IMG/VR virus record: IMGVR_UViG_3300020129_000380
Coordinates: 1 to 63,349 of that record
Reading direction: 5' to 3' (one strand)
Origin: a virus
Taxonomy: Duplodnaviria > Caudoviricetes
Length of the DNA stretch: 63,349 nucleotides
This document shows positions 1-63,349 of the stretch, piece after piece. The notes beneath the pieces are model-generated. The model saw nothing but the letters and a program-made list of their open reading frames with translations, was not told the origin of the DNA and ran no database searches. Both the position numbers and the translations under genes were made by a program. Each line of letters begins with the position of its first letter. Positions within the stretch are counted from its first letter, which is position 1.

Positions 1-127
1 CGATTCCATGCTGAATGTCTTTCCCTTGTTCTGTTGCAGAGCGTACTGGTAGGCGGCTTCGTCAATCATCCCCCAGCCCCTTTGAACGCGGTGCGGATGA
101 TGCTTTGCACGTCACTGAGCTTTACCC
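1..127. repeat. Terminal direct repeat, left copy (circularisation overlap)
   Basis: 1-127 is identical to 63223-63349; 127 bp is a typical assembler k-mer overlap; the ORF 63094..63291 reads into the repeat and overlaps the stop of ORF 66..926. Confidence 0.95.
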
Positions 128-926
128 ATTCGCGTTTACGCTTTGTGCTCGGGGAATAGCCTAACGATTCTAATGTCGCCTCCAGCCCCTTCATATCGAC
201 GGTGGCGGGGAATTGTATCACGCCATCATCCTTTTGCTTGTCGCTACTCGATTTGTCGCAAGTGGGCTTTATGCTAGCCGAAGAACACGCCGCACCTTCT
301 TTCGATTGGTGGGGGATGGTGTCGTAGTTGGCGGAGGGGTTCTGGCTGCCAGATTCGACCTCATCCTTACGGGTAGAGACACCCTCCATATTATTATCCC
401 CCGCAAGAACGTGTCCCAAAGCATCTTCAAGCTTCGACTGCGCCCATTCAACGATATGCTTAGGAATGACGTTACGATGATTCATGATTACGCCGAGGGC
501 GGTGTTCATGGTTTTAAGCGTTTCAATAGAAGCCGCAGGAACGTGTCCCATCTCGACGACATTTGTGTCGTGAACATCTGGCAAGCTATTGGCTTTGCTT
601 GATTCACTACTGGCAGGAACGTGTCCCAGGGCGGCGATAGCGGCGACTTCCGCCCAGTATTTAAGATTCGTGTCAAATGGATACTTGTCGAACGGTATTC
701 GTGACCATGCCAATGATATTTTCTGTCTGACAGCATCAATGTCCTCATCACCCCGGCCTTCCATGGCGGATTTCCAACCGGCTACAAAATGGTCGCGTGC
801 ATATTCAGCCCCTTGCTGCTCCCAATCAAGACCGGATTCACGTTCAAACGCCTCTCGGCACCGAATCAACTCATCACCGTCCGTGGTGGGGTTAGTGGGG
901 GTTGGGCTACTCATTGTCATGCTCAC
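66..926 (-). CDS. Hypothetical early phage protein with internal GHV repeats
   Basis: 286-aa ORF overlapping its neighbours in a leftward early operon. Confidence 0.6.
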   Translation of the reverse strand: MSMTMSSPTPTNPTTDGDELIRCREAFERESGLDWEQQGAEYARDHFVAGWKSAMEGRGDEDIDAVRQKISLAWSRIPFDKYPFDTNLKYWAEVAAIAALGHVPASSESSKANSLPDVHDTNVVEMGHVPAASIETLKTMNTALGVIMNHRNVIPKHIVEWAQSKLEDALGHVLAGDNNMEGVSTRKDEVESGSQNPSANYDTIPHQSKEGAACSSASIKPTCDKSSSDKQKDDGVIQFPATVDMKGLEATLESLGYSPSTKRKREWVKLSDVQSIIRTAFKGAGG

Positions 927-1209
927 GTCTCCATTTTAACTCAGCTTCAAGCTGCACCTTCAATCGCTCATGCTCTTCAAGAAGCTTACGCATCTCGAAA
1001 TCTTGAGGCCGCACTTCACAAACAGTACCCATGCCGAAAGTGGCAAGCTTATATCCTTCTTTCTCATCAAAGCAGATAAACCAATCGCCTATCTTTTCCG
1101 CCTGCATCATGACGTATCGGCCTTGGCAGAATATCTCGCGCTTATTTATCGCATCCATACCATCTCTCCTCGTGGGTGAATTATCGTCCATAACCTTTTC
1201 CCTTCTCAT
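907..1209 (-). CDS. Hypothetical phage protein
   Basis: ORF in tightly packed minus-strand operon. Confidence 0.55.
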   Translation of the reverse strand: MRREKVMDDNSPTRRDGMDAINKREIFCQGRYVMMQAEKIGDWFICFDEKEGYKLATFGMGTVCEVRPQDFEMRKLLEEHERLKVQLEAELKWRREHDNE

Positions 1210-1295
1210 TATCCATCACCACTTGCATCATCACCACCAACGCCGCTAGGAACGCAGCCGTTACGGCTAGGTCGCCGGGTGGGAAATGGCTGGGG

Positions 1296-1616
1296 TTACT
1301 CGGCATGGGGCGGCTCCAGCAGCTTAAGGGTTTCACGAGCTACCCGCCCCTCGTTCCAACGCTTAGTGCCAATATATTCTCGATAGGCGTAGTATTCCAA
1401 CGCCTCCACCACCTTATCGAGATGCACGAGCGATGAGGCGTCGAAGGCGGCTTGGGCTAAACTCATGCTCTCGTGAAAAGCTAGAGATGATTTCGGGTAA
1501 TCGTCAGCCAATTCACCAAACCGGTTGTCATGAATATTATCAGCCATTGCGCGAATCTGAGAGTTGCGGAAGTGGGCGGTCATGGCTTTATCCTTTGCTC
1601 TTCCGCTACTATGCAT
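1296..1616 (-). CDS. Hypothetical phage protein
   Basis: ORF in minus-strand operon; VEALEYYA is typical of small early phage proteins. Confidence 0.55.
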   Translation of the reverse strand: MHSSGRAKDKAMTAHFRNSQIRAMADNIHDNRFGELADDYPKSSLAFHESMSLAQAAFDASSLVHLDKVVEALEYYAYREYIGTKRWNEGRVARETLKLLEPPHAE

Positions 1617-1783
1617 CCTTCAACCGGATTAGGCCATACACGCCCCTCATAATCGTAGAATTGCGGAATGCCTAAAATATTCTTATGTTCGGATTCAAGT
1701 AGCTTATCCATATCTTCCGAATCACGTTGCACAAGCTCGTGAACGAATGCTGTAGCTGGTATTATTGCAAATCGTCGCATCAC
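1580..1783 (-). CDS. Hypothetical phage protein
   Basis: Overlapping ORF in operon. Confidence 0.45.
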   Translation of the reverse strand: MMRRFAIIPATAFVHELVQRDSEDMDKLLESEHKNILGIPQFYDYEGRVWPNPVEGCIVAEEQRIKP

Positions 1784-2013
1784 TATTCTCCTTCCGTCTT
1801 TGTTTCAGTAGGGGGCTTTATTTTCAACGCTCGGCAAATATCGGCGCGTCCGGCTGTAAATGATGCCGTCACCCGTCCGCCGCCCCAAGGCTTGTTTCCG
1901 GCTATTCTATAATCGTTCATATATACCGATGCCCCTTCTACGCCCGATACAATCTCAATTGTTACAATGTCGCCCATATCACTTCCCCTCGCTGGTGGTT
2001 GTGGGTGGTTCAT
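1783..2013 (-). CDS. Hypothetical phage protein
   Basis: ORF with YRIAGNKPWGGG motif, packed in operon. Confidence 0.55.
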   Translation of the reverse strand: MNHPQPPARGSDMGDIVTIEIVSGVEGASVYMNDYRIAGNKPWGGGRVTASFTAGRADICRALKIKPPTETKTEGE

Positions 2014-2161
2014 CGCCCATTATTTTCCATGCAGACGCAGCTATGCGTAAATCCTGTCGAACGGCCTCTTTGTAACGCTCCAGGCTTCCACCCGTTATTT
2101 GAAGCGGTTTTGCGTCGAGTATACGTTGCAAGGCCATCTCTATCTTGTCTTTTCGTGTCAC
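1979..2161 (-). CDS. Hypothetical phage protein
   Basis: Stop/start overlap with neighbours. Confidence 0.5.
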   Translation of the reverse strand: MTRKDKIEMALQRILDAKPLQITGGSLERYKEAVRQDLRIAASAWKIMGDEPPTTTSEGK

Positions 2162-2637
2162 GCCTCATCTCCCTTCAAAATGCTCCGATACCGGCGGCTG
2201 GAGGCTTGCCATCCTATCCACGCCTGATGATGCCCAAATTCCTCATATAAATTGCGTTCAGGCACCCATATTAACTCTTCTTGAAACCTCTCATAATGCC
2301 ACTCCTCAAACGCCTTCCGTTCATCCACGTCGTCTATGGTGGAGGCTAGATGGGTTACAACCAAATCCGCCACATCAGCACTTATATGCCGTGCAACATC
2401 CTCTCTTAAATCTGCCTCTGTAGGCTCATTGGAATGGTAGGTCTGCCTCGCGGTGAGAAATACCTTACGCATTCTAAACTCACTGTCGAACAGAAACTCC
2501 TGTACAGCTTTTCTCGCCCTATCGTCCGCGTCGGCCTTGATGGTTTTGATGTCGGGTGGGGTCATGGCAGCAGCCCAATTCCACAAATAGCCACGCCCAA
2601 CAAGCTTATCTCGAAAACGAATGAGAACAAAGCCCAT
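2158..2637 (-). CDS. Hypothetical phage protein
   Basis: ORF with ERKAFEEW...AWIGWQA motif common in small phage proteins; true start probably internal (MTPPDIK). Confidence 0.55.
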   Translation of the reverse strand: MGFVLIRFRDKLVGRGYLWNWAAAMTPPDIKTIKADADDRARKAVQEFLFDSEFRMRKVFLTARQTYHSNEPTEADLREDVARHISADVADLVVTHLASTIDDVDERKAFEEWHYERFQEELIWVPERNLYEEFGHHQAWIGWQASSRRYRSILKGDEA

Positions 2638-2728
2638 CGAAAATCAGCCGATTTGAAATATACTTTACAGTCCATCACCCTATCTCCCATTCCCCCTCCT
2701 CGGCGTGTTGCTGGTTGCGGTTTGTTGG

Positions 2729-3028
2729 TCATAAGCCGTACTTAATCTGGTATGCTTTCCACGCTTTATCGCCCTCGGCACAGCTTACCCGTCGATATTT
2801 ACGCACGACAAATTCCAACTCTGATACCCGCTTCCTCTCCTCCGCACGGGCTTCGGATATGGCGGCGTCAATGTATTTGGAAAGTGATAATACTGTATCC
2901 GTCAACATCCTATACCTATACTTGTCAGCAATTTCCTGCCCTTTCGTAATGCTATCTCCCACGCCCCCTCCCTTTCCCCGGAACCCGGCTAATTTCAAGC
3001 CCGTCATATTCTTCCGGTTGTAAATCAT
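2729..3028 (-). CDS. Hypothetical phage protein
   Basis: ORF in operon; start uncertain. Confidence 0.4.
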   Translation of the reverse strand: MIYNRKNMTGLKLAGFRGKGGGVGDSITKGQEIADKYRYRMLTDTVLSLSKYIDAAISEARAEERKRVSELEFVVRKYRRVSCAEGDKAWKAYQIKYGL

Positions 3029-3389
3029 CAGCCTGGCCCAAGACTCCCGCCAGCCCCGGCTTTATCGCAGCGTCCTCTAGCAGGGATGCGAGTTCCTGCG
3101 TTGTGGGAACGGTAGGGATGAGGGTGTCGATCGGTTTGCGTTCGGTCATAACAGCCACTCACTAATAACCACGCCGATGGAGAAGAACAACGCATAAAAC
3201 AGGGGAACCCACTGCCGATAGCAAGCTGCCGTCGCAAAGCCAATTACGACAGCTCCATATATGGCACCCATTTCAAACTCATGTCCCGTCATAAAATCAC
3301 CCACACTAATGCCGCAATATACGGACCAAAGCCACAGATAATCAGCAGGCATAACAGTAAGGGATGTATGGCGTCTGTACCGTCTTTTG

Positions 3390-3575
3390 TCATGGCAGCC
3401 TCCATGCTTTAACCGCTTCTTTCGCAGCAAGTATATTCGGGTACTCTTTTTGCTCGATAATATGAGGTTCGCGGTATCGCTTGGCGCCGGCAGGAAGCGG
3501 CCTCGAAAGAAACGTTACCACCTTGCTTCCCGGTGGACGTGTGGCGTAGCATTTCAACTTGCTTGAGCCTTTCAT
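3390..3575 (-). CDS. Hypothetical phage protein
   Basis: ATGA overlap with upstream gene. Confidence 0.5.
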   Translation of the reverse strand: MKGSSKLKCYATRPPGSKVVTFLSRPLPAGAKRYREPHIIEQKEYPNILAAKEAVKAWRLP

Positions 3576-3898
3576 GGTGCCTCCTTTAGTGCAACTCGTT
3601 CACTTGCCGCCCGCGTCCGCCAAACATCGACGGATACCCGAGCACTGTCATAACGCACTCGCTTTACATTCGCATCTTTCCTCGCCGCCACCATGCCCCG
3701 GATATGCTTGTCGTACTTATCGTTTCGCAGGGCATATTGTTCCTTGGCAGCCTGTGACCCGTCGATCTCCGTCCCAAGCTGGGCAATCACCGTTTTCCGC
3801 AGCTCCTCAAGCAACTCCGCTTGTTCATTCGCTGCCGCCCATTCCTCGCCAAGCTTGCTTAGCCGCTCGTAAACGTTGTCGGGGGTGATTTGCATCAC
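3572..3898 (-). CDS. Coiled-coil protein, possibly a recombination mediator
   Basis: Helical 108-aa ORF ending WRT..ASER, within recombination cluster. Confidence 0.55.
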   Translation of the reverse strand: MMQITPDNVYERLSKLGEEWAAANEQAELLEELRKTVIAQLGTEIDGSQAAKEQYALRNDKYDKHIRGMVAARKDANVKRVRYDSARVSVDVWRTRAASERVALKEAP

Positions 3899-4074
3899 GG
3901 AGCCTCGGGTTTGCCTTGCTTGGGCTTATGACGTCCCGAAAATCCCTTGCCCGACTTCGCTGGCCAAGCCGCAAACTCGTTCACTTTGCCGTCGATCTCG
4001 ATGAACCCGCGAAAATGCGGCTTCTTGTTCGAAGTATCCTCGCAGGCGTAGAAATTGATCTTGCCTTCAGCCAT
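3895..4074 (-). CDS. Small putative ssDNA-binding protein (OB-fold, DUF736-like)
   Basis: Not in ORF track; translated by hand as MAEGKINFYACEDTSNKKPHFRGFIEIDGKVNEFAAWPAKSGKGFSG...; AGGAGG RBS; next to recombinase. Confidence 0.55.
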   Translation of the reverse strand: MAEGKINFYACEDTSNKKPHFRGFIEIDGKVNEFAAWPAKSGKGFSGRHKPKQGKPEAP

Positions 4075-4082
4075 AAGTCCTC

Positions 4083-4769
4083 CTATCTGATTGCAATGGT
4101 TTCTTTCTCGAATATCCGCAAGCCGGGGATTTCCCTTGCTCCGGCACGGATGGCCTGATTGACCTTCACCTGATCGAGCAAGAGATATTCCTTCGGCACC
4201 TGCCCAATATCAACCAGCTCACCCGTCCAGACCTTCTTGACCGTGCTCGTCGCCCCGGTTTGGCCATACGTCGTCGGCTTAAAGCTCGACACCACCGCAG
4301 CGGCAATTACTTCGGCAACGGGCATAGGCGCCCGGTCAAGTTCATCGCCAGATTCGTCCACGGCACGAGCATTCTCTTCCTCTTGCTTCTTTCGAGCCTC
4401 TTCCTCGCGTTGACGCTGTTCCGCTTCCAGCCTCTTGCGTTCCTCTTCCGCTTCCAGAGCCTCTTTTTGCTGGAAGGTCAACATCTTTGCTTTCAATACT
4501 GATTCCGCTTCGAGCAACGGCGCCCGCATCGCCTTAAACCGGCCATTGATAGCATCAACCCCGTCGTTAAACGGCTTCACCAGTCGCTTGCGTTCATCCT
4601 CGATGTCCCTGGCCCTGTCCTTGATGGCCTTCACCAAGTCCGTTGCATGGCTCAGGTCTGGCCGGGTGAAGATTGCAACGCTATCCGCAGCCTCGCAAAG
4701 CTCCGTAACCGTTGACCTCAGTTGCACTTCCGTATCGTTTTCATCCGTGATTAATGCTAGATTTGGCAT
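4083..4769 (-). CDS. Recombination-associated coiled-coil protein (Gp157/Gam-like)
   Basis: Long coiled coil with C-terminal VPKEYLLLD...GAREIPGLRIFE motif; strong RBS. Confidence 0.65.
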   Translation of the reverse strand: MPNLALITDENDTEVQLRSTVTELCEAADSVAIFTRPDLSHATDLVKAIKDRARDIEDERKRLVKPFNDGVDAINGRFKAMRAPLLEAESVLKAKMLTFQQKEALEAEEERKRLEAEQRQREEEARKKQEEENARAVDESGDELDRAPMPVAEVIAAAVVSSFKPTTYGQTGATSTVKKVWTGELVDIGQVPKEYLLLDQVKVNQAIRAGAREIPGLRIFEKETIAIR

Positions 4770-4778
4770 GTTCTCCTC

Positions 4779-5573
4779 CTATTTCAATGCGTTTGCCATT
4801 TTGTTAAACTCGTCTCCAATCGCCTTGAAAAGATCGGGACGTTCCTTCTCCATCACCCGCAGCGTCTTGGCATTCGCCCGGTTCCACAAAGAGATTTCTT
4901 GCAGGTTTTTTGCTCCTTGGATTTTCACTTCCAGAATCGTGGCGAACTCATCAAAATCCAAATCCCCGCTGGCAGTTACCGGAGCCGGGATGACATATTC
5001 ATCCTTATAAGGCCGCAGGGGGTCGCTAGGCCGATACTCCGCTTTAGCCACTTCTTGCACTTCAGCCAGCACCTCACCAGCCACCTTCGCAGCCGCCGGG
5101 ATACTCTCGACTTCCGTTTCATCGAGCATCCCAAGCCCGCAGATTGAAAGCGTCACACGCCGTTTTGCTTTCGTTACGGCCTTGAGAATCGCATTTACCC
5201 GTGCCTCGCCTTTTAGGCTTTCAGGCAAAGGCACCGCCCCGAAATCTTCATCCTGCCGACCATCGCCACCCTTCGCCCGGACATGAATGATGAGCAAATC
5301 GTTTTCAAACTTCTGATCGACGATTTCCAGGGATATGTTGTTTATCTTCCGAAGCTGTTCCGTTGCTCCACGCAATGCGTAAAGCACCAGCTTGCCATTC
5401 AACGTGATATACTCGAAAGGCTTTGTCAGCGGATTAAGCCCGAGGCTTTCGCACACGTTCTTGTAATACATCACCCGGTCTTGCTCTGATAAGAGTGCCA
5501 GGTTGCCCTTCGTAATTACTTGTTCGAGAACCGCCCCCGCGTTTTGTGTTGCTTGTGCTACTGCGTTTGTCAT
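4779..5573 (-). CDS. Single-strand annealing recombinase (Bet/RecT-like)
   Basis: GLNPLTKPF...NAILKAVTKAKRRVTLSICGLG motifs; AGGAGG RBS upstream of ATG at 5573. Confidence 0.7.
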   Translation of the reverse strand: MTNAVAQATQNAGAVLEQVITKGNLALLSEQDRVMYYKNVCESLGLNPLTKPFEYITLNGKLVLYALRGATEQLRKINNISLEIVDQKFENDLLIIHVRAKGGDGRQDEDFGAVPLPESLKGEARVNAILKAVTKAKRRVTLSICGLGMLDETEVESIPAAAKVAGEVLAEVQEVAKAEYRPSDPLRPYKDEYVIPAPVTASGDLDFDEFATILEVKIQGAKNLQEISLWNRANAKTLRVMEKERPDLFKAIGDEFNKMANALK

Positions 5574-5580
5574 TTCACTT

Positions 5581-5660
5581 CCTCCTTGACTGAACGTGAT
5601 TACTCTGCCAGTCTTAGCACCAACAAATCCTTCGCGCAACAGAAAAGTGAAAGAACTGAA
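5581..5660. promoter_or_regulatory. Divergent control region 1
   Basis: Leftward TTGCGC-N17-TAAGAC promoter; lies between recombinase and HTH gene. Confidence 0.55.
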
Positions 5661-5834
5661 ATGATGATAGATTGCAAGGAAATGATTAGGCTTGCTACGG
5701 TTAAATGGGGCGATGATTACAAAATCAGAAAGGCGACTGGCATCAGCCTAACAACCATATGGAGGATGCGACGCGGTGATTTCAATTTCCATGCAAAGAC
5801 GGTTGGAAAGCTGGTGAAAGCCCTCAACGAATGA
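5661..5834 (+). CDS. Small Cro-like HTH regulator
   Basis: KATGISLTTIWRMRRG helix-turn-helix. Confidence 0.65.
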   Translation: MMIDCKEMIRLATVKWGDDYKIRKATGISLTTIWRMRRGDFNFHAKTVGKLVKALNE

Positions 5835-6124
5835 CCGACGCACCCGATAACCTCACGCTCGACGAAGTAGAATCATGGAGAGTCAATGCCAAGCTTCCAA
5901 TTGTTATCCAGCTGGCAACGCAACTCGCCGACACCATGCGTGAGAACGAGCGGTTGAGACTCGATTACAATATGGCAATGATGACTGTCGAGCATTCTCT
6001 CAAACCACACAAATATTTGATGGACGGCGGATGCCAAATGCCAAAAACAGTCATTAATGGCCATTGTGCTGTATGTGGCTCCCCTAAAAGAACCTGTCAG
6101 CCTCAGCCGCTGGTTTCCAAATGA
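5831..6124 (+). CDS. Hypothetical protein with C-terminal Cys cluster
   Basis: ATGA overlaps on both sides; CAVCG. Confidence 0.55.
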   Translation: MTDAPDNLTLDEVESWRVNAKLPIVIQLATQLADTMRENERLRLDYNMAMMTVEHSLKPHKYLMDGGCQMPKTVINGHCAVCGSPKRTCQPQPLVSK

Positions 6125-6447
6125 CCAAGCTCCCCCGCCCCCTCTCCATCGGCGAAGAACTGCTTGCCCAGCAGCTCAAGGCGTATGGCGTCGAGTTTAA
6201 CCGTCAATATGTTTTTCACCCCGGCAGGAAATGGAGATTCGATTTTCAACTTCCACTTAGATACATCGCAATCGAGGTGGAGGGCGGATTATTCGTGAAA
6301 GGCCGCCATTCTCGCGGCAAATCTTATGAGGCCGATCTTCGTAAATATAATCAAGCCACCATCAATGGATACCGCCTTCTGAGGTACTCAACCGACATGG
6401 TGAAGTCCGGCGAGGCCATCAAGCAAATAATGGAGTTCATCGAATGA
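6121..6447 (+). CDS. PD-(D/E)xK nuclease (Vsr/DUF559-like)
   Basis: FHPGRKWRFDF...IAIEVEGG...GRH...KYNQA motif. Confidence 0.8.
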   Translation: MTKLPRPLSIGEELLAQQLKAYGVEFNRQYVFHPGRKWRFDFQLPLRYIAIEVEGGLFVKGRHSRGKSYEADLRKYNQATINGYRLLRYSTDMVKSGEAIKQIMEFIE

Positions 6448-6680
6448 CACAATGCCCCACATGCCACCAGCCACTACCCCTTGCCGCGGCCTTCCCCCGC
6501 GATTTGCCGCCTGTCGTGCAACTCGCACCCCCCTGGACACCCTATGAGGCCGACCGTCCGCCGGCATCACCCGAGGAACTCGCCCACACTAGCCGCACAC
6601 TGGAAGCTTACGAAGCAGGCCGCCCTGGAGGCCACTGGCAAGCCCACTTATTCAACCAGAAAACCGGAGAAGTCCTATGA
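6444..6680 (+). CDS. Hypothetical phage protein
   Basis: ATGA overlap; CPTC. Confidence 0.45.
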   Translation: MTQCPTCHQPLPLAAAFPRDLPPVVQLAPPWTPYEADRPPASPEELAHTSRTLEAYEAGRPGGHWQAHLFNQKTGEVL

Positions 6681-6909
6681 AGCCCTTTCTGAAACTTTGC
6701 CTCATTCGTATGCCTATAAGCCTTGTTACTATCGTGGCACTCGCTGCCACCCTACAGCCGCCTGATGGCTGGCAATTCATCTGCCTCATATCCTTCAGTT
6801 TTTGCCTGGGCTGGGCATCATGACCGAACCCCGAGCACCAAAGTTCAGCTCCCTCCATCTCCGCTCCCACGATCCCAAGACCCTGGCATAAAACCGCGAT
6901 AAATAGTCG

Positions 6910-7055
6910 TTGCAAAGTTATAAAAACGGCGTATTGTGGTCGGACTGTTTACTGTTGGAGGCAGATTCATTGTGAAACGTCCCTTAATTCTCTGACCTTA
7001 TGGCCGTGCGGCAGCACGTCCAACAGCGTGTTGTCGCCCGGTCACCAAGGCGTTT
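6910..7055 (+). promoter_or_regulatory. Promoter and structured 5' leader of the replication operon
   Basis: TTGCAA-N16-TATTGT (6910-6937); 11-bp hairpin 7008-7037 whose loop TCCAACAG is complementary to CTGTTGGA at 6952-6959. Confidence 0.6.
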
Positions 7056-7856
7056 ATGGCAGAATTTCCCGCGCTACCGCTTTTTACGGACGCGCTTTTG
7101 GCGGACACCGCCCACCTATCCCATGAAGAATTTGGGGCTTACCTTCGCTTGCTGATTCTTGAATGGCGTACTGCCGGGTGCAAACTTCCGGCAGATGCCA
7201 TGTGGCATATGCGGCGGCTTGGGGCAAATGAAAGCGAATACAAACGGTTATTTGAACCGCTCCTAAACGAGTTCTTTCAAGGTGACGGCAACTACCTATT
7301 CCAGAAGCGACTCATCAAAGAGTTCAACTACCTCCGCGACCAAAGTCAAAAACAGAGCGCTCGGGCTAAGTCACGGTGGAATAAGCATAAGACATCATGC
7401 CGCAGCGATGCCGCAAGTGGCAATGCCCCCCACCCCACCCCACCTATACCACTTAAAGAAAGTAAGAAAGAACCCCCTTTATCCCCCAGTGATGAACCAT
7501 TTGAACAATTCTGGAAAGAATTCCCTCCCCAGAGAAAAGGAAACAAGCAAAAAGCACGAACTGCTTGGGTAGCCGCTTTAACCCGTGCATCAAAGGAGAA
7601 AATCTATGAATCAGCCAAAAGTTATGCAGCCTCCGATGAGGTTGCCCGAGGTTTCGCCAAAGGTGCAGCCGCATGGCTTGCCGACGATCGATGGGACGTT
7701 GACTACGGAACACGAACGAGTCCTAGGAGCACTGGAAACAGCGATGATACCCGACCCAACGCTAAAGACTCTGGGCGAGACGTTGCCAGCCCTGCCAAGT
7801 CAAAATGGGTCTCAGCAGCAGACGAATACATCGCCAAGCACTCACAACCAGGCTGA
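7056..7856 (+). CDS. Replication initiator, DUF1376/YdaU family
   Basis: MAEFPALPLFTDALLADTAHLSHEEFGAYLRLL N-terminus; FEQFWKEFP C-terminal domain. Confidence 0.85.
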   Translation: MAEFPALPLFTDALLADTAHLSHEEFGAYLRLLILEWRTAGCKLPADAMWHMRRLGANESEYKRLFEPLLNEFFQGDGNYLFQKRLIKEFNYLRDQSQKQSARAKSRWNKHKTSCRSDAASGNAPHPTPPIPLKESKKEPPLSPSDEPFEQFWKEFPPQRKGNKQKARTAWVAALTRASKEKIYESAKSYAASDEVARGFAKGAAAWLADDRWDVDYGTRTSPRSTGNSDDTRPNAKDSGRDVASPAKSKWVSAADEYIAKHSQPG

Positions 7857-8292
7857 CAAGAACGAACTGGCAAAAACCTTGGCTATCGTCTGCGCCCTGC
7901 AAAAGCAATACGGCAAAACTCCAGCCGAGTTTGAATTGCTGGTTGAAGGCTTCTCTCGCGTTTTGAAGTATTATCCGATGAAGCAAATCATCGAAGCTAT
8001 CGACAAATTCACCCTGAAGAACCCCGGCATTCCTTCCCCGGCTGACATCGAAACCATAATCAATCCGCCATTACCGAAAATCGATTGGCCGTTCTATATT
8101 ACCTTGAATAAAAAGCGGATTGATAGTAATTATAACTATTACCTAAGCCCGGAGGAAAAACAATTCATGCGAAACTGCGAAGATTTGGCAATCCTTCGTC
8201 AGCGTGGCGAAATGGAGAATTACGACAACGCCCAGCGGCAGATTGAGCAGCACAAAGCCTTGATGATTACGAGCGATGGAGATGCGGCATGA
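7744..8292 (+). CDS. Putative helicase loader/inhibitor-like replication protein
   Basis: Follows initiator; IIEAIDKF...PSPADI motif; start uncertain (track ORF from 7585). Confidence 0.55.
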   Translation: MIPDPTLKTLGETLPALPSQNGSQQQTNTSPSTHNQADKNELAKTLAIVCALQKQYGKTPAEFELLVEGFSRVLKYYPMKQIIEAIDKFTLKNPGIPSPADIETIINPPLPKIDWPFYITLNKKRIDSNYNYYLSPEEKQFMRNCEDLAILRQRGEMENYDNAQRQIEQHKALMITSDGDAA

Positions 8293-8474
8293 GTGATTAT
8301 TATGCAAAGTTCGATGGTTTGCTAATGACTCTGCTTGCTATCAGGGACGCTCACCCGGACATGAAATTACGCGCATTGATTAATCAACAGCTTGAGAAAT
8401 TCTGCCCCGACGAGCTTTCTGAATGCAATGAAACGATCAAGGCAATGAATGAATGCCAAGGCGGCATCACATGA
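8289..8474 (+). CDS. Hypothetical protein
   Basis: ATGA overlap. Confidence 0.45.
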   Translation: MSDYYAKFDGLLMTLLAIRDAHPDMKLRALINQQLEKFCPDELSECNETIKAMNECQGGIT

Positions 8475-8597
8475 AAACCAAATCCCCCATCCTCTCCCCC
8501 GAACAGCTTGCGTTCTACAAGTCAATCTGGAAGGCCGACGACATGGACGTTCCGGAAATCGGCATTCGTCCGCAAGTCCAGCTAACCTCTAAATCCC

Positions 8598-9017
8598 TTG
8601 CAAAGCTTACTCCCGAGAGATTTTGCGAACAGCGATATGACCGATTCTAACGCTCACAAACTCATTTACTGGCTTCGTCATGCCTGGTCTCGCCCTGACG
8701 CCAAATACAAATACATCACCTATCCAGAGGTCGATTGTATAAGACTTACTCTTCAACGTATTGCCTTCCCTGAAGAGAAACGTCTCAAACAAAACGCCAA
8801 GGCACGGCGAGATGCCCTGCAATTCTCGTTAGCCGATCCCATTCACGGGCATCTTGCAAGACACCGCCTAGCTGCAAAATGGTACAACAAGGGCTTTATC
8901 AGCCAACCAAATGTAAACGGCAAATATCGAGAGATACGCCGTAATGGGAAGTGGGAACTAACCGAATTTGGGAAACAATGTGCTTCCTACCGAGACAGCC
9001 GGGGTAAGGCCGCATGA
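8598..9017 (+). CDS. Hypothetical protein
   Basis: ORF in operon; likely start at MTDSNAH. Confidence 0.5.
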   Translation: MQSLLPRDFANSDMTDSNAHKLIYWLRHAWSRPDAKYKYITYPEVDCIRLTLQRIAFPEEKRLKQNAKARRDALQFSLADPIHGHLARHRLAAKWYNKGFISQPNVNGKYREIRRNGKWELTEFGKQCASYRDSRGKAA

Positions 9018-9331
9018 CCGATGACCTCGACGACCTTCTTAAGCTTGCCCGCCTCAAGGGAGCCGAGAGAAAGTACCTTGACTGGCTGAAAACCCAAAAG
9101 AGCGCTCTTTCCGGGCAGTTCAGCTGGGATGAAGGAACGCCGTTTTGCGAACCTGCCCATTGGCGAACATCCCGCTACTCAGGGGTTGCCCAGAAGCCCG
9201 AGTTTTTGGCGATACCGCTGACTCACGAAGAGCACGCCCTGCAACACCAAAAAGGGCAGAGCGTTATCGGAACCTGGGATTGGTGGAAATACCAGTGCAT
9301 GAAATACTTACGTTTGTGGATCACGTCATGA
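9014..9331 (+). CDS. DUF968-like HNH-related protein
   Basis: YLDWLKTQ...EPAH...GVAQKP...AIPLTHEEHALQH. Confidence 0.65.
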   Translation: MTDDLDDLLKLARLKGAERKYLDWLKTQKSALSGQFSWDEGTPFCEPAHWRTSRYSGVAQKPEFLAIPLTHEEHALQHQKGQSVIGTWDWWKYQCMKYLRLWITS

Positions 9332-9690
9332 CCATCTGGAAAACCGACCCCGAGTGGCATCATTGGCACACCCGCAAGGAGTTCTGGCCGGAACGAAATG
9401 TATGGGTTCGCAAGAAGGACTGCCTCATCGCCGAGCTTATGGGCTATCGCTGGCTTCCGCATAATCCCAAGCAGGATTTCTGCGGCTACACTTTCCACAA
9501 CGTCCTGACGCCTTCATGGTCGGAACTCGATGCCGCTTATATCCTTGAGCCGGATACCCGCGTTCCTAATTTCACGACAAGATGGGAAGACGCCTTGAAA
9601 ATCCCCCGTTACTTTGGTTGGGAAACCATCGCCGTGCTGCCAACGGACCAGGAAATGATCGACTGGATTTGCAACAAAGCTCTCGCGTGA
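9328..9690 (+). CDS. Hypothetical phage protein
   Basis: ATGA overlap; LIAELMGY...VPNFTTRWEDA motif. Confidence 0.55.
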   Translation: MTIWKTDPEWHHWHTRKEFWPERNVWVRKKDCLIAELMGYRWLPHNPKQDFCGYTFHNVLTPSWSELDAAYILEPDTRVPNFTTRWEDALKIPRYFGWETIAVLPTDQEMIDWICNKALA

Positions 9691-10091
9691 TTATGAAAAA
9701 GCCCATCGTCGAATACCGCTCTTTGCCCGATAAGCCGAAGCCACCCGACAAACCACCTCCGCCGGAGAAGCCAAAGCGGAAGCCCAGCCAGGGCATTGCT
9801 TATCTACTTTCATGGAAGCCAGAAAGATGATTGCCAACCACGATTCGCTCTGATACACCCAACAAAGGAGCCGAGCATGAAGCACATTTACCTGACTATC
9901 CTCAGCATAGTTACACATTCTATCACGAAATACCTGGCTCTGATGTTTGTTTACATAGCCTTTCTTGTGTTTTTAGCTGATGGCGTATTCGGCAACCCGT
10001 CGATGGGACGCGACCTCACTCTCATGCTCGGCACGGGCACATGGGTATGGGCTGGTTGCTTCGGTTTCATCAAAATGCCTACGGTATAGCC

Positions 10092-10487
10092 ATGACCCGC
10101 ATCATTCTCGCCCTTCTCCTCTCAGCGATAGCGTTCCCGGCGTGGGCGGGGCGATTGCCCCTATGCGAAACCATTTGCCCCAAGCAATACTGGCTTGGTA
10201 TGTGCATGGGACTGATGGCAAAAAACATCGACGGCACAACAAACGAAAACGCCCACGGCGGCGAAAAGTGCCAAATGGCGGTCAACCACCAGCCGCCTCT
10301 TATCCGTCGGCAACAAACACCTCCCGTGCAAATAGCCCCCAACACTTATCAAACTAACATCTTAGTTGTGCATGGTGACACAAATACGGTGAACGGGCGC
10401 TGCGAGAACTCACTACAAGGCCTGATAATAAACTACCATGAAGAATGCCGATGGATTACAACGGGCAAATGGGGAGATAGCAAATGA
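10092..10487 (+). CDS. Secreted hypothetical protein
   Basis: Signal peptide MTRIILALLLSAIAFPAWA; several Cys. Confidence 0.55.
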   Translation: MTRIILALLLSAIAFPAWAGRLPLCETICPKQYWLGMCMGLMAKNIDGTTNENAHGGEKCQMAVNHQPPLIRRQQTPPVQIAPNTYQTNILVVHGDTNTVNGRCENSLQGLIINYHEECRWITTGKWGDSK

Positions 10488-10545
10488 GCATAACATTCTC
10501 TGCCGGAGAAAAGCCGGTAGTGTTCCACTGCAAAGGAGATAGCAA

Positions 10546-10776
10546 ATGAAACGCCTAATCGCCCTCATTCTCACACTTTCTCTGACCGCCTGCGCTCAAG
10601 GCCACTGGCTACGCGATGATCGTACATGGGACATGAACGACGACCGAGAATGCAGATGGGAAGTTGCCAAAGTCACCGCCCCTATGACTGACGCTTTCAA
10701 GCAAGGCTGGATGGAAGCGGACTTATACCGCCAGTGCCTCATCTCCCGCGGTTATCACTTTGAGCGGGGCCAATAA
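10546..10776 (+). CDS. Lipoprotein
   Basis: Lipobox LTAC after hydrophobic stretch; AGGAG RBS. Confidence 0.7.
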   Translation: MKRLIALILTLSLTACAQGHWLRDDRTWDMNDDRECRWEVAKVTAPMTDAFKQGWMEADLYRQCLISRGYHFERGQ

Positions 10777-10840
10777 CTGAATGCTACTTGCCCACCAGTC
10801 GTCGGCCGTGCTATCATTTGGAAACCAAGCACGCCGCCCG

Positions 10841-11413
10841 ATGAACGATGACCCGCCGAATAAATCCCTCCAGCTTCCTGACAAGGAGCCTGTACTGCTC
10901 ACCCGGAAGATTAAGCACCCCGGAGACCCCAAGAAATACCGCACCGTGACCATCCGCCGGGATGTGCTTATCGAAGAAGGTAAAAACGGGGGAGTTCAAT
11001 ACGTCGCCAAGAACATGCCCCTCGATCTCTACCTCAAACGCTGCCAGATCACCGTCAAGCAACACCGTGCCGGCGAAAAACTACACGCCCTCTGGCGCCG
11101 CGGCTACCACGCCCCCTTCGCCCAGCACAACTACTCCGAACGCAACGGCGGAGAAGCCCGCACCGAGTTCCTTCCCCCAGGATTCCTTGCCACTGAGTAC
11201 CGGGAAGCCATCAACGCCATCGACGGCGACCTTGAACGCTCAATCGCTTTCAACGTCTGTTGCATCGGCTACCCCGCAAGCCAGGCCGCTATCTACGCCA
11301 GCGTCCGCACCGCTGAGAGGAATGGCATCGCATATCTCCGCTCCGCCCTCGAAGACCTGATTGAGCATTTCAAGCGACTCCGGAACCGAAATCCCAAGGA
11401 TGCCAAGCAATGA
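10841..11413 (+). CDS. Putative late-gene transcriptional regulator
   Basis: PLDLYLKRCQITVKQHRAGEKL...LRSALEDLIEHF; position just upstream of terminase. Confidence 0.55.
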   Translation: MNDDPPNKSLQLPDKEPVLLTRKIKHPGDPKKYRTVTIRRDVLIEEGKNGGVQYVAKNMPLDLYLKRCQITVKQHRAGEKLHALWRRGYHAPFAQHNYSERNGGEARTEFLPPGFLATEYREAINAIDGDLERSIAFNVCCIGYPASQAAIYASVRTAERNGIAYLRSALEDLIEHFKRLRNRNPKDAKQ

Positions 11414-11574
11414 ATACTCCAGCTTTCAACCCAGGTGATTACATATCCTTTAGCCGCCCAATCTATCGCCGCAAATGGTGGTTTTTTGGCCCATGGTTAT
11501 CTATCGGCACAGTCGAAACCACCTTCAGAATACCGGAAGATGCCGCCGTCAAAAATCCCGATTGATAATTTATC

Positions 11575-11603
11575 TTGCGCTTGTGGCGGGACTAATATAA
11601 ACT
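11575..11603 (+). promoter_or_regulatory. Putative late promoter
   Basis: TTGCGC-N17-TAAACT upstream of terS. Confidence 0.5.
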
Positions 11604-11679
11604 TCAGGTATGTTTTTAGTTTTGTCTCTGCCAGAGACCTAAGTCACAAAGCTGACTTCCAAAGTAGACGAAAGTAGAT

Positions 11680-12009
11680 ATGGCCAAGGGAATCAAAACC
11701 GGCGGCAGGGTAAAGGGAACCCCCAACAAAAGCACCGCCCAAGTAGCGGACATCCTCGCCAAGCTTAAATGTGACCCCATCGAAGGACTCGCCCGCATAG
11801 CCAATGGCGAGCCTTTGCTTTGCGGAGTATCTACAATTGCCGGCTACGTGGACATCAAACATCGCCCAACACTTTCCCAACGACTCAAAGCTTATACCGA
11901 ATTGGCCGAATACGCCGCGGCCAAACGAAAGGCTTTAGAGCTATCCGGCCAGGACGGTACGCCAGCCGCATTTACCATCAACATTGGCGATGTCGGCGAC
12001 CGCTCTTAA
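11680..12009 (+). CDS. terS: Terminase small subunit
   Basis: KTGGRVKGTPNK N-terminal motif; directly upstream of TerL. Confidence 0.8.
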   Translation: MAKGIKTGGRVKGTPNKSTAQVADILAKLKCDPIEGLARIANGEPLLCGVSTIAGYVDIKHRPTLSQRLKAYTELAEYAAAKRKALELSGQDGTPAAFTINIGDVGDRS

Positions 12010-13189
12010 TTACACTCGGCCCTGGGTTTACCCGAAGCAACGAGCCGCAATCTTCAATGACTGCCGTTATTCCTTAATCGAAGCCAGCACCAAGACTGGT
12101 AAGACGGTCGGTTGCATCATTTGGCTTGCCGAACAAGCGATGAAGGGAAAGCCCGGCCAGAACTTTTGGTGGGTAGCTCCCGTCTTCCCCCAAGCAAAGA
12201 TCGCCTATTCTCGATTGAAGCGTGGCCTTCCCCGCGAAGTGTTCACGACCAACGAGAGTGACCTTTTCATCCGCCTGGCCAACGACACGAAGATCTGGTT
12301 CAAATCCGCCGACAAGCCTGACAGCCTCTACGGGGAAGACGTTTACGCCGCCGTCATTGACGAAGCCAGCCGCGTTAAGGAAGAGGCTTGGTATGCTGTC
12401 CGCTCCACTTTAACCGCCACGCAAGGCCCTGTGCGGCTCATCGGGAACGTCAAGGGCCGCACAAACTGGTTTTACCAGCTCGCCCGCAAGGCCGAATCCG
12501 GCGAACCGGGCATGAGCTACCACAAGCTCCTCGCCTACGACGCCGTTGAGGCAGGAGTTCTTTCCGCCGCCGAGGTGGAAGACGCCCGCCGCACACTACC
12601 CGACCAAGTATTTCGCGAACTTTACCTCGCCGAGCCTTCTGATGACGGCGGAAACCCCTTCGGCCTCAAGGCGATTCGCGACTGCATCGCTCCGCTCTCC
12701 ACACTCGATCCCGTATGCTGGGGCATCGACCTCGCCAAAAGCATCGACTGGTGCGTTGCCATCGCCCTTGATGTTACAGGAAAAGTCTGCCGCTTTGAAC
12801 GCTGGCAATCGCCATGGCCTGAGACGAAAGCCCGCATCACCACCCTGGTAAACAACGGCCATGCCCTTGTAGACTCAACCGGCGTGGGCGACCCTGTGGT
12901 TGATGATCTCCAGCGAAACACCCACGGGTCATATGAGGGCTTCAAATTCACTTCCCAGAGCAAACAAATGCTTATGGAAGGTTTGGCGGTGGCAATCCAG
13001 CAAAAGCAAATCTCTTACCCGGATGGAATCATCGCCATGGAACTCGAACAATTCGGTTACGAATATACACGCAGCGGCGTGAAATACACGGCACCCTCAG
13101 GACTCCACGACGATTGCGTTTGCGCCCTTGCGTTGGCCGTAAGCAAATTCTCCGTCCCGCAGCCGCAATTCCGCATCCGCAGCCTCTAG
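11990..13189 (+). CDS. terL: Terminase large subunit
   Basis: Walker A ASTKTGKT, Walker B VIDEA, nuclease GIDLA...HDDCVCALALA. Confidence 0.95.
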   Translation: MSATALNYTRPWVYPKQRAAIFNDCRYSLIEASTKTGKTVGCIIWLAEQAMKGKPGQNFWWVAPVFPQAKIAYSRLKRGLPREVFTTNESDLFIRLANDTKIWFKSADKPDSLYGEDVYAAVIDEASRVKEEAWYAVRSTLTATQGPVRLIGNVKGRTNWFYQLARKAESGEPGMSYHKLLAYDAVEAGVLSAAEVEDARRTLPDQVFRELYLAEPSDDGGNPFGLKAIRDCIAPLSTLDPVCWGIDLAKSIDWCVAIALDVTGKVCRFERWQSPWPETKARITTLVNNGHALVDSTGVGDPVVDDLQRNTHGSYEGFKFTSQSKQMLMEGLAVAIQQKQISYPDGIIAMELEQFGYEYTRSGVKYTAPSGLHDDCVCALALAVSKFSVPQPQFRIRSL

Positions 13190-13190
13190 C

Positions 13191-14594
13191 ATGTGGCCAT
13201 TCACCCGCAAGGACGCGACCCCTCAAGGGCAAAAGAGCGCTGCATTCCTCCTTGGCATGGGGCAGGGCAAGGGAACGCTCACAGGGGCAGGCTTCACCCA
13301 GCTTTCCACGGAAGGCTACGGCCAGAACGCGGTAGTAAACGCTTGCATCAACAAGATCGCCAACGCGATAGCCTCGATTGACCGCAGGCTTTACCAGAAG
13401 AAGGGTTCAAAGCTCGTTCTGCTTGAGACCCACCCGCTGCTCGATTTACTTGACAAGCCGAACCCTACGCAATCAGGCGATGAGTTCACCCGAGCCTTAA
13501 TCGCTTACAGGCAGATCGGCGGCAACGCATATATCCGCGGGGCAGGAATCAACTACCTCTCGAAAAAGTCAAAGCCGCCCACTGAATTGACCCTCCTCAA
13601 TCCCGGCCAGGTCAAGGTCGAGCCGAGCAAAGATAGTTACTTCCCGAAATGGTTTGAGTTCAAGCCTGACGCATCTACGGTTTATACCTACCCCGTTGAA
13701 AAGATATCTGGACGGTCGGAGATTCTTCAGCTCAAGACGTTCAATCCGCTCAATCCGTGGTATGGGCTGCCTCCAATGCTCGCCGCCGCGTATGGCATCG
13801 ACATCAACAACGCCAGCCAGAAATGGAACAAAAAACAACTCGATAATGATTGCCGCCCTTCAGGCGCCCTGACTGTTAAGGCCGCCGATGGCAAACCGGC
13901 CATGATAACCGACGATCAATACCAGCGTTTGCAGGAAATGATTGACAACACCTTCTCCGGCTCAAACAACGCCGGCAAACCGCTTCTCCTAGAAGGCGGG
14001 CTGGAATGGCAGCAAATGTCGATGACCGCCAAGGATATGGACTTCATGGAAGCCATGAACACCTCGGCACGCAATATCGGGCTTGTATTCGGAGTCCCGC
14101 CGCAAATCCTAGGGATTCCCGGCTCACAGACATTCGCAAACTACGAACAAGCCAACCTGTCATTCTGGACCGACACCGTCCTGCCGCTCAATGAATTGCT
14201 GCTCGACGCTTATAACCGCTGGCTCATCCCGTTCTACGGCGATGACCTCGTTCTCAAATACGACCATGACTCGATTGACGCTTTAGAGCCTATCCGCAAG
14301 CAAAAGGCCGACCGCATCAAAGAAGCCAACTACATGCAAATCGGCGAGAAACGCAAGGCCATGGGCCACGACAGCCTAAAAAACAAGGAAATCAACGACT
14401 CCCTCCTGCTCGACGGCCGCGGCATCCTGCTTGGCATGGACGGTCAGGTGATAAGCCTTGCGGGGGCGCCCGTTACCCCTCCCGAGCCGACCGCCGACCC
14501 TATGGCGGCAGCCAAGCATCAGGAATGGCTCGAATCGCAAGGATACACGAAAGAACGTGCCGAGAGGTTAACCAAACTGATTTATGCCGAGTAG
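13191..14594 (+). CDS. Portal protein, HK97 family
   Basis: FNPLNPWYGLPP, NAGKPLLLEGGLEW, FGVPPQILG, FANYEQA motifs. Confidence 0.95.
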   Translation: MWPFTRKDATPQGQKSAAFLLGMGQGKGTLTGAGFTQLSTEGYGQNAVVNACINKIANAIASIDRRLYQKKGSKLVLLETHPLLDLLDKPNPTQSGDEFTRALIAYRQIGGNAYIRGAGINYLSKKSKPPTELTLLNPGQVKVEPSKDSYFPKWFEFKPDASTVYTYPVEKISGRSEILQLKTFNPLNPWYGLPPMLAAAYGIDINNASQKWNKKQLDNDCRPSGALTVKAADGKPAMITDDQYQRLQEMIDNTFSGSNNAGKPLLLEGGLEWQQMSMTAKDMDFMEAMNTSARNIGLVFGVPPQILGIPGSQTFANYEQANLSFWTDTVLPLNELLLDAYNRWLIPFYGDDLVLKYDHDSIDALEPIRKQKADRIKEANYMQIGEKRKAMGHDSLKNKEINDSLLLDGRGILLGMDGQVISLAGAPVTPPEPTADPMAAAKHQEWLESQGYTKERAERLTKLIYAE

Positions 14595-15333
14595 GCACGC
14601 CATTTTCCTCGCCACCATGGACCGGTTCGAGGCTAAGCTGCATCCGCATATCGTCAACGACAAAAACGAATTTATCCGGGCTGCCGCCACACGCTACGCC
14701 GAGCATCATCAACCGGACTTCTTCGATCTCGTCGATAAGCACCAACAACAACTCTTTGAGACCCTCTCCGCTCATTACCGGAAGGTTATCCCCGCCTTTG
14801 GGGCTTTGACCCTGACACAGGTCAAGTCCCGCCAATTCAAGTCCACTGAAGAAGATTCCATCTTCACCACGCTAACAAACGACTGGATTCACACCGAAGG
14901 GCTAAAACGCTCAAAACTGATAGCCGACACGACCGAGGCTGATGTCCTTGCTGCGATATCCGCTGGCATGGATGCCGGAGACGGCGCCGCTGCTATAGCC
15001 CGCTCCATCATGAGCGTCACCGATCTCTCTGATTGGCGGTCGGAACTCATTGCCCGGACGGAAACCCACGCCGCCGCCAATTACGCCAACGCCGAGACGG
15101 CACGTCAGGCTGAAAAGAAGCTAGGAATCGCACTCGAAAAGGCATGGTCGCCCACGATAGACGACCGCACGAGACCCGACCACGCGGCCATGGACCCGAA
15201 TAACTACATCCCGCTTGACGAGATGTTCATTGTGGGAGGCAACCAAGCAGACCGCCCCGGCGACCCGTCACTTCCAGCCGACGAAGTTATCGCATGTCGT
15301 TGCATCCAGCTTCAAAGAGAAACCGAGCAATAA
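14584..15333 (+). CDS. Minor head protein (Mu gpF/SPP1 gp7-like)
   Basis: IARTETH...DDRTRPDH...PGDP...IACRC. Confidence 0.85.
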   Translation: MPSRHAIFLATMDRFEAKLHPHIVNDKNEFIRAAATRYAEHHQPDFFDLVDKHQQQLFETLSAHYRKVIPAFGALTLTQVKSRQFKSTEEDSIFTTLTNDWIHTEGLKRSKLIADTTEADVLAAISAGMDAGDGAAAIARSIMSVTDLSDWRSELIARTETHAAANYANAETARQAEKKLGIALEKAWSPTIDDRTRPDHAAMDPNNYIPLDEMFIVGGNQADRPGDPSLPADEVIACRCIQLQRETEQ

Positions 15334-15573
15334 ATGTCCCGCATCCTTCTATTGCGCCTCTTCCTCTGGACGCTCTTCCATCGTGGATACAGCGCATATG
15401 CGTTTTACCGCGATGGCGATTGGTGCTGGAAGTATCTCGGCCACGACATGCGGAGCGCATATCCTTCGATCCCGACCAGTCGGTTCGTAGACGATGAAAC
15501 CTTTGGCTGGTGCGTCATCACGGCCGCCCGACAAGTGAAGAAACTTGAGTTGTGGTGGTGCAGACTTCGATGA
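15334..15573 (+). CDS. Hypothetical protein
   Basis: Directly follows minor head gene. Confidence 0.45.
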   Translation: MSRILLLRLFLWTLFHRGYSAYAFYRDGDWCWKYLGHDMRSAYPSIPTSRFVDDETFGWCVITAARQVKKLELWWCRLR

Positions 15574-15775
15574 CCCGCATCCTCTCCCAAAAAGGCAACA
15601 TTATCGTTGCCGACTTCGGAAAGCTGCGTCTTAAAACCATCGGCCTCGATTTCAAAACCGACATTCTCTACGCCGACGACTACATTGCACTCAGCCGCAT
15701 CTCTTATCTGCTCAATGGCAAGCTCATCGGCCGCCAGCACGTCATGACTGACCTTTCAACAACTACGGAATCCGT

Positions 15776-16411
15776 ATGAAGAAGATTCTCCACAAATCAT
15801 TCCCCCTCCAGATTAAAGCGGACGGGGGCGACCGCACTATTGAGGGCTTCGGATCGACCTTTGGTAACGTCGATCAACAGGAAGATATCGTTCTCCCCGG
15901 CGCCTTCACCAAATCCCTTCAAACCCGCATGCCCAAGATGCTCTGGCAGCACAACCAAACTCAGCCCGTGGGCGTATGGGATTCCGCGACCGAAACACCA
16001 GAAGGGCTTTATCTCAAGGGCAGAATCTTAGAGACCACGCTCGGCAATGACGTTTATACCTTAGCCAAAGCAGGCGCCATCGACTCGATGAGCATCGGGT
16101 TTAGCACCAAAGAATCCGTTTTCGACAAGAAGACCGGCGTAAGGTCGCTTAAGACGCTCGACCTTCACGAAGTATCACTTGTCACTTTCCCCGCCAATGA
16201 GATGGCCAGGATTACGACAGTCAAATCAGAGGACGGCGCTCTCATGACCGAGCGCGAGTTCGAGAAATTCCTACGGGATGTAGGAAACCTAAGCCTGAAA
16301 GAAGCCCAGACAGTGGTTTCCAAAGGTTACAGATCACTTCTGCCTTGCCGGGATGGCGATGCCCAGAAGCTCACTTCAATCATCGACATTTTCAACCAAA
16401 TCAAATTGTAA
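15776..16411 (+). CDS. Prohead protease, HK97 family
   Basis: MLWQH, SMSIGF, EVSLVTFPAN motifs. Confidence 0.95.
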   Translation: MKKILHKSFPLQIKADGGDRTIEGFGSTFGNVDQQEDIVLPGAFTKSLQTRMPKMLWQHNQTQPVGVWDSATETPEGLYLKGRILETTLGNDVYTLAKAGAIDSMSIGFSTKESVFDKKTGVRSLKTLDLHEVSLVTFPANEMARITTVKSEDGALMTEREFEKFLRDVGNLSLKEAQTVVSKGYRSLLPCRDGDAQKLTSIIDIFNQIKL

Positions 16412-16419
16412 GGACAACT

Positions 16420-17721
16420 ATGCCCGATATCACGTTAGAGGACGTAAACACCTCCGCCCAGAACGCCCAGAAAGCGTTTGAAGCAATGAAGACCGATATC
16501 TTGCCGCTCGGCAAGAAGTTCGAAGACCTCGAAGGTACTACCAAAGACACCTTCAAAAAGATGGAAAAATCTATCTCCGATGGCATGCAGGCCACACAAA
16601 ATGCCGAAGCCAAGGCCCAAGCTGCCCTCGAAGGCCAAAAAGCCCTAGAACAGGGGATGGAGAAGATCACCACCGCTCTCAATCGCCATTCTCCTGGCGC
16701 CACGAAAGACGATGCCAAAGCATTTTCTGTAAAGCGTAACAAGCTTTTCAACGACTTCGTTCGCCTGACCCGCGGCAATGGCAAGCTCTATTTCGACGAG
16801 TATCTGGTCGAAAAGTCCGCCAATGACCCGGAACTGAAGGCCATGTCGGTCGACAGCGATCCGAACGGCGGCTTCCTTACTATGCCGGAATGGGGTGGTT
16901 TCATTCAAACCAAGGTGTTTGAATCCTCGCCCATGCGTCAGCTCGCCAACGTCACCACGGTCGGGTCGGACACGCTCGAAATCGTCGTCGATTACGATGA
17001 ATCCGATGCGAATTGGGTTTCGGAACGCCAGACACGCTCTAACACCACCACGCCCACCATTGGCAAAATCAACATCTATGCCAATGAACTCGAAGCAATG
17101 GCCCCGCTGACTCAGAAATTCCTTGATGATGCGGTCATTGACGCCGAGGCATGGATTCTGAACAAAATTGCCGACAAGTTCGCCCGCAAGGAAGCCACCG
17201 CGTTTATTACCGGCTCCGGCTCTGGCCAGCCCAAAGGCATCATGTCCTACACGTCAGGCACGACCTTAAGCTCCGGCCAGGTCGAACAGGTTGTTACCGG
17301 CAATGCTTCCGCTGTTACCCTAGATGGTTTCGTCAACACCCAGAACGCCCTGAAAGAGCCTTACCAGGCGAATGCTACCTGGCTTTATCAGCGTGCCACC
17401 AACGCCCTCGTCATGTTGATTAAGGACGGCGAATCCCGCCCCATCTTCAACATGAACTACGACAAAAACGTAGGCTTGGAACCCTCGCTTCTGGGCAGAC
17501 CCGTCCGCTTTGCCGCAGATGTTGCAGCCGTGACTGCGAGTGCTCTTGCAGCCGCTTATGGCGACTTCAAGCAAGCCTACCAGATCATCGACCGCAATAG
17601 CCTCCGCTTGCTGCGTGACCCGTATTCGAGCAAGCCGAACGTCCTCTTCTATGCCACGCGCCGCGTCGGAGGGGAGACCGTAAATTTCGAGGCTTATAAG
17701 GTCATGAAGATATCGACCTAA
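16420..17721 (+). CDS. Major capsid protein, HK97 fold
   Basis: Coiled-coil delta domain; SPMRQLA, AFITGSGSGQPKGI, YGDFKQAYQIIDR, FYATRRVGG. Confidence 0.95.
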   Translation: MPDITLEDVNTSAQNAQKAFEAMKTDILPLGKKFEDLEGTTKDTFKKMEKSISDGMQATQNAEAKAQAALEGQKALEQGMEKITTALNRHSPGATKDDAKAFSVKRNKLFNDFVRLTRGNGKLYFDEYLVEKSANDPELKAMSVDSDPNGGFLTMPEWGGFIQTKVFESSPMRQLANVTTVGSDTLEIVVDYDESDANWVSERQTRSNTTTPTIGKINIYANELEAMAPLTQKFLDDAVIDAEAWILNKIADKFARKEATAFITGSGSGQPKGIMSYTSGTTLSSGQVEQVVTGNASAVTLDGFVNTQNALKEPYQANATWLYQRATNALVMLIKDGESRPIFNMNYDKNVGLEPSLLGRPVRFAADVAAVTASALAAAYGDFKQAYQIIDRNSLRLLRDPYSSKPNVLFYATRRVGGETVNFEAYKVMKIST

Positions 17722-17751
17722 TAATTCAAACACTTACGAAAGGATTTTAAT

Positions 17752-18201
17752 ATGGTTTCTCATACCAACTTACACAGCGGGACGGACTTCGTTACGATGC
17801 TCGTGCCGCTCATCCGCAACGCTGACGCCCAGTCTCTTACTCTTGACCTTGCTGACTGCGACGCGGCTGAAATCTACGCCATGATCGGTACGAACGCGGA
17901 TACCTATTCTTCCACGGACAATCTCCAGCTGGAACTTCAGGAATCCGCCGACGACGTTACCTATACGGCGTGTGCTGATGCCGACCTCACCAATTTCGTT
18001 GCCGGCACTAATACGGGAACGTTTAAGAAGCTCACTGCCAATGCTGATTGCTCGCAGACCTACGCTGTAGGCTATCGCGGCTCGAAGCGTTATCTGCAAG
18101 TGGCGGTAAACTTCGGCGGTACGCACTCCACCGGCACCTCGATTGCTATCTTAGGTGTACGCGGCCGCAAGCGTATCCAACCCGCACAGAGCTTCACTTA
18201 A
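17752..18201 (+). CDS. Putative head decoration protein
   Basis: Beta-rich protein with VGYRGSKRYL motif directly after the capsid gene. Confidence 0.65.
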   Translation: MVSHTNLHSGTDFVTMLVPLIRNADAQSLTLDLADCDAAEIYAMIGTNADTYSSTDNLQLELQESADDVTYTACADADLTNFVAGTNTGTFKKLTANADCSQTYAVGYRGSKRYLQVAVNFGGTHSTGTSIAILGVRGRKRIQPAQSFT

Positions 18202-18208
18202 GCAACTT

Positions 18209-18240
18209 ATGGGGAGGTGGAAACATCTCCCCATTTATTT
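18209..18240 (+). terminator. Rho-independent terminator
   Basis: ATGGGGAGGTG-GAAA-CATCTCCCCAT followed by TTATTT. Confidence 0.75.
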
Positions 18241-18251
18241 GGAGAATACCC

Positions 18252-18881
18252 ATGAAAAGACTTATTTTGGCGGCAATGGCGGTTCTCTTCGCCTACCCCG
18301 CCCTCGCCTTCCCGCCATGCTATAATACCAGCACTACCCGAGTCGTGGATAGCGGCTGTACCCAAAATGTCAAAAGCGGCGGTACGTTCACTGCCGATAG
18401 TGGTTCTACCGTAACTCTTTCCGGCACTACCACCATCGGAGGCACGCTAAATACGAGTAGTGTTACGATGAGCACTTCCCTTACCGGAAACCCGTTGATG
18501 CAATTTACTCGTAAAGACCTTACGGTTTCTACGGACATTGCCAGCACTGCCCTTACGACCATTCTGGCTTCCGTGGCTGGTAAAACGATTTACCCAGACC
18601 TCGGCGGCATTTCCATCATGGTAAGCGGTTCCGCGGCATCAGCCACCTCCCTTGCCCTGGAATGCGGTGACGGTACTCTCATTGCCTCATGGCCCATCGC
18701 CGACCTGACTGACTTAAAACCAATCGGCGTCGGCCTTTACCTCTCCACCCAAAGCACCATCACGACGGGTGCCGGTGGAATGGGATGTGCCGCCAGCTCC
18801 GGCATTTATCTGTCGAACGTCGGCACGAAAATCACAACGACCACTCACGTTTACGTCAGCGTACCCTACATCGTTCAGTGA
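18252..18881 (+). CDS. Secreted Ser/Thr-rich protein in the head operon
   Basis: GGAG RBS; Sec signal MKRLILAAMAVLFAYPALA; very S/T-rich, with Cys residues. Confidence 0.75.
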   Translation: MKRLILAAMAVLFAYPALAFPPCYNTSTTRVVDSGCTQNVKSGGTFTADSGSTVTLSGTTTIGGTLNTSSVTMSTSLTGNPLMQFTRKDLTVSTDIASTALTTILASVAGKTIYPDLGGISIMVSGSAASATSLALECGDGTLIASWPIADLTDLKPIGVGLYLSTQSTITTGAGGMGCAASSGIYLSNVGTKITTTTHVYVSVPYIVQ

Positions 18882-19924
18882 TTCCTGCTTTACTACACGC
18901 CATTGCCCTGGCGATTGCGCTATCGGTTCAATATATCGCATCGCCTCTCGCCGGGACGTGGCTCTTCTTTCACCTCGCGGGATGTGCCGTACTTTTAATA
19001 GATGGTTATCCTAAGAGGGACATACTTTGGTATTGTTCCCTTGCATGGTTACTCGCTATAGGGGACTCTGCCTTCATCTTGGCGCCTGTAATAACTGCAA
19101 GCCCTTATATGTGGGTTCTCGCCGCCGCTCCCATGATGGCGCTTTGCCTTCATCCTAAACATCTGAAACCCTACATAATCTCCTTCGGAACGGTTATCGG
19201 ACTCTTTTCCGCCGGGTTAGTCGTTCAATGGTTATTACAAGTCCATTACACCGCCACCCATGTTGAGTCAGGTTATGCATGGCCGCTACTCGATCCGAAC
19301 AACGCCGCCGCAGTTATAAACTGCGCCCTCATTCCCGCATTCGCTTTGGGGATGAAGAAACCGAAATACCTTTTTCTCGCCGGGTTCTTTGCTTTAGCCC
19401 TAGCCCTCACGCAAAGTAAAGCCGGTGTGGCGATGGGGATTCTAGGATGTACGCTGGTTTCGGGGATGCCTTTCCTGATTCTTAATGTCATTGGCTTCTC
19501 ACTCGTCCTTTCGACCCCCTTTTGGGATTGGCAGGCCGGATATAATCATCTCCTGCATTCCTTCGCTGATAGGTTTCCAATCTGGGAAGCAAGTGCCAAA
19601 TTACTCTTCGTCGCCCCATGGACCGGCTTAGGAATAGGGTCGTTTAGTTTTTATTACGCCCAGGTACGAACAGAAACCTTTACCGCAGGGAGCTTCGCCC
19701 ACAATGACCTTTTGCAATTCGCTATCGAATTAGGCTTCCCGCTTGCGATGGCCTTTGTCGTCCTCATGTTCGCCGTTCTTTTAACCACACGCAAACACAA
19801 CCTAGTATCTTTCGCTGTCATGCTTGCCGTCTTCATGCAGGCGATGATTGAGTTTCAATTCTACATCCCGTCCATCAGCCTTTTAATGGGCTTAGCCCTC
19901 GCTTATCAAAGGAAACCCGCATGA
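18878..19924 (+). CDS. O-antigen ligase / O-oligosaccharyltransferase family membrane protein (Wzy_C)
   Basis: Polytopic; PNNAAAVI, ALTQSKAG, RFPIW...PWTGLGIGSF...FAHNDLLQFAIELG motifs; GTGA/ATGA overlaps with neighbours. Confidence 0.85.
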   Translation: MIPALLHAIALAIALSVQYIASPLAGTWLFFHLAGCAVLLIDGYPKRDILWYCSLAWLLAIGDSAFILAPVITASPYMWVLAAAPMMALCLHPKHLKPYIISFGTVIGLFSAGLVVQWLLQVHYTATHVESGYAWPLLDPNNAAAVINCALIPAFALGMKKPKYLFLAGFFALALALTQSKAGVAMGILGCTLVSGMPFLILNVIGFSLVLSTPFWDWQAGYNHLLHSFADRFPIWEASAKLLFVAPWTGLGIGSFSFYYAQVRTETFTAGSFAHNDLLQFAIELGFPLAMAFVVLMFAVLLTTRKHNLVSFAVMLAVFMQAMIEFQFYIPSISLLMGLALAYQRKPA

Positions 19925-20319
19925 AAAGACTTCTTTTTGTCCTCATTTTCACCTCTTTCCCCGCCTTTGCGGACGTAAACAGCTATATCGACCCCCGCCA
20001 GCAACTTACGGCTACTTTTGCTTCCGGCGCCACCACCGCAACGGAACTCGACCTCGGCGGCACAATGATCGTCGGAATCCAGCTCCCCGCCACTTTCACC
20101 GGCACCGCCTTAACCTTTTCAGCGGCCACTACTTCAGGAGGGACATCCCAGCTCGTAAAGGATGGCGCCGGCAACTCGATAAGCAAGACCGTCGCCCAGG
20201 GACAATACATCGCCATTGATCCTACCCTCTTCAAGGGTATCCGCTTCGTCAAAATTATTAGCGGTTCAACGGAAGCCGCCGCCCGTACCGCAACCGTCAT
20301 CACCATCCCCGCACAATGA
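19921..20319 (+). CDS. Secreted virion-decoration-like protein
   Basis: Signal MKRLLFVLIFTSFPAFA; LDLGG..IVGIQLPATFTGTALTF...RFVKI beta-sandwich reminiscent of phage head-module proteins. Confidence 0.7.
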   Translation: MKRLLFVLIFTSFPAFADVNSYIDPRQQLTATFASGATTATELDLGGTMIVGIQLPATFTGTALTFSAATTSGGTSQLVKDGAGNSISKTVAQGQYIAIDPTLFKGIRFVKIISGSTEAAARTATVITIPAQ

Positions 20320-20326
20320 GGACATC

Positions 20327-20542
20327 ATGAAACCGCACAAAATCCTAAAGACGTTCAAAGGCACCCAAACCGGCCATGGGGACGGGGAGACTTTTGAAGA
20401 AGGTACCGTCCGCGACCTTTCCAAACATCTTGCTGAAGTGGTTGTCCCCGCCGGCTTCGCAGAACCCGTCATAGAAGCCCGCGAAACCAAGGTAGTTGAG
20501 GTTCAGGAAACCAAGCCCGCGAAAGCCCCGCGTAAGAAGTAA
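20327..20542 (+). CDS. Small head-module protein
   Basis: GAGG RBS; Lys-rich tail; typical position before head-tail adaptor. Confidence 0.6.
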   Translation: MKPHKILKTFKGTQTGHGDGETFEEGTVRDLSKHLAEVVVPAGFAEPVIEARETKVVEVQETKPAKAPRKK

Positions 20543-21181
20543 ATGCGCCAATCCTACACCCTTTCCGCCGCTCCTACCACGGAGCCGGTCACACTCGCGG
20601 AAGCGAAATCATGGGCGAAGATTGACGCAGACGATGATGATTCCCTCGTTCAACAATTGATAACCGCCGCAAGGAACTCCGCCGAAGAGTATATGAGGCG
20701 GTCTCTTATCACCCAGACATGGAAGCTCACGCTCGACCGCACCCCGAACAGCCTTTATAACGCTCTTGGCTCAGGGGTTTTCGATATGCCCCTTTCCGCC
20801 CTCTATGACGGGATTTCAAACTGCATCGAACTCCCGCGAGGTCCGGTTCAATCGGTCACGTCGATAACGACTTATGATACTACGAACACCGGAACGGTTT
20901 TCGATAGCTCAAATTACTTCGTCGATCTCGCCGGATGGAGAGTTACACTTAATTCCGGCTGCACCTGGCCGACAAGCGTACGCCTAACGGCAGCCGTTGA
21001 GGTTCTTTACGTCACCGGATATGGCGCAAGTGCCTCTTCCGTCCCGCAGCCGATTAAAACCGGCATTTTGATTCATATCGCTTCGATGTACGAACAAAGA
21101 GGCCAGACGGATGATGCCATGGATATTCCACCGGGTGCGAAACAACTCTACAACCAATTCCGCGTCATGGGCAAACGGTGA
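20543..21181 (+). CDS. Head-tail connector (gp6/phiE125 gp8-like)
   Basis: EPVTLAEAK...LITAAR...SLITQTW...VPQPIKTGIL..IASMYEQR. Confidence 0.9.
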   Translation: MRQSYTLSAAPTTEPVTLAEAKSWAKIDADDDDSLVQQLITAARNSAEEYMRRSLITQTWKLTLDRTPNSLYNALGSGVFDMPLSALYDGISNCIELPRGPVQSVTSITTYDTTNTGTVFDSSNYFVDLAGWRVTLNSGCTWPTSVRLTAAVEVLYVTGYGASASSVPQPIKTGILIHIASMYEQRGQTDDAMDIPPGAKQLYNQFRVMGKR

Positions 21182-21600
21182 AGTACGTCCGTAATGTCAC
21201 ATTATTCCGGGATAGGCTCACTATCCAGAATAGTTATCTCGACTCTGACGGACAAGGAGGCTCGACCGAAACCTGGGTTGATGGGTCTACTATCTGGGCG
21301 AATATCCAGCCCATGAAAGCCTACGAAAAGTTACAGGCGATGCAAATGCAGACGCCCGTAAGCCACAAGATAACCGTCCGCTATACCACCGAGCTTAATC
21401 CGTCCAGCCGCTTGGTCTCAGGAACCCGGACATTCTGGGTTAAGGAAATAATCAACGACGATGAACGCGGGCGGTTTTTAATCCTCAAAGCTATCGAGCG
21501 CGTGACACCGCCCCAGCTCATCGCCGAAGACGCAGCTTTGGCTGAGGACAGCTCACTTATTCTGCTCGAAGATTCAAAAACTATGTTCATGGAAAGCTAA
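21178..21600 (+). CDS. Head closure protein (SPP1 gp16-like) with C-terminal LLED extension
   Basis: DGQGG..ETW...IWANIQP...HKITVRY. Confidence 0.85.
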   Translation: MKYVRNVTLFRDRLTIQNSYLDSDGQGGSTETWVDGSTIWANIQPMKAYEKLQAMQMQTPVSHKITVRYTTELNPSSRLVSGTRTFWVKEIINDDERGRFLILKAIERVTPPQLIAEDAALAEDSSLILLEDSKTMFMES

Positions 21601-21601
21601 T

Positions 21602-22954
21602 ATGGGCGAGAAAGTCAGCGAGCTAGATGCCGTAACCGAAGTAACGGGTGATGATATCCTTTACCTCATCCAGGATGGCGATAGCAAAAAAGCCACCGTC
21701 GATCAGGTTCTCGCCGTCGCTCCGCCTGCTTACAAACCTCAGATCGTCACCACAAGGAACAACCTCCTTAACGCACTCCGTCAAGGCACCGATGATGCCC
21801 GGAACGATATAAGAGTCCAAAACCGCCAGAAATATTATGTCGGTTCACAAGCTGTTTCCCAACTTCAAGTAGGGCAATGCGGGTTTTACCTAAAAAACGA
21901 CAGCACTGCCGAACACGTCCTACCCAATGATTACACATGGGAAGCGGCAATAGAAAGTATTACTCCGTCAACCTATCAGCAAGCCTTCGCCCAAGGGATT
22001 AAGCTACCAGTGATACAAGGCAGTGCCGGCATCCCCCTGGTGCTCAGCGACCCGATTGGGCTGGATCTCGCCGCCGGATCATCGTTTTGGTTGCGTCAAT
22101 CCATCCTGGTTTCCACGAGCAGCCAATATATTCCCGGAAGCACCCACCTCGCCGGGGCTACCGATACCGGCTGGATTTCCCCCGCCGCCACTTCCCAAGT
22201 CCCCGGAACCGGAGATATGACCCTTCCCGCTTCGGGAGCTGGATTCGGCGGGCCGCAAGCGATTATCCTTGGGATTCCAGCCGCCCCGATGGCCTCGGTA
22301 TGCTTCGTAGGGGACAGCATTGCTGACGGTACTTACGACGTGGCGGACGCCACCGGTAATTACGGCTTCTTCGCCCGCGGCCTTAGCAGTGTTAACGGGT
22401 ATCCCGTCCCGTACATAAGCCAAACCATCGGCGGAGACCAGTTCGCCGTCAATACTTATGCCTACGCTCCCAGAAAGAGGGTTTTCTGGCCGTATGTCAC
22501 GCATCTCGTCATTTCGCTTGGCACAAACGACATTTTCTCGAACAACGCCAGTCTTTCAACGCTGCAAACCTATGTAACGGACATGCTAACCGCAGCCAAA
22601 AGGACTATCGGTCCGTATGGGAAACCCCTCCAAACCGCCGTTGTAACCCTGTTCCCGAGGACAAATTCAACCGATTCATGGGCTACGGCCGCGAACCAGA
22701 CAACCCAAACGCACATGGACGTGGGCGGAGTAAGGACAACGTACAACGCATGGCTTGCTTCCATTGCTGGGGGTGATTTACTCGACGCTGTAATCGACGT
22801 GAATACTTACGTCGAAGACCCCTCAAACCCCGGAAAGTGGCTCACCAACGGAACTGCGAATTACCCAACGCCCGACGGCACCCATCCCGCTAGCGCTTTA
22901 CACATTCTGGCTGCCCAGGCCGTCCATAACTGGGCTTTAACCATCACGCCATAG
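21602..22954 (+). CDS. SGNH/GDSL hydrolase, putative virion spike
   Basis: VGDSIADG, LGTNDI, DGTHP motifs; N-terminal KVSEL...KKATV adaptor. Confidence 0.85.
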   Translation: MGEKVSELDAVTEVTGDDILYLIQDGDSKKATVDQVLAVAPPAYKPQIVTTRNNLLNALRQGTDDARNDIRVQNRQKYYVGSQAVSQLQVGQCGFYLKNDSTAEHVLPNDYTWEAAIESITPSTYQQAFAQGIKLPVIQGSAGIPLVLSDPIGLDLAAGSSFWLRQSILVSTSSQYIPGSTHLAGATDTGWISPAATSQVPGTGDMTLPASGAGFGGPQAIILGIPAAPMASVCFVGDSIADGTYDVADATGNYGFFARGLSSVNGYPVPYISQTIGGDQFAVNTYAYAPRKRVFWPYVTHLVISLGTNDIFSNNASLSTLQTYVTDMLTAAKRTIGPYGKPLQTAVVTLFPRTNSTDSWATAANQTTQTHMDVGGVRTTYNAWLASIAGGDLLDAVIDVNTYVEDPSNPGKWLTNGTANYPTPDGTHPASALHILAAQAVHNWALTITP

Positions 22955-22961
22955 GATATTT

Positions 22962-23312
22962 ATGACCGTCTACGCTCGATACAACACCACGACTGGCATC
23001 ATTGATAGCGTCAATAGCCAGCCCATCACCAATGCCGACCAACTTGCCGCCCTCGCCCAACTCAATCAGGCATTCATTGAGGCTCCCGATGGCACTTATG
23101 GCCATAACGCGATGGTCAATCTCGATACTCTCACCGTTGTGCCGATAACTCCCTCGCCTCCGATCCCTGACTTATTCACTCAATACGTCGCCGCCCAGAT
23201 CAACTCCGGTAAGGTTCCCGCCGATGCTTTTCATCCGGTCTCTTTAACGCAAATGAATCTGTCATTAGCATCCGCTCAGCTGGCCATGGTATCTCTTACT
23301 CCGAAGGTCTAA
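22962..23312 (+). CDS. Hypothetical protein (fibre cluster)
   Basis: AGGA RBS, in operon. Confidence 0.55.
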   Translation: MTVYARYNTTTGIIDSVNSQPITNADQLAALAQLNQAFIEAPDGTYGHNAMVNLDTLTVVPITPSPPIPDLFTQYVAAQINSGKVPADAFHPVSLTQMNLSLASAQLAMVSLTPKV

Positions 23313-23315
23313 GCA

Positions 23316-24431
23316 GTGACCGCGGCACTTTCGGCGGTCGGCGTACAATATGTTAGCATAACGATAGCCGCCGGCAGTACATCCAACACCGCTACAATTA
23401 CCGCTGTTGGCACTGGCGGATTCATCATCTTGATGGGGCAATCCTGCTCCGGCAGCCAAACCTCCGAAACAAAAGGTTTGGCAAGGGTTGAGCTAACCAA
23501 CACGACAACTGTCACTGCTAATCGAAATACCTCCGACGCCTCCTTAACGCTCACCGTAAAAGCCTGCGTTGTTGATGGCGACACGACGAACCTTATTAAA
23601 TCCGTGCAGTCTGGCACGATTGCCCTCTCCACCGTCCAGACGAGCAACACCGCCAGCATCAGTGCTGTAACCAACAATAACACCGCCACGGTCATCCTAG
23701 GCTTCACCATGGGTGGTGATTTGACCGACCAACTTCAGGCTATGCAATGCCGATTAAGTCTTGCAACGACAACCGTCACCGCCACCCGAAACTCTGCACA
23801 ATCAACGGCAATGACCGTGGGCTTCCAGTGCATCGAGTTTCAGGGCGCCGCACTTAATTCCGCCGTCCAGAATATATCCAAAACATGGACGACGGGTACA
23901 TCCGCAACCAGTACGATCACCAGCGTAACGGCAGCTAACAGCTGGCTGGCGAATGCAGGGAATACCTCAAATACCAGCACTTCTGTTAACGCTTTTATAC
24001 CAAACAAGAAGATTACCAACGCCACCACCGTCACTTTCGCTACGAATGCCGACCCCGGCGGCGGGACGAATATTAGCAATTGTACGGTAGTTGAGTTTGT
24101 CGCTGGCGTCCTGACAGCCAATGCTGTCCAGCGCGGAACGGTGTCCTTATCAGCCGCCTCCAGTGGGACATTGACCATTACCAGCGTCACGCAGGCTCAG
24201 GCGATGACCAATTGGCTTAATAACACCACAAGCACAACGAACGTCAACAACGAAACCAGCTTTTACCAATCCGCCTTTACCAACGCCACCACGATCACTG
24301 TAAGTGATACGGCAAGCGTTACTGGTATCGGCTCTATTGAGGTCATTGAATTTAACCCGGTGGCGGCAGGGGGTACGTTTAATCCCGGCTGGGCATATGG
24401 AGCAACTAGAATTATTGGGGGTGTGTTTTAA
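23316..24431 (+). CDS. Thr-rich repetitive fibre/lectin-like protein
   Basis: Repeated units with VQSG/VQRG...VVEF/CIEF motifs. Confidence 0.65.
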   Translation: MTAALSAVGVQYVSITIAAGSTSNTATITAVGTGGFIILMGQSCSGSQTSETKGLARVELTNTTTVTANRNTSDASLTLTVKACVVDGDTTNLIKSVQSGTIALSTVQTSNTASISAVTNNNTATVILGFTMGGDLTDQLQAMQCRLSLATTTVTATRNSAQSTAMTVGFQCIEFQGAALNSAVQNISKTWTTGTSATSTITSVTAANSWLANAGNTSNTSTSVNAFIPNKKITNATTVTFATNADPGGGTNISNCTVVEFVAGVLTANAVQRGTVSLSAASSGTLTITSVTQAQAMTNWLNNTTSTTNVNNETSFYQSAFTNATTITVSDTASVTGIGSIEVIEFNPVAAGGTFNPGWAYGATRIIGGVF

Positions 24432-27400
24432 TGTTTCGTAAAAATACCGCCTCGCAATTCATTCATTTTCAGGGTGTTGATGCGACGACCGGCGGCATTA
24501 AAAGCGGCGTTACATGGACAGCCAGGCGTTGTATTGACGGCACCTTTGCAGCGGCGGGCGGTACTGCTACTGAAGACGGTACAACGGGCTGGTATAAATT
24601 CGCCATGACCCAGGCCGACACGAACGGCAATAACATAGGCTTCAATTTTACCGGCACTGGCGCGATACCGCAGACCGTAAATATTATTACTACGGCGGCT
24701 GATCCTACGGATTCAGTACGCTTAGGGCTAACCGCGCTCGCTAATGCAAGTGCTGGTGCATCAGGCGGACTTTTAATATCTGGCTCAAATTCCGGCACAA
24801 CGACGCTTGCGGCTTTGACAGTAACAGGTACGACCACCCTCTCTGATGGCTTGGTGGTAAATCGCAGTACATCGAATGCCGACGCAGTGGCGTTTACCGG
24901 ATCAGGTTCAGGTAACGGCATGACTATCGCGGGTGGGGCAGGTGCCACTACGACCGCAGGCGGTATCGGCGTCAAAATCACCGGAGGTACTGGAGGCACC
25001 ACAGGCGCTTCTGCCGCGGGAATGAGTATTGTCGGCGGCGCAGCGGGATCAACATCCGGTAATGCTTCACCCGGCATCACCACCACCGGAGGTGCAGCAG
25101 CAGCCGGAACAGGCGCCGGTGCTGAAGCTATCAAGGCCACGGGCGGGGCTGCATCGACCACAGCCGCCGGAGGAAATGCCGTCACCGTTACAGGTGGTGT
25201 TGCGGCAACGGGCTTTGCCGGCGGCAAAGGCATCGCAATCACCGGAGGGGCGGCTTCGACCACGGGTGCAGGCGGGGCTGGCGTCACAATAAACGGGGCT
25301 GACGGCGGCACTACAGGCGCAGGCCAAAACGCTATTACGATCACTGGTGGGGCTTCGGGTACAACGTCCGGTGCGGCAGGGCATGGTGTTTCCGTCACCG
25401 CAGGGGCGGCAACCGCAGGCTCAGGTGCAGCGGGAGCCGGATATAACATCGCCGGGGGTGCCGCCACATCGACCGGAGTAGCCGGGATAGGTTTCAAAGT
25501 CACAGGCGGAGCCGGGGCAGCCTCTACCAATGGGGCAGAATCCGCCGTAACTTTCACCGGAGGTGGTACTAATACCGTCGCCAGCAACGCATATGGCCTC
25601 CTCGCGACCGGTGCTAGTACGGGTGATGGCGGAAGATTCTCATCCGGAACCGGTGCGACCGGCACTGGCCTAGTCGCAATCGCAGGCTCGACCAACGGCA
25701 ACGGCATGAGCTGCGTCGGCACAGGCACCGCCCCAGGCATAAGGACGGCGGGCGGTTCAACCGGTCACGGCATACGTGCTATCGGCGGGGCCTCTTCCGG
25801 CCACGGCCTGCAATGCGAAGCCACGGCTGGTTCAGGCGTAAACGCCGCTGGCGGGGGAACGACCCAAGCCGGGATCACGGCAACAGGCGGTGCAACGACT
25901 TCAGCCGGGCTGTCACTCATCGGTGGCGGAACTTCCGGTGCCGGCCTCCTCGTTCGCACCACATCCGGCCATGGCGTCGATATTGCAGCAACCGGCACGT
26001 CCATGCACGGCATTACTACCACTGGAGGCAACGGCGGCACCTCGGATGGCTTTAAGTGCGTTGCGGGAACCGGTGGCGTGGATATACGCGCCAACCGTAC
26101 CGGAAACCTAACGGGAACGGTCGATACCGTCACAACTACGACCACCGCCACCAATTTAACGAACGCCCCTACCAATGGCGATCTCACTTCCACCATGAAA
26201 ACCTCGGTTACGACAGCTTGTACAGCTTCCACCCCCACGGTGACAACGGGAACTATCTCAGCAAATGCCATAAACGCCGCGTCGATAAACGCCGACACAG
26301 GGCTAATCATCCGTGCGAATACTGCCACTAATTCAGCTGCCAGCACCTTAACCCTTGACGGAAGTGCCTCTGCCACTGCGGATTATTACAAAGATTGCTG
26401 GCTCGTAATCACTTCGGGAACCGGTGTTGGCCAAGCCCGCAGAATATCCACCTACTCAACGGGCAGAGTGGCCACGGTGTCCCCCGCATGGGCGACCACT
26501 CCCGCAACGAACTGCACCTTCGCTGTTCTCCCGGCTGGCAGGGTTGATGTTGATGCCATCCTCGGCACTGCATCCCCGGCCGCCGCTGGTTACGTTGCCC
26601 CAGATTGGAACGCCATAAACGCCCCGACAACCACGGTTAACCTGAGCGGCACCACGATTAAAACCGCCACTGACATCGCAACAGCGACAACCAGTATTCA
26701 GGCCGATACCGACGACATTCAAAGCAGGCTCCCCGCAGCCCTTGGCGCAAATGGTAATATCAAGGCCGACATTCGGGACTTCAATGGCACCGCAGGCACA
26801 TTCTCCGCAGGCCGCCCGGAAGTAAATACCACCCACTGGAAGGGAACCGCTGCGGCAACCGTTGACACGGCGGGATACCCCGTCGTCACCGTCAAAGACG
26901 GTACTGGCCAGGGTGAAATCGCCACCACATCAGGTGCCATTGATACGGTAGCCGCTGTCACCACCGTCAACGGCCTCGCTGCGAACGTGATTACCGCCGC
27001 TGCCACAGCAACAGATTTTGGCACCGAAATAGCAAACGCCATTTGGGACACCGACGCCACCGGCCACCAAACGCAAGGAACCTTTGGGCAAGCCATAGGC
27101 GACCCCGGCGCCGATACCGACACTATCTGGGGGCTTACCAACACGAATCTTGATGCCGCTGTTTCCTCCCGCATGGCCACCTATACGCAACCCACCGGAT
27201 TCCTTTCCGCAACGTTTCCTTCCGGCACGATAGCAAATACTACGAACGTCACATCCGCATCAGGGGTGACTCTGACCTCCGCTTACGATCCGGCCAAAAC
27301 CGCAGCACAGGCTGGGGATGCTATGAGTATTTCCACCACCGGACTCGCCCGCATGTTCACACAAGATAGCGGAACAACTTACACTTCTGCCGTGGCCGGT

Positions 27401-27673
27401 TCTGTCGTGAGTGAAATAGCGGCAAATGCCGGGGGATCTGGCTTAACCGCTAATGGAATAGCCGACGCACTTCTCGACCGCACCGATGGCGTGGAAACCG
27501 GTCGCACCGTCCGCCAGATACTCAGGGGCATGGCTTCTGCGTTACTTGGCAAGGTCTCAGGCGGAGGAACAGGAACCGAAACCTTCCGCGACACAAACGA
27601 CTCCAAAAACCGAATTGTGGCCGTTGATGACTCAAGCGGTAACAGGACATCCATTACTCTGGACTTAACCTAA
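24431..27673 (+). CDS. Large Gly/Thr/Ala-rich fibre protein
   Basis: 1080 aa; ~20-aa TGGA repeats, DYYKDCWLVITSGTGVGQARRI domain, C-terminal TFRDTNDSKNRI motif. Confidence 0.75.
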   Translation: MFRKNTASQFIHFQGVDATTGGIKSGVTWTARRCIDGTFAAAGGTATEDGTTGWYKFAMTQADTNGNNIGFNFTGTGAIPQTVNIITTAADPTDSVRLGLTALANASAGASGGLLISGSNSGTTTLAALTVTGTTTLSDGLVVNRSTSNADAVAFTGSGSGNGMTIAGGAGATTTAGGIGVKITGGTGGTTGASAAGMSIVGGAAGSTSGNASPGITTTGGAAAAGTGAGAEAIKATGGAASTTAAGGNAVTVTGGVAATGFAGGKGIAITGGAASTTGAGGAGVTINGADGGTTGAGQNAITITGGASGTTSGAAGHGVSVTAGAATAGSGAAGAGYNIAGGAATSTGVAGIGFKVTGGAGAASTNGAESAVTFTGGGTNTVASNAYGLLATGASTGDGGRFSSGTGATGTGLVAIAGSTNGNGMSCVGTGTAPGIRTAGGSTGHGIRAIGGASSGHGLQCEATAGSGVNAAGGGTTQAGITATGGATTSAGLSLIGGGTSGAGLLVRTTSGHGVDIAATGTSMHGITTTGGNGGTSDGFKCVAGTGGVDIRANRTGNLTGTVDTVTTTTTATNLTNAPTNGDLTSTMKTSVTTACTASTPTVTTGTISANAINAASINADTGLIIRANTATNSAASTLTLDGSASATADYYKDCWLVITSGTGVGQARRISTYSTGRVATVSPAWATTPATNCTFAVLPAGRVDVDAILGTASPAAAGYVAPDWNAINAPTTTVNLSGTTIKTATDIATATTSIQADTDDIQSRLPAALGANGNIKADIRDFNGTAGTFSAGRPEVNTTHWKGTAAATVDTAGYPVVTVKDGTGQGEIATTSGAIDTVAAVTTVNGLAANVITAAATATDFGTEIANAIWDTDATGHQTQGTFGQAIGDPGADTDTIWGLTNTNLDAAVSSRMATYTQPTGFLSATFPSGTIANTTNVTSASGVTLTSAYDPAKTAAQAGDAMSISTTGLARMFTQDSGTTYTSAVAGSVVSEIAANAGGSGLTANGIADALLDRTDGVETGRTVRQILRGMASALLGKVSGGGTGTETFRDTNDSKNRIVAVDDSSGNRTSITLDLT

Positions 27674-27912
27674 TGTTCCGCAGTTTTTATTTTGCATCGC
27701 GTTATTTCCTTGCAAAATATTTCGGAAGCCAAACCCTAACCCCGTCCGGCCTTAATGTCTTCATCATCCCCGCAGATGACCGGGGACTAGCCGTAGATGC
27801 CGACCCACGACTCTTTACGCTCCAATCCGAAGACCGCACCTCACTTCTTCCCGCTGATACTCGGGATGAACCTGTTTCAGATGACAACCGCACACTCAGC
27901 ATCGCACCATGA
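27673..27912 (+). CDS. Hypothetical fibre-associated protein
   Basis: MF...YFASRYF...YF motif typical after such fibre genes. Confidence 0.55.
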   Translation: MFRSFYFASRYFLAKYFGSQTLTPSGLNVFIIPADDRGLAVDADPRLFTLQSEDRTSLLPADTRDEPVSDDNRTLSIAP

Positions 27913-28181
27913 CCATTTACAGCAAAGATTTTACAAAAGACCCAAACGCCATCAAGGATTACACCCTTGATTGGAGCGAATGGTTAGACGACGACACCAT
28001 CAGCACGTCTTCATGGTCTGTTCCCACGGGCATCACCAAAGTCACCGACAGCACGACTTCTACCACAACCATTATTTGGCTTTCCAGCGGCACGCAGGGT
28101 TCTGATTACGAACTGTTCAACACGATTACCACTGCCGGTGGCCGCACCGAAAGAGCCTTGCTTAAAATACAGATCCGGTAA
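27909..28181 (+). CDS. Fibre/tail adaptor protein
   Basis: KDPNAIKDYTLDWSEWL...IWLSSGT...GRTER. Confidence 0.7.
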   Translation: MTIYSKDFTKDPNAIKDYTLDWSEWLDDDTISTSSWSVPTGITKVTDSTTSTTTIIWLSSGTQGSDYELFNTITTAGGRTERALLKIQIR

Positions 28182-28627
28182 TGGAGTTCTCCGTCAAAAT
28201 AGAAGGCTTGGAAGCCCTCGCAGCCACAAACCAGCGTATCCGCCAGGCCGTAGCCGACGAAATCAATAAAGCCCTTTTCGCCTCTGCTCAACGAGTCAGA
28301 ACAGAAGCCGTCAAATCCATTCAGGACGGGAATAAATCAGGCCGTTGGTACAAACGCCGCTCCGTCTCACATCACGCTTCAGCCCCCGGTGAAGCTCCCG
28401 CGAGTGACACCGGGCGCCTTGTAAACAGCATCACCGCTTATCCGGCAAGCAACGGAGAATCCATGACCGTAGCCGGACGCGGAACAGCTAAATACGCCCC
28501 GCTTCTTGAATTCGGCACCTCTCGTATTGCCCCACGCCCTTTCATGCTCCCCGCCCTTGAAAAGAGCAAAGCATGGATAGCCGCACGCCTTCAGGACGCC
28601 ATGCGTCGGGGCATTGAAAAGAAATGA
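28181..28627 (+). CDS. HK97 gp10-like tail completion protein
   Basis: ASAPGEAPASDTGRLVNSI...LEFGT..IAPRPFMLPA. Confidence 0.9.
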   Translation: MEFSVKIEGLEALAATNQRIRQAVADEINKALFASAQRVRTEAVKSIQDGNKSGRWYKRRSVSHHASAPGEAPASDTGRLVNSITAYPASNGESMTVAGRGTAKYAPLLEFGTSRIAPRPFMLPALEKSKAWIAARLQDAMRRGIEKK

Positions 28628-29052
28628 CGACCCCGAGCAACGCCCTTCAAGCCGCGATTTATCAGGCTTTGCGGGGCAATTCTACGCTCTCCACTTTGCT
28701 GGGGGCCAACACCAAGATATTCGATTTCGTGCCCGAAGCCGCAACCCCTCCTTTCGTTGTCATCGGGGATGACACCGCTACCGATTGGGGAACGAAAACC
28801 AACAACGGATGGGACGCCACCATCACGATTCACTGTTGGGACTTTGAAGCCGCCGGACGGAAGTCGGTCAAAAGCATACTGAGTGCTATTTACGCCGCTC
28901 TCAACCGTCAGGAAGACGCAATAACCATCTCCGGCTTCACGCTCGTCATGCTTCAATTCGACTTTGAAACCACCCAGAAAGACCCCATCGATCCGCAAGG
29001 CGACCGCTGCTACCACGGCATCCAGAGATACCGTGCCTTAATTCAAGATTAA
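28624..29052 (+). CDS. Tail terminator (DUF3168)
   Basis: LQAAIYQAL...IFDFVP...PFVVIG...HGIQRYRA. Confidence 0.85.
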   Translation: MTTPSNALQAAIYQALRGNSTLSTLLGANTKIFDFVPEAATPPFVVIGDDTATDWGTKTNNGWDATITIHCWDFEAAGRKSVKSILSAIYAALNRQEDAITISGFTLVMLQFDFETTQKDPIDPQGDRCYHGIQRYRALIQD

Positions 29053-29079
29053 TCAAATAGCCAAGGAGGGCTAAATACT

Positions 29080-29484
29080 ATGGCTGCACAAAAAGGAATT
29101 TCATTCCTGCTAAAACTCGGCGCCGCTGGTGTCGGTGGCACTCTCGCTGCTATGAGAGCGACATCATACAAGCTCGGCATAGAAATGGTGGAAATCACCA
29201 ATAAGGACTCTGCTTCTTTCCGCACGCTCTTGGAAGGTGCCGGCACTAAATCACTGAGCATCAGCGTCAGCGGGCTTGCTTCTACTGACGCTACATTCGA
29301 GACATTCAAAGGACTCGCCCAGGCCGCTTCGCTCAATACTTATCAGCTTGTTGAGCCGGATGGTGATACCATCGAAGCGAGCTTCCTCATTACGAACTTT
29401 GAAGCTTCCGGTGAATATAACAAGGAATTCACCTTCACCGCGACGCTCGAATCGTCCGGCACCCTCACCTTCAGCAATACATAA
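29080..29484 (+). CDS. Major tail tube protein (TP901-1/GTA-like)
   Basis: MAAQKG..FLLK...VEITNKDS..FRTLLEGAG...TLESSG. Confidence 0.9.
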   Translation: MAAQKGISFLLKLGAAGVGGTLAAMRATSYKLGIEMVEITNKDSASFRTLLEGAGTKSLSISVSGLASTDATFETFKGLAQAASLNTYQLVEPDGDTIEASFLITNFEASGEYNKEFTFTATLESSGTLTFSNT

Positions 29485-29493
29485 GGATCATTT

Positions 29494-29916
29494 ATGAAAC
29501 ATCTTTGTCTCGCCCTCTTTTTCGTTCTTTTCGCAGGAAGTGCTTTCGCCGCTACCCTTTCCGTCCAAAACCTATCCCTCACCGGACTTATCAGTTCGAC
29601 CCTCGCTTCAGCTTCGACGGGCGATAAGTTCCTAAACAACGGAAACACATTCCTACTGTTCAGCAACGGGAACGCCTCTTCGCGTACTCTCACGCTAACT
29701 GTGCAGAACGCGACCGTGAACACGGCAGGTTACAACCCTCTTACCGTCGGCAACCCGACCGTAACCCTCCCCGGCAGCGGAACGAACGGCGGTTTAGCCC
29801 TTGTAGGGCCTTTCGGTCAGACCCAATTCAATGACGGCACCGGCATGTTGAACTACACCCTTGATAACGCCACGGGCATGAACGTCGCCGTCATCAACAT
29901 GCCCCGCCTGCCATGA
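29494..29916 (+). CDS. Secreted tail-associated protein
   Basis: Signal MKHLCLALFFVLFAGSAFA followed by ATLSVQ...GDKF.N.G.TFL...VGPF domain reminiscent of tail-operon proteins. Confidence 0.7.
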   Translation: MKHLCLALFFVLFAGSAFAATLSVQNLSLTGLISSTLASASTGDKFLNNGNTFLLFSNGNASSRTLTLTVQNATVNTAGYNPLTVGNPTVTLPGSGTNGGLALVGPFGQTQFNDGTGMLNYTLDNATGMNVAVINMPRLP

Positions 29917-30389
29917 TCTCTCCCTCCCGCACGATAACCATCGGGGACAAACAATACGTCCTCGATGGCTCTTTCGGCACCCTCCGCACCGTTCAGGAAT
30001 CTTTCAAACGCGACGTCGTCGATCTCGTCATCGGCGTCATGGACATGCGCCTTGATGAGGTTGCGAAGCTCATCGCCCACGCCAGTAACAGCATACAAGA
30101 TGAAATCGGCCAAGCCATTCTCGACAATCTTGGGCAAGGAAATGCTTACGTTCTCCTGAAGACCGAGCTTTACGCATGGCTGATGGTTGCTCTCGCACCC
30201 AAGGCAGAACGCGAAAAAAAAAGCGTTCAAATGGACGAAATCGTTCAGAAGGCCCGAGCAGCTTTCCATGGCCAGACTACCAACGCCTCGCCCTCGGATG
30301 CCTCGGCTGGCAGCCCAGCGAATTCTGGCGAAGCAACGTCTGGGAACTCACCTACGCCTGGGAAGGATACGCCCGAGCCAACGGTATAA
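29913..30389 (+). CDS. Tail assembly chaperone (gpG-like)
   Basis: Between tail tube and tape measure genes; A9 run at 30214-30222. Confidence 0.75.
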   Translation: MISPSRTITIGDKQYVLDGSFGTLRTVQESFKRDVVDLVIGVMDMRLDEVAKLIAHASNSIQDEIGQAILDNLGQGNAYVLLKTELYAWLMVALAPKAEREKKSVQMDEIVQKARAAFHGQTTNASPSDASAGSPANSGEATSGNSPTPGKDTPEPTV

Positions 30390-30460
30390 AGCTGGGCGAG
30401 GAAGAATTCCCCACCCGCGAAGAACTCGACGAACTCATGCAAAGGTTCCCTGACAAATGA
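30215..30460 (+). CDS. Tail assembly chaperone gpT portion (-1 frame)
   Basis: -1 frame encodes WPDY...LGWQPSEFW...TREELDELMQRFPD, a GTA-type chaperone motif. Confidence 0.7.
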   Translation, partial: KKKRSNGRNRSEGPSSFPWPDYQRLALGCLGWQPSEFWRSNVWELTYAWEGYARANGIKLGEEEFPTREELDELMQRFPDK

Positions 30461-32130
30461 CCGATATAGGCGAACTCGTTGTACGCATCAAAGCAGATGC
30501 CGCACAGCTTCAGGCGGAGATGAATAAGGCTACCGGAACAGTGAAGCAGTCTGCGGGCCAGATGTCTTCCGCTCTACAATCGGTGAAGGGCACCTTAGAA
30601 GCGTTAGGTATTGCATTTGGTGCCGTGGCTATTGCCGAATTTGGGAAAAAATCCATCGAGGCGGCTTTCAACATCCAGAATCTTGCCGACCGAATCGATT
30701 TTTCTGCAAGCAGTTTATACGCCTTAAGGCCGATCCTCGCCAGCACTGGGTCGAGCGTAGATGAGTTTTCCCACTCCGTCTACATGATGAATAACTTCAT
30801 CCAACAGGCAATTGACGGCAACCCAAAAGCCATCGAAACCCTGAATAAACTCGGCTTATCCGCAACTGCCCTCAAAAATCTTCAGCCAGAAGATGCTATG
30901 AACGCCATGGTCGACGCTATTTACCGTCTTGGCAATATCACCGACCAAACCGCCGCTGGCAGGGAGGTCTTCAGTCGCCAATGGGCGACCCTGATACCCC
31001 TAATGCTCAAAAGCAAAGGGCATCTCGAAGACTTTATCAACGAAGAAAAAAAGCTCGCCCCCAATGACGCCGATATCAAGCTTGTACATGATTTCTGGGC
31101 GTCCATAGAGGATGGTGCCCTCCACGCTGAAGCCGCAGTCATCAAATTCGGCGCGGCTTTCGCCCGTGCTTCGCTGCTAACCGTACCAGGTGGTGGTGGC
31201 TCCAATTCCCATGTTTCCAACACGCTCCCTTCCGGCGTAATGAATCTAGGCCCCCATGATCCTAATGCCGTTGCTTGGGCACAAAAACAATATGAAGATG
31301 AGCTTAGTGGCAAAGGCAATAACAACAATCTCAACGGCCCGCCCAAAGTTCAGGTCAATCAACTCCAAACATACATCAAGGGATTGCAAGACGAATCGGC
31401 CGCCCTTGATCTCTCCAAACTCCGTCTCATGGAAGTTAAGGCCGAACGCGAAGGGGCCGCCAAGGCCATCGAAGATTATAACAACGGCCTACGCAAATCC
31501 AAAGACCTCACCACGGACGAAATTGAATCCATCGACGCATCCGTGGACGCTTATAACGCCCGCAAGGAAGCTCTCGACAAAATCCACAAGCAAGAAGAAG
31601 AAGAACTGCACATGCAGGCCCAGCTAAAAGCTGAGATCTCCAGTGCTCTTGCACAAGGAATAATGGATTACAAAAACTTCGGTTCTGCCGTGAAAAGCGT
31701 CTTGAGCCAGATTGTAAAGCAGATTATCGAAATGCAGGTCACAACGCCCCTGGTTAAAGGAATCGGCAACCTGTTCGGCGGATTCAGCGGGGGCGGGTTA
31801 TCATCAGGCGGCATGTCAGCCGAAGCTGATTTCACCGGTATCCCCGCTTTCGCCTCCGGCGGCTCCCCGCCCGTCGGAATGCCCTCCCTTGTCGGCGAAA
31901 ATGGCCCCGAACTCTTCGTGCCCAACACCGCCGGCACCATTGTCCCCAACAGCAAAATGGGTGGCATCAGCGTCCAAAACACCTTCATCATGCAGCCAGG
32001 TCTTTCGGAAACCGTAAATGCGGCCGTCATGCGTTCCGCTCCCACCATCATTCAAGCCTCCCATGACAGCGTCATCGCCGCCCTTCAAAAAGGCGGCAGC
32101 GATTCCCGCGTCGCAAGGTTGCGTGCATGA
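30457..32130 (+). CDS. Tape measure protein
   Basis: MTDIGELVVRIKAD start, helical Ala-rich body, FASGG...VGENGPELFVP C-terminal motif. Confidence 0.9.
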   Translation: MTDIGELVVRIKADAAQLQAEMNKATGTVKQSAGQMSSALQSVKGTLEALGIAFGAVAIAEFGKKSIEAAFNIQNLADRIDFSASSLYALRPILASTGSSVDEFSHSVYMMNNFIQQAIDGNPKAIETLNKLGLSATALKNLQPEDAMNAMVDAIYRLGNITDQTAAGREVFSRQWATLIPLMLKSKGHLEDFINEEKKLAPNDADIKLVHDFWASIEDGALHAEAAVIKFGAAFARASLLTVPGGGGSNSHVSNTLPSGVMNLGPHDPNAVAWAQKQYEDELSGKGNNNNLNGPPKVQVNQLQTYIKGLQDESAALDLSKLRLMEVKAEREGAAKAIEDYNNGLRKSKDLTTDEIESIDASVDAYNARKEALDKIHKQEEEELHMQAQLKAEISSALAQGIMDYKNFGSAVKSVLSQIVKQIIEMQVTTPLVKGIGNLFGGFSGGGLSSGGMSAEADFTGIPAFASGGSPPVGMPSLVGENGPELFVPNTAGTIVPNSKMGGISVQNTFIMQPGLSETVNAAVMRSAPTIIQASHDSVIAALQKGGSDSRVARLRA

Positions 32131-32729
32131 CCATCAACATGCCCTCCACGCCCAATTTCACGACCTGCCGCTTCGGCCTTGAGACCAACACGCAGACCTT
32201 TACCAGCCCCCTCACAAAGAACGTCCAGCGTGTTCTCCTCGCTGGTTCCCGTTGGTCGGCTCTTTATTCCCTCCCCGCCATGAAACGCGACCAAGCTGCT
32301 CCATGGAAGGCTTTTTTCGACCTTTGCGAAGGGCAAGCCAACGTCTTCGTCGCCTTCGACCCCGATTGCAAAAACCCTCGTGGGAACGTTGTCGGCAGCA
32401 CGCCGCTTGTCGCCGGGGCATCTCAGACTGGAAGCTCCCTCACAACCGACGGCTGGGCACACAGCACGCTCGTTTTGAAAGCAGGGGATTATTTTACCGT
32501 CAACAGCGAACTCAAGCGCGTCACTTCGGATGTTACGAGCGATGGTTCCGGGAATGCCACAGTTAGTTTCAAGCCCGCCCTTCGTTCAAGTCCTGCCGAT
32601 AATGCTCCGCTAACGGTCACAAACGCCACGACATCAATGGCCCTTCAGGACGACATGCAAGCCATGTTCACTTGTAATCCCAACGGCATTTACCAGCCGA
32701 TGACTTTTGCGGCGATGGAGGTCTTTTGA
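32127..32729 (+). CDS. Distal tail protein
   Basis: FTSPLT...RW...LKAGDYF...FKPALR; directly after tape measure gene. Confidence 0.75.
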   Translation: MTINMPSTPNFTTCRFGLETNTQTFTSPLTKNVQRVLLAGSRWSALYSLPAMKRDQAAPWKAFFDLCEGQANVFVAFDPDCKNPRGNVVGSTPLVAGASQTGSSLTTDGWAHSTLVLKAGDYFTVNSELKRVTSDVTSDGSGNATVSFKPALRSSPADNAPLTVTNATTSMALQDDMQAMFTCNPNGIYQPMTFAAMEVF

Positions 32730-33301
32730 CGACCGGCAGCAGGGACATCACATCGACGACAGCAGCAGCAGCCGCGGCGTCAACGATCATCCCCGTCATC
32801 TTCGCCAAGCTCGAACTCGACTCCGGCGATATTCTCATGCACACCGGTCTCGGCGACATCACCTGGGGCGGCGATACCTACTCAGGTGTAGGCAAATTAG
32901 GGAGCATCGGCACTGCTGAAGAGGTTTCTGACCTTTCACGCTCGCCAATTACCCTCACACTTTCCGGCATTCCCAACGACCTTATCGCCATTGTTCTCGG
33001 ACAGTATTACCAAGGCCGCTCCGCCACTATTTCCCTGGGGTATTTCGACCTCACCACTCGCATCCTCGTTGATACCCCCACCATCATCTATAAGGGGAAT
33101 ATTGACACTTCCAATATCGCTCAAGACCAAACAGGCACCGTCACCATCTCTGTAGAAAGCCGCTTCTCCGCATGGGATAAACCCAACGTCCGTCGTTATA
33201 ACAACGCCGACCAACAACTTCGCTTCCCCACCGATAAAGGTCTTCAATTCGTCGAAAGGGCAACCGACCAACAAATATTTTGGGGTGGTAAACAGCCATG
33301 A
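32726..33301 (+). CDS. Minor tail / hub protein
   Basis: TLTLSGIP...RRYNNADQQLRFPTDKGLQFV...IFWG. Confidence 0.75.
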   Translation: MTTGSRDITSTTAAAAAASTIIPVIFAKLELDSGDILMHTGLGDITWGGDTYSGVGKLGSIGTAEEVSDLSRSPITLTLSGIPNDLIAIVLGQYYQGRSATISLGYFDLTTRILVDTPTIIYKGNIDTSNIAQDQTGTVTISVESRFSAWDKPNVRRYNNADQQLRFPTDKGLQFVERATDQQIFWGGKQP

Positions 33302-33684
33302 GAGTTCAAAACTGGCCCTCTCTCCTTTATTTGCATTTACAGGATGCTCCGGAATTTGAATGGGGGCAAACCGATTGCGTGCTATGGTGTGCGGATTGGA
33401 TTCAAAAAGCCATCGGCGAAGACCTTACGGATGGCGCCAAGGGACAGTATTCAACTCTCGGCGAGGCTTACGAATACCTAAATGACCTCGGCTTTGAAAC
33501 CCCCGCTGACCTCGCCGACGAACATCTCGACCAAATCCAAATATCCTACGCCCAACGTGGAGATATCGTTCTCCATCCCGACGGACCCTTGGGAATTTGT
33601 GATGGAACATATAGCCACTTTCTCACCGAAACCGGGAAAACCCGATTTACGACCTTGAATTGCCTCCGTGCGTGGAGGGTTTAG
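33298..33684 (+). CDS. NlpC/P60-like tail tip protein
   Basis: FEWGQTDCVLWCADW...AQRGDIV. Confidence 0.75.
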   Translation: MRVQNWPSLLYLHLQDAPEFEWGQTDCVLWCADWIQKAIGEDLTDGAKGQYSTLGEAYEYLNDLGFETPADLADEHLDQIQISYAQRGDIVLHPDGPLGICDGTYSHFLTETGKTRFTTLNCLRAWRV

Positions 33685-35865
33685 ATGTGGATTCTCCCGT
33701 TTCTTATTGCGTTCTTTACTCCCACTCCCGCTCACGCTGATCCCGTATCGCTAACCGCCGCAGCCATCGCTGCCGCTGAGTCAATAACCTGGGCCGACGT
33801 TGCCATTTTCGCTCTCAAAACCGTCGCCGCAATGGTCGTGTCTTCGGTCTTGAGCCGCGTCTTTGCCCCGCATCCGAAACAGCCCAACTTCGCCCAAGCT
33901 TCACAGGATTTCGGCGTCATGGTGCGGTCGAGCATCGAAACCCACAAAATCATATATGGCCAGGCGAAAGTCTCTGGTCCGCTGGTCGCCGTCGCAACGA
34001 CAGCCGACACAAATCAGTTCCTACACATGGTCATTGCCCTGGCCGGCCATGAAGTCTCGGAAATCGGCACGATTTACTTTGAAGACGTCCCGCTCAGCGT
34101 CAGCACAGACGGCTGGGTTACGAGCGGAGCCTACCCGAAAACCACTTCCTCAGTTGCCCAATCCATCTCATCCGCCTCCCGCACGGATGGCATAGTCACC
34201 GTCACCACCGGATCTTCGCATGGCTTCAGTGTTGGCGATCAAGTCGTCATCAAAGACCAAAGCGTGGCTTCTTTTAACGGCACGTTCATTATCCTCACCA
34301 CACCCAGCGGAACTACTTTCACCTACGCCACCGGCGGCGACAACGGCTCATCCACGGGCGGGACTGCGACAGATACAACGAACAATTCGGCTACAGACAG
34401 CTACGCCCGCATCAAAAAGTTCCTCGGCGCCGATGACCAGGCTGCGTCGACCGACCTCATCAACGAATTTCCCGGCTGGGATTCCGATCACACACTTTCG
34501 GGAATCGCCTACATCTACATCCGCCTCGAATATAACCGTGATATCTTCACGCAAGGCATTCCAAACGTAAGTGCCGTCGTCAAAGGAAAGAAAGTCTACG
34601 ATCCCCGTACAACCGGCTACGCATGGAGCGACAATGCCGCCCTTTGCATCCGGGATTACCTGACCAGCGATTACGGCTTTAATTGTGACTCAACCGAAAT
34701 CAATGATACCTATTTCACTTCCGCCGCTAACCATTGCGAGGAATCCGTCACCCTCACGACCGGCGGCTCGCAAGACCGTTATACCTGCAACGGCGTACTC
34801 GACACCGCATCCGCCCCAAGCGATAATCTCAATGCCCTCGTTGCCGCTCTGGCAGGAACCGTAACTTACGTTCAAGGCCAATTCCGCTGCCATGCCGGGG
34901 TTTATGACGCTACCGTGGGAGATATCACCACCGCCATGCTCGCCGGGGGAGTCAAGATCCAAGCGAGAACGACGCGCCAGCAACTTTTCAACGCTGTGCA
35001 GGGAACCTACACCGACCCGAACAAGAATTGGCAACCTACCGACTTCCCAGCGGTCACAAATGATACCTACACGGCACAAGACAATCAGCAAATCTTCAAA
35101 GACATCCAACTTCCTTTCACGAACCAGCCCGAAGCTGCCCAACGCATCGCCAAGGTTATTCTCGAACAAGCCCGCCAAGGAATCACCATCGAACTACCTC
35201 TGAAGCATTCGGCGTTGCCCTACGCCGTCTGGGATACCTTTACCTACACCGACCCGGTTTTGGGATGGGACCATAAAGTATTCCGCATCCGCAAACTCAG
35301 CACGACCGGGATAGGACCGATTACCATTTCTGCCCAGGAAGAAGCATCTACCGCGTATGATTGGGATTCCGGCGAAGCGACCACCATTGATTCCGCCCCC
35401 GATACCAACCTTCCAAATCCCTTCTCCGTAAATGTCCCCACCGGGGTTGCGTTCAACTCCCGTGTCATCAGCTCGACTGGCACCGACCAGATTTATGAAC
35501 TCGGCCTCGTCTGGGACAACCACGCCGATTTCTTCGTCTCTCAAGGGGGCAAATTCGAGGTGCAATTCAAGCTTTCCGCCGATTCCGACTGGAAGCCGTC
35601 TTTCGCCGTCGATGGCAACCTCATGTCCACCGATATCGCTGCGGCTTCCATCAACACCAGCTACGACATTCGCATACGAGCACGCAACAATCTCGGCGCC
35701 TCATCTGCATGGGTAACGATTCTCGGAGCAGTCGCAGGCTCATCCGGTGGCGTCGGGACGACCGCCGATTGGACAAATTGGACTAACGCCGTCGGCACAA
35801 CCGCCGATTGGGATAACTGGACGGATGCCGTTGGCACGTCAAATGATTGGGGATTCTTTACATGA
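33685..35865 (+). CDS. Tail tip / central fibre (host-specificity J-like)
   Basis: IIYGQAKVSG, VKGKKVYDPRT..WSDNAALCIRDYL, RYTCNG, C-terminal FN3-like region. Confidence 0.85.
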   Translation: MWILPFLIAFFTPTPAHADPVSLTAAAIAAAESITWADVAIFALKTVAAMVVSSVLSRVFAPHPKQPNFAQASQDFGVMVRSSIETHKIIYGQAKVSGPLVAVATTADTNQFLHMVIALAGHEVSEIGTIYFEDVPLSVSTDGWVTSGAYPKTTSSVAQSISSASRTDGIVTVTTGSSHGFSVGDQVVIKDQSVASFNGTFIILTTPSGTTFTYATGGDNGSSTGGTATDTTNNSATDSYARIKKFLGADDQAASTDLINEFPGWDSDHTLSGIAYIYIRLEYNRDIFTQGIPNVSAVVKGKKVYDPRTTGYAWSDNAALCIRDYLTSDYGFNCDSTEINDTYFTSAANHCEESVTLTTGGSQDRYTCNGVLDTASAPSDNLNALVAALAGTVTYVQGQFRCHAGVYDATVGDITTAMLAGGVKIQARTTRQQLFNAVQGTYTDPNKNWQPTDFPAVTNDTYTAQDNQQIFKDIQLPFTNQPEAAQRIAKVILEQARQGITIELPLKHSALPYAVWDTFTYTDPVLGWDHKVFRIRKLSTTGIGPITISAQEEASTAYDWDSGEATTIDSAPDTNLPNPFSVNVPTGVAFNSRVISSTGTDQIYELGLVWDNHADFFVSQGGKFEVQFKLSADSDWKPSFAVDGNLMSTDIAAASINTSYDIRIRARNNLGASSAWVTILGAVAGSSGGVGTTADWTNWTNAVGTTADWDNWTDAVGTSNDWGFFT
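35752..35852 (+). repeat. 39-bp tandem coding repeat, about 2.6 copies
   Basis: Units start at 35752, 35791 and 35830, encoding VGTTADWTNWTNA / VGTTADWDNWTDA / VGTSNDWG. Confidence 0.8.
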
Positions 35866-36842
35866 CGACAGCGACACAAACACAAATCCGCAGAGATACA
35901 GCGACCAATTTGACTGCCGCCACTCCCGCATCCGGAGAATTAGGTTACGACACCACGAACAAGCGTCTTGTCATCGGGGATGGATCTACCGCGGGTGGTA
36001 TCAAATGCACCATGGCCAAAGACCTGCAAAACCAAACATTCATCGCAGGAACCGTGGGCGGTACAGGCGATGTCATCACTTTGACGAATTCGCCCGCCAT
36101 CACCGCCTACGCTTCAAACCAGAAATTCAGCTTCAAAGCCGGGGCCTCAAATACGACGGCTGCCACCATAAACGTTGATGGACTCGGTGCGAAGAACATC
36201 AAGAAAATGCTCGACAATGCTCTTGCTTCTCTCGTCGCGAACGACATCATCAGCGGCGGCGAATATGAAATCATATACGATGGCACGCAGTTCCAAATAT
36301 TGGGCTTGCCCAACAAAACCCCTTCGGTCGGCGCACTGGTTTATCTCGGCACATTCACGGCCAGCGGCAGCGCAACCCTCGACATCACCAGTGCAATCTC
36401 GTCCACTTACAATGATTATAGACTCGTCCTCGACAATCTCTTACCAGCCAGTGTAGGCGTGAACCTTTTAATCCGGATGAGTTCCGACAACGGATCGAGC
36501 TTCGACAGTGCGGCACATTATGCCGCTGTTACCAGCGGTTTCGTTTCCAGTAGCTCCACTGCTACCATCAACAATCAAAACGGTGCCTCATCCATACGGG
36601 CCGTGACGACCATCGGATCGGGTTCTAAGGTGTCCGGAACTATCGATCTCTTTGCTGTGAACACCGCCACCTTCCAATCAGTTGACATAAATCTAGCTAT
36701 TACTGACGGCACTAACGCCACCGCTTCTAAGGGCGCGGGCATGTGGTCGAATTCCGCCGCTTACAACGCCGTGCAATTCCTCATGTCCAGCGGCAATATT
36801 ACATCTGGTAACGTCAAAATCTACGGCATTGCAAAAGCATGA
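35862..36842 (+). CDS. Tail fibre with Mtd-like N-terminal domain
   Basis: QIRRDT...GELGYDTTNKRLVIGDGSTAGG; C-terminal AVQFLMSSGNITSG.VKIYG. Confidence 0.8.
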   Translation: MTTATQTQIRRDTATNLTAATPASGELGYDTTNKRLVIGDGSTAGGIKCTMAKDLQNQTFIAGTVGGTGDVITLTNSPAITAYASNQKFSFKAGASNTTAATINVDGLGAKNIKKMLDNALASLVANDIISGGEYEIIYDGTQFQILGLPNKTPSVGALVYLGTFTASGSATLDITSAISSTYNDYRLVLDNLLPASVGVNLLIRMSSDNGSSFDSAAHYAAVTSGFVSSSSTATINNQNGASSIRAVTTIGSGSKVSGTIDLFAVNTATFQSVDINLAITDGTNATASKGAGMWSNSAAYNAVQFLMSSGNITSGNVKIYGIAKA

Positions 36843-37069
36843 CGCCCAAACAAACCAAATACGCCTTTGCCACTCTTGATCGCCACAAGGAAGCCCTCGG
36901 CAAACACGGCCATGCCATCGGGGGCATCAAATCCCGAATGGGTGTTCTTAACACTTTCATTGACAATCATTCCCTCCGCCTTTCGGCCATGGAGTTCCGC
37001 CTTAAAGCACTTTTGCTTGCACCAGCTATAGCTTGTGTCATAATATTCATCGCTAACTATACGAGGTAG
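36839..37069 (+). CDS. Small membrane protein
   Basis: ATGA overlap; C-terminal hydrophobic helix. Confidence 0.5.
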   Translation: MTPKQTKYAFATLDRHKEALGKHGHAIGGIKSRMGVLNTFIDNHSLRLSAMEFRLKALLLAPAIACVIIFIANYTR

Positions 37070-37075
37070 CTCACA

Positions 37076-37438
37076 ATGAGTAAGGTGAAGTTCGATACCG
37101 GCATTGAAATGGAGCACAAAAACCGTTACTTCCGCTTCGTTCCCACCATTTCCACAGGCCATCTCACCATGGCCGCATCCGTCATCGTCGCTTCGACTCT
37201 CGCCTGGGCGCAACTTCGGAGCGACATTGCGAAGCTCGACAATGAAAACTCCAATCGGAAAGCCGAAATCCAAACCGTAACGGATAAACAGGATAAAGAC
37301 CGTGGTGAACTCTATCGCAAAATAACGGAAAGCCAGGCGACCATGCATGGCGAAATAAAAGACCTCGGCAGCACGATGGCGGCACGCTTCGACCGGCTGG
37401 AAGACAAGCTGGATCGAAAGGCGGATAAAAGGCCATGA
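37076..37438 (+). CDS. Membrane-anchored coiled-coil protein (lysis region)
   Basis: One TM segment then coiled coil; GAGG RBS. Confidence 0.6.
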   Translation: MSKVKFDTGIEMEHKNRYFRFVPTISTGHLTMAASVIVASTLAWAQLRSDIAKLDNENSNRKAEIQTVTDKQDKDRGELYRKITESQATMHGEIKDLGSTMAARFDRLEDKLDRKADKRP

Positions 37439-37875
37439 GCGACCGCGATATCACCCATCTCCATCCGGACCTACAACCGCTTTATACCCAGTGGCATGAT
37501 ATGTGTCATCGCCAATCCATTCCCGTCTTTATGGTTGAAGGCTTCCGCTCCATGGCACAACAGGCCCTGGATTACGCCGTTGGCAGGGACGAACACGGCA
37601 ACATCATCGGGAAAATCTTAACTAACGCCAAACCCGGCCAATCCCCACACAATTTTACGATCGATGGTAATCCGGCCAGCAAAGCCTTCGATTGGGCTAT
37701 TCTCAATCCTGATGGCTCAGTTAATTGGAACGCTAATTCCCCGCTTTGGAAAACCGCCGTCACCATCGGCAAGCTCCTCACCCTCAAGTGGGGTGGTGAT
37801 TTCAGCTGGAAGGATAACGACCATTTTGAACTTGAAAACAACCGCTTTGCACTTCAACCATGGAGAACACAATGA
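37435..37875 (+). CDS. Endolysin, M15 peptidase (L-Ala-D-Glu type)
   Basis: EGFRS..QQ..Y..GR, AKPGQSPHN, AFD, WGGDF..KDNDHFE. Confidence 0.9.
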   Translation: MSDRDITHLHPDLQPLYTQWHDMCHRQSIPVFMVEGFRSMAQQALDYAVGRDEHGNIIGKILTNAKPGQSPHNFTIDGNPASKAFDWAILNPDGSVNWNANSPLWKTAVTIGKLLTLKWGGDFSWKDNDHFELENNRFALQPWRTQ

Positions 37876-38040
37876 ACAGTTTCGTCAACGGATTTGCTAT
37901 GGGGCTAGGCTTCTGTCTCGCCTATTTGATTTTCCACCTCTTGCACCTTCTTTAGCTTGACTTAACTCCGGCAAAGGAGCATTTTATTTACAATGTTCAT
38001 CTTCATCAACAAACGGGAATTTGAAAGGATACTTGATATT

Positions 38041-38238
38041 ATGTCAAACTTCACCGACGCCATGACCGCCCTCCGTGCAAAACTCGATGCTCTCGGCACC
38101 CCCACCGATCCCGCCCACCTCGCCGCCATTGACAAGGCCGTTGCAGACCTGACCACGGCCGAAACCGCAGATGCCGCCAACATCAAGGACATTCAGGACG
38201 GCTTGGCAATCCTGACTGCCCCAACTCCGACCGCATAG
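38041..38238 (+). CDS. Hypothetical protein
   Basis: Ala-rich helical ORF in lysis region. Confidence 0.5.
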   Translation: MSNFTDAMTALRAKLDALGTPTDPAHLAAIDKAVADLTTAETADAANIKDIQDGLAILTAPTPTA

Positions 38239-38246
38239 GGGCATAT

Positions 38247-38582
38247 ATGAGCCTTAAACATCTCATTGCTGAAATCGAATCCGTCGTTGCCAAATGGAAA
38301 ACCGTCCCGGTCGTAGGCACCGTAGTCACAGACGTTGAGGAAGCTGGTGCCGCCACCATCAGTTACGTGAAAGCCCATGGCCTACAAGACCTGTATCAGC
38401 TTGCCATTATTGCCGTATCGGCACTAGCACCGGGCGCTTCATGGGCGGCCATGCTGGCTTCGCTCGAGGCACAGGCTCTGGCAGATGGCAAACAGCTTGT
38501 AAAAGGCGCTACGGCGGTTGTAGCAGCCCAGGCTCAAGCAGACCTTATTGCAGCGGGCAAATTACTGCCCCCGGTAGCCTGA
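38247..38582 (+). CDS. Hypothetical protein (lysis region)
   Basis: Ala/Val-rich ORF with RBS. Confidence 0.55.
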   Translation: MSLKHLIAEIESVVAKWKTVPVVGTVVTDVEEAGAATISYVKAHGLQDLYQLAIIAVSALAPGASWAAMLASLEAQALADGKQLVKGATAVVAAQAQADLIAAGKLLPPVA

Positions 38583-38583
38583 T

Positions 38584-38760
38584 ATGCCACTCTGGGGAGC
38601 ATTACGTGGCAAAAAGACATATCTTGTTACCGCTATCGGCATTCTCGGCGCCATCGCAGCCTACCTCACGGGAGACATGACCCCACAACAAGCTTTTCAA
38701 ACCATCATGCCCCTTCTCGCGGCAGCCGCATTGAAACATGGCCAGGCTAATCCTCAGTAG
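38584..38760 (+). CDS. Putative holin
   Basis: Not in track; MPLWGALRGKKTYLVTAIGILGAIAAYLTG...LKHG, two TM segments, GKKTY motif. Confidence 0.65.
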   Translation: MPLWGALRGKKTYLVTAIGILGAIAAYLTGDMTPQQAFQTIMPLLAAAALKHGQANPQ

Positions 38761-38860
38761 CCTTCTTTTCCTCACGGGCTGTTCATCGCCCTGCCATTCC
38801 CTATACGACGACATTCTCCAAGCCGAAAAGGCGGGTTGCCAATGCGAGCAATCCCGCTAA
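38738..38860 (+). CDS. Tiny lipoprotein (o-spanin-like?)
   Basis: Translated by hand: MARLILSSLLFLTGC..., lipobox LTGC, 40 aa. Confidence 0.5.
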   Translation: MARLILSSLLFLTGCSSPCHSLYDDILQAEKAGCQCEQSR

Positions 38861-38946
38861 TCCTTCTTCTTTGCGGTTGTCAGGCATTATGCCCAGACGA
38901 TGACCCAGGGTATGTATGCCTGAACCTCACATTCCCCATCGGATAA
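38842..38946 (+). CDS. Tiny lipoprotein
   Basis: Translated by hand: MRAIPLILLLCGC..., 34 aa. Confidence 0.45.
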   Translation: MRAIPLILLLCGCQALCPDDDPGYVCLNLTFPIG

Positions 38947-39450
38947 CATCCCTCCAACGCATCCTCCAGGAACGCCGCAAGGATTGGCAATTCAATCCGG
39001 GGCCGGAGATTACCTTCGGGGCAATCATGACATTGACCGCGTTGTATGCCATTATCGGTGCCATGGCGGCAATCGCAATCCAGTAATTCCCCCTCCCTCC
39101 CCACTCAAACCGCTCATGCTGTGCGTGCTCGCCCTCGCTACATCAGGCTCGGTCGGGGGCGGCTATTTTATCGCGGAGTACCGCGATGCCGCCAAATACC
39201 CCGACCGACCCCGATTCCGCGACGGCTGCGCAAGACAGACAGGGAATTTCTTGCCAACTCCAAAAAAGCATGGCAAATTCACGCCCATGCCATTCGTGCC
39301 TTTATCGCCTGAAGAGAAAAAGCTCTTTCCCCCATTGTGCCCATCGCCAGAGCACAACCCGCCGGGCATGATTGTCATTACCGAGCCAATCAAATACCGT
39401 TGCCCGAAGTGCGGTCAAGAATCAATCTTGTTGCCATCCTCGATTACCGC

Positions 39451-39849
39451 ATGAAACAGCCCCTCTGGTATCGCCTCTACGAAGACCCGGCCACAAAAGC
39501 CGTTTACCAAGCCGTTGCCCGCATGGTGGGATACAACGGCATTAGCATGCAGGAAGCATCGGAGAAGGCCCATCACCTCGCCGGCAGCAAAGACCCCCGC
39601 TTCACCCACAAAGCCATTCAAGACGCTGCGGATGAATTGACGGGTCGCAAACCCGGCGTCAAGATTGAACGGCTCGAATTGACACCCGAGGCCCGCAAGG
39701 CATGTTGGCAGTTGCTCGGATTTCCACCAGGGCACGCGAATTACAAACCAAAGCCGGAGGAGCGGGGCGCAGAAAATGGCACCGGGGCGCACGAAACCGG
39801 GGCGGGCCACGCCGCGAAGCTGAAGAAGCCGAGGGGGAGGAGTAGGTAA
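39451..39849 (+). CDS. Hypothetical protein
   Basis: ATGA overlap; last rightward gene before convergent operon. Confidence 0.45.
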   Translation: MKQPLWYRLYEDPATKAVYQAVARMVGYNGISMQEASEKAHHLAGSKDPRFTHKAIQDAADELTGRKPGVKIERLELTPEARKACWQLLGFPPGHANYKPKPEERGAENGTGAHETGAGHAAKLKKPRGRSR

Positions 39850-40032
39850 TCAGCCTGCATTCAGCGAAGATAAATGCCCTTCCACATCCTTTTCTTTCCA
39901 GCGGATCAACTTCCGATTGAAACGGATCGGCTTAGGAAATTCCTTACGTTGAACCATCCTATCGAGCGTCCTTTTATCCACACCTAGCATTGTGGCGACT
40001 TGCTCGCGGGTCAATAATTGCTGCTCAGACAT
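39850..40032 (-). CDS. AlpA/excisionase-like HTH protein
   Basis: LLTREQVATMLGVDKRTLDRMV...FPKPIR...IRW. Confidence 0.85.
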   Translation of the reverse strand: MSEQQLLTREQVATMLGVDKRTLDRMVQRKEFPKPIRFNRKLIRWKEKDVEGHLSSLNAG

Positions 40033-40936
40033 GGCGATGCCTTATGGACGATATGAGGGATAACGCAATACACGACAGCCCAATCATGCCGGTAATCGGC
40101 TCCGGAACTGGATAAAAGATGTTGGCGAGCATGATAACCGCCAAAGCTCCGATTCCATAATGTGCCCCGTGTTCAAGGTAAATATACTCTTTCAGCGTCC
40201 CGCCCCGGACAAGATACAGCGTTAGTGACCGGATGACAAAAGCACCCATCCCAAGGCCGATCATAATCAGAACGATATTCGTGGTCAGGGCGAAAGCTCC
40301 GATCACCCCATCGAGCGAGCAGCTTGCGTCCAGCACTTCGAGATAGAGAAGCCCCATCAGGCCGCGTTTGTTCTCGCATCCGCCGTCGGTATCGAAAAGG
40401 CCAGTAAAAGCCTCAATCAGCATATATGTGCCAATGCCAAGCAAACCTGACAGCAGGCAAGTCATTCGCCCTTGAAGCGTGGGAATGAAATATTGAATGC
40501 CAACGAGGACAGCTCCGGCAACGATAATTTCCACCCCCTTAAGTAGCCCAAGCGTGGATAGGCGGCTTTCGATCCAATGCAGCCAATGGGTTTCGCGTTC
40601 GTTATCGAACCAAAAGCTCAGGAATACCATCAAAAGGAATATTCCGCCGAAGGTCGAGACGTTGATTCTGGATTCTTCCAAATGTCGGCCATATTCTTCT
40701 GGCGAGTTAAGTGCCATATTGATGACATCGATCACCGGTAGCGAAGCGGCAATTGTGACGATCAAGACCGGGAATACCAAACGCATACCGAATACAGCGA
40801 TCACAATGCCCCAGGTTAGGAATCGACGTTGCCATTTCGCGGACATGCCCTGTAAAATTTTGGCATTGAGAACAGCGTTGTCGAATGAAAGCGATACCTC
40901 CATGAAAGCCAGAAGGATAAGGGTGAAGACGATCAT
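40025..40936 (-). CDS. DUF475 (TerC-like) membrane protein
   Basis: EVSLSFDNAVLNA, IAVFGMRLVFP, YLEVLDASCSLDGVIGAFA, YLEHGAHYGIG. Confidence 0.9.
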   Translation of the reverse strand: MIVFTLILLAFMEVSLSFDNAVLNAKILQGMSAKWQRRFLTWGIVIAVFGMRLVFPVLIVTIAASLPVIDVINMALNSPEEYGRHLEESRINVSTFGGIFLLMVFLSFWFDNERETHWLHWIESRLSTLGLLKGVEIIVAGAVLVGIQYFIPTLQGRMTCLLSGLLGIGTYMLIEAFTGLFDTDGGCENKRGLMGLLYLEVLDASCSLDGVIGAFALTTNIVLIMIGLGMGAFVIRSLTLYLVRGGTLKEYIYLEHGAHYGIGALAVIMLANIFYPVPEPITGMIGLSCIALSLISSIRHRHV

Positions 40937-41015
40937 TTTCCCCACCACCGAACGAACCTGATGGCTTGATAAAGCAAGAAGCAAACCCCCAGGAATATGA
41001 GTAAATCCAACATAA

Positions 41016-41240
41016 TCATCGGCGGCACTCCCCACCAACAGCCGACAAGGGAAGGCACGACAGCCCCCCTTGCTTGCTATCAGCGTCGAGAAAGCATACC
41101 GCCTCGTAACCGCCGGGCTTGCACACTGCGTATACGCCCGTCAGCGTCACCATACGTTTGAAGCCGCCCGCCCCCATCATGCCCCAGGTGCCGAAAATGA
41201 TGACGAGCACGACAAGACTTAAGGACGCCCAAAGCTTCAT
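41016..41240 (-). CDS. Small membrane-anchored Cys-containing protein
   Basis: N-terminal TM segment; in ter operon. Confidence 0.55.
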   Translation of the reverse strand: MKLWASLSLVVLVIIFGTWGMMGAGGFKRMVTLTGVYAVCKPGGYEAVCFLDADSKQGGLSCLPLSAVGGECRR

Positions 41241-41443
41241 AAACCCGCCGATACCCGTTCTGCCCATTTAACGAGCTTCGGAGCGTACTCTGATATGGTG
41301 TTTTTGACGAATTGATCACGGGTTATAATCATAATCGTGCCGAGGGCGATAATCTCACCACGAGTAGCAAATACTGCCGCCAGAATGACGAATACGCCAA
41401 ACCAGAAGCTCATTTGCATCATTTGCTTAACTAGGTATTTCAT
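41237..41443 (-). CDS. Small membrane protein
   Basis: AGGAGG RBS; hydrophobic. Confidence 0.6.
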   Translation of the reverse strand: MKYLVKQMMQMSFWFGVFVILAAVFATRGEIIALGTIMIITRDQFVKNTISEYAPKLVKWAERVSAGL

Positions 41444-41500
41444 GGAACCTCCTTGTTTGCTGAGAAAGACGGCCCGCAGCGAACCACGGGCCGTAACCAG

Positions 41501-42085
41501 TTATGCCGCAGCCTGAAGGCCGAAACGGTTGGCAAAGCCACCCAGTTCCGATGCGTCGGCATCGCCAATAGCGATGAAGTTCCAATCGATACCATCCCGC
41601 TTCAGCTTGCCGAGAACGAACGATTCATGGCTGCTGTCGGTATCGCTGATCTTGTAATTGGCCAGCTCTTGCTGATTCTCTGCGTTGACAATGCGAATGA
41701 AGGCATTGTCGAGATCGCGAAGGCTCTGGCCTTTGGCTTTGCCCTGGTAGATTGAAGCCACGAACACGATTTCATTCACGTCCGCCGGAACAGTCGAGAG
41801 ATTGACATCAATCACCTCATCGTCGCCCTCGCCTTCGCCGGTCAAATTGTCGCCACGGCTGGCCACCGACCCGCAATCAGAAGCCTTGTGGTTGAAATAG
41901 ACGAAATTGCCCTTGTTCTTGAGCTTGCCATTCGCATCGAGCAAGAAAGCCGCCAGGTCTAAATCCATGGTGGCGCCTTGTTTCTTCATGTCCCATCCGG
42001 CACCCGCAAAGACTTTCTTCAGGCCGGGAGCCTTTTTGGTCAGCGAAACGGTTTCGCCTTTCGTCATTGATACAACGTCGGTCAT
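41501..42085 (-). CDS. terD: TerD family stress protein
   Basis: GWD...DLDLAAFLL...FVYFN...GDNLTGEGEGDDEVI...NAFIRIVN. Confidence 0.92.
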   Translation of the reverse strand: MTDVVSMTKGETVSLTKKAPGLKKVFAGAGWDMKKQGATMDLDLAAFLLDANGKLKNKGNFVYFNHKASDCGSVASRGDNLTGEGEGDDEVIDVNLSTVPADVNEIVFVASIYQGKAKGQSLRDLDNAFIRIVNAENQQELANYKISDTDSSHESFVLGKLKRDGIDWNFIAIGDADASELGGFANRFGLQAAA

Positions 42086-42174
42086 AATATATACTCCTTA
42101 GTTGGTTGAGATTGAAATGTATCGGATGTCACCCGATACGGTACGTAAGTACACCATTGTCGCCCAATGTCAAC

Positions 42175-42205
42175 AAAAAAACCCTCCGGCCAAAAACTGG
42201 AGGGT
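42175..42205 (-). terminator. Rho-independent terminator
   Basis: Minus strand ACCCTCCAG...CCGGAGGGT followed by a T run. Confidence 0.6.
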
Positions 42206-42261
42206 AGCCTCCCGGCAGAAATCCCGAGCCTTCATCATCGAATAAGGGGCAGGAGGAAAAT

Positions 42262-42567
42262 ATGACCGCGAATGAACTGCGTATTCGCCTGAAAGAAATG
42301 AGCCAAGACGACCGACTTGCTTTTTTGCGGTGCGTCGGCTGGTTCCCGGATTTCGACGACGAGCGTATTTTGGACGCTTTTGTCAAGGAATCCGCGTGGG
42401 AGAAAAAGATTTGCGATGCTTTATCGGTGCCGACTGAGGCGGACAAGGTGGGGCAGGCGTCGATTGATGCCGCACACTACGCACGCTTGGGTTACATTAT
42501 CGGCCTCGTCGCCATCGGTATTGCCGTCATCTCGCTGGTCGTTTCCGGCATCGCATTGGTGAAGTGA
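42262..42567 (+). CDS. Hypothetical membrane protein
   Basis: AGGAGG RBS; C-terminal TM segment. Confidence 0.6.
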   Translation: MTANELRIRLKEMSQDDRLAFLRCVGWFPDFDDERILDAFVKESAWEKKICDALSVPTEADKVGQASIDAAHYARLGYIIGLVAIGIAVISLVVSGIALVK

Positions 42568-42747
42568 AAGCCCCGTGCCGAACGTGGTTGAGAAGTGGCT
42601 GGAAAGCAGGTAAAAGTCTGTAAATCCGGTGCTCGTTTGGTGTCACTTTGTTTGCCAAACCTTGCCCACCGGCGACCATCCACGCCTAGCGATGCCTAAA
42701 CGCCTAGCGGCAAAAACCCGCAAAAAAGCCTGGAAATACGGGCAATA

Positions 42748-42775
42748 TTGACATTTCGTGCCGATTTCGTAGGAT
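42748..42775 (+). promoter_or_regulatory. Promoter upstream of the tRNA fragment
   Basis: TTGACA-N16-TAGGAT ending 14 bp before the tRNA 5' end. Confidence 0.65.
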
Positions 42776-42789
42776 ATGGCGTGATCTTT

Positions 42790-42829
42790 TGGGGTATAGT
42801 GTAACGGTAGCACAACTGACTCTGACTCA
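42790..42829 (+). pseudogene. 5' half of tRNA-Gln(CTG) (att core)
   Basis: TGGGGTATAGTGTAACGGTAGCACAACTGACTCTGACTCA: acceptor 5' strand, D arm and anticodon loop CTCTGAC; no T arm follows. Confidence 0.85.
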
Positions 42830-42927
42830 TCCCCGACGCATTCAGATTCCGCAGAAAACACTGCAAAAATGAAGATGCTTGCCTAAAGATGCCTAAACGG
42901 TGTCAATTTGGTGTCTGTTTTGAAAAA

Positions 42928-44151
42928 CTACCTCTCCCGCTCCCCGTTTTTCTTGAGCCGCAGCTTTTCGGCCAGGCCCCCAAGGACTTCATCCGCCGTC
43001 CGCTTTTTCTCCGTCCCCGTGTAATACCGCATCATGACCTCCGGCGTTACGTCGAATGCCGCCGCGGCCCGTTTTGGGTTGATGTCCGCTTCAGCTGCAC
43101 GAGTGAATGCGGCCTTCCGAAAATCATGGCTGGAAAAATCCCGCCCCGTTTCCTTTTGATACGTCTGCATCGTTTGCTCGACCCAGCGATAGAGCCGACC
43201 TGGAGAGAACTCCGGATTCTGCCGATGGACGGGAAACCCCTTTGCTACATTCGCCGCGATCAATTCGGCAGGATACCTCTCCCAAAGATACGTCTCTCCC
43301 TTGTAAGACTCCAAAGCTGCATAAACATCCTCGGGAAGAATCGCATAGCGTTCTGAGCGATTCTTCGTTACGTCCGCAGGGAAGACAAGCCGCCCGTCTT
43401 GAAGTTGAACAGAGCGAAGGTTGCAAAGATCCTCAAGCCGGCAGCCGGTGAGGGCCTTGACGTCGAAAAAGAGTTGCGGCATCGCCCAGCCGGGATAACG
43501 ATTCCCCAGCCAATCGTAGAAATGTTGCACGTCATCCGAGCTTACGTATTTGACTTCGTGCCGGTCGAGCTTCGGCGCCATGACTTCCGAAAAGGGATTT
43601 TCCTTTACCAGCTTCAGATCCCGAAGCCACGAGAACACCGCCTTTAGCGTGACGACGCGGCTATGGACCGACTTCGCCTCATGTTTCTTTCCATGATGAC
43701 TCTCTGTCGCGTATTTCGTCTTGAAGCGTGCCGCCAACTCCGGCGTCACCTCGGCAGGTCCTTTCGTCGTGAACATCGCCTTGAGCTTGCCCAGCGTCTC
43801 CAGGTAGCCCTTGATCGTATTCGGACGTTTGCCGTCAGCTTCCATTTCTTCCTTCAGCCGCTCTTCCGCCTCTTCCCAGCAGACACCCTCTTGGCTTTGC
43901 ACGACAACCGGCTTCGCTTGTCCGTATGCTTCGAGAATGATTTGCTGTGCCGCGTCGATCGCCGCCGCTTTTTTTACCTGGCCGGTGCCTCGCCGTACTT
44001 GGCCTTCAGGCCCTTTAAAGCGGACATACCAATCGTTAGTACGCTCTGGACGCGAATAAAGTGCGAACCTAATCCGCCGCCCATCGGGCAATACGACATG
44101 ATTTCTTTGCCACATCTTCAACGACTTATACCTATGTGGATTGGGTGTCAA
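42928..44151 (-). CDS. int: Tyrosine integrase
   Basis: TGCRLEDL (R), TKNR (K), HDFRK (HxxR), MMRYY (Y). Confidence 0.92.
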   Translation of the reverse strand: MTPNPHRYKSLKMWQRNHVVLPDGRRIRFALYSRPERTNDWYVRFKGPEGQVRRGTGQVKKAAAIDAAQQIILEAYGQAKPVVVQSQEGVCWEEAEERLKEEMEADGKRPNTIKGYLETLGKLKAMFTTKGPAEVTPELAARFKTKYATESHHGKKHEAKSVHSRVVTLKAVFSWLRDLKLVKENPFSEVMAPKLDRHEVKYVSSDDVQHFYDWLGNRYPGWAMPQLFFDVKALTGCRLEDLCNLRSVQLQDGRLVFPADVTKNRSERYAILPEDVYAALESYKGETYLWERYPAELIAANVAKGFPVHRQNPEFSPGRLYRWVEQTMQTYQKETGRDFSSHDFRKAAFTRAAEADINPKRAAAAFDVTPEVMMRYYTGTEKKRTADEVLGGLAEKLRLKKNGERER

Positions 44152-44360
44152 CTACGGCGAGTGGAAAGATAACGGTCGAGGGCTTCCCGCGTAAACAAGA
44201 GGCGCCCCGGACGCCCAGGCATGGGGAAAATGCGACGGCGTTTCACGAGAGCATACACGGCTTGGACTGTGCACCGTAAATACGCCGCCGTCTCAATCGC
44301 AGTTAAATAGGGGCTTTCAACCCCGATACGCTCTTCCATCGGATGCCTCCAAAAGGGCAT
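44148..44360 (-). CDS. xis: Excisionase (HTH_17)
   Basis: SPYLTAIETAAYLR...LLFTREALDRYL; overlaps the integrase start. Confidence 0.85.
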   Translation of the reverse strand: MPFWRHPMEERIGVESPYLTAIETAAYLRCTVQAVYALVKRRRIFPMPGRPGRLLFTREALDRYLSTRRS

Positions 44361-44518
44361 CCATGCCCCTCCTTGCTACCGAAACAGTTTGCGGATGCCC
44401 ACCGCGATAAGCATCAACCCCAAAAGCATTTTGAGACCGTAGTTTTCAAACATCCCATCAGCGAATAACATTGGACTACCCTCCCTTTGGTGATGTAAAA
44501 GCTTCTTCTCGTTCCGGT

Positions 44519-44905
44519 TTATCGGGGCGGCGCCACAAGCTGTGTGCCATTCTGGCTTGTCCTGTCGAGCCAAATACAAATTCCCATTACCACCGCGCAG
44601 CCGCACATAACAATCCAAGGCGGCACGCCAAATTCGTTCAGAGCCAGCCCGATGCCGACGCCGGTCGCAAACCTCCCTACCAGATAGTTCCCGAAGCTCT
44701 CGTCCTTCTCCGGGTTGAGTCTTTCAAGAATCTTTCCCACCATAATCCATGTGAACAGGGCTGCCGGGATACCGGCAACGAAAGCCTCCATTACTGGTTC
44801 ACGAAGGCCGAAATAGCCGAAGATGAAACCAACACACCAGGTCACGGCGAAATACGCCGCATACGTTGCACTAATTCTCGCTGCAAGGTTCATGAGATAC
44901 TCCAA
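44519..44905 (-). CDS. Membrane protein
   Basis: About four hydrophobic segments; GGAG-containing start region. Confidence 0.55.
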   Translation of the reverse strand: MEYLMNLAARISATYAAYFAVTWCVGFIFGYFGLREPVMEAFVAGIPAALFTWIMVGKILERLNPEKDESFGNYLVGRFATGVGIGLALNEFGVPPWIVMCGCAVVMGICIWLDRTSQNGTQLVAPPR

Positions 44906-45031
44906 ACAAGGGTTACTTTTTCGTCACTGAGGCAAACAATGCACTCAGCAACATCAAACACACTATGGTCACAGAAAGACCAACAATTCCGTCGTCTGTC
45001 ATAGTACGTTCCTTAAAAGACGCTCTGGGAT

Positions 45032-45250
45032 TCACCGCTTGAAAAACAGGCTGGCGACCTTCAAGCCGCCCATCGCAGCCTTGCCCATCATCTCCCGGCG
45101 TTTGGCGCCTTCTTCAGCCTCTTGGGCTTTCAGCCGTTGGTAGGCTTCAGGTTCTTTCAAGAGCAGGTAAAGGGGAAACACCACCTTGACCGCCACGATG
45201 ACCAAAATAATCAAAATCACAAGTCCCGCTTCCATCGCTCTATCCCTCAA
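45032..45250 (-). CDS. Small membrane protein
   Basis: N-terminal TM segment; in IME operon. Confidence 0.55.
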   Translation of the reverse strand: MRDRAMEAGLVILIILVIVAVKVVFPLYLLLKEPEAYQRLKAQEAEEGAKRREMMGKAAMGGLKVASLFFKR

Positions 45251-45302
45251 GATGCCCGAGGCCAGTTCGCCTACACAGCTAGTGACCCCGGGCGACCATG
45301 TG

Positions 45303-45617
45303 TTACATTGACATTCCGCCCCGACTCATTTCGGGCTGATCGATTTCGTGTGATTGCGAAATCTCGGGTTGTTGCACTTCGACGCTCGGCTGCCCTACTT
45401 GATGCGGATACATGACGAATCCACTTCCATTGAACAGCCCGGCGGCGATCTCCGACGCCCCGAGGGGAATCAGGTGGTCGGCTGCCTGTCCCATCCCCTC
45501 AAAAAGCGTTCCCGCGACTGTGGCGACACCGCCCAGAAACGCCCCCACACCCTCCTTGATACCCTCCGTCACAGCTTCCGTTGCCGTGATGCTCTGAAAT
45601 TCCTCTTGCGGACTCAT
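45303..45617 (-). CDS. Hypothetical IME protein
   Basis: ATGA overlap with T4CP; GASEIAAGLFNG motif; SRGGMSM C-terminus resembles T4SS-substrate tails. Confidence 0.6.
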   Translation of the reverse strand: MSPQEEFQSITATEAVTEGIKEGVGAFLGGVATVAGTLFEGMGQAADHLIPLGASEIAAGLFNGSGFVMYPHQVGQPSVEVQQPEISQSHEIDQPEMSRGGMSM

Positions 45618-47317
45618 CGAAACCCTCCCTTCATGAAATGCGTGGCCATGGCAGTGCCTACGAGGCACAAAAACACCGTGCCAAGCATCAACAGAAACGA
45701 CCCAAACATATGCGACTTTTGCCCTTTGAGCAGCCATTTGTCGCTGTAGTATTTCACGAGCTTAACTTTTATCGGCCGCGTCGAGGGGCAGAACACTATG
45801 GCCTCATCCGCCGGCGTTTGCAGCACTTCGTCAGCGGTTGCCAGCTCCCTCTTATGCTGAGTAAGTGTCTCAGACTTATTCTTGCCCCAGTTCATCCCCC
45901 AGCTCACATCCCTGCCATTTGACGATGAGCTTCCCGAGCTACGGCCATTCTGCCACGACTCACATAAAACCGTAGCGGAGCCTAGGCGCTTGCTTATATA
46001 TTCCGCCGTGCCGTTGTTTTTCTCGATTCCCATCGAGTTCACGCCGAAGAAAATCTGCGTCACGTTCGACATAAACGTTTCTTCCTGGCCAGGGAAACAT
46101 TTAGCCACCTGATTCACGCTCTGAAAAAACCAGTGGCAACGCACACCGTAACCTGCACCTTTATCAAGAGCCTCATCCACCACATCCATATGGCCGAGCT
46201 TCGCCGCCTCATCGAAGATGAAGTGCGTTTTACGCCTCTCCTGAAGCCCCCCTCTCATCGCCGCCTTTAACATCACACCTATGACCATCCTCACCCACGG
46301 CTCCAGCACTTTGGAATGCTCTAACGACGGCACAATGTAGACCGTCATGGGTTTTGACAGGGGAACGAACGAACTCGTCCGGGAGTTTTCGGCGATTCTC
46401 TCAGAGTCCAAAAACCGCATAAACCTCGCCGTCGTCGTTAATGTCGAGCCCTTTTCCTCCCCCATGAAAAAAGACAATTGATTGCCCATTCTCTGCAACA
46501 TTCCTCCGGATCGTTTCATTACCTCGATGGCGATTTTTAGCTTTTCCGGGCTGGTGAGTATGTCCTGCACGGCCTGTAGGTTCCTGTGACTCTGGTCAGC
46601 GTGAGTCATGGTGGTCGCGATAATGGCCGATATGAACATCTCCGCCGTATCCTTGAAATGGCCGGAATTTCCGTCTTCTTTTTCCTCCCGGATGACAAAG
46701 CTTTTCGCCAGATCCTTGGCGTCATCGAGTTCCTTTGCGAAGCTCAATGGGTTTAACGTCGCCGATTCAAAGGGAATCTTGCCGTGTAGTGTCCTATGGG
46801 GGTCGATAACATGCACCTCACCGAACCGGCGCCGGTAGGCCGCTGTAAGGAGGGCGAGTTCGCCCTTGTAATCAATCACCACTTGCGAATCCGGGCAGGT
46901 CAAAAGATGAGGCAATATGATCGACACACCCTTCCCCGACCGGGTTGGCGCACACGTACAGGTGTGAATCGCCTTGGTTAACCGTACAACCAGCTTGTCC
47001 TTGTTAAACGCGGCGATGGCCTCCCTGTTGGGAATACTCATATCCAAAAGCCCCAGCACCGCCGATTTGCGGGGAGCATGGGGGAGCGCTCCCACAATCA
47101 ACCCTTCCCTTGCGTTAATCATCCCCCGCAAATCCTTCCGCTCCGCCCACCTCGCTGTCCCATGTTTCCACCAGTTGGCCTTTGGTTTCACCAGGGCGAC
47201 TATCCCCGCCAGCACGAAGATAAGCGACCATGGCAACCCCACCACACCGGCGATGGTCACGAGGTAAATCATGCCCAAAACGTAAACCTGAAGCATCTTT
47301 CGTGAAATCCAGAACAT
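45614..47317 (-). CDS. Type IV coupling protein (VirD4/TraG family)
   Basis: N-terminal TMs, HGTARWA, Walker A APTRSGKG, IDYKGEL, Walker B FIFDEAAKLG. Confidence 0.92.
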   Translation of the reverse strand: MFWISRKMLQVYVLGMIYLVTIAGVVGLPWSLIFVLAGIVALVKPKANWWKHGTARWAERKDLRGMINAREGLIVGALPHAPRKSAVLGLLDMSIPNREAIAAFNKDKLVVRLTKAIHTCTCAPTRSGKGVSIILPHLLTCPDSQVVIDYKGELALLTAAYRRRFGEVHVIDPHRTLHGKIPFESATLNPLSFAKELDDAKDLAKSFVIREEKEDGNSGHFKDTAEMFISAIIATTMTHADQSHRNLQAVQDILTSPEKLKIAIEVMKRSGGMLQRMGNQLSFFMGEEKGSTLTTTARFMRFLDSERIAENSRTSSFVPLSKPMTVYIVPSLEHSKVLEPWVRMVIGVMLKAAMRGGLQERRKTHFIFDEAAKLGHMDVVDEALDKGAGYGVRCHWFFQSVNQVAKCFPGQEETFMSNVTQIFFGVNSMGIEKNNGTAEYISKRLGSATVLCESWQNGRSSGSSSSNGRDVSWGMNWGKNKSETLTQHKRELATADEVLQTPADEAIVFCPSTRPIKVKLVKYYSDKWLLKGQKSHMFGSFLLMLGTVFLCLVGTAMATHFMKGGFR

Positions 47318-47502
47318 CAGTTCCTCCCCGGATCAAGCCGTGAATCACCCCGTCCTCGTTTGGTTTCGTAACACTCCAAACCCGCTTTGATAATTTCGTA
47401 GAGCCGTAAGAACGCCTCTCTATAGTCCCCCTCGGGATCGGTCACGACCATCACATTATGCGTTAACACGAAGGCGCAATCGTGCAACAAGGACTGGCTC
47501 AT
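47317..47502 (-). CDS. Hypothetical IME protein
   Basis: MSQSLLHDCAF...; couples ParB-like gene to T4CP. Confidence 0.6.
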   Translation of the reverse strand: MSQSLLHDCAFVLTHNVMVVTDPEGDYREAFLRLYEIIKAGLECYETKRGRGDSRLDPGRN

Positions 47503-48278
47503 GGCGTGGCCTCCAGCTTCTTCTTTTGATCCGACACAAATTGCTTGATGTCCTTTTTCCCAACGTCCCGCCGCCACGACTTGATGAGTTTTTCGAGCAG
47601 ATCCAGCCCGATGACCATATCCAGCTCCTCGGCGGAGATCGTCACCGTCCCGCCGGGAAGGGGGATGGACGCACGTTTGCACTTCGATTCGGTGAAGCCG
47701 TTGCGGGCAGCCCGACCCTTGGTAACGATGTCATCCCGCGTCGCACCGTTCAGGGCAGCGAGGAGCATGTCATGTTGCTTCTGGGCGTCCACCTTGCTGA
47801 TTTCGTTCCACATCGAGATGCCGATTCGACCAGCCGCCGCCGCGTCCTTTACGGCATCGATGGTGTCCTTAAGGCTAAAAATCTTGGAAATCATGCTGGC
47901 GTCATAGCCCGTGCGGATAGCCAAATCCTTGGCCGTGCCATTCGGGTTCTCCTCGAACCATTTGTCAATCCGCATGAACTGGTCGATGGGGGAAAGCGTT
48001 GCTTTGTGCCAGCTTGTGATTAAATGCACCTCGCTTGCGGACAGCGGTTCGTCCGTTAAGATGCCGAACAGCTTTTCCGGCTTCCCATTCTTTCGGGCAA
48101 TACGCAGCCGCCGGCCACCGTCCTTCACCACGCCCGACATATCGGCCAAAAGAGGCTCCAATTGCCCCCTCGCCAAGCTCACGCCGAGCCGTTGCTCATC
48201 CTCCGGGTTCTCGAACAACCGCACGTTGTTCGGATCTTCTTTCCAAAACGACAGGCATTCTTCGACGAATTTACGCAT
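47499..48278 (-). CDS. ParB-like protein (divergent)
   Basis: DPNNVR...GQLEPLL...DGGRRLRIA box, followed by an HTH (AKDLAIRTGYDASMISKI). Confidence 0.75.
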   Translation of the reverse strand: MRKFVEECLSFWKEDPNNVRLFENPEDEQRLGVSLARGQLEPLLADMSGVVKDGGRRLRIARKNGKPEKLFGILTDEPLSASEVHLITSWHKATLSPIDQFMRIDKWFEENPNGTAKDLAIRTGYDASMISKIFSLKDTIDAVKDAAAAGRIGISMWNEISKVDAQKQHDMLLAALNGATRDDIVTKGRAARNGFTESKCKRASIPLPGGTVTISAEELDMVIGLDLLEKLIKSWRRDVGKKDIKQFVSDQKKKLEATP

Positions 48279-48608
48279 GGACGTACCTTTCACGATGCGG
48301 GCGCACGATGGACGTGACCCTAGACAAAGGGAAAAAGACTTCGGTTAATTCAGGGAACTTTTAGCCGAGCAGGAAATGGCGCACGGGGATTCTCCTTTGA
48401 CGTTGCACACGTCATACAAAAGAACGCTAGGACACTTGGAGAGCTGTACTTGGTAGACTTCTCAATCGTATACCGCTCATCAGAGCAAAGATAAAAAACG
48501 ATTTTTTTTTTCGTTTTTTCTTCCGATCTGTACATCCGTTCTACCCCGCTACTTGACATCCGCCTGAATTTGTGACTTAGCTTCCCTAAACCACAACGGG
48601 AGGGCAAA

Positions 48609-49091
48609 ATGGCATCACGCCGCAAGACTCAAGAGGAACCGCAAACACTTCAGGAAGCAGTGACCGAGCAGGCCGCGACCGCGACGGAGCCGCAAACGTT
48701 TCAAGAAGCCTTGAAAAAAGAAGGCAAGGAGCTTGAGAAAAAGAAGTCCTACACCCTCCTTGAAGGCCGTGCCCACGACAACCCGACCGGCGTGGAAATC
48801 GACAAATACGCCAGCACCGAAAACGGTCATTTTGAATGGCGGATGTACTTCCGCGACGGCGATCCCGGCCCGCAGGTCAGGGCATACTTACGCCAAAACG
48901 GCATGGATTTTGATAAGTTCGGAGAACGCGAAGCCAGCAACCATTATCAGGCAACAAAGCCTTGGTTCAAGCCGGTCCCGTATCGGGCGGAAGGCGCCTA
49001 CGATGATGCCCAACGCATCTATTACGCTGTCGTGCAGATGATGAAGCGGGAAAAAGGGCTGGAAGTGGACGATTCCAAAGGCCGCTTCTAA
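48609..49091 (+). CDS. Hypothetical protein
   Basis: GGAGGG RBS; 160 aa. Confidence 0.6.
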   Translation: MASRRKTQEEPQTLQEAVTEQAATATEPQTFQEALKKEGKELEKKKSYTLLEGRAHDNPTGVEIDKYASTENGHFEWRMYFRDGDPGPQVRAYLRQNGMDFDKFGEREASNHYQATKPWFKPVPYRAEGAYDDAQRIYYAVVQMMKREKGLEVDDSKGRF

Positions 49092-49131
49092 AAGGCTCCG
49101 CCCACCCTTTGCGGGCAGAACGGAGCCTAAA

Positions 49132-49794
49132 TCACTTCCAGCATACGCGACACGTCGCACAGGTCACGCCGCGAGCCTTTCCTTCCGGAGTATCGGTAGG
49201 GCAAACTTTCCCCACGACATCGAGCGGGATACGTTCCTTTCGCAGGGGATTGTCGAGAAAGACCAAATCGGCCTGCTCTACATCTTCCCATGCTTCGGTT
49301 TGCATCCACGCCACTCTCGCTCCGTCCGGAACCTCGTCGGGATAACCCGTTTCTGCGTCCGCCGACAGCCACAACTTCATATTGGGCATTAAGCTGATGG
49401 CTTTCAGTATCGGAAAGATGGTCTTCACACGCCAGCTTCGGGTATACGCCCAAAACATCGTGTGTGACGACCTACCGATAACCTCCAGCATCTTGCGGGC
49501 ATACGCCGGGCTGAATACATCCCCAGAAATATGCCACCGCATTAACAGGATTCCCATACGATACAACTCGTCGGTCATCCTATCCGCGAAATCGCCTCGC
49601 TTTGCCTGCTCGTAATTCCAACGTAACCGTTCCTTCACTTGTCGAAACAAGAAGCGTCTTTTACGGGCATAGCATCGCCTCAGACATAGCTGACTTTTGC
49701 CGGGGCAGGTGATTCCTGCCTCAAGATCGAAATGGGCAACTGATGGACTCAGTTTTTCATTCCCCATTACAATCAGACTTCGTACACATTTCAT
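49132..49794 (-). CDS. GP88-like Cys-rich protein (radical-SAM-related)
   Basis: GNEKL...TCPG...C...CYA, RWHISGD, WAYTRSW, C-terminal CATCRVCW. Confidence 0.7.
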   Translation of the reverse strand: MKCVRSLIVMGNEKLSPSVAHFDLEAGITCPGKSQLCLRRCYARKRRFLFRQVKERLRWNYEQAKRGDFADRMTDELYRMGILLMRWHISGDVFSPAYARKMLEVIGRSSHTMFWAYTRSWRVKTIFPILKAISLMPNMKLWLSADAETGYPDEVPDGARVAWMQTEAWEDVEQADLVFLDNPLRKERIPLDVVGKVCPTDTPEGKARGVTCATCRVCWK

Positions 49795-49936
49795 CCATCA
49801 CCCCTTTACGAAATGAAGACCCGAAATGCCTAGTTTCACGAATGAAACAAGTAACGCGTGGATGATGAATGAGAACGCTTGAACGCGCAAGCAAATACTT
49901 CTTGCAATGACTTGTGACTTGTACTAACGTCCGCTT

Positions 49937-50188
49937 ATGAGCGAATTGGTCAAACAAATCATCAAAGATACAGGCCTTTCCCAAAAGGATGCCGCCGCCG
50001 AGCTTGGCATAAGTGCAGCGTATTTATGCGATGTGTTGAATGGGCGCCGCCAAATAAGCATCGACCTCGCCTTGAGATTGGAAAAAGCATTCGATGCGGA
50101 CGCCGAGGGCTTGCTATACGGCCAACTCGTTGACCAGATGCGGGCACACAGGAAGAAGGGTAAATGGCAACGGGAGGTAACAAAATGA
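49937..50188 (+). CDS. HigA-like XRE HTH regulator
   Basis: LSQKDAAAELGISAAYLCDVLNGRRQISIDLALRLEKAF. Confidence 0.8.
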   Translation: MSELVKQIIKDTGLSQKDAAAELGISAAYLCDVLNGRRQISIDLALRLEKAFDADAEGLLYGQLVDQMRAHRKKGKWQREVTK

Positions 50189-50342
50189 GCGATGACATGA
50201 ATACAGAAATGCAGGCTAGTTTTATACTATTCCTAGTAGCTATACTTGGATTTGCCTTTATACTGATTCTCCCACTTGCCCAGGTATTCGTCGGAGTTGG
50301 AATACTGCCGCCTTCCGTCTTAGACACGCTAGGTATTCCGAA

Positions 50343-50558
50343 ATGACGGAGTTAGCATTAGCAAACCAAGGTGAGGGGGGTGAGTATGGGCAATGGGCGG
50401 ATAGGCCAGCTATGACTTTGTGGGGCATGTTCACTTGTATTGGAGTAGCCGGGATCTTTGATAATGCCCCATGGAGATTCATCGCCGCCTTCCTTTTTGG
50501 GGGTGTTGTGACCGCACCGCTCTTTCAAGCATTTTGCAAAGGATTATTGGGTTTATGA
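50343..50558 (+). CDS. Small membrane protein
   Basis: Hydrophobic; ATGA-type overlaps. Confidence 0.45.
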   Translation: MTELALANQGEGGEYGQWADRPAMTLWGMFTCIGVAGIFDNAPWRFIAAFLFGGVVTAPLFQAFCKGLLGL

Positions 50559-50899
50559 CCACAACCACCATCTCCCACCCCACCCTCTCAGAACGCATAG
50601 AGCACGTCAAAAAGCTTGATGCGACCAGGATGCCAGGACAATTGGTCGCGGCGTTTGGCGAGGATGAAAGCATTGTGTGTTTAAGGCATTCTCCACCCTT
50701 TGAAGTCATTGCCAAGTGCAACCATTTAAACCACCCCGCCGATGCCCGCTTCCTTGCCCAAGCCCCCGCCATGATGGAAATCATAACGGAATTGACGCAG
50801 AGGCTGGAGGTGGCTCGGCAAGGCGTGTGGCCGCCACGAGGCGAATGTTATAACGCCGCGGATTTGGCCAAGCCCTTCTCCCCTTCGGAGTCAGCATGA
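50555..50899 (+). CDS. Ead/Ea22-like phage protein
   Basis: ADARFLAQAPAMM...LTQRLE motif. Confidence 0.55.
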   Translation: MTTTTISHPTLSERIEHVKKLDATRMPGQLVAAFGEDESIVCLRHSPPFEVIAKCNHLNHPADARFLAQAPAMMEIITELTQRLEVARQGVWPPRGECYNAADLAKPFSPSESA

Positions 50900-51093
50900 C
50901 CCCCTTCAGCATATTTGATGTCCAAAAGCCGCCCTTCGACTTCTGGCTGTCCATTGCCCCCAACGGAGGAGTTGCCGTATTATCGGAAACGCTTGCTAAA
51001 CGCCTGGCGAATGTTGATTCTGGAGTATTCGCCCGGCGGCTCTCTTGGGATGGCCAGAAACTCGTTGATAGCACTCCAGATGAGGCACCCTAA
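50896..51093 (+). CDS. Hypothetical protein
   Basis: ATGA overlap. Confidence 0.45.
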   Translation: MTPFSIFDVQKPPFDFWLSIAPNGGVAVLSETLAKRLANVDSGVFARRLSWDGQKLVDSTPDEAP

Positions 51094-51548
51094 TCCTTCA
51101 ATGCCTTCGGCGTGACATCGACGATCTCCACTTCCGTAAACACGACGCCTTTCTCCGCCGCCTTCATTGCGTCGTTGGCGAAGTCTCGCGTCACCTCCCG
51201 AATGTAGGGCCACCGCTTGAGCGTGCAATAATCGTACGCCCGCCATAACATCTCGCCGTAGCCCTTCACCCGCAATTCCCAATGCTTCGCCCCCGTGAAG
51301 GGAATCATGAACCCATTGCCGTAGAAGGCACTCTTCACATCGAGGTGAATGTTCTGAAGCGTCTCAATCGAGCCGTCCCGCTTAATCACATGCAAGCGTG
51401 GCACTTCTTTGTTAGTCGGCCGCATCGCCGTGGAATCGCCCCGCATCTCTGCGATTGAAATCGGGAATACATCCTCATCCGGCGTGGCCGACACACGCTT
51501 TCTGGCCTGGTCGTTCTCAGGCTCGGGAATCTCAGTATGACCGAACAA
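51090..51548 (-). CDS. Relaxase-associated hypothetical protein
   Basis: Overlaps the relaxase 3' end; AYDY...RWPYIRE. Confidence 0.6.
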   Translation of the reverse strand: MFGHTEIPEPENDQARKRVSATPDEDVFPISIAEMRGDSTAMRPTNKEVPRLHVIKRDGSIETLQNIHLDVKSAFYGNGFMIPFTGAKHWELRVKGYGEMLWRAYDYCTLKRWPYIREVTRDFANDAMKAAEKGVVFTEVEIVDVTPKALKD

Positions 51549-54426
51549 GCTCGCGATTTCCTCTGTGGTTGGAATGTTGCACCTCGGGTTTCATAACATC
51601 GATGTAACGTTGGTTCAATAATTTCTGCTGATGCATCATGCGGCGCCGCCGATAAAAAGCGTCCATGGGATGGATTGCGGGCTTGCGGTTCATTAGCTCC
51701 GAAGCCGATTTCTTCGAGTCGGTTTTCTGGATATGTTTGCGGAGTTCATCGGGGGAAAGGTCGGAATAAATCCTCGCCCCAAACTTGCCGCGGGAGAGCG
51801 TCACATAATCCTGGGCAGCGTTCATTGCTCCGATGGAATCACGCCCCATTGCAGCCAGAACGTAATCGGAAGTAGCCCCTTGCACGGCGTAGGACGTTGA
51901 GACGTAGGCGTGTTTCAGATGGCCGAATCGCTGCGAGACAATCCACCCATTATTAAGCTTAATGTCGCCTTCTTTGGTGAATCCGGACACGGTGTACTCA
52001 TTTCCGTTGTCGAGGCGATGCTTGTTTCCTTTACTGTCACATGCCACACCCCCGTTGGTGATTCGTATGGCTTCTCCAGCAGCGAGTCTAATCTCCTCTC
52101 GTTTGAAGACGCTAAAATGTTCAGGGCGGAGATTGCCGACTCCGCCTGCAACATCAGCGACGTTAACTCTGTCACCCGCCTTGTAAGCTCCGCTATTTCG
52201 TGTAAATTGCAGTACTTCGGTTCCATCATAGGAGTGCCTATCACCTTTTTGGGCTGGCGTGAGATGAAGCGGGATAAGCCTTTCAAACGGTCTCTCATCC
52301 TTTAGTTTCCCTTGCTCTTTGAGCTTTTCACGGATTGCATCGGTGATTGCCCCGCCAGCCTTATGCGATGGTGCAACCACGAGAACGCTGCGCCCCATAT
52401 CACCCATCCGGAGAAAATCGTCAACCAAAGCATCATAACCTTGTTCCTGTTTCACCCACCCAAGCTTCTCTAAAAGTCCATGCCCGGCGAGTATATTACC
52501 TTTAGCGATTTCTGCAACCGCTTCCTTGTATCCCTTGTGCTTTTGTCGCCAGTTCTCGGTTAATCTTCCAATCGGCAGACCAGCGAACTTGTCGAGGATT
52601 TCAAAGAGGTTTCCACGGGCAACGCTCTTGTGCTGCTTGCGGTCGCCCTGCAAAATGACCCTTGCGTTCAGTTCCTTCGCATACCCGAACACCTTGTCAA
52701 TATCGGAGATACCCGCCAGCGGGGCTTCGTCGATGTAGATGTATCCGTTGCGGGCGCCCTCGCGGAACTTGGGGTCGACGAGGAAGCGGGCGATGGTATC
52801 GGCATTTGAAAAGCCCTTCTCCCTAAGTGTCCCGCGGGAAGCTGAAGCCGATGGAGCAAGGAACACACCGGGCTTGTCGATGCCGGGGATTGTCCGTTGC
52901 ATGGTCTGGGTTTTACCCGTCCCCGCGTCGCCCTCGATCATGATTACGCGGTCGGTGGATTTATGGATGAAGTCACAAATGGCTTGCTGTTCGGCTGAAA
53001 GCGTGGCAATCTCTTTTTGGACGTTTAATCCACGCCCATGGGGGGCGGCTCCATTGGAAACTCCGATGGGAATCGCCCGGCCGGTAGCCGTCCCCCTCTC
53101 ATTTAAGCTCAGGCCGCTATGCTTATTTGAACCGCTGACGCTTTGCCCTGATTTGTCAATGCTTTCCGATGTCCGAATAACAGCTTGCTGTTCGGGGGAG
53201 AGTGTGGCAACCTTCTCGGACGGACTTAGTACACCCGCTAACGGCCGCATTGTCCCTTTCCCCTCACGGGCGAAGTCGATGATGCGGCCTTCCTCTGCAA
53301 GGACTTCGCGAGTGGTGGCTTCTCCGTTCTTGAGGAGCACGCCCTGGCGGAGAGCTTCGGGAATAATCTCCTCTGGTTTGGCCCCGCCCATGCAGCGTTC
53401 CATGGCGGTTATCTCAAGTCTCTTCTGGTCGATGACGCTATCCCGGTAAAACTCATGGCCTATTGCGAAGGAAATGCCCTTTTCAGCGGTGTTTGTCTGT
53501 TTGGGGTTCTTTCCCTTCAAGGCACCTTTAATCGTCTCTGCAAGCCCTTTCCTTTCGCTTTCCGATGCTTTGCCGTTCCAGTAGGACCGGTAATCATCAA
53601 GCGTCATGTCCTCTCGTTTATGGAGCCTGGACGTGGCACCGAGCTTATCCTTTCCTACGGCGGTCTCGACCTTCAGTTCCTTGGCCAGCTTTTCAACCTC
53701 TTGTGACCGGCGGGAATGCTTGGCCTTTAATGTCTCGGGGATGCCTTTGATGTCCCATGAGTAGTATTTGCCTTGCTTGTACGTTGTGTCGATCTGGTAG
53801 CCTAAGTTCGCCAACTTAGTTGACACACGAAGGTCAAACCTTCTATCAAACCATTTTCTCAAATCCATCAGGTTTCTGAACTGTACCGCCTGCCATTGCT
53901 TGGCTTCTTCGCACCAGGTTACGTTTGCTATAAGCCCATGAATGTGGTGGTCGGGATCTGGCATAGCATCTGACTTTGCCGGGCGCGTCTCTGCATGTTC
54001 CTCGGCGTAATAAACGATATTCCCCGTCTGCTTCTTTCCGTCCCGGCCACCTCGCATGTTCGTCACAGCCTCGGCCTGCATATCCGCCATCGTTTCCCGG
54101 AACGCTTCCCAAACAACATCAGTAATCCTCTTATCGTCCCCCTCCATTGCAAGGCTCACGCCCTTAGGAAGGGACGCGGTGATATGCCAGCCGGGGATTC
54201 TTCCGTCGATAAGCTGGGCGGTGAGCTGGTCATTGGTATGAGGATCGCGGCCATTCAACAGCCGAAGGAACTTCTCAAAGTCCGGTTCTGCCAACCCAAG
54301 CCTCTTTGCTCCCTCACCCCCTATCTCGCGATGCAAATCTTCGTTTTGGACGAAATAACCCCCGTCACTCTTTCCCAGGTAGGTACTGAGAGAGCCGACA
54401 TCGGTAATGACTTGAATCCGCCACAT
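51532..54426 (-). CDS. MobF (TrwC/TraI-like) relaxase-helicase
   Basis: N-terminal Tyr, LLNGRDP, TASLPKGVS, HxxTRP...PDPDHHIH (HUH), HSRRSQEV; helicase GDAGTGKT, IDEA, GDRKQHKSV, HAYVSTSYAVQGAT, YVTLSRG. Confidence 0.93.
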   Translation of the reverse strand: MWRIQVITDVGSLSTYLGKSDGGYFVQNEDLHREIGGEGAKRLGLAEPDFEKFLRLLNGRDPHTNDQLTAQLIDGRIPGWHITASLPKGVSLAMEGDDKRITDVVWEAFRETMADMQAEAVTNMRGGRDGKKQTGNIVYYAEEHAETRPAKSDAMPDPDHHIHGLIANVTWCEEAKQWQAVQFRNLMDLRKWFDRRFDLRVSTKLANLGYQIDTTYKQGKYYSWDIKGIPETLKAKHSRRSQEVEKLAKELKVETAVGKDKLGATSRLHKREDMTLDDYRSYWNGKASESERKGLAETIKGALKGKNPKQTNTAEKGISFAIGHEFYRDSVIDQKRLEITAMERCMGGAKPEEIIPEALRQGVLLKNGEATTREVLAEEGRIIDFAREGKGTMRPLAGVLSPSEKVATLSPEQQAVIRTSESIDKSGQSVSGSNKHSGLSLNERGTATGRAIPIGVSNGAAPHGRGLNVQKEIATLSAEQQAICDFIHKSTDRVIMIEGDAGTGKTQTMQRTIPGIDKPGVFLAPSASASRGTLREKGFSNADTIARFLVDPKFREGARNGYIYIDEAPLAGISDIDKVFGYAKELNARVILQGDRKQHKSVARGNLFEILDKFAGLPIGRLTENWRQKHKGYKEAVAEIAKGNILAGHGLLEKLGWVKQEQGYDALVDDFLRMGDMGRSVLVVAPSHKAGGAITDAIREKLKEQGKLKDERPFERLIPLHLTPAQKGDRHSYDGTEVLQFTRNSGAYKAGDRVNVADVAGGVGNLRPEHFSVFKREEIRLAAGEAIRITNGGVACDSKGNKHRLDNGNEYTVSGFTKEGDIKLNNGWIVSQRFGHLKHAYVSTSYAVQGATSDYVLAAMGRDSIGAMNAAQDYVTLSRGKFGARIYSDLSPDELRKHIQKTDSKKSASELMNRKPAIHPMDAFYRRRRMMHQQKLLNQRYIDVMKPEVQHSNHRGNRELVRSY

Positions 54427-54504
54427 GACACATTATTGCCATCGCTGATTTGCTAAGACAAGCTTTTGCCTTGCGTTTTTTGTGGATTGTGGCAGGATTC
54501 TTTC

Positions 54505-54630
54505 ATGAAGCTTGCGATTGCGTTACTCACCGTTGCCCTAGTCACTGGCTGTACCCATTGCAGCCATCACATCAATAGCAAGGGCGACGTAGAATGCCTC
54601 TGTCTAAGCTGCGGTGAAGGAGACTGGTGA
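54505..54630 (+). CDS. Small Cys/His-rich lipoprotein
   Basis: Translated by hand: MKLAIALLTVALVTGCTHCSHHINSKGDVECLCLSCGEGDW; lipobox VTGC. Confidence 0.55.
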   Translation: MKLAIALLTVALVTGCTHCSHHINSKGDVECLCLSCGEGDW

Positions 54631-54727
54631 ATGGCCTATAACGATAAAACACCATGGTGGGCTTATCCGATTTCTTGGATAATCGGCATGCTCTGGAAGA
54701 AATGAAGCCCACAGTCATTGAAAGGGG

Positions 54728-54949
54728 TTGAGGATGACCACAAAACCGACAATTCTCGATAAAGCCTGCTGGGCAGCGTGTCCTTACATCGACCAATGGA
54801 TTGGCAAAGCAAAGCCCAAGCTCAAGACATGCAAGCGTTGCCCCCAATGGGAGCCTGCCGACGATGGATTTGCAGAGAAGATGAAAAGAGCTTGCCGCGG
54901 TATCGCTGAACAGGTTGTGGAGCCGGTTTTGAAGGCAATTGAGAAGTAG
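54728..54949 (+). CDS. Hypothetical Cys-containing protein
   Basis: ORF with RBS. Confidence 0.45.
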   Translation: MRMTTKPTILDKACWAACPYIDQWIGKAKPKLKTCKRCPQWEPADDGFAEKMKRACRGIAEQVVEPVLKAIEK

Positions 54950-55007
54950 CCCGCCTATCAGGGGAGAAGAGGACGCACACAGGATTAGGGCGATGGCCGG
55001 GCTTCGC

Positions 55008-55502
55008 TTAAACGTGTTTCCACATTTGTCGCGAAATTACCCTTGAGATCGTCGTTGGGCTGCATCCATATTGCACGGCCATCAGATCCTGCGATACTTC
55101 CGCAGCCTTCGCCCTGATCTCCAACACCTTCCTCTCATTCAACTTTGCCTTGCCATGTCGGCTGCCACGATTGCTTAGACCCAGCATCACGGCATGTTGA
55201 CTGTTCTCAAGGTTAGTGAGGTATTCGAGATTACTCGCCCAATTCAATCCCTTTCGGCCATTGCGGTGATTGATCGTAAGCCCTAATGGACGCGGCCCGA
55301 TGAAAGCAAACGCCACAAGTGCGTGAACAAGGTGATGTTTTTGCTGATTACGACTATTCAGACAGACACGCTCGTACCCGCAATTCTTATAGGTACGCAT
55401 CGGCTTTCGTCGTTTTATTGATTCGACACGTCCGGTATTCGATACGGCATAAAGGTGTTCATAGCCCACAACGGGCTTCCAATATTCAAGCAATAGTGGC
55501 AT
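55008..55502 (-). CDS. NUMOD4-HNH homing endonuclease
   Basis: WKPVVGYE..YAVSNTGRV (NUMOD4); VHALVAFAFIG...INHRNG...NLEY (HNH). Confidence 0.88.
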   Translation of the reverse strand: MPLLLEYWKPVVGYEHLYAVSNTGRVESIKRRKPMRTYKNCGYERVCLNSRNQQKHHLVHALVAFAFIGPRPLGLTINHRNGRKGLNWASNLEYLTNLENSQHAVMLGLSNRGSRHGKAKLNERKVLEIRAKAAEVSQDLMAVQYGCSPTTISRVISRQMWKHV

Positions 55503-55708
55503 ACTCGACTCCTCATCTTTGACAATGAGGAGATTACCCCGTTTCGTGCTTCGGCGCAAGCGGGGTTTTCTTTTGGCGATACCGTTCCGGCCGGTTCCCC
55601 TACGGGTTCGCGTCGCTCCGTGCTTCGCACCGGCCAAGAGGCCGCCTACGGTCAACCTATCGCAAGAAAGTGTTTGACCGGTCCTTCGAGTCGTGCCACC
55701 TTTTCGGC

Positions 55709-55939
55709 ATGACCATCCATCTCTGCCACGCCATCGGGTGCAATGAAGAAGTCCCGCCCGAAATCTTCATGTGCAAACCCCATTGGATGCTTCTGCCGCG
55801 GCCGATCCGCAACCGCATCAAGACCCATTACCGCAAAGGGCAATGCGACGATAAGCGGCCCTCTCCCAAATGGCTTGAATTTGCACGGAAGGCCCAAGAG
55901 TACGTTTACGAGAATGAGCCAGGCAGACGGGGTATGTGA
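55709..55939 (+). CDS. Zn-binding hypothetical phage protein
   Basis: HLCHAIGC...MCKPHW motif. Confidence 0.6.
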   Translation: MTIHLCHAIGCNEEVPPEIFMCKPHWMLLPRPIRNRIKTHYRKGQCDDKRPSPKWLEFARKAQEYVYENEPGRRGM

Positions 55940-56232
55940 TGAACCCAGACGATTGCCAGCAATGTAAGGGCGAAGGTGAATATTACCACGACGGTGACGC
56001 TCACGAATGCTTCGCTTGTAAACCCCACAGGAAGCCCAAACGGAAACCATTGAGACCAGATGAGCTACCGCCGAATATCAACCAGCAAGCATACCAGAAA
56101 GCGTTAGATGAAGCATATAAGGTCGCACATTTCGATGCCGAGCGGAATAGCTACCTTCTAGAGGGCAGCGTGCGTATCAGCGAAGCCGCCGGGATAGCCG
56201 TGCTTACGTATTTGCTGGAGGCACACAAGTGA
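55936..56232 (+). CDS. Hypothetical protein with CxxC pairs
   Basis: CQQCKGEG...CFAC. Confidence 0.5.
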   Translation: MMNPDDCQQCKGEGEYYHDGDAHECFACKPHRKPKRKPLRPDELPPNINQQAYQKALDEAYKVAHFDAERNSYLLEGSVRISEAAGIAVLTYLLEAHK

Positions 56233-56474
56233 AACCCTCCGCCAACAAAAATAGCAAGTAAGTGGCATTCGGACGCTTCGCGTCCAAGAAAGTAAGTGGC
56301 ATTCATGGGGGCGATTGTGGAGGGTTCGAGTCCTATTTCAAGCACTTTTTTGCGTTGTGAATGAAATTCTTTTCTTGTGCAAAGCATTGAATCTGCTACT
56401 AATAAGAAGCCTTCGATGCTCATGAATAAATCACCGAAGGCTCTTATGTCCAACCTCTCCAAAGGAGAACAGTT

Positions 56475-56714
56475 ATGAACAATACATCTTCAAACACCCA
56501 AGGTCAATCCGTTCCTTTTGCCGTTCACCAGCCCTATCAGGGCGACAAGTTCGTTATCTTCGGCACCCTATCCGCCGACCAGCAACGGGAGCTTATCGAC
56601 CGTGGCTTTCGCCGGGACAAGGTAAACCGTCAGCTTTGGTGGGTTGCCGACAAGAAGGAACCCAAGGCAATTGCAAGCTTCGATGAAGTTGTTGCAACTC
56701 AAGTTGCGGCGTAG
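56475..56714 (+). CDS. Hypothetical protein
   Basis: AAGGAG RBS; first gene of methyltransferase operon. Confidence 0.6.
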   Translation: MNNTSSNTQGQSVPFAVHQPYQGDKFVIFGTLSADQQRELIDRGFRRDKVNRQLWWVADKKEPKAIASFDEVVATQVAA

Positions 56715-56778
56715 TAATGTCGGGGTGAGGACGGACAATCCTCACCCCTTCTTTAACCGCAAAATGGAGTTTGCGATT

Positions 56779-58008
56779 ATGACCCAAGCTAACCACACTT
56801 TAGAATCTTTATCAACTGCCGTTACCGACCTGGCTCGCCGCCTTGAACGAATCGAGCGAAAAAACGCCCCCAATCATTCCAGCGGATGGACGAATTACGA
56901 GACTTGGGCAGTAAGCCTATGGCTTGATAATGATGTCGAACAATACCGAAAGATTCAAGGCCACGCTGAGACTGACCTCGCCTTTTTTGAAGGCGATAAG
57001 GAAGCCGCCGCCCATTCCTTTGCAACGTGGTTGCAGAAGGAAATTGAAGACAAGATTCCATCCTACCTCAAGGGGCTTTACGCCGACCTATTAAACGGGG
57101 CATTGTCTGCCGTCAATTGGGCCGAAATCGCCACAAACTGGCTGGCATCAATTGACCTGCCGCCGCCTTCGGTGCCTGACTCGCAATGCTCTGTGATGCC
57201 TGAAGGGGGTATCCGTTGCAACTCTAAGCCGACCAGCAAATACATGGTACAAGCCACCCCGGAGATTATCGAAATCATTTCCCGCTCGGTCATCGACGAG
57301 GAGGGCTTGACGCTTCCCGGCGAGATGCTTGAACGGAAGCAATACGAGGATGTTGACGCCTTCTTAAAACTTGCCGGGGCAAAATGGCACAAGGGCAAAA
57401 AACGCCACCTCTTTAAGTCCGAAGCCGCCCGCGAGAAGATTAAAAGCCTATTGACGACTGGCGAGCTTCTAAACGAAAAGAAGCTTTACCAAGCGTTTTA
57501 TACGCCGGAAAGCATCGCTACTGAACTAGCTCGGCTTGCTGATATTGCCTCTGGCATGTCATGCCTCGAACCATCAGCAGGCGCCGGAGCTATCGCCTTG
57601 GCCGCTCAAGCTGCCGGAGCGGTCGTTACTTGTTGCGAACTTAATCCAGACGCAGTGAAAGCTTTGGAAACGCACGGCTTCACGCCGATAACATCCGACT
57701 TCCTCGCACTTTCACCCCCGGATTATCCAGCCTTTGACCGAGTTCTGATGAACCCGCCATTTACCGAAAACCAAGACATCAAGCACGTCCTACACGCTTT
57801 CCAATTCCTCAAGCCCGGAGGGAAGCTCTACGCCATCATGTCGCCCGGCTTCACGACTGGCGACAACAAAACCCGCTCCAACTTCCGAGCCTTCCTTGCA
57901 GACCATGGCCGCATCGTTCAGGACTTGCCGGAAGGCACTTTCAAAGAATCGGGCACCAATGTTCGCACGGTTATCGTTGAAGTGACTCGCGAAGGAGCCG
58001 CCCAATGA
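56779..58008 (+). CDS. Amino-type DNA methyltransferase fused to an N-terminal GWTNYETW domain
   Basis: FYTP, LEPSAGAG (SAM binding), MNPPF catalytic motif, FKESGT. Confidence 0.85.
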   Translation: MTQANHTLESLSTAVTDLARRLERIERKNAPNHSSGWTNYETWAVSLWLDNDVEQYRKIQGHAETDLAFFEGDKEAAAHSFATWLQKEIEDKIPSYLKGLYADLLNGALSAVNWAEIATNWLASIDLPPPSVPDSQCSVMPEGGIRCNSKPTSKYMVQATPEIIEIISRSVIDEEGLTLPGEMLERKQYEDVDAFLKLAGAKWHKGKKRHLFKSEAAREKIKSLLTTGELLNEKKLYQAFYTPESIATELARLADIASGMSCLEPSAGAGAIALAAQAAGAVVTCCELNPDAVKALETHGFTPITSDFLALSPPDYPAFDRVLMNPPFTENQDIKHVLHAFQFLKPGGKLYAIMSPGFTTGDNKTRSNFRAFLADHGRIVQDLPEGTFKESGTNVRTVIVEVTREGAAQ

Positions 58009-58241
58009 AAACCGTATCCATAGGCTACACCCGCGATGATGGCGACTTCCGCATCCTTGCGACCATCAATAACAATGATGAGGAGTTTACGAGCCACGAG
58101 TTTGCCGCGATTGTTGCCGACATTGCCAAGCTTCTCCAAGACACGCACCGCGACGACATGGGCGAAATTCCAATGCTCGAAACCGTTGCCCGCCAGGACG
58201 CACCGGATTATGTAACGCTTGAAGAAGCCGATGAAGCGTGA
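58005..58241 (+). CDS. Acidic hypothetical protein
   Basis: ATGA overlap. Confidence 0.55.
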   Translation: MKTVSIGYTRDDGDFRILATINNNDEEFTSHEFAAIVADIAKLLQDTHRDDMGEIPMLETVARQDAPDYVTLEEADEA

Positions 58242-58308
58242 TACCAATTGTGGGGTGAAGCCTGTGAAACTTCACCCCTAACACCACCAACTGTTGAAAG
58301 GAATGGTG

Positions 58309-59133
58309 ATGCCATATGAAGATACACCCAAAATTCATCCCGAGGCAAGAGGCTTCAGGGTTCTCGACCTGTTCAGCGGAATCGGCGGCTTCTCCCTTGG
58401 CCTTGAACGAGCCGGAATGCGAACCGCCGCCTTTTGTGAAATCGATGCTTATTGCAGAAAAGTCCTCGCCAAACATTGGCCGGACGCTCCAATCCATGAC
58501 GACATCCGCCAGCTCGACGGCAGCCAGTACGCTGGAACAATTGACGTTGTTTGCGGAGGATTCCCTTGCCAAGACCTTTCCATCGCGGGTTATCGCAAGG
58601 GCATTGAAGGCAAAAGGTCTGGGCTATGGTCAGAATTACACAGAATCATTCAGCAAGTACGACCCAGATACGCAATCGTGGAAAACGTCACAAACCTACT
58701 TGCAGGAGAACGGGGGACTTGGTTTGGTCGAGTTCTCGGAGACCTGGCCGAAATCGGGTATGATGCGGAATGGCACTGTGTATCAGCTTCCGCCATCGGC
58801 GCCCCCCATCACCGAGATAGGGTCTGGGTTATTACCTACCCCCAATGCCAGCAACGGATTCGGCCCATTCTCCGAGCAGACCATGTGGCGATGGCTAAAG
58901 AACGAAACTCGACCCAGTGGCGCAAAAATCGGCTTCGATTTGAAATGGCATCCGTTTGTCGTGAAGTTCTTACGGAGAGGATGGTTCAATCCAAAACTAA
59001 GCGAGTGGATGATGGGTTTCCGGCTTGGCCACACCGCCTTAAAGCCTGTGGCAATTCAGTCGTTCCTGCCATTCCAGAACTCATCGGACGAGCAATCATC
59101 GCCTACGAGCAACAGCTAGGAATGGCCGCATGA
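58309..59133 (+). CDS. C5-cytosine DNA methyltransferase, alpha subunit
   Basis: LDLFSGIGG, GGFPCQD, VENV, HHRDRVW, CGNSVVP. Confidence 0.92.
   Translation: MPYEDTPKIHPEARGFRVLDLFSGIGGFSLGLERAGMRTAAFCEIDAYCRKVLAKHWPDAPIHDDIRQLDGSQYAGTIDVVCGGFPCQDLSIAGYRKGIEGKRSGLWSELHRIIQQVRPRYAIVENVTNLLAGERGTWFGRVLGDLAEIGYDAEWHCVSASAIGAPHHRDRVWVITYPQCQQRIRPILRADHVAMAKERNSTQWRKNRLRFEMASVCREVLTERMVQSKTKRVDDGFPAWPHRLKACGNSVVPAIPELIGRAIIAYEQQLGMAA
58496..59119 (+). CDS. Nested alternative-frame beta subunit of the C5 methyltransferase
   Basis: Open frame inside the dcm gene with WPKSGMMRNG, LLPTP and NPKLSEWMMGF (motif IX-like). Confidence 0.7.
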   Translation: MTTSASSTAASTLEQLTLFAEDSLAKTFPSRVIARALKAKGLGYGQNYTESFSKYDPDTQSWKTSQTYLQENGGLGLVEFSETWPKSGMMRNGTVYQLPPSAPPITEIGSGLLPTPNASNGFGPFSEQTMWRWLKNETRPSGAKIGFDLKWHPFVVKFLRRGWFNPKLSEWMMGFRLGHTALKPVAIQSFLPFQNSSDEQSSPTSNS

Positions 59134-59330
59134 CCAACACGCCCGAAACACCGGATTATCGTCCCGAAGACATTGCCCTTTTACAACGCCACGGCATTGA
59201 AAGGGCGTGGGTCACATTCTGGGAGGAGCAAGGCCACCGTTTTCGTGATGTCGTCCCGGCAGAACAGGGGCATTGGCATTTGTCTCGCCAGAGCTTCCTT
59301 GCGGGGTATCTTTTGGCCAAAGCCATTTAG
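59130..59330 (+). CDS. Hypothetical protein
   Basis: ATGA overlap. Confidence 0.5.
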   Translation: MTNTPETPDYRPEDIALLQRHGIERAWVTFWEEQGHRFRDVVPAEQGHWHLSRQSFLAGYLLAKAI

Positions 59331-59600
59331 CTGCCCACCTGAGAGGGGAGGGAGGAGGGGGAGGAGATTTTGCCCGAATCCGTAAATTAGTATTCAGTCT
59401 GATGGCTCCCTCATTGCCAGGAGCAAGATTCACCGGGCATTCACCCCATTTCACCCCAAATATCCAGCTAATTACCGCCCGCGACCCGTCACCAGCAAAT
59501 GCTGCTTGGCCAGCTCCATCGCATGATCGGCTTCCATTTCAGCCCTATCAGCGTAATGGACGGCAGAAGGAATGGCGGAGTCGTATTCGACATTGCACTT

Positions 59601-60239
59601 TCAAACCTGCTTCGGGCATTTCCAAGCGGTGTTTGTCGCCGCCTGCATAAATGCTTCAAACATCCCGATAAACTCCCGCTCGTCCCGATGCCTGCGAAAG
59701 ACATTTACGAACCAATGCACCCATTGCAGATTGCTTATTTCATTCGTGCCTCCCCGTCCTTTCGGCAAGATATGGTCAATTGACGCATCCACTCCCATTA
59801 CCAATCTCACACCGGAATAAGCGCATTTGCCTTCCTGTTGCTGGTAAATAGCCATCAATTCCACCCATTTCTCACGATTGCCCAGCACCGACTTAGCTAA
59901 ACGTTTGCAATGACATGCATCACATATTATTCTCCGCCCTTCGACATCGACCCCACAATCGCCACATAAACCCCTCGCAAGGCGCTTCACCCGACAATGC
60001 CTAACCGTTTTTCTAACCTTATCCCTGCATTCCTTGCAAAACGCATTCCGTTCAATAGGTCTGCCACATCCTACTCGAATACAAACGCCTGCCATAATGG
60101 CTTTCTGCCGCCGCCGCTGGTAACCCGCATTCAGCCTCTTAAAGCAATCGATGCAACGTTGGCGACCACTCACAACCGCTTTCACGCCGCACTCTCTACA
60201 CAGCCCCATAGCTATGCGTTTACGATGCGACTCCCTCAC
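59601..60239 (-). CDS. HNH endonuclease with N-terminal CxxC repeats
   Basis: QEGKCAYSG...SIDHILPKGRGGTNEISNLQWV. Confidence 0.85.
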   Translation of the reverse strand: MRESHRKRIAMGLCRECGVKAVVSGRQRCIDCFKRLNAGYQRRRQKAIMAGVCIRVGCGRPIERNAFCKECRDKVRKTVRHCRVKRLARGLCGDCGVDVEGRRIICDACHCKRLAKSVLGNREKWVELMAIYQQQEGKCAYSGVRLVMGVDASIDHILPKGRGGTNEISNLQWVHWFVNVFRRHRDEREFIGMFEAFMQAATNTAWKCPKQV

Positions 60240-60457
60240 CGATCCCGCCCATTTGGCTCACGCCCGACCTTGGTTTGCCAGTCCGAATGGAGCTTATTTG
60301 CCTCTCCAAAGGCATTCAGGAGGTTCGCCAGAGCCATCAGTCTGTCTTGGTGGCCTTTGTAATCGGGATGCGTTAGAGCGTAGGTTTGGAGGCGCTGTAA
60401 TATCATTACTTCGCCGTTTTTCTGGTAGAATTGCTCCAGAGGATTCTTTTCTTTCAC
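60236..60457 (-). CDS. Hypothetical protein
   Basis: GGAGG RBS; GTGA overlap. Confidence 0.5.
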   Translation of the reverse strand: MKEKNPLEQFYQKNGEVMILQRLQTYALTHPDYKGHQDRLMALANLLNAFGEANKLHSDWQTKVGREPNGRDR

Positions 60458-60507
60458 GCTACCTCCGACCGACCCTTAGCACAATTTCAGATGGTTGTCA
60501 CCCCCAC

Positions 60508-60741
60508 TCATGCGTCCACGACGAGCACCGGCATCTCTCTTTTTACCTTGTACTGCTCGATCCTTTTCAACCGTGCTGCCGGGATATTCCAGATTCTATC
60601 CGCCAGGCTGAACTTGCCCTCCGGCTGAACGTCGTAATGCACATGCTCGCCGTGGCTAATACCCGCCACCCTGCCGACGATCATGTCGTACTTCTGTTGC
60701 AGGGTTACTTTGTCGTGGAGAGAGTAAATATTAAGGGACAT
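60508..60741 (-). CDS. Hypothetical protein
   Basis: GAGG RBS. Confidence 0.55.
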   Translation of the reverse strand: MSLNIYSLHDKVTLQQKYDMIVGRVAGISHGEHVHYDVQPEGKFSLADRIWNIPAARLKRIEQYKVKREMPVLVVDA

Positions 60742-60772
60742 GGGATACCTCGTTGTTTACTTGGTTAATATT

Positions 60773-60849
60773 TGGTGCTGATGGATGGACTCGAACCATC
60801 GGCCTTCGGGTTCGGAACCCGATGTTCTATCCAACTGAACTACATCAGC
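60773..60849 (-). tRNA. tRNA-Arg(CCG)
   Basis: GCTGATG acceptor, GTTC/GAAC D arm, TCGGG-TTCCGAA-CCCGA anticodon arm, GATGG-TTCGAGT-CCATC T arm, encoded ACCA. Confidence 0.92.
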
Positions 60850-60850
60850 G

Positions 60851-61051
60851 TGGCGGCAACAGGCGGGGCTTGATACCCGCTTATGGACGATAGGCGTGGC
60901 ATGAACGCCTAGTTTTACTCCCAAGAGGCGGGGTGATTCGAACACCCGACCTTTGCCTTCGGAGGGCAACGCTCTATCTAGCTGAGCTACGCCCCTTGCC
61001 ATGCACGGACTCGTTCCATTGATTAGTGTGTCCTTCCACACCGCTGTTGCC
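60851..61051 (-). ncRNA. tRNA-shaped ncRNA enclosing a tRNA-Arg
   Basis: GGCAACAG (5') pairs with CTGTTGCC-GCCA (3'); D-like hairpin GTGTG/CACAC; T-like hairpin GCGGG-TATCAAGC-CCCGC. Confidence 0.65.
60923..60996 (-). tRNA. tRNA-Arg(CCG), no encoded CCA
   Basis: AGGGGCG/CGCCTCT acceptor, GCTC/GAGC D arm, TTGCC-CTCCGAA-GGCAA anticodon arm, GGGTG-TTCGAAT-CACCC T arm. Confidence 0.85.
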
Positions 61052-61058
61052 ATAAACA

Positions 61059-61310
61059 TTATGCTGCCCGTCGTTTAGTAGCCACCTTTACCTCACCCCC
61101 TATCAACGAGACGGCCTTTGGCGTCGCCTTCTGCTGCGTATCCATTGTCAGCTTCATTACATCGAAATCCAGACGTGCGGATTGCAGGATACGAGAACTG
61201 AGGGCGCTAATCGCTTGCGCCTGCCGAGGGTCTACCTTACCCTTGCGTACACCGTTGATCGTTTCCAGCAGCATATTCCGTAGGTCTGCGGTATTCTTTA
61301 CGTTTGACAT
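61059..61310 (-). CDS. Hypothetical phage protein
   Basis: AGGAG RBS; LRNMLLETI...AQAISALS..IL.SAR. Confidence 0.65.
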   Translation of the reverse strand: MSNVKNTADLRNMLLETINGVRKGKVDPRQAQAISALSSRILQSARLDFDVMKLTMDTQQKATPKAVSLIGGEVKVATKRRAA

Positions 61311-61656
61311 CAGCTATCTCCTTTTTAAGTGTTTGAGTATTTTCGTGCAGTTTACAAAGCTTTTCATTCCAATTGTACGCAAGCATCAATCCATAGCATT
61401 TCTGGCAATAACCCCTTGTGAATGTCACACCGGTTATCCCGGTGCCTTCCATCCAATAAGGCGATAAGTCCTTCCGTTTCACCTTGCATTTCTTGCATCT
61501 ATCATTCGCCTTTAGCTGCGACCGGTATTGCATTGCGTGCCGATAACAACAAAAGGCATCCTTTACTTTCCCACGCTTGATATCACTCGTTTTCTTCCCT
61601 CCGGCATCTAAGAACATCCGGTTGCAATGCTTGCACCAAAGAAAGGTGTCTTTCAC
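61237..61656 (-). CDS. Cys-rich hypothetical protein
   Basis: Several CxxC motifs. Confidence 0.55.
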   Translation of the reverse strand: MKDTFLWCKHCNRMFLDAGGKKTSDIKRGKVKDAFCCYRHAMQYRSQLKANDRCKKCKVKRKDLSPYWMEGTGITGVTFTRGYCQKCYGLMLAYNWNEKLCKLHENTQTLKKEIADVKRKEYRRPTEYAAGNDQRCTQG

Positions 61657-61916
61657 GGATACCCCCTGGCGTCATATGAAGAATCACTCTTAGCAGCGTC
61701 ATCGCATGGGGGCATTGCTATCGATTGCAACCGACATCCGTTCTTCTCCGATATCTTCCAAACGTTATCAACGTCAACGGCATCATACTTATCAAATGGC
61801 AAAAACCCGCTTATAAAGCGCACTTTCGCGTACCCTTCGCTTGACGACACCGTTTCGAACTGAATAAGATGATCCGCATTGACCACAAAATAGATATTGT
61901 CAATCTTGTTGTTCAT
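61653..61916 (-). CDS. Hypothetical protein
   Basis: GGGAG RBS; ATGA overlap. Confidence 0.5.
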   Translation of the reverse strand: MNNKIDNIYFVVNADHLIQFETVSSSEGYAKVRFISGFLPFDKYDAVDVDNVWKISEKNGCRLQSIAMPPCDDAAKSDSSYDARGYP

Positions 61917-61920
61917 GATA

Positions 61921-62118
61921 CTACTCCCTCACCCCGTAAAGATAAACAATCTTGTCATTATCACTCATCGTCACCCGCCTTATCAAAGCCGCCTTGGCCG
62001 CTATTTGGGAGGCCGTATAAGAGGGTTCCTCATGATCGATCTTATAATCCAACGTAGCCTTGGTATCGGCGTACCAGCCCGCTGCCATCATGGATAGTCC
62101 TAGAATGAAGTATTTCAT
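61921..62118 (-). CDS. Hypothetical protein
   Basis: AGGAGG RBS. Confidence 0.55.
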   Translation of the reverse strand: MKYFILGLSMMAAGWYADTKATLDYKIDHEEPSYTASQIAAKAALIRRVTMSDNDKIVYLYGVRE

Positions 62119-62126
62119 AACGCCTC

Positions 62127-62318
62127 CTATTTGATGTTAAGATAAATCCAGTGCATGTAATCGTTATTCAGGCGTTTCGACCATTTGATTTCATCAACGC
62201 CATTCGCATCGAGGATTTCAAAGGCTTCATCCTCTGATATGTCGGAATCTATGGCAAACAAAGCACGTTGCTCTATCTCATCCATTGTCTCTTGGCAGCT
62301 ATGTGCTAATTTGCTCAT
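62127..62318 (-). CDS. Hypothetical acidic protein
   Basis: GAGGAG RBS before MSKLAH. Confidence 0.55.
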   Translation of the reverse strand: MSKLAHSCQETMDEIEQRALFAIDSDISEDEAFEILDANGVDEIKWSKRLNNDYMHWIYLNIK

Positions 62319-62458
62319 ACATCGCTCCTCGTTGCTGGGTTTGTTACTACCGGACGCTTGGCCCGCCACTCTTCAAACTCAAGCATCGGCTTGCTCCGGT
62401 CGTTCAGGTACATGTGGTAATCGAGCCTGTCTCTGAATTCGTCGATATCATCGCTCAT
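62315..62458 (-). CDS. Hypothetical protein (47 aa)
   Basis: Translated by hand: MSDDIDEFRDRL...; ATGA overlaps on both sides. Confidence 0.5.
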   Translation of the reverse strand: MSDDIDEFRDRLDYHMYLNDRSKPMLEFEEWRAKRPVVTNPATRSDV

Positions 62459-62628
62459 GCTGCCTTCCCCTCATGTTTAGGATTCACCGCATCCCCGTTG
62501 GCTATCAGCCAATCAGCTAACAACGGATCGAGGTCGTATTCTTCACCGGCCTTCCATTCAAAGTCCGCGTGATAACCCTTTATCTCATAGGACTCTGGGT
62601 TCACGTTATCCAACATCCTTACAAGCAT
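62455..62628 (-). CDS. Hypothetical protein (57 aa)
   Basis: Translated by hand: MLVRMLDNVNPESY...; AGGAGG RBS; first gene of leftward operon. Confidence 0.6.
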   Translation of the reverse strand: MLVRMLDNVNPESYEIKGYHADFEWKAGEEYDLDPLLADWLIANGDAVNPKHEGKAA

Positions 62629-62633
62629 GGTAG

Positions 62634-62715
62634 CCTCCTGTTGACATCTAGTAAAATCGGTTATACCATGGCCTTATTACTCGCGCAACAACAAAGTACA
62701 AATAGTTTTACTCAT
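62634..62715. promoter_or_regulatory. Divergent control region 2
   Basis: Rightward TTGACA-N17-TACCAT (62641-62669) and leftward TTGCGC-N17-TATAAC with overlapping -10 boxes. Confidence 0.7.
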
Positions 62716-62907
62716 ATGCAACTTGCTGAATACCTTAAACAATCAGGCCAGACATGGGAGCGTTTAGCCGATTCCGCCAGGGTCAGCCGTCAAACCGTCT
62801 GGAATCTGTTACACAAAAACCACAACCCCACCCTTACTACCGTTGATCGAGTTGTGGCAGCTACCGGCGGCCTCGTAACAATCGATGATTTGCGGAAACC
62901 GACATGA
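62716..62907 (+). CDS. Cro-like HTH regulator
   Basis: MQLAEYLK...LADSARVSRQTVWNL...ATGGLVTIDDL. Confidence 0.8.
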   Translation: MQLAEYLKQSGQTWERLADSARVSRQTVWNLLHKNHNPTLTTVDRVVAATGGLVTIDDLRKPT

Positions 62908-63113
62908 CCCTCGCCGACGACGTGCTCAAAGGAAAACGCGCCCTCTCCGGTAATCCCTCGTTCGTTTCTCTCACTGATGGTGAGATAGCCATGTGCCAAG
63001 CATTAGAGAAGCGTCTGAGGCAATACCAGAAACGCAAGCTACCCAAAGGCTATGCCCTCGATTACGTCCCGCCGGTGACGGCCAGGGGCAGGTCTAGGAT
63101 TGACGATCTTTAG
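62904..63113 (+). CDS. Hypothetical protein
   Basis: ATGA overlap with the Cro-like gene. Confidence 0.45.
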   Translation: MTLADDVLKGKRALSGNPSFVSLTDGEIAMCQALEKRLRQYQKRKLPKGYALDYVPPVTARGRSRIDDL

Positions 63114-63291
63114 CCTTACTTCTCTCCAGCTTCCGTTTGATGCGGAGTGCTTTTGGGTCATCAACTGATTGCCCACGCTTCGCCTCGTAGCAACTCACGA
63201 AATACCGGAAGCACTCATCAGGCGATTCCATGCTGAATGTCTTTCCCTTGTTCTGTTGCAGAGCGTACTGGTAGGCGGCTTCGTCAATCAT
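63094..63291 (-). CDS. Hypothetical protein (continues the operon at window start)
   Basis: Its start overlaps the stop of ORF 66..926 across the circular junction. Confidence 0.55.
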   Translation of the reverse strand: MIDEAAYQYALQQNKGKTFSMESPDECFRYFVSCYEAKRGQSVDDPKALRIKRKLERSKAKDRQS

Positions 63292-63349
63292 CCCCCAGCC
63301 CCTTTGAACGCGGTGCGGATGATGCTTTGCACGTCACTGAGCTTTACCC
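63223..63349. repeat. Terminal direct repeat, right copy
   Basis: Identical to 1-127. Confidence 0.95.

Follow-up and report, generated by a model that had tools for sequence, protein, structure and literature searches.

The 63,349-nt record IMGVR_UViG_3300020129_000380, analysed over its full length (hereafter the window), appears from its gene content to be a temperate siphovirus in its circular, non-integrated state, the host of which is probably a planctomycete. The integration end of this phage corresponds to a predicted IME-type backbone, comprising attP, integrase, excisionase, a ParB-like gene, a VirD4/TraG-type coupling protein (T4CP), a GP88-family protein and a relaxase-helicase. 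Our preferred reading, to which we assign a probability of about 0.5, is that the whole 63 kb acts as one integrating and excising unit, and that the phage can be mobilised by conjugation via a channel encoded elsewhere. The preliminary description of this DNA had reached a similar view. Its observations are confirmed and its interpretation is partly supported: the structural part is upheld, while mobilisation through a borrowed T4SS stays a prediction. The word 'hybrid' is a fair one, because the same backbone exists as an IME free of phage genes.

In IMG/VR, the record is classed as 100% complete, with direct terminal repeats. Its first 127 bases recur unchanged as its last 127, so that the assembly can be closed into a 63,222-bp circle, as expected for the single circular molecule proposed earlier. 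Composition is uniform, with a tetranucleotide correlation of r = 0.917 between the mobilisation module and the rest of the window. Head, tail, lysis and replication modules of a siphovirus, all claimed previously, were each recovered by Pfam or PHROGs matches (Table 1). The portal (PF04860, 247.8 bits) and HK97-type capsid (PF05065, 219.2 bits) are readily recognised; the Terminase_6C/3/6N matches of TerL are weak, and this protein is 69–70% identical to copies in Zavarzinella C3 and C16, G002 C229 and G157. PHROGs identified the head morphogenesis protein, maturation protease, head-tail adaptor, tail terminator, tape measure, distal tail protein and endolysin. The tail parts include a Phage-tail_3 protein, and none of the scanned proteins was recognised as a tail sheath. 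Reading frames are open in all of the head, tail and lysis genes, which are arranged colinearly with those of relatives. The structural operon contains a 6-kb insert (21602–27912) that is not conserved in relatives; the only large unexplained ORF of the window (24431–27673, 1080 aa) is likewise absent from them.

Table 1 Features of the 63,349-nt window, in order of position.
Feature	Positions	Strand	Basis
Terminal overlap	1..127 = 63223-63349	.	Exact 127-bp identity of both ends
Early/replication block	4083..7856	mixed	Exonuclease and DUF1376 initiator; phrog_10477, phrog_9327, PF07120 cover both genes
Exonuclease	4083-4769	-	Within early/replication block
DUF1376 primosomal-type initiator	7056-7856	+	Within early/replication block
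Packaging and head genes (TerL, portal, head morphogenesis protein, protease, major capsid protein)	11984..17721	+	Pfam, PHROGs
Connector and tail genes (adaptor, tail terminator, tape measure, distal tail protein, tail protein, fibre)	20543..36842	+	Colinear with relatives
Tape measure	30457-32130	+	PHROGs
Tail protein	33685-35865	+	Within connector/tail block
Mtd_N fibre	35847-36842	+	Mtd_N match
Endolysin	37435..37875	+	phrog_6523, phrog_15351, phrog_465
Cargo adjoining attP (TerC-family DUF475 membrane protein, TerD)	40025..42085	-	PF04332 337.3 bits, PF02342 204.1 bits
attP	42627..42920	+	Repeat families D3 and D4, host tRNA-Gln alignment, unique core
Tyrosine integrase	42928..44151	-	PF00589 34 bits, phrog_1
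Excisionase-like HTH protein	44148..44360	-	PF12728 HTH_17 42 bits, phrog_66 excisionase
T4CP, VirD4/TraG type	45614..47317	-	PF02534 173.7 bits, TraG-D_C, TrwB_AAD_bind
Putative ParB-like protein, upstream of T4CP gene	47499..48293	-	Protein-atlas look-up
GP88-family protein, module-conserved	49132..49794	-	PF17338 123.7 bits
152-aa accessory gene directly after relaxase gene	51090..51548	-	Position, homologs
MobF relaxase with C-terminal SF1B helicase	51532..54426	-	PF08751 161.6 bits, AAA_30 110.2 bits
NUMOD4/HNH endonuclease, upstream of relaxase gene	55008..55655	-	PF07463, PF13392
Two DNA methyltransferases (56644-58008, 58294-59133)	56644..59133	+	MTS/N6_Mtase; PF00145 171 bits
Two dissimilar tRNA-Arg(CCG) genes	60773..60997	-	ARAGORN and sequence

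The attP core is the 5' half of a tRNA-Gln(CTG), located at about 42789–42826 by alignment to host tRNA-Gln(CTG) genes and preceded by a promoter-like TTGACA-N17-TAGGAT. ARAGORN did not call a tRNA-Gln in the window, its only calls being the two tRNA-Arg genes. The earlier report of a single att-like site with arm repeats on both sides is borne out: the 24-nt tRNA-Gln core occurs once in the window at up to 3 mismatches (expected 0), the arm-type 12-mer GATGCCTAAACG flanks the core at 42691 and 42888, and a repeat search of the window revealed no direct repeat of ≥20 nt bracketing the mobilisation genes. Homologs of the integrase (54–63% identity) adjoin tRNA-Gln(ctg) or tRNA-Lys, and an excisionase gene accompanies the integrase in G006, G118, G142 and G037. 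The idea that integrated copies would lie between tRNA-Gln attL and attR was right in kind; neither an integrated copy of this exact phage nor the exact attB was found when looked for. A six-frame search of the record gave one PF00589 match and no PF00239 resolvase, leaving the integrase as the only recombinase found and agreeing with the previously proposed pairing of an excisionase with a sole integrase.

The relaxase scores 116.8 against the NCBIfam MobF model NF041492 (cut-off 100), and its open reading frame contains the N-terminal Tyr, the H..HxH triad and Walker A/B, matching the intact relaxase-helicase described before. The catalytic Tyr, His triad and Walker motifs are retained in every relaxase copy compared. 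Relaxase dN/dS among three Zavarzinella prophage copies was 0.21–0.26, compared to 0.11–0.16 for the portal and 0.23–0.33 for the capsid. Hence, the relaxase is under purifying selection, with a dN/dS similar to that of the capsid gene, as are the structural genes, and the neutral decay named beforehand as contrary evidence was not seen for this gene. Four phage-linked relaxases form an exclusive clade (support 99/99).

The reading frames of the integrase, excisionase and ParB-like protein are likewise open, as is that of the T4CP, with Walker A/B and a hydrophobic N-terminus that are conserved with the prophage copies, as anticipated for the coupling protein; its matches to TraG/VirD4 NCBIfam models each fall below the equivalog cut-off. 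The putative ParB-like identity, also part of the preliminary description, comes from the protein-atlas look-up (features 0.98; structure TM 0.63–0.67 to ParB_N/HTH_ParB clusters; GGRRLRIA patch), Pfam, PHROGs and NCBIfam having given no match. Zavarzinella C3, Zavarzinella C4 and G157 have homologs of this gene adjoining that of the T4CP, and GP88 homologs (38–68% identity) lie between the T4CP and relaxase genes in relatives. The 152-aa accessory protein has no family match, a feature shared by many module genes; its homologs (30–48% identity) occupy the position immediately after the relaxase gene in 8 of 19 genome-contig loci and in Zavarzinella C3. Homologs of the NUMOD4/HNH endonuclease are found near the relaxase gene in L022, Zavarzinella C16, G002 C273 and G157, while those of the methyltransferases lie upstream of it in Zavarzinella C3. 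No oriT/nic site was found: the DNA upstream of the relaxase gene has no outstanding hairpin, and comparison with relatives gave no shared non-coding block. As stated earlier for VirB/MPF genes, a six-frame search of the record gave no match to VirB4 (TIGR00929).

The view that phage and integrase/T4CP/relaxase genes form one unit is supported by its recurrence in all eight relatives with enough flanking DNA (Zavarzinella C3, C8a, C8b, C16 and C1, G002 C273 and C229, and IMG/VR G157), five of which are prophages in the isolate Zavarzinella formosa. All eight share the layout T4CP (where found), GP88, relaxase, early genes, TerL, portal, capsid and tail, with the MobF relaxase in divergent orientation 12–33 kb upstream of TerL or portal. 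A T4CP homolog was found in four (C3, C8a, C1 and G157); it was not found in G002 C273, nor in Zavarzinella C8b and C16, where the regions contain about 10 kb of N. The Zavarzinella C8a prophage spans 63.0 kb between exactly two copies of a 33-bp tRNA-Met repeat. Between these attL/attR repeats lie the integrase, T4CP and relaxase genes as well as the full set of virion genes, with no third att copy, as proposed for the entire 63 kb of the window. To the question raised earlier, whether phages sharing the TerL and capsid also carry MobF and T4CP, the close relatives answer yes for MobF, and a T4CP was found in half of them; the mobilisation module is missing from more distant phage relatives (28 of 29 IMG/VR records, plus G155). 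Our literature search found no paper describing such prophages.

The integrase-excisionase-T4CP-relaxase backbone also occurs without phage genes in a 55-kb IME (G006:C24), which is bounded by a 43-bp repeat equal to the 5' half of a tRNA and thus follows the same att logic as the window. A further planctomycete element encodes a relaxase of the same family together with a T4CP, a VirB4-like ATPase, TrbL and TrbI; therefore, helper channels for this relaxase family occur. Within a sample of 151 genomes of the Zavarzinella family, TrwC was found in 55 (up to 14 copies per genome) and any VirB4 in about 5; strong matches were seen in 3 genomes plus one fragment, and the divergent VirB4 in 2. Three different queries gave no VirB4 match in Zavarzinella itself. 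This scarcity may be a detection artefact, because MAGs often lose plasmids and just 6 first-look candidates per genome were scored for the strong matches.

According to the preferred reading of mobilisation through an external channel, the relaxase would nick a predicted oriT after excision and remain bound to the 5' end. The membrane-anchored T4CP would then pass the relaxase-DNA complex to the mating channel encoded elsewhere. In the recipient, the integrase would insert the element into tRNA-Gln, with the phage-borne promoter and 5' tRNA half restoring the gene. Relaxases of integrative conjugative elements drive rolling-circle replication, and this relaxase could possibly also drive that of the excised circle.

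It is conceivable, if unlikely, that the relaxase-helicase and perhaps the T4CP serve the phage life cycle only, the relaxase acting, for example, as a nickase-helicase that starts unidirectional rolling-circle replication of the excised genome, with DNA leaving the cell only in virions. HUH nickases initiate rolling-circle replication in many phages and plasmids. Furthermore, the GC skew has a single sign in 30 of 31 2-kb segments of the window, regardless of gene strand; this fits one-directional, strand-asymmetric replication, and the pattern is absent in integrated relatives and in 16 relaxase-less relatives. Scarce helper VirB4 in the host family, and a relaxase kept in all eight relatives when the T4CP was found in four, point the same way. 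However, a T4CP has no known replication role, and the one here is nonetheless intact and membrane-anchored, with copies retained in 5 genomes at 30–35% identity; moreover, the phage already encodes a DUF1376 primosomal-type initiator. The same relaxase/T4CP pair is also found in the phage-free IME and beside VirB4, TrbL and TrbI, and nearly all of the distant phages lack the module. Contact transfer without a classical helper, in which relaxase and T4CP would deliver DNA to an unrecognised channel, either specific to planctomycetes or encoded by the phage, would account for the excess of TrwC over VirB4 in the family, for the 8 TrwC loci of VirB4-negative Zavarzinella and for the many module genes lacking a family match. 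We regard this as improbable: no candidate channel genes emerged, large ATPases lacking an explanation are absent from the window, its sole large unexplained ORF is not shared with relatives, and the VirB4 deficit may be artefactual.

The remaining alternatives concern the unit itself. The non-conserved insert in the structural operon, and an internal stop in one Zavarzinella portal copy, could indicate that the phage-derived unit has lost the ability to make infectious virions and, as a defective prophage or a particle-forming element, now moves mainly as an IME. This is likewise improbable, given the open, colinear and selectively constrained virion genes and the assembly of the record as a closed circle separate from a chromosome. 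Accretion, with a separate IME lying next to a separate phage and the two excising jointly as in published phage-ICE tandems, is conceivable from the free-standing IME backbone and has a slim chance. It is at odds with the single integrase, the lack of a resolvase, the single-copy att core free of bracketing repeats, the two repeat copies around C8a and a junction order identical in eight relatives at 26–70% protein identity. Finally, the source of the record is a metagenome assembly, and its 127-bp overlap could have been produced by the assembler; a chimeric assembly joining a phage to an unrelated mobilisable element is nevertheless very unlikely, because all eight relatives share the layout, which is found in an isolate genome and three other sources. 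Tetranucleotide usage and GC skew are also uniform.

TrwC/TrwB of plasmid R388 is the MOBF prototype. The element resembles it in encoding a protein with an N-terminal TrwC relaxase domain and a helicase at the C-terminus, alongside a coupling ATPase of the VirD4 family; it differs in its phage context, in that no trwA-like gene or oriT was recognised, and in that the best named relatives, about 50% identical, are all planctomycete. IMEs with their own relaxase and coupling protein and no mating-pair system are a known class in the available text of PMC5704250. The element shares with them an integrase, excisionase, tRNA target, MobF relaxase, T4CP and lack of VirB4, but adds a complete head, tail, packaging and lysis gene set, and its mobilisation is predicted from genes. 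Phage-ICE tandems (Huang et al., Sci Adv 2026, PMC13651849) similarly combine prophage and conjugation functions in one unit, which exits the chromosome under phage-type integrase control. In the portion of that paper available, they consist of two elements that accreted at att sites, with the ICE supplying the full conjugation machine, and their authors do not consider them hybrids; by contrast, the present element has one integrase, one att, no internal att and no MPF, in a combination conserved across diverged relatives.

Like the phage-plasmids P1, N15 and SSU5, the element carries virion and plasmid-type genes, including a ParB-like gene, on one replicon. For phage-plasmids, the accessible text reports that oriTs were not found and that mechanisms other than conjugation are relied on (Pfeifer et al. 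2021, PMC7969092; Ares-Arroyo et al. 2022, PMC10123127). Unlike these, the element is integrative, since an integrase and attP are present, and the protein scan revealed neither a plasmid replication gene nor one for ParA. The 'conjugative prophage' Phi1207.3 of Streptococcus pyogenes is described as having an unknown mechanism, and the word relaxase is absent from the paper as available (PMC4260502); here, relaxase and T4CP are explicit and transfer is predicted from genes alone. Chromosomal planctomycete loci pairing MOBF and T4CP belong to the same phylum and relaxase class. The available part of the preprint on these (bioRxiv 10.1101/2024.01.22.576637) counts 29 MOBF relaxases in 21 chromosomes, often with T4CP and none with complete MPF, and gives conjugation within the phylum as not reported. 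It draws no prophage link, whereas at least 5 of the 8 Zavarzinella TrwC loci lie inside tailed prophages.

With a relaxase and a coupling ATPase encoded in the window and its closest relatives, we infer that these phages may use two routes, spreading by cell contact as well as in virus particles.

Bases 1-127 of the window are repeated exactly as its last 127 bases, so that the sequence forms a closed circle of 63,222 bp. IMG/VR assigns direct terminal repeats and 100% completeness to the 63,349-base record, and GC content lies between 0.50 and 0.59 throughout. A full phage gene set is encoded, comprising TerL, portal, protease, HK97-type capsid, connectors, tape measure, tail tip and endolysin, as expected for the siphovirus morphotype. 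No tail sheath was found among the window proteins scanned, and neither a holin nor a major tail protein was recognised by family. Virion production and a lytic cycle with standard packaging would be predicted from these gene families, the closed circular record rated 100% complete being the sole indirect sign of infectious particles. The N-terminal domain of the tail fibre is Mtd_N (major tropism determinant), as in phages with diversity-generating retroelements.

The mobilisation block occupies the minus strand. Domain scores, catalytic residues and helicase motifs place its relaxase in the MOBF (TrwC/TraI-type) class, and nicking activity is predicted. Residues Y16, H144, H161 and H163, which we take to be the catalytic tyrosine and the metal-binding histidine triad, are invariant across 25 homologs and kept in every phage-linked copy, while the C-terminal SF1B helicase contains GDAGTGKT (Walker A), DE and GDxxQ motifs. 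The coupling protein (T4CP) has the T4SS-DNA_transf domain, Walker A/B motifs and hydrophobic N-terminal anchor of VirD4/TraG proteins, with every match to the NCBIfam TraG/VirD4 equivalogs falling under its cut-off. Six-frame searches of the window record yielded a single integrase match, no resolvase and no match to VirB4 (TIGR00929). Homologs of the VirB4-like, TrbL-like and TrbI-like proteins encoded by planctomycete contig G078:C107 were likewise not found in the record. The window thus combines integrase, excisionase and attP with a relaxase and T4CP in the absence of mating-pair formation genes, as expected of an integrative mobilisable element (IME). The preliminary description, which reported a full phage with a MobF relaxase, T4CP, sole integrase, single att-like site and no VirB genes, is borne out. 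A short-range inverted-repeat scan for oriT across 54300-56700 gave two weak pairs only, and a blastn comparison of the 2.3-kb stretches preceding the relaxase genes in 8 elements revealed no block in common with the window except a doubtful 35-nt match.

Features of the window, with position or strand and the family match or gene group
Feature	Position or strand	Match, group or context
TerL	11984-13189	head/packaging group
Portal		PF04860, 247.8 bits
Head-morphogenesis protein, maturation protease		head/packaging group
HK97-type capsid		PF05065, 219.2 bits
Head-tail adaptor, tail terminator, tape-measure protein, distal tail protein		connector/tail group
Phage-tail_3 protein, Mtd_N fibre	fibre, 35847-36842	connector/tail group
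Non-conserved insert	18252-27912	within structural operon
Wzy_C/O-antigen-ligase-like membrane protein	18785-19924	in insert
GDSL-lipase-domain protein	21602-22954	in insert
371-aa protein with internal repeats; 1080-aa protein without family		in insert
Endolysin		present
TerC-family (DUF475) and TerD genes	40025-42085	between lysis genes and attP
5' half of tRNA-Gln(CTG), reaching anticodon loop	42789-42826	alignment to host tRNA-Gln genes
Mobilisation block	42.9-54.4 kb, minus	
Tyrosine integrase, HTH_17 excisionase	minus	mobilisation block
VirD4/TraG coupling protein	minus	PF02534, 173.7 bits; also PF12696, PF10412
ParB-like protein	minus	atlas look-up only
GP88-family protein	minus	mobilisation block
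MobF relaxase-helicase, 964 residues	minus	PF08751, 161.6 bits (cut-off 25); AAA_30, 110.2 bits; NCBIfam MobF NF041492, 116.8 (cut-off 100)
DUF1376 primosomal-type initiator, exonuclease, two DNA methylases		early genes
Two tRNA-Arg(CCG)	60773-60997	72 bp apart

The att core is present as a single copy in the window, with arm-type repeats on either side and a TTGACA-N17-TAGGAT sequence ahead of it. No direct repeats of at least 20 nt surround the mobilisation genes. ARAGORN detected no tRNA-Gln in the window and only the two tRNA-Arg(CCG) genes, which are so different in sequence that they represent neither a duplication nor an att scar. When the 36-nt core was used to search for attB, 3 of 401 planctomycete genomes matched, each with two mismatches, and neither an exact site nor a site pair was found. 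Integrases 54-63% identical to that of the window lie beside tRNA-Gln(ctg) in two genomes and near tRNA-Lys in two others. Judging by their families, the integrase and excisionase would integrate and excise the unit at tRNA-Gln.

Integrated copies with attL and attR enclosing the structural genes had been anticipated, and a relative of the window, prophage C8a of the Zavarzinella formosa isolate, is integrated in this manner. Its ends carry a 33-bp repeat in two copies (C8:654-686 and 63654-63686), and the 63.0 kb between them contains the integrase beside attL, followed by the T4CP, GP88 and relaxase genes and all virion genes. The repeat corresponds to the 3' end of tRNA-Met, and not to the tRNA-Gln of the original proposal; a third copy was not found with up to 6 substitutions allowed. 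In the C3 prophage of the same isolate, the integrase adjoins a tRNA-Ser gene at the T4CP end, and the far side contains no repeat of the tRNA-Ser region of at least 14 nt, leaving the left end undefined. The integrases of the relatives are dissimilar to one another, yet are invariably located at the T4CP end. The single integrase and att core, the lack of bracketing repeats or an internal att and, for C8a, the presence of two rather than three repeat copies in the integrated form speak against a tandem of two elements of the phage-ICE type. A second att site bounding only the IME genes, named in the preliminary description as evidence against a single unit, was not found.

Relaxase homologs are nearly all from Planctomycetota, as are 17 of the 19 relaxase loci in genome contigs. 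In Z. formosa DSM 19928 (G001), each of the five strong portal homologs lies 12-33 kb from a MobF relaxase, the two being divergently oriented as they are in the window. A tblastn comparison using all window proteins gave one gene order for these five prophages (C3, C8a, C8b, C16 and C1): T4CP, GP88, relaxase, early genes, TerL, portal, capsid and tail. The same order is seen in two lake MAG contigs (G002 C273 and C229) and in an 85.6-kb IMG/VR provirus (G157), with protein identities between window and relatives ranging from 26% to 70%. The layout is therefore kept in 8/8 relatives with enough flanking DNA, a count that leaves out G064:C72 and G072:C7, as these contigs stop just past the portal gene. 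T4CP homologs were found in four of the eight (C3, C8a, C1 and G157); C273 yielded none, C229 ends too early to judge, and the C8b and C16 regions include ~10 kb of N. Given that the isolate and the other relatives share this architecture (eight of eight testable cases), an assembly chimera of a phage and a mobilisable element, which the preliminary description had wished to see excluded, is very unlikely. A separate early suggestion of taxonomic discordance between the modules did not hold, both being closest to the same Zavarzinella prophages. Neither 42683-54630 nor 11984-33000 had a megablast match in the INPHARED phage collection. Searching IMG/VR with the relaxase as a single protein, a full-length alignment or an N-terminal alignment recovered no relative among the matches listed; there was one 28% helicase-only match, and the full-length alignment caught Walker-A patterns.

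Three further Zavarzinella relaxase loci are found at G001:C4:700000-810000 (loci L057-L063). A T4CP and a ParB-like gene accompany two of these, and the nearby sequence contains no homologs of the head or tail genes of the window. An endolysin homolog is present at 752.9-753.3 kb, so that one of these loci may be a prophage built on another structural module.

A full-length relaxase frame of 931-1128 codons is present in five of the eight relatives, with scaffold Ns inside the C16 copy; the C8b frame is broken by a 150-N scaffold gap, and the C229 copy is split over two frames. The N-terminal tyrosines, the H..HxH triad and the Walker A, Walker B and GDxxQ motifs are conserved throughout. Among three closely related Zavarzinella prophages the relaxase dN/dS is 0.21-0.26, alongside 0.11-0.16 for the portal, 0.23-0.33 for the capsid and 0.13-0.30 for a tail protein. 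The T4CPs retain Walker A/B and the hydrophobic N-terminus despite only 30-35% identity. Both relaxase and T4CP are kept over the long term; the relaxase dN/dS values and the conserved motifs indicate retention instead of the neutral decay that the preliminary description had set against its own reading. In a relaxase tree of 17 rows, four of the phage-linked copies group to the exclusion of all others (99/99) and the window groups with a MAG locus and Zavarzinella C3 (96/96), the IME and conjugative copies being on the other side. The tree leaves out the partial ORFs (zC8b, g2C229 and the zC4c halves) as well as L005, L006, L008, L012, L013, L015, L017-L020, L022 and L023.

The distribution of the module is narrow. 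A TerL alignment search of IMG/VR recovered 122 relatives, of which 80 were kept. Among those in records of at least 30 kb with TerL 55-70% identical, 1/29 contains a TrwC (MobF relaxase) domain, or 1/10 when at least 90% complete. The preliminary description had asked whether TerL-sharing phages also carry MobF; the closest record, G157, does, and the other 28 of 29 do not. TrwC and T4CP are both absent from a complete 45.3-kb phage whose capsid is 41% identical. The IMG/VR provirus G158 (TerL 69% identical, 30 kb, 46% complete) gave no TrwC match, and that provirus record therefore lacks a relaxase gene. The portal type of the window occurs in 3/151 genomes of the Zavarzinella family sample. 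With TrwC restricted to the single closest record, the module marks a sub-lineage, a pattern that fits a one-time fusion that was afterwards kept.

The window also carries genes outside this shared layout. At the position of the insert in the structural operon, relatives differ: the 21178 gene is followed directly by the 27909/28181 genes; within the insert, the 24-26 kb region has a GC content of 0.59 and a GC skew of opposite sign. The TerC-family/TerD pair looks like stress or tellurite-resistance cargo, as judged by family. At 56462-56680, an ATG near 56474 is preceded by GGAGA, and a short separate gene may precede the plus-strand methylase (listed from 56644); the minus-strand ORF 56151-56462 may not be real as listed.

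A phage-free counterpart was found in G006:C24:39045-94258 (loci L088-L091), a 55-kb IME bounded by a 43-bp repeat corresponding to the 5' half of tRNA-Lys(ctt) through the anticodon loop, with the integrase and the complete tRNA at opposite ends. The att site of the window, whose core is likewise the 5' half of a tRNA, is predicted to work in this way. Its integrase and excisionase share 60% and 62% identity with those of the window, and the element also encodes a T4CP-like protein, relaxase, RepA_C, a methylase-helicase giant, an Mrr-like nuclease and defence-type genes. No phage structural families were found among its ten largest ORFs. Hence, the integrase-excisionase-T4CP-relaxase backbone exists as a true IME, and the term phage-IME hybrid fits the window well.

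The established function of a relaxase-T4CP pair is to nick at an oriT and pass the DNA, with its bound relaxase, into a type IV secretion channel. As the window lacks channel genes, mobilisation by a helper element is the standard reading, and such transfer would be plausible. The negative oriT scans and an apparent rarity of helpers count against it. Within the Zavarzinella family sample, TrwC is found in 55/151 genomes (up to 14 matches per genome), compared to strong VirB4 matches in 3/151 plus one fragment (TIGR00929, P-loop-only matches not being counted) and divergent VirB4 in 2/151, a scarcity weakened by MAG incompleteness and by the few candidates scored per genome. This imbalance (55 vs ~5 of 151) far exceeds what we would expect from other phyla. 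Zavarzinella itself has no VirB4 match as opposed to 8 TrwC loci; PF03135, a narrow model that matched 1/14 controls, gave nothing in 5 genomes. The 56.9-kb contig G078:C107 (loci L099-L101) encodes a MobF relaxase of the window's family, a T4CP, TrbL-like and TrbI-like proteins and a 915-aa divergent VirB4-like ATPase, and is a candidate planctomycete conjugative element. The ATPase matches P-loop_TraG only (27 bits), is missed by PF03135 and barely registers with TIGR00929.

The main rival to helper mobilisation is a role of the relaxase in rolling-circle replication of the element itself. The plus strand of the window has C>G in 30/31 windows of 2 kb and in every one of twelve 5-kb windows (-0.04 to -0.15), even though genes switch strand at 40-56 kb, and the skew is about zero in integrated relatives and in 16 relaxase-less TerL relatives. 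A skew of single sign suggests that the free form replicates in one direction and asymmetrically between the strands, as this rival would have it. However, an intact and membrane-anchored T4CP is hard to account for by replication alone, and the two roles are not exclusive and can coexist. The 55-to-5 imbalance and the genome-wide skew of the free form also keep alive a further, unlikely reading, in which the relaxase and T4CP of this lineage, and planctomycete MobF/T4CP loci generally, are independent of a VirB4-type channel and use an unrecognised or phage-linked export route. On this reading, either contact-dependent transfer would need nothing beyond the phage itself, or relaxase-primed single-strand replication would be a core phage function. 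The structural reading, in which phage and mobilisation genes form one unit, is supported and extends to a conserved lineage.

Among known systems, the closest kind is the IME with its own relaxase and T4CP. The authors of work on phage-ICE tandems stress, in the accessible part of their account, that these are accretions and not hybrids. Phage-plasmids, in the portion of that literature available, are said to use mechanisms other than conjugation, oriTs not having been found. The window has a ParB-like protein but no ParA or Rep family among the proteins scanned, and integration is favoured by its integrase and attP and by the relatives found in integrated form. The paper on the 'conjugative prophage' Phi1207.3 does not mention a relaxase, whereas the window carries one. 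A search of open papers, with subscription journals and supplements outside its scope, revealed none in which a tailed phage is described as encoding both a relaxase and a T4CP. According to the available text of a planctomycete plasmidome preprint, 29 MOBF relaxases occur in 21 chromosomes, often with a T4CP, with no complete MPF in chromosomes; the same text states that there is no report of planctomycetes conjugating with one another. Its gene content would make the window both a temperate tailed phage and an IME.

Gene transfer by phages and by conjugative or mobilisable elements is regarded as following two separate routes, the former limited by receptors and capsid size and the latter by cell contact. 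If the present reading is true, conserved tailed phages with a relaxase and T4CP under selection would represent one element open to both routes. Prophage host range and spread would then be predicted differently, and the classification of such regions by current tools would be affected, as illustrated by the G158 provirus record without a relaxase gene. The cultured, non-pathogenic Z. formosa DSM 19928 bears five such prophages, making the question amenable to bench work, and the lineage gives a concrete context to the unexplained MOBF and T4CP loci of Planctomycetes.

Follow-up and report, generated by a model that had tools for sequence, protein, structure and literature searches.

A 201-nt tRNA-framed fold enclosing a complete tRNA-Arg(CCG) in the genome of a temperate phage

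Phage tRNA clusters have offered tRNA-like stable RNAs of unknown function ever since T4 species 1 RNA, and the nested tRNAs of large phages are barely understood. In some phages, tRNAs are also enclosed by GOLLD RNA (RF01998), which is several times longer than the element considered here. The role of T4 species 1 RNA (rnaC) is given as unknown (PMC3014915). For Lak megaphages, Devoto et al. (2019, PMC6784885) describe tRNA introns that are themselves tRNA-like, that is, nested tRNAs, and phage tRNAs that evade tRNA-targeting defenses have been documented (PMC10264068, PMC11464382). Here, we describe a stretch of 201 nt on the minus strand of a phage genome (61051–60851) that folds as an oversized tRNA ending in CCA, hereafter the shell, around a complete tRNA-Arg(CCG). 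Our preferred, tentative reading (probability about 0.4) is that the shell is a genuine non-decoding, tRNA-shaped RNA with a build like that of T4 species 1 RNA, carrying a tRNA as its cargo.

The window, meaning the whole stretch of DNA analyzed (63,349 bp), is a complete viral record with direct terminal repeats. Its terminase, portal, major head, tape-measure, and integrase genes identify a siphovirus-type temperate phage, which also encodes a type IV coupling protein and a 964-aa helicase/relaxase-like protein; no close relative was found among 50,697 GenBank phage records. A protein at 35847–36842 (+) has an Mtd_N domain (major tropism determinant; E = 2e−14), which hints that it is the target of a diversity-generating retroelement, and a DUF475/TerC-family integral membrane protein (E = 1.5e−100) is phage-borne at 40025–41038 (−). 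No TROVE, RtcB, or SmpB gene was found in the phage. Around the shell, the stop codon TAA (61061–61059) of an 83-aa gene lies 7 nt upstream, and an HNH endonuclease gene on the same strand follows ~530 nt downstream of the tRNA pair. A second homing-type endonuclease gene, with NUMOD4 and HNH_3 domains, occurs at 55008–55655 (−). A 100-aa open frame (60757–61059, −), whose start forms a TAATG overlap with the upstream stop, spans the shell and both tRNAs; since tRNA makes up half of its length, it was considered spurious, and no protein relatives were found (the protein search gave eight candidates, none of which scored).

Table 1. Features of the shell, the two tRNA genes, and the flanking genes
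Feature	Position	Strand	Basis
Upstream 83-aa gene	61059..61310	−	phrog_2044, E = 9.8e−7; 30 relatives
Outer acceptor-like helix, 5′ strand GGCAACAG	61044..61051	−	Pair probability 0.96–0.99
D-like hairpin, 5-bp stem, loop GAAGGA	61026..61041	−	Pair probability 0.99–1.00
Helix X, 5′ strand, AUGGA-A-CGA	61011..61019	−	Pair probability 0.85–0.95
14-nt linker before the inner tRNA	60997..61010	−	Sequence read
Inner tRNA-Arg(CCG), full cloverleaf without CCA	60923..60996	−	Rfam search, 63.6 bits
11-nt linker, 3′ of the inner tRNA	60912..60922	−	Sequence read
Hairpin b, 7-bp stem, loop UCAUGCC	60891..60911	−	Pair probability 0.76–0.77
Helix X, 3′ strand UCGUCCAU	60883..60890	−	Sequence read, pair probabilities
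T-like hairpin, 5-bp stem, 8-nt loop UAUCAAGC	60863..60880	−	Pair probability 0.89–0.92
Acceptor 3′ strand CUGUUGCC, discriminator G60854, encoded CCA 60853–60851	60851..60862	−	Sequence read
Downstream canonical tRNA-Arg(CCG), CCA encoded	60773..60849	−	Rfam search, 74.9 bits over 60849–60776
HNH endonuclease gene	59601..60239	−	phrog_1035, E = 1.3e−13; several HNH families

An initial annotation of this DNA had proposed a nested RNA, and every helix that it listed was recovered on the minus strand where it had been placed, all of them Watson–Crick paired (Table 1). The acceptor-like helix joins GGCAACAG (61051–61044) to CTGTTGCC (60862–60855) by Watson–Crick pairs at 8/8 positions; U61052 directly precedes its 5′ strand, and the T-like hairpin directly abuts its 3′ strand. 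The D-like stem extends to 6 bp if G61042–U61025 is counted, and helix X (61019–61011 × 60890–60883) is made of 5 + 3 bp with A61014 bulged. The 3′ end of hairpin b abuts helix X with a spacer of 0 nt, and the two can be stacked into a 15-bp composite arm; the inner tRNA, together with both linkers, therefore branches sideways from the 5′ strand of this composite arm. According to the initial annotation, hairpin b can also pair through its loop with an upstream GCAUGG, and five Watson–Crick pairs and one G-U pair are indeed available between 60904–60899 and 61004–60999 in the linker (in order, GC, CG, AU, UA, GC, and GU). This pairing would form a pseudoknot whose energy lies outside the folding estimates, and by a hand estimate, a 6-bp loop-to-linker pairing has a chance rate of ~4%. 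All 33 of 33 outer pairs are intact. The outer helices, taken apart from this pseudoknot, are entirely Watson–Crick without G-U pairs, so their pairing cannot separate an RNA-level from a DNA-level origin.

Whether such a fold exceeds chance was assessed by energy and by descriptor searches. The minimum free energy of the 201 nt (−83.3 kcal/mol) is reached with all outer helices kept, giving z = −3.68 with 0/200 shuffles as low; when only the flanks were shuffled and the inner cloverleaf was held fixed, z was −2.5, and 13 of 1000 shuffles reached the observed energy. Pair probabilities of the outer helices were 0.76–1.00 in folding contexts of 201, 501, and 821 nt. A loose tRNA-frame descriptor matched the genome three times, at the shell, at the true downstream tRNA, and at 30937–30626 inside the tape-measure gene, with a mean of 0.38 matches over 60 shuffled genomes. 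The shell was the sole genome match of a strict descriptor, which gave two matches in 1500 shuffled genomes, a post hoc figure in that the descriptor was fitted after the shell had been seen. The direct repeats D1 and D5 are at chance level by a hand estimate. Chance pairing around two ordinary tRNA genes would be in keeping with the match rate of the loose descriptor, with a flank-shuffle z of merely −2.5, and with the commonness of single 8-bp inverted repeats, ten pairs of which were listed in 1 kb. Against this stand the rarity of strict matches in shuffled genomes and the fact that the real match also ends 1 nt before one tRNA and encloses another; chance is therefore a poor explanation, and we regard it as very improbable.

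The inner tRNA-Arg(CCG) had been described as complete but lacking CCA, and the Rfam search bore this out. It has several oddities, namely, A at position 18 where G18 is the norm, a G3-U70 pair, U73, and the absent CCA. In the ARAGORN drawing (60997–60922), it shares with the outer frame an acceptor of 8 bp and a discriminator G. The downstream tRNA-Arg(CCG) begins 1 nt (C60850) past the GCCA of the shell. This spacing is typical of neighbors in phage tRNA clusters; T4 tRNA-Arg and rnaD are likewise 1 nt apart. It differs from the inner tRNA in its anticodon stem and at position 32 and is of a divergent, phage-like type, whereas the inner copy is host-like. This adjacent gene, the oddities of the inner tRNA, and the abutment of hairpin b on helix X had all been overlooked in the first reading. 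With the adjacent canonical gene included, the picture becomes one of an odd, host-like copy inside a shell and a normal, phage-type copy beside it.

The relationships of the inner tRNA were followed further. Across the D arm, the anticodon arm, and the variable region (60991–60948), 44/44 nt agree with tRNA-Arg contigs of environmental origin. These contigs have loose ends that depart from the inner tRNA and that, read by eye on the other strand, give a different T stem and acceptor. Matches from four sequencing runs span only 60928–60991, which is the conserved tRNA core. The combination of the inner D-arm variant with the CCG loop occurred four times in 185,579 GTDB species genomes, in each case in Hyphomicrobiales (Parvibaculum, Methylobacterium, Mesorhizobium, and Methylocystis), and 36/36 nt are common to the inner tRNA and a Methylobacterium fragment. 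By eye, each of the four matches reads as a truncated 5′ remnant of tRNA-Arg(CCG) that departs from it at the anticodon loop or immediately beyond, and no ARAGORN call was obtained for any; the Methylocystis locus also has, 255 nt downstream of the fragment, an intact copy with G18. These four fragments look like integration scars.

The occurrence of the D-arm variant as truncated Hyphomicrobiales fragments raised the idea that the inner tRNA is the attP of the phage. This idea was rejected because the neighbor of the integrase gene is a promoter-bearing 5′ fragment of tRNA-Gln and because no integrase relatives were found in the Hyphomicrobiales fragment loci. The fragment in question (42750–42830, +) derives from a tRNA-Gln(CUG)-type gene and breaks off near the anticodon loop; it is preceded by TTGACA-16-TAGGAT and adjoined by the integrase gene (42928–44151, −), and it is likely to be an attP from which the target tRNA would receive its promoter-side half. 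A related proposition is that the shell acts as DNA, its nested inverted repeats binding proteins at, for example, a recombination site or a transfer origin. Because the outer pairs are all Watson–Crick, both strands would fold alike; GGCAA or its complement occurs five times within the 201 nt by our own count; and the coupling protein and the 964-aa helicase/relaxase-like protein are at hand in the phage. However, the attP-like tRNA-Gln fragment sits by the integrase, 18 kb away, and nothing at the DNA level would account for the tRNA-frame geometry or the GCCA end. A DNA-level site is thus quite improbable in our estimation.

Comparison with known RNA families did not place the shell in any of them, in agreement with the earlier view that it is an unrecognized structured RNA: Infernal searches with Rfam at the gathering score returned only the two tRNAs over the window, and at E ≤ 10 over 60400–61500, the sole non-tRNA match was YrlA (RF02553). 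The YrlA match was rejected because it scores 18 bits where the gathering score is 69 (E = 0.95) and rests on the inner D arm, and the TROVE (Ro) gene that would give it context was not found in the phage. GOLLD resembles the shell as a structured phage RNA with a tRNA inside, but it is larger and has no tRNA frame; neither GOLLD nor ROOL was matched at the gathering score in the window or at E ≤ 10 over 60400–61500.

The acceptor stem of tmRNA carries G3-U70. The initial annotation had set tmRNA aside by this character, correctly, given that the outer stem lacks the pair and has C-G at 3-70. The topology is nevertheless similar, with an acceptor, a D region, a long helix to an inner domain, a T arm, the acceptor again, and CCA, and the shell without the inner tRNA would be a two-piece molecule comparable with the two-piece forms of tmRNA. 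ARAGORN at default settings reported neither a tmRNA nor a tag frame, the Rfam tmRNA families were unmatched at E ≤ 10, and tmRNA was rejected. As for SmpB, which was not found in the phage, the host would supply it.

tRNA-Sec has an 8/5 acceptor/T geometry, G73, a UCA anticodon in a 7-nt loop, a 6-bp D stem, and a 4-nt D loop. The proposed likeness of the shell to tRNA-Sec therefore stands in part: the 8-bp acceptor, the 5-bp T stem, G73, and a possible 6-bp D stem agree with the bacterial form, whereas a UCA anticodon loop is lacking and the D loop has 6 nt rather than 4 nt. Helix X opens into a multiloop, and UCA occurs only at loop positions 1–3 of hairpin b. ARAGORN makes no tRNA-Sec call for the shell, yet it applies the label SeC to a tRNA with anticodon UCA on a related 65-kb contig (G002; L009 1499–1576 (−); L010, G002 45036–45912), and this assignment of the shell was rejected. 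The order on that contig is a 14-bp hairpin, the tRNA(UCA), an HNH-like open frame recognized by eye, and a tRNA-like element (28 bits) whose D arm is odd.

T4 rnaC (NC_000866, 70908–71046), which lies two genes past tRNA-Arg, shares its general build with the shell. Both belong to a phage tRNA cluster, have a T arm beside the 3′ end, and have a large body in place of the anticodon arm, and the ends of rnaC read as pairing into an acceptor-like stem, as in the shell. The T loop of rnaC is the canonical UUCGAAU, whereas that of the shell is the 8-nt UAUCAAGC; the body of rnaC-like RNAs is closed by loop–loop pairing, and a tertiary pairing that closes the body is possible in the shell as well, where only the 6-bp loop-to-linker pairing is available; and rnaC has no tRNA inside, whereas the shell has an inner tRNA, an encoded CCA, and an 8-bp stem. 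Membership in the rnaC family by sequence was rejected: the matches listed by blastn against the 50,697 phage records fell exclusively in tRNA parts, and no such Rfam match was obtained.

As in a canonical tRNA, the acceptor of the shell is set on a 5-bp T stem and followed by a discriminator and CCA (8 bp + 5 bp, G60854). A canonical T loop is 7 nt long and of the UUCRANY type, which the T-like loop of the shell is not. ARAGORN, at default settings and with introns allowed, calls just the two tRNA-Arg genes, and the shell was rejected as a canonical tRNA (RF00005). The Lak megaphage case (PMC6784885) resembles the shell in that one tRNA-shaped element lies within another and is phage-borne; there, the outer, decodable tRNA is split in its anticodon loop by a small insert, whereas in the phage described here, the outer RNA cannot decode and the inner element is a full, CCA-less tRNA carried as a side branch. 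The nested tRNAs of Lak megaphages are thus the precedent for regarding the shell as a decodable outer tRNA with a tRNA-shaped intron, spliced by tRNA-trimming enzymes and a ligase. We consider this scarcely credible. A 7-nt anticodon loop with U33 cannot be assembled across helix X, the inner element is without CCA, RtcB (the sole ligase family searched) was not found in the phage, and ARAGORN allowing introns reported no gene beyond the two for tRNA-Arg.

A different origin for the same arrangement is that a cassette of ~99 nt, consisting of a 14-nt leader, a tRNA-Arg, and an 11-nt trailer, split an older tRNA-like gene by entering its long arm on the 5′ strand, leaving the frame as a recent relic, so that the inner tRNA, the downstream tRNA, or both would alone matter. 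With no gap between hairpin b and helix X, deleting 61010–60912 does leave a continuous arm. When interior deletion variants were generated in silico (n = 2200), ARAGORN called 281 of them tRNAs at a threshold of 80%; the commonest call was “His(atg)” (213 variants), those listed starting at the first base of the shell, and hairpin b apparently serves as the anticodon arm in these calls. The HNH gene ~530 nt downstream and the endonuclease gene at 55008–55655 would also fit an insertion, as would the tRNA followed by an HNH-like open frame (by eye) in the related 65-kb contig and the lack of a tRNA module at this site in the nearest relative of the upstream gene. However, none of the 2200 variants was called at the ARAGORN default or at 90%, indicating that the outer gene was never an ordinary tRNA. 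Moreover, the outer pairs have all remained intact (33/33), the insert is neatly bracketed by helix X and the loop–linker pairing, and an uninterrupted copy was not found in any search. Intact stems combined with non-canonical loops, such as the 8-nt T loop, likewise argue against a slowly decaying ordinary tRNA. On balance, we hold an insertion scar to be somewhat unlikely, but it is the chief competitor of the preferred reading.

Relatives of the shell were sought with its sequence, its structure, and its neighboring proteins. In IMG/VR, an exact 26-nt pattern had no matches, a loop pattern matched 30 stretches, none of which had the stems, and the 20-mer of the inner D arm was found at one unrelated locus. 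At the latter (L013 6257–6375, −), on an 84-kb viral contig, the same 20-nt D arm is followed by unrelated sequence and a 96-nt element called “tRNA-Arg(tct)” by ARAGORN, which may be a tRNA with an insert. blastn against the 50,697 phage records and 72,556 plasmids gave, among the matches listed, only tRNA parts, none of which covers 80% of the query. Searches of IMG/VR and JGI metagenomes with neighbor proteins yielded three distinct related contigs (L004/L002, L005, and L006), which carry a homologue of the upstream gene with neither the shell nor a tRNA beside it; the 65-kb contig G002 is one of the three, and its tRNA(UCA) lies elsewhere. The portal protein search found no relatives, and the HNH protein search gave one match of 23 residues. 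The 3′ part of the shell had 13 weak matches at E ≤ 0.05 in 401 Hyphomicrobiales genomes, where ~20 are expected by chance, and ARAGORN found no tRNA gene in the eight loci scanned out of ten match loci fetched. A covariance model (R1) run over 37 sources (345,339 bases) and five viral records matched only tRNA-Arg parts. The shell is therefore a single example for which no homologues were found, under searches that need near-identity or preselected sequence and that divergent homologues could escape.

The initial annotation had named beforehand the absence of homologues with covarying outer stems as an outcome that would speak against it. Zero homologues were found, by searches that are weak for divergent RNAs, and their absence neither confirms nor kills the shell idea. 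Of its overall interpretation, the tRNA-framed fold around a complete tRNA was upheld, whereas homologues with covarying outer stems were not forthcoming. The functions that it put forward, namely, protecting or releasing the inner tRNA, acting as a decoy for anticodon nucleases, or yielding a two-piece tRNA mimic, are hypothetical.

The flanks of the inner tRNA could also be merely a leader and a trailer that, within a polycistronic transcript, time or protect the maturation of tRNA-Arg and are then degraded. Such a precursor would agree with the strong pairing of the flanks, with an inner tRNA that has no CCA and hence needs endonucleolytic 3′ processing, and with the regulatory context, in which no promoter-like or terminator-like site adjoining the element was found on the minus strand, the closest promoter-like site on that strand being at 61986. 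However, a T-like arm set on the helix, a D-like hairpin, and an encoded GCCA that ends 1 nt short of the following tRNA would be superfluous for leader–trailer pairing, and we judge a role as precursor only to be decidedly unlikely.

For the preferred reading, a tRNA-shaped RNA with a tRNA as cargo, we infer that RNase P, RNase Z, and an exonuclease process the RNA and that it functions as bait or in release. The shell would be transcribed together with the flanking small minus-strand genes. RNase P, reading the stack of acceptor and T arm and the NCCA end, would cut before G61051 and before G60849, and trimming of C60850 would then leave a 201-nt RNA ending in CCA. The CCA-less inner cloverleaf might stay caged, or RNase P and RNase Z might excise the inner tRNA, in which case pieces of 55 nt and 72 nt would be left, joined by 16 bp into a two-piece frame. 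Because the T and D loops are off the consensus of the tRNA elbow, recognition by tRNA enzymes is only predicted. More speculatively, a host-like tRNA-Arg held in this frame could act as bait or as a buffer for a tRNA-directed host factor, with decoding left to the divergent phage-type tRNA-Arg(CCG) next door.

The shell has two known kinds of counterpart, of which it is a variant: the stable, tRNA-like RNAs encoded in phage tRNA clusters and the nested tRNAs of phages. It is rather doubtful that it represents a new kind of phage RNA, which would be a CCA-ended, tRNA-framed cage with a host-type tRNA-Arg(CCG) as a branch, made by the tRNA-processing enzymes of the cell beside a divergent, working tRNA-Arg(CCG), and serving as a bait-plus-spare module against tRNA-directed defenses or as a device for timed tRNA release. 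In this small temperate phage, both themes come together, with a whole tRNA as the cargo of a tRNA-framed RNA and a normal isoacceptor alongside. Should the arrangement prove to be no more than an insertion scar, it would remain a record of tRNA genes inserting into tRNA-like ones. If the RNA is real, it would offer a compact 201-nt substrate for the handling of a tRNA inside a tRNA by RNase P, RNase Z, and the CCA enzyme, and it would bear on the origin of two-piece tRNA mimics and on the use of caged, host-like tRNAs as decoys by phages.
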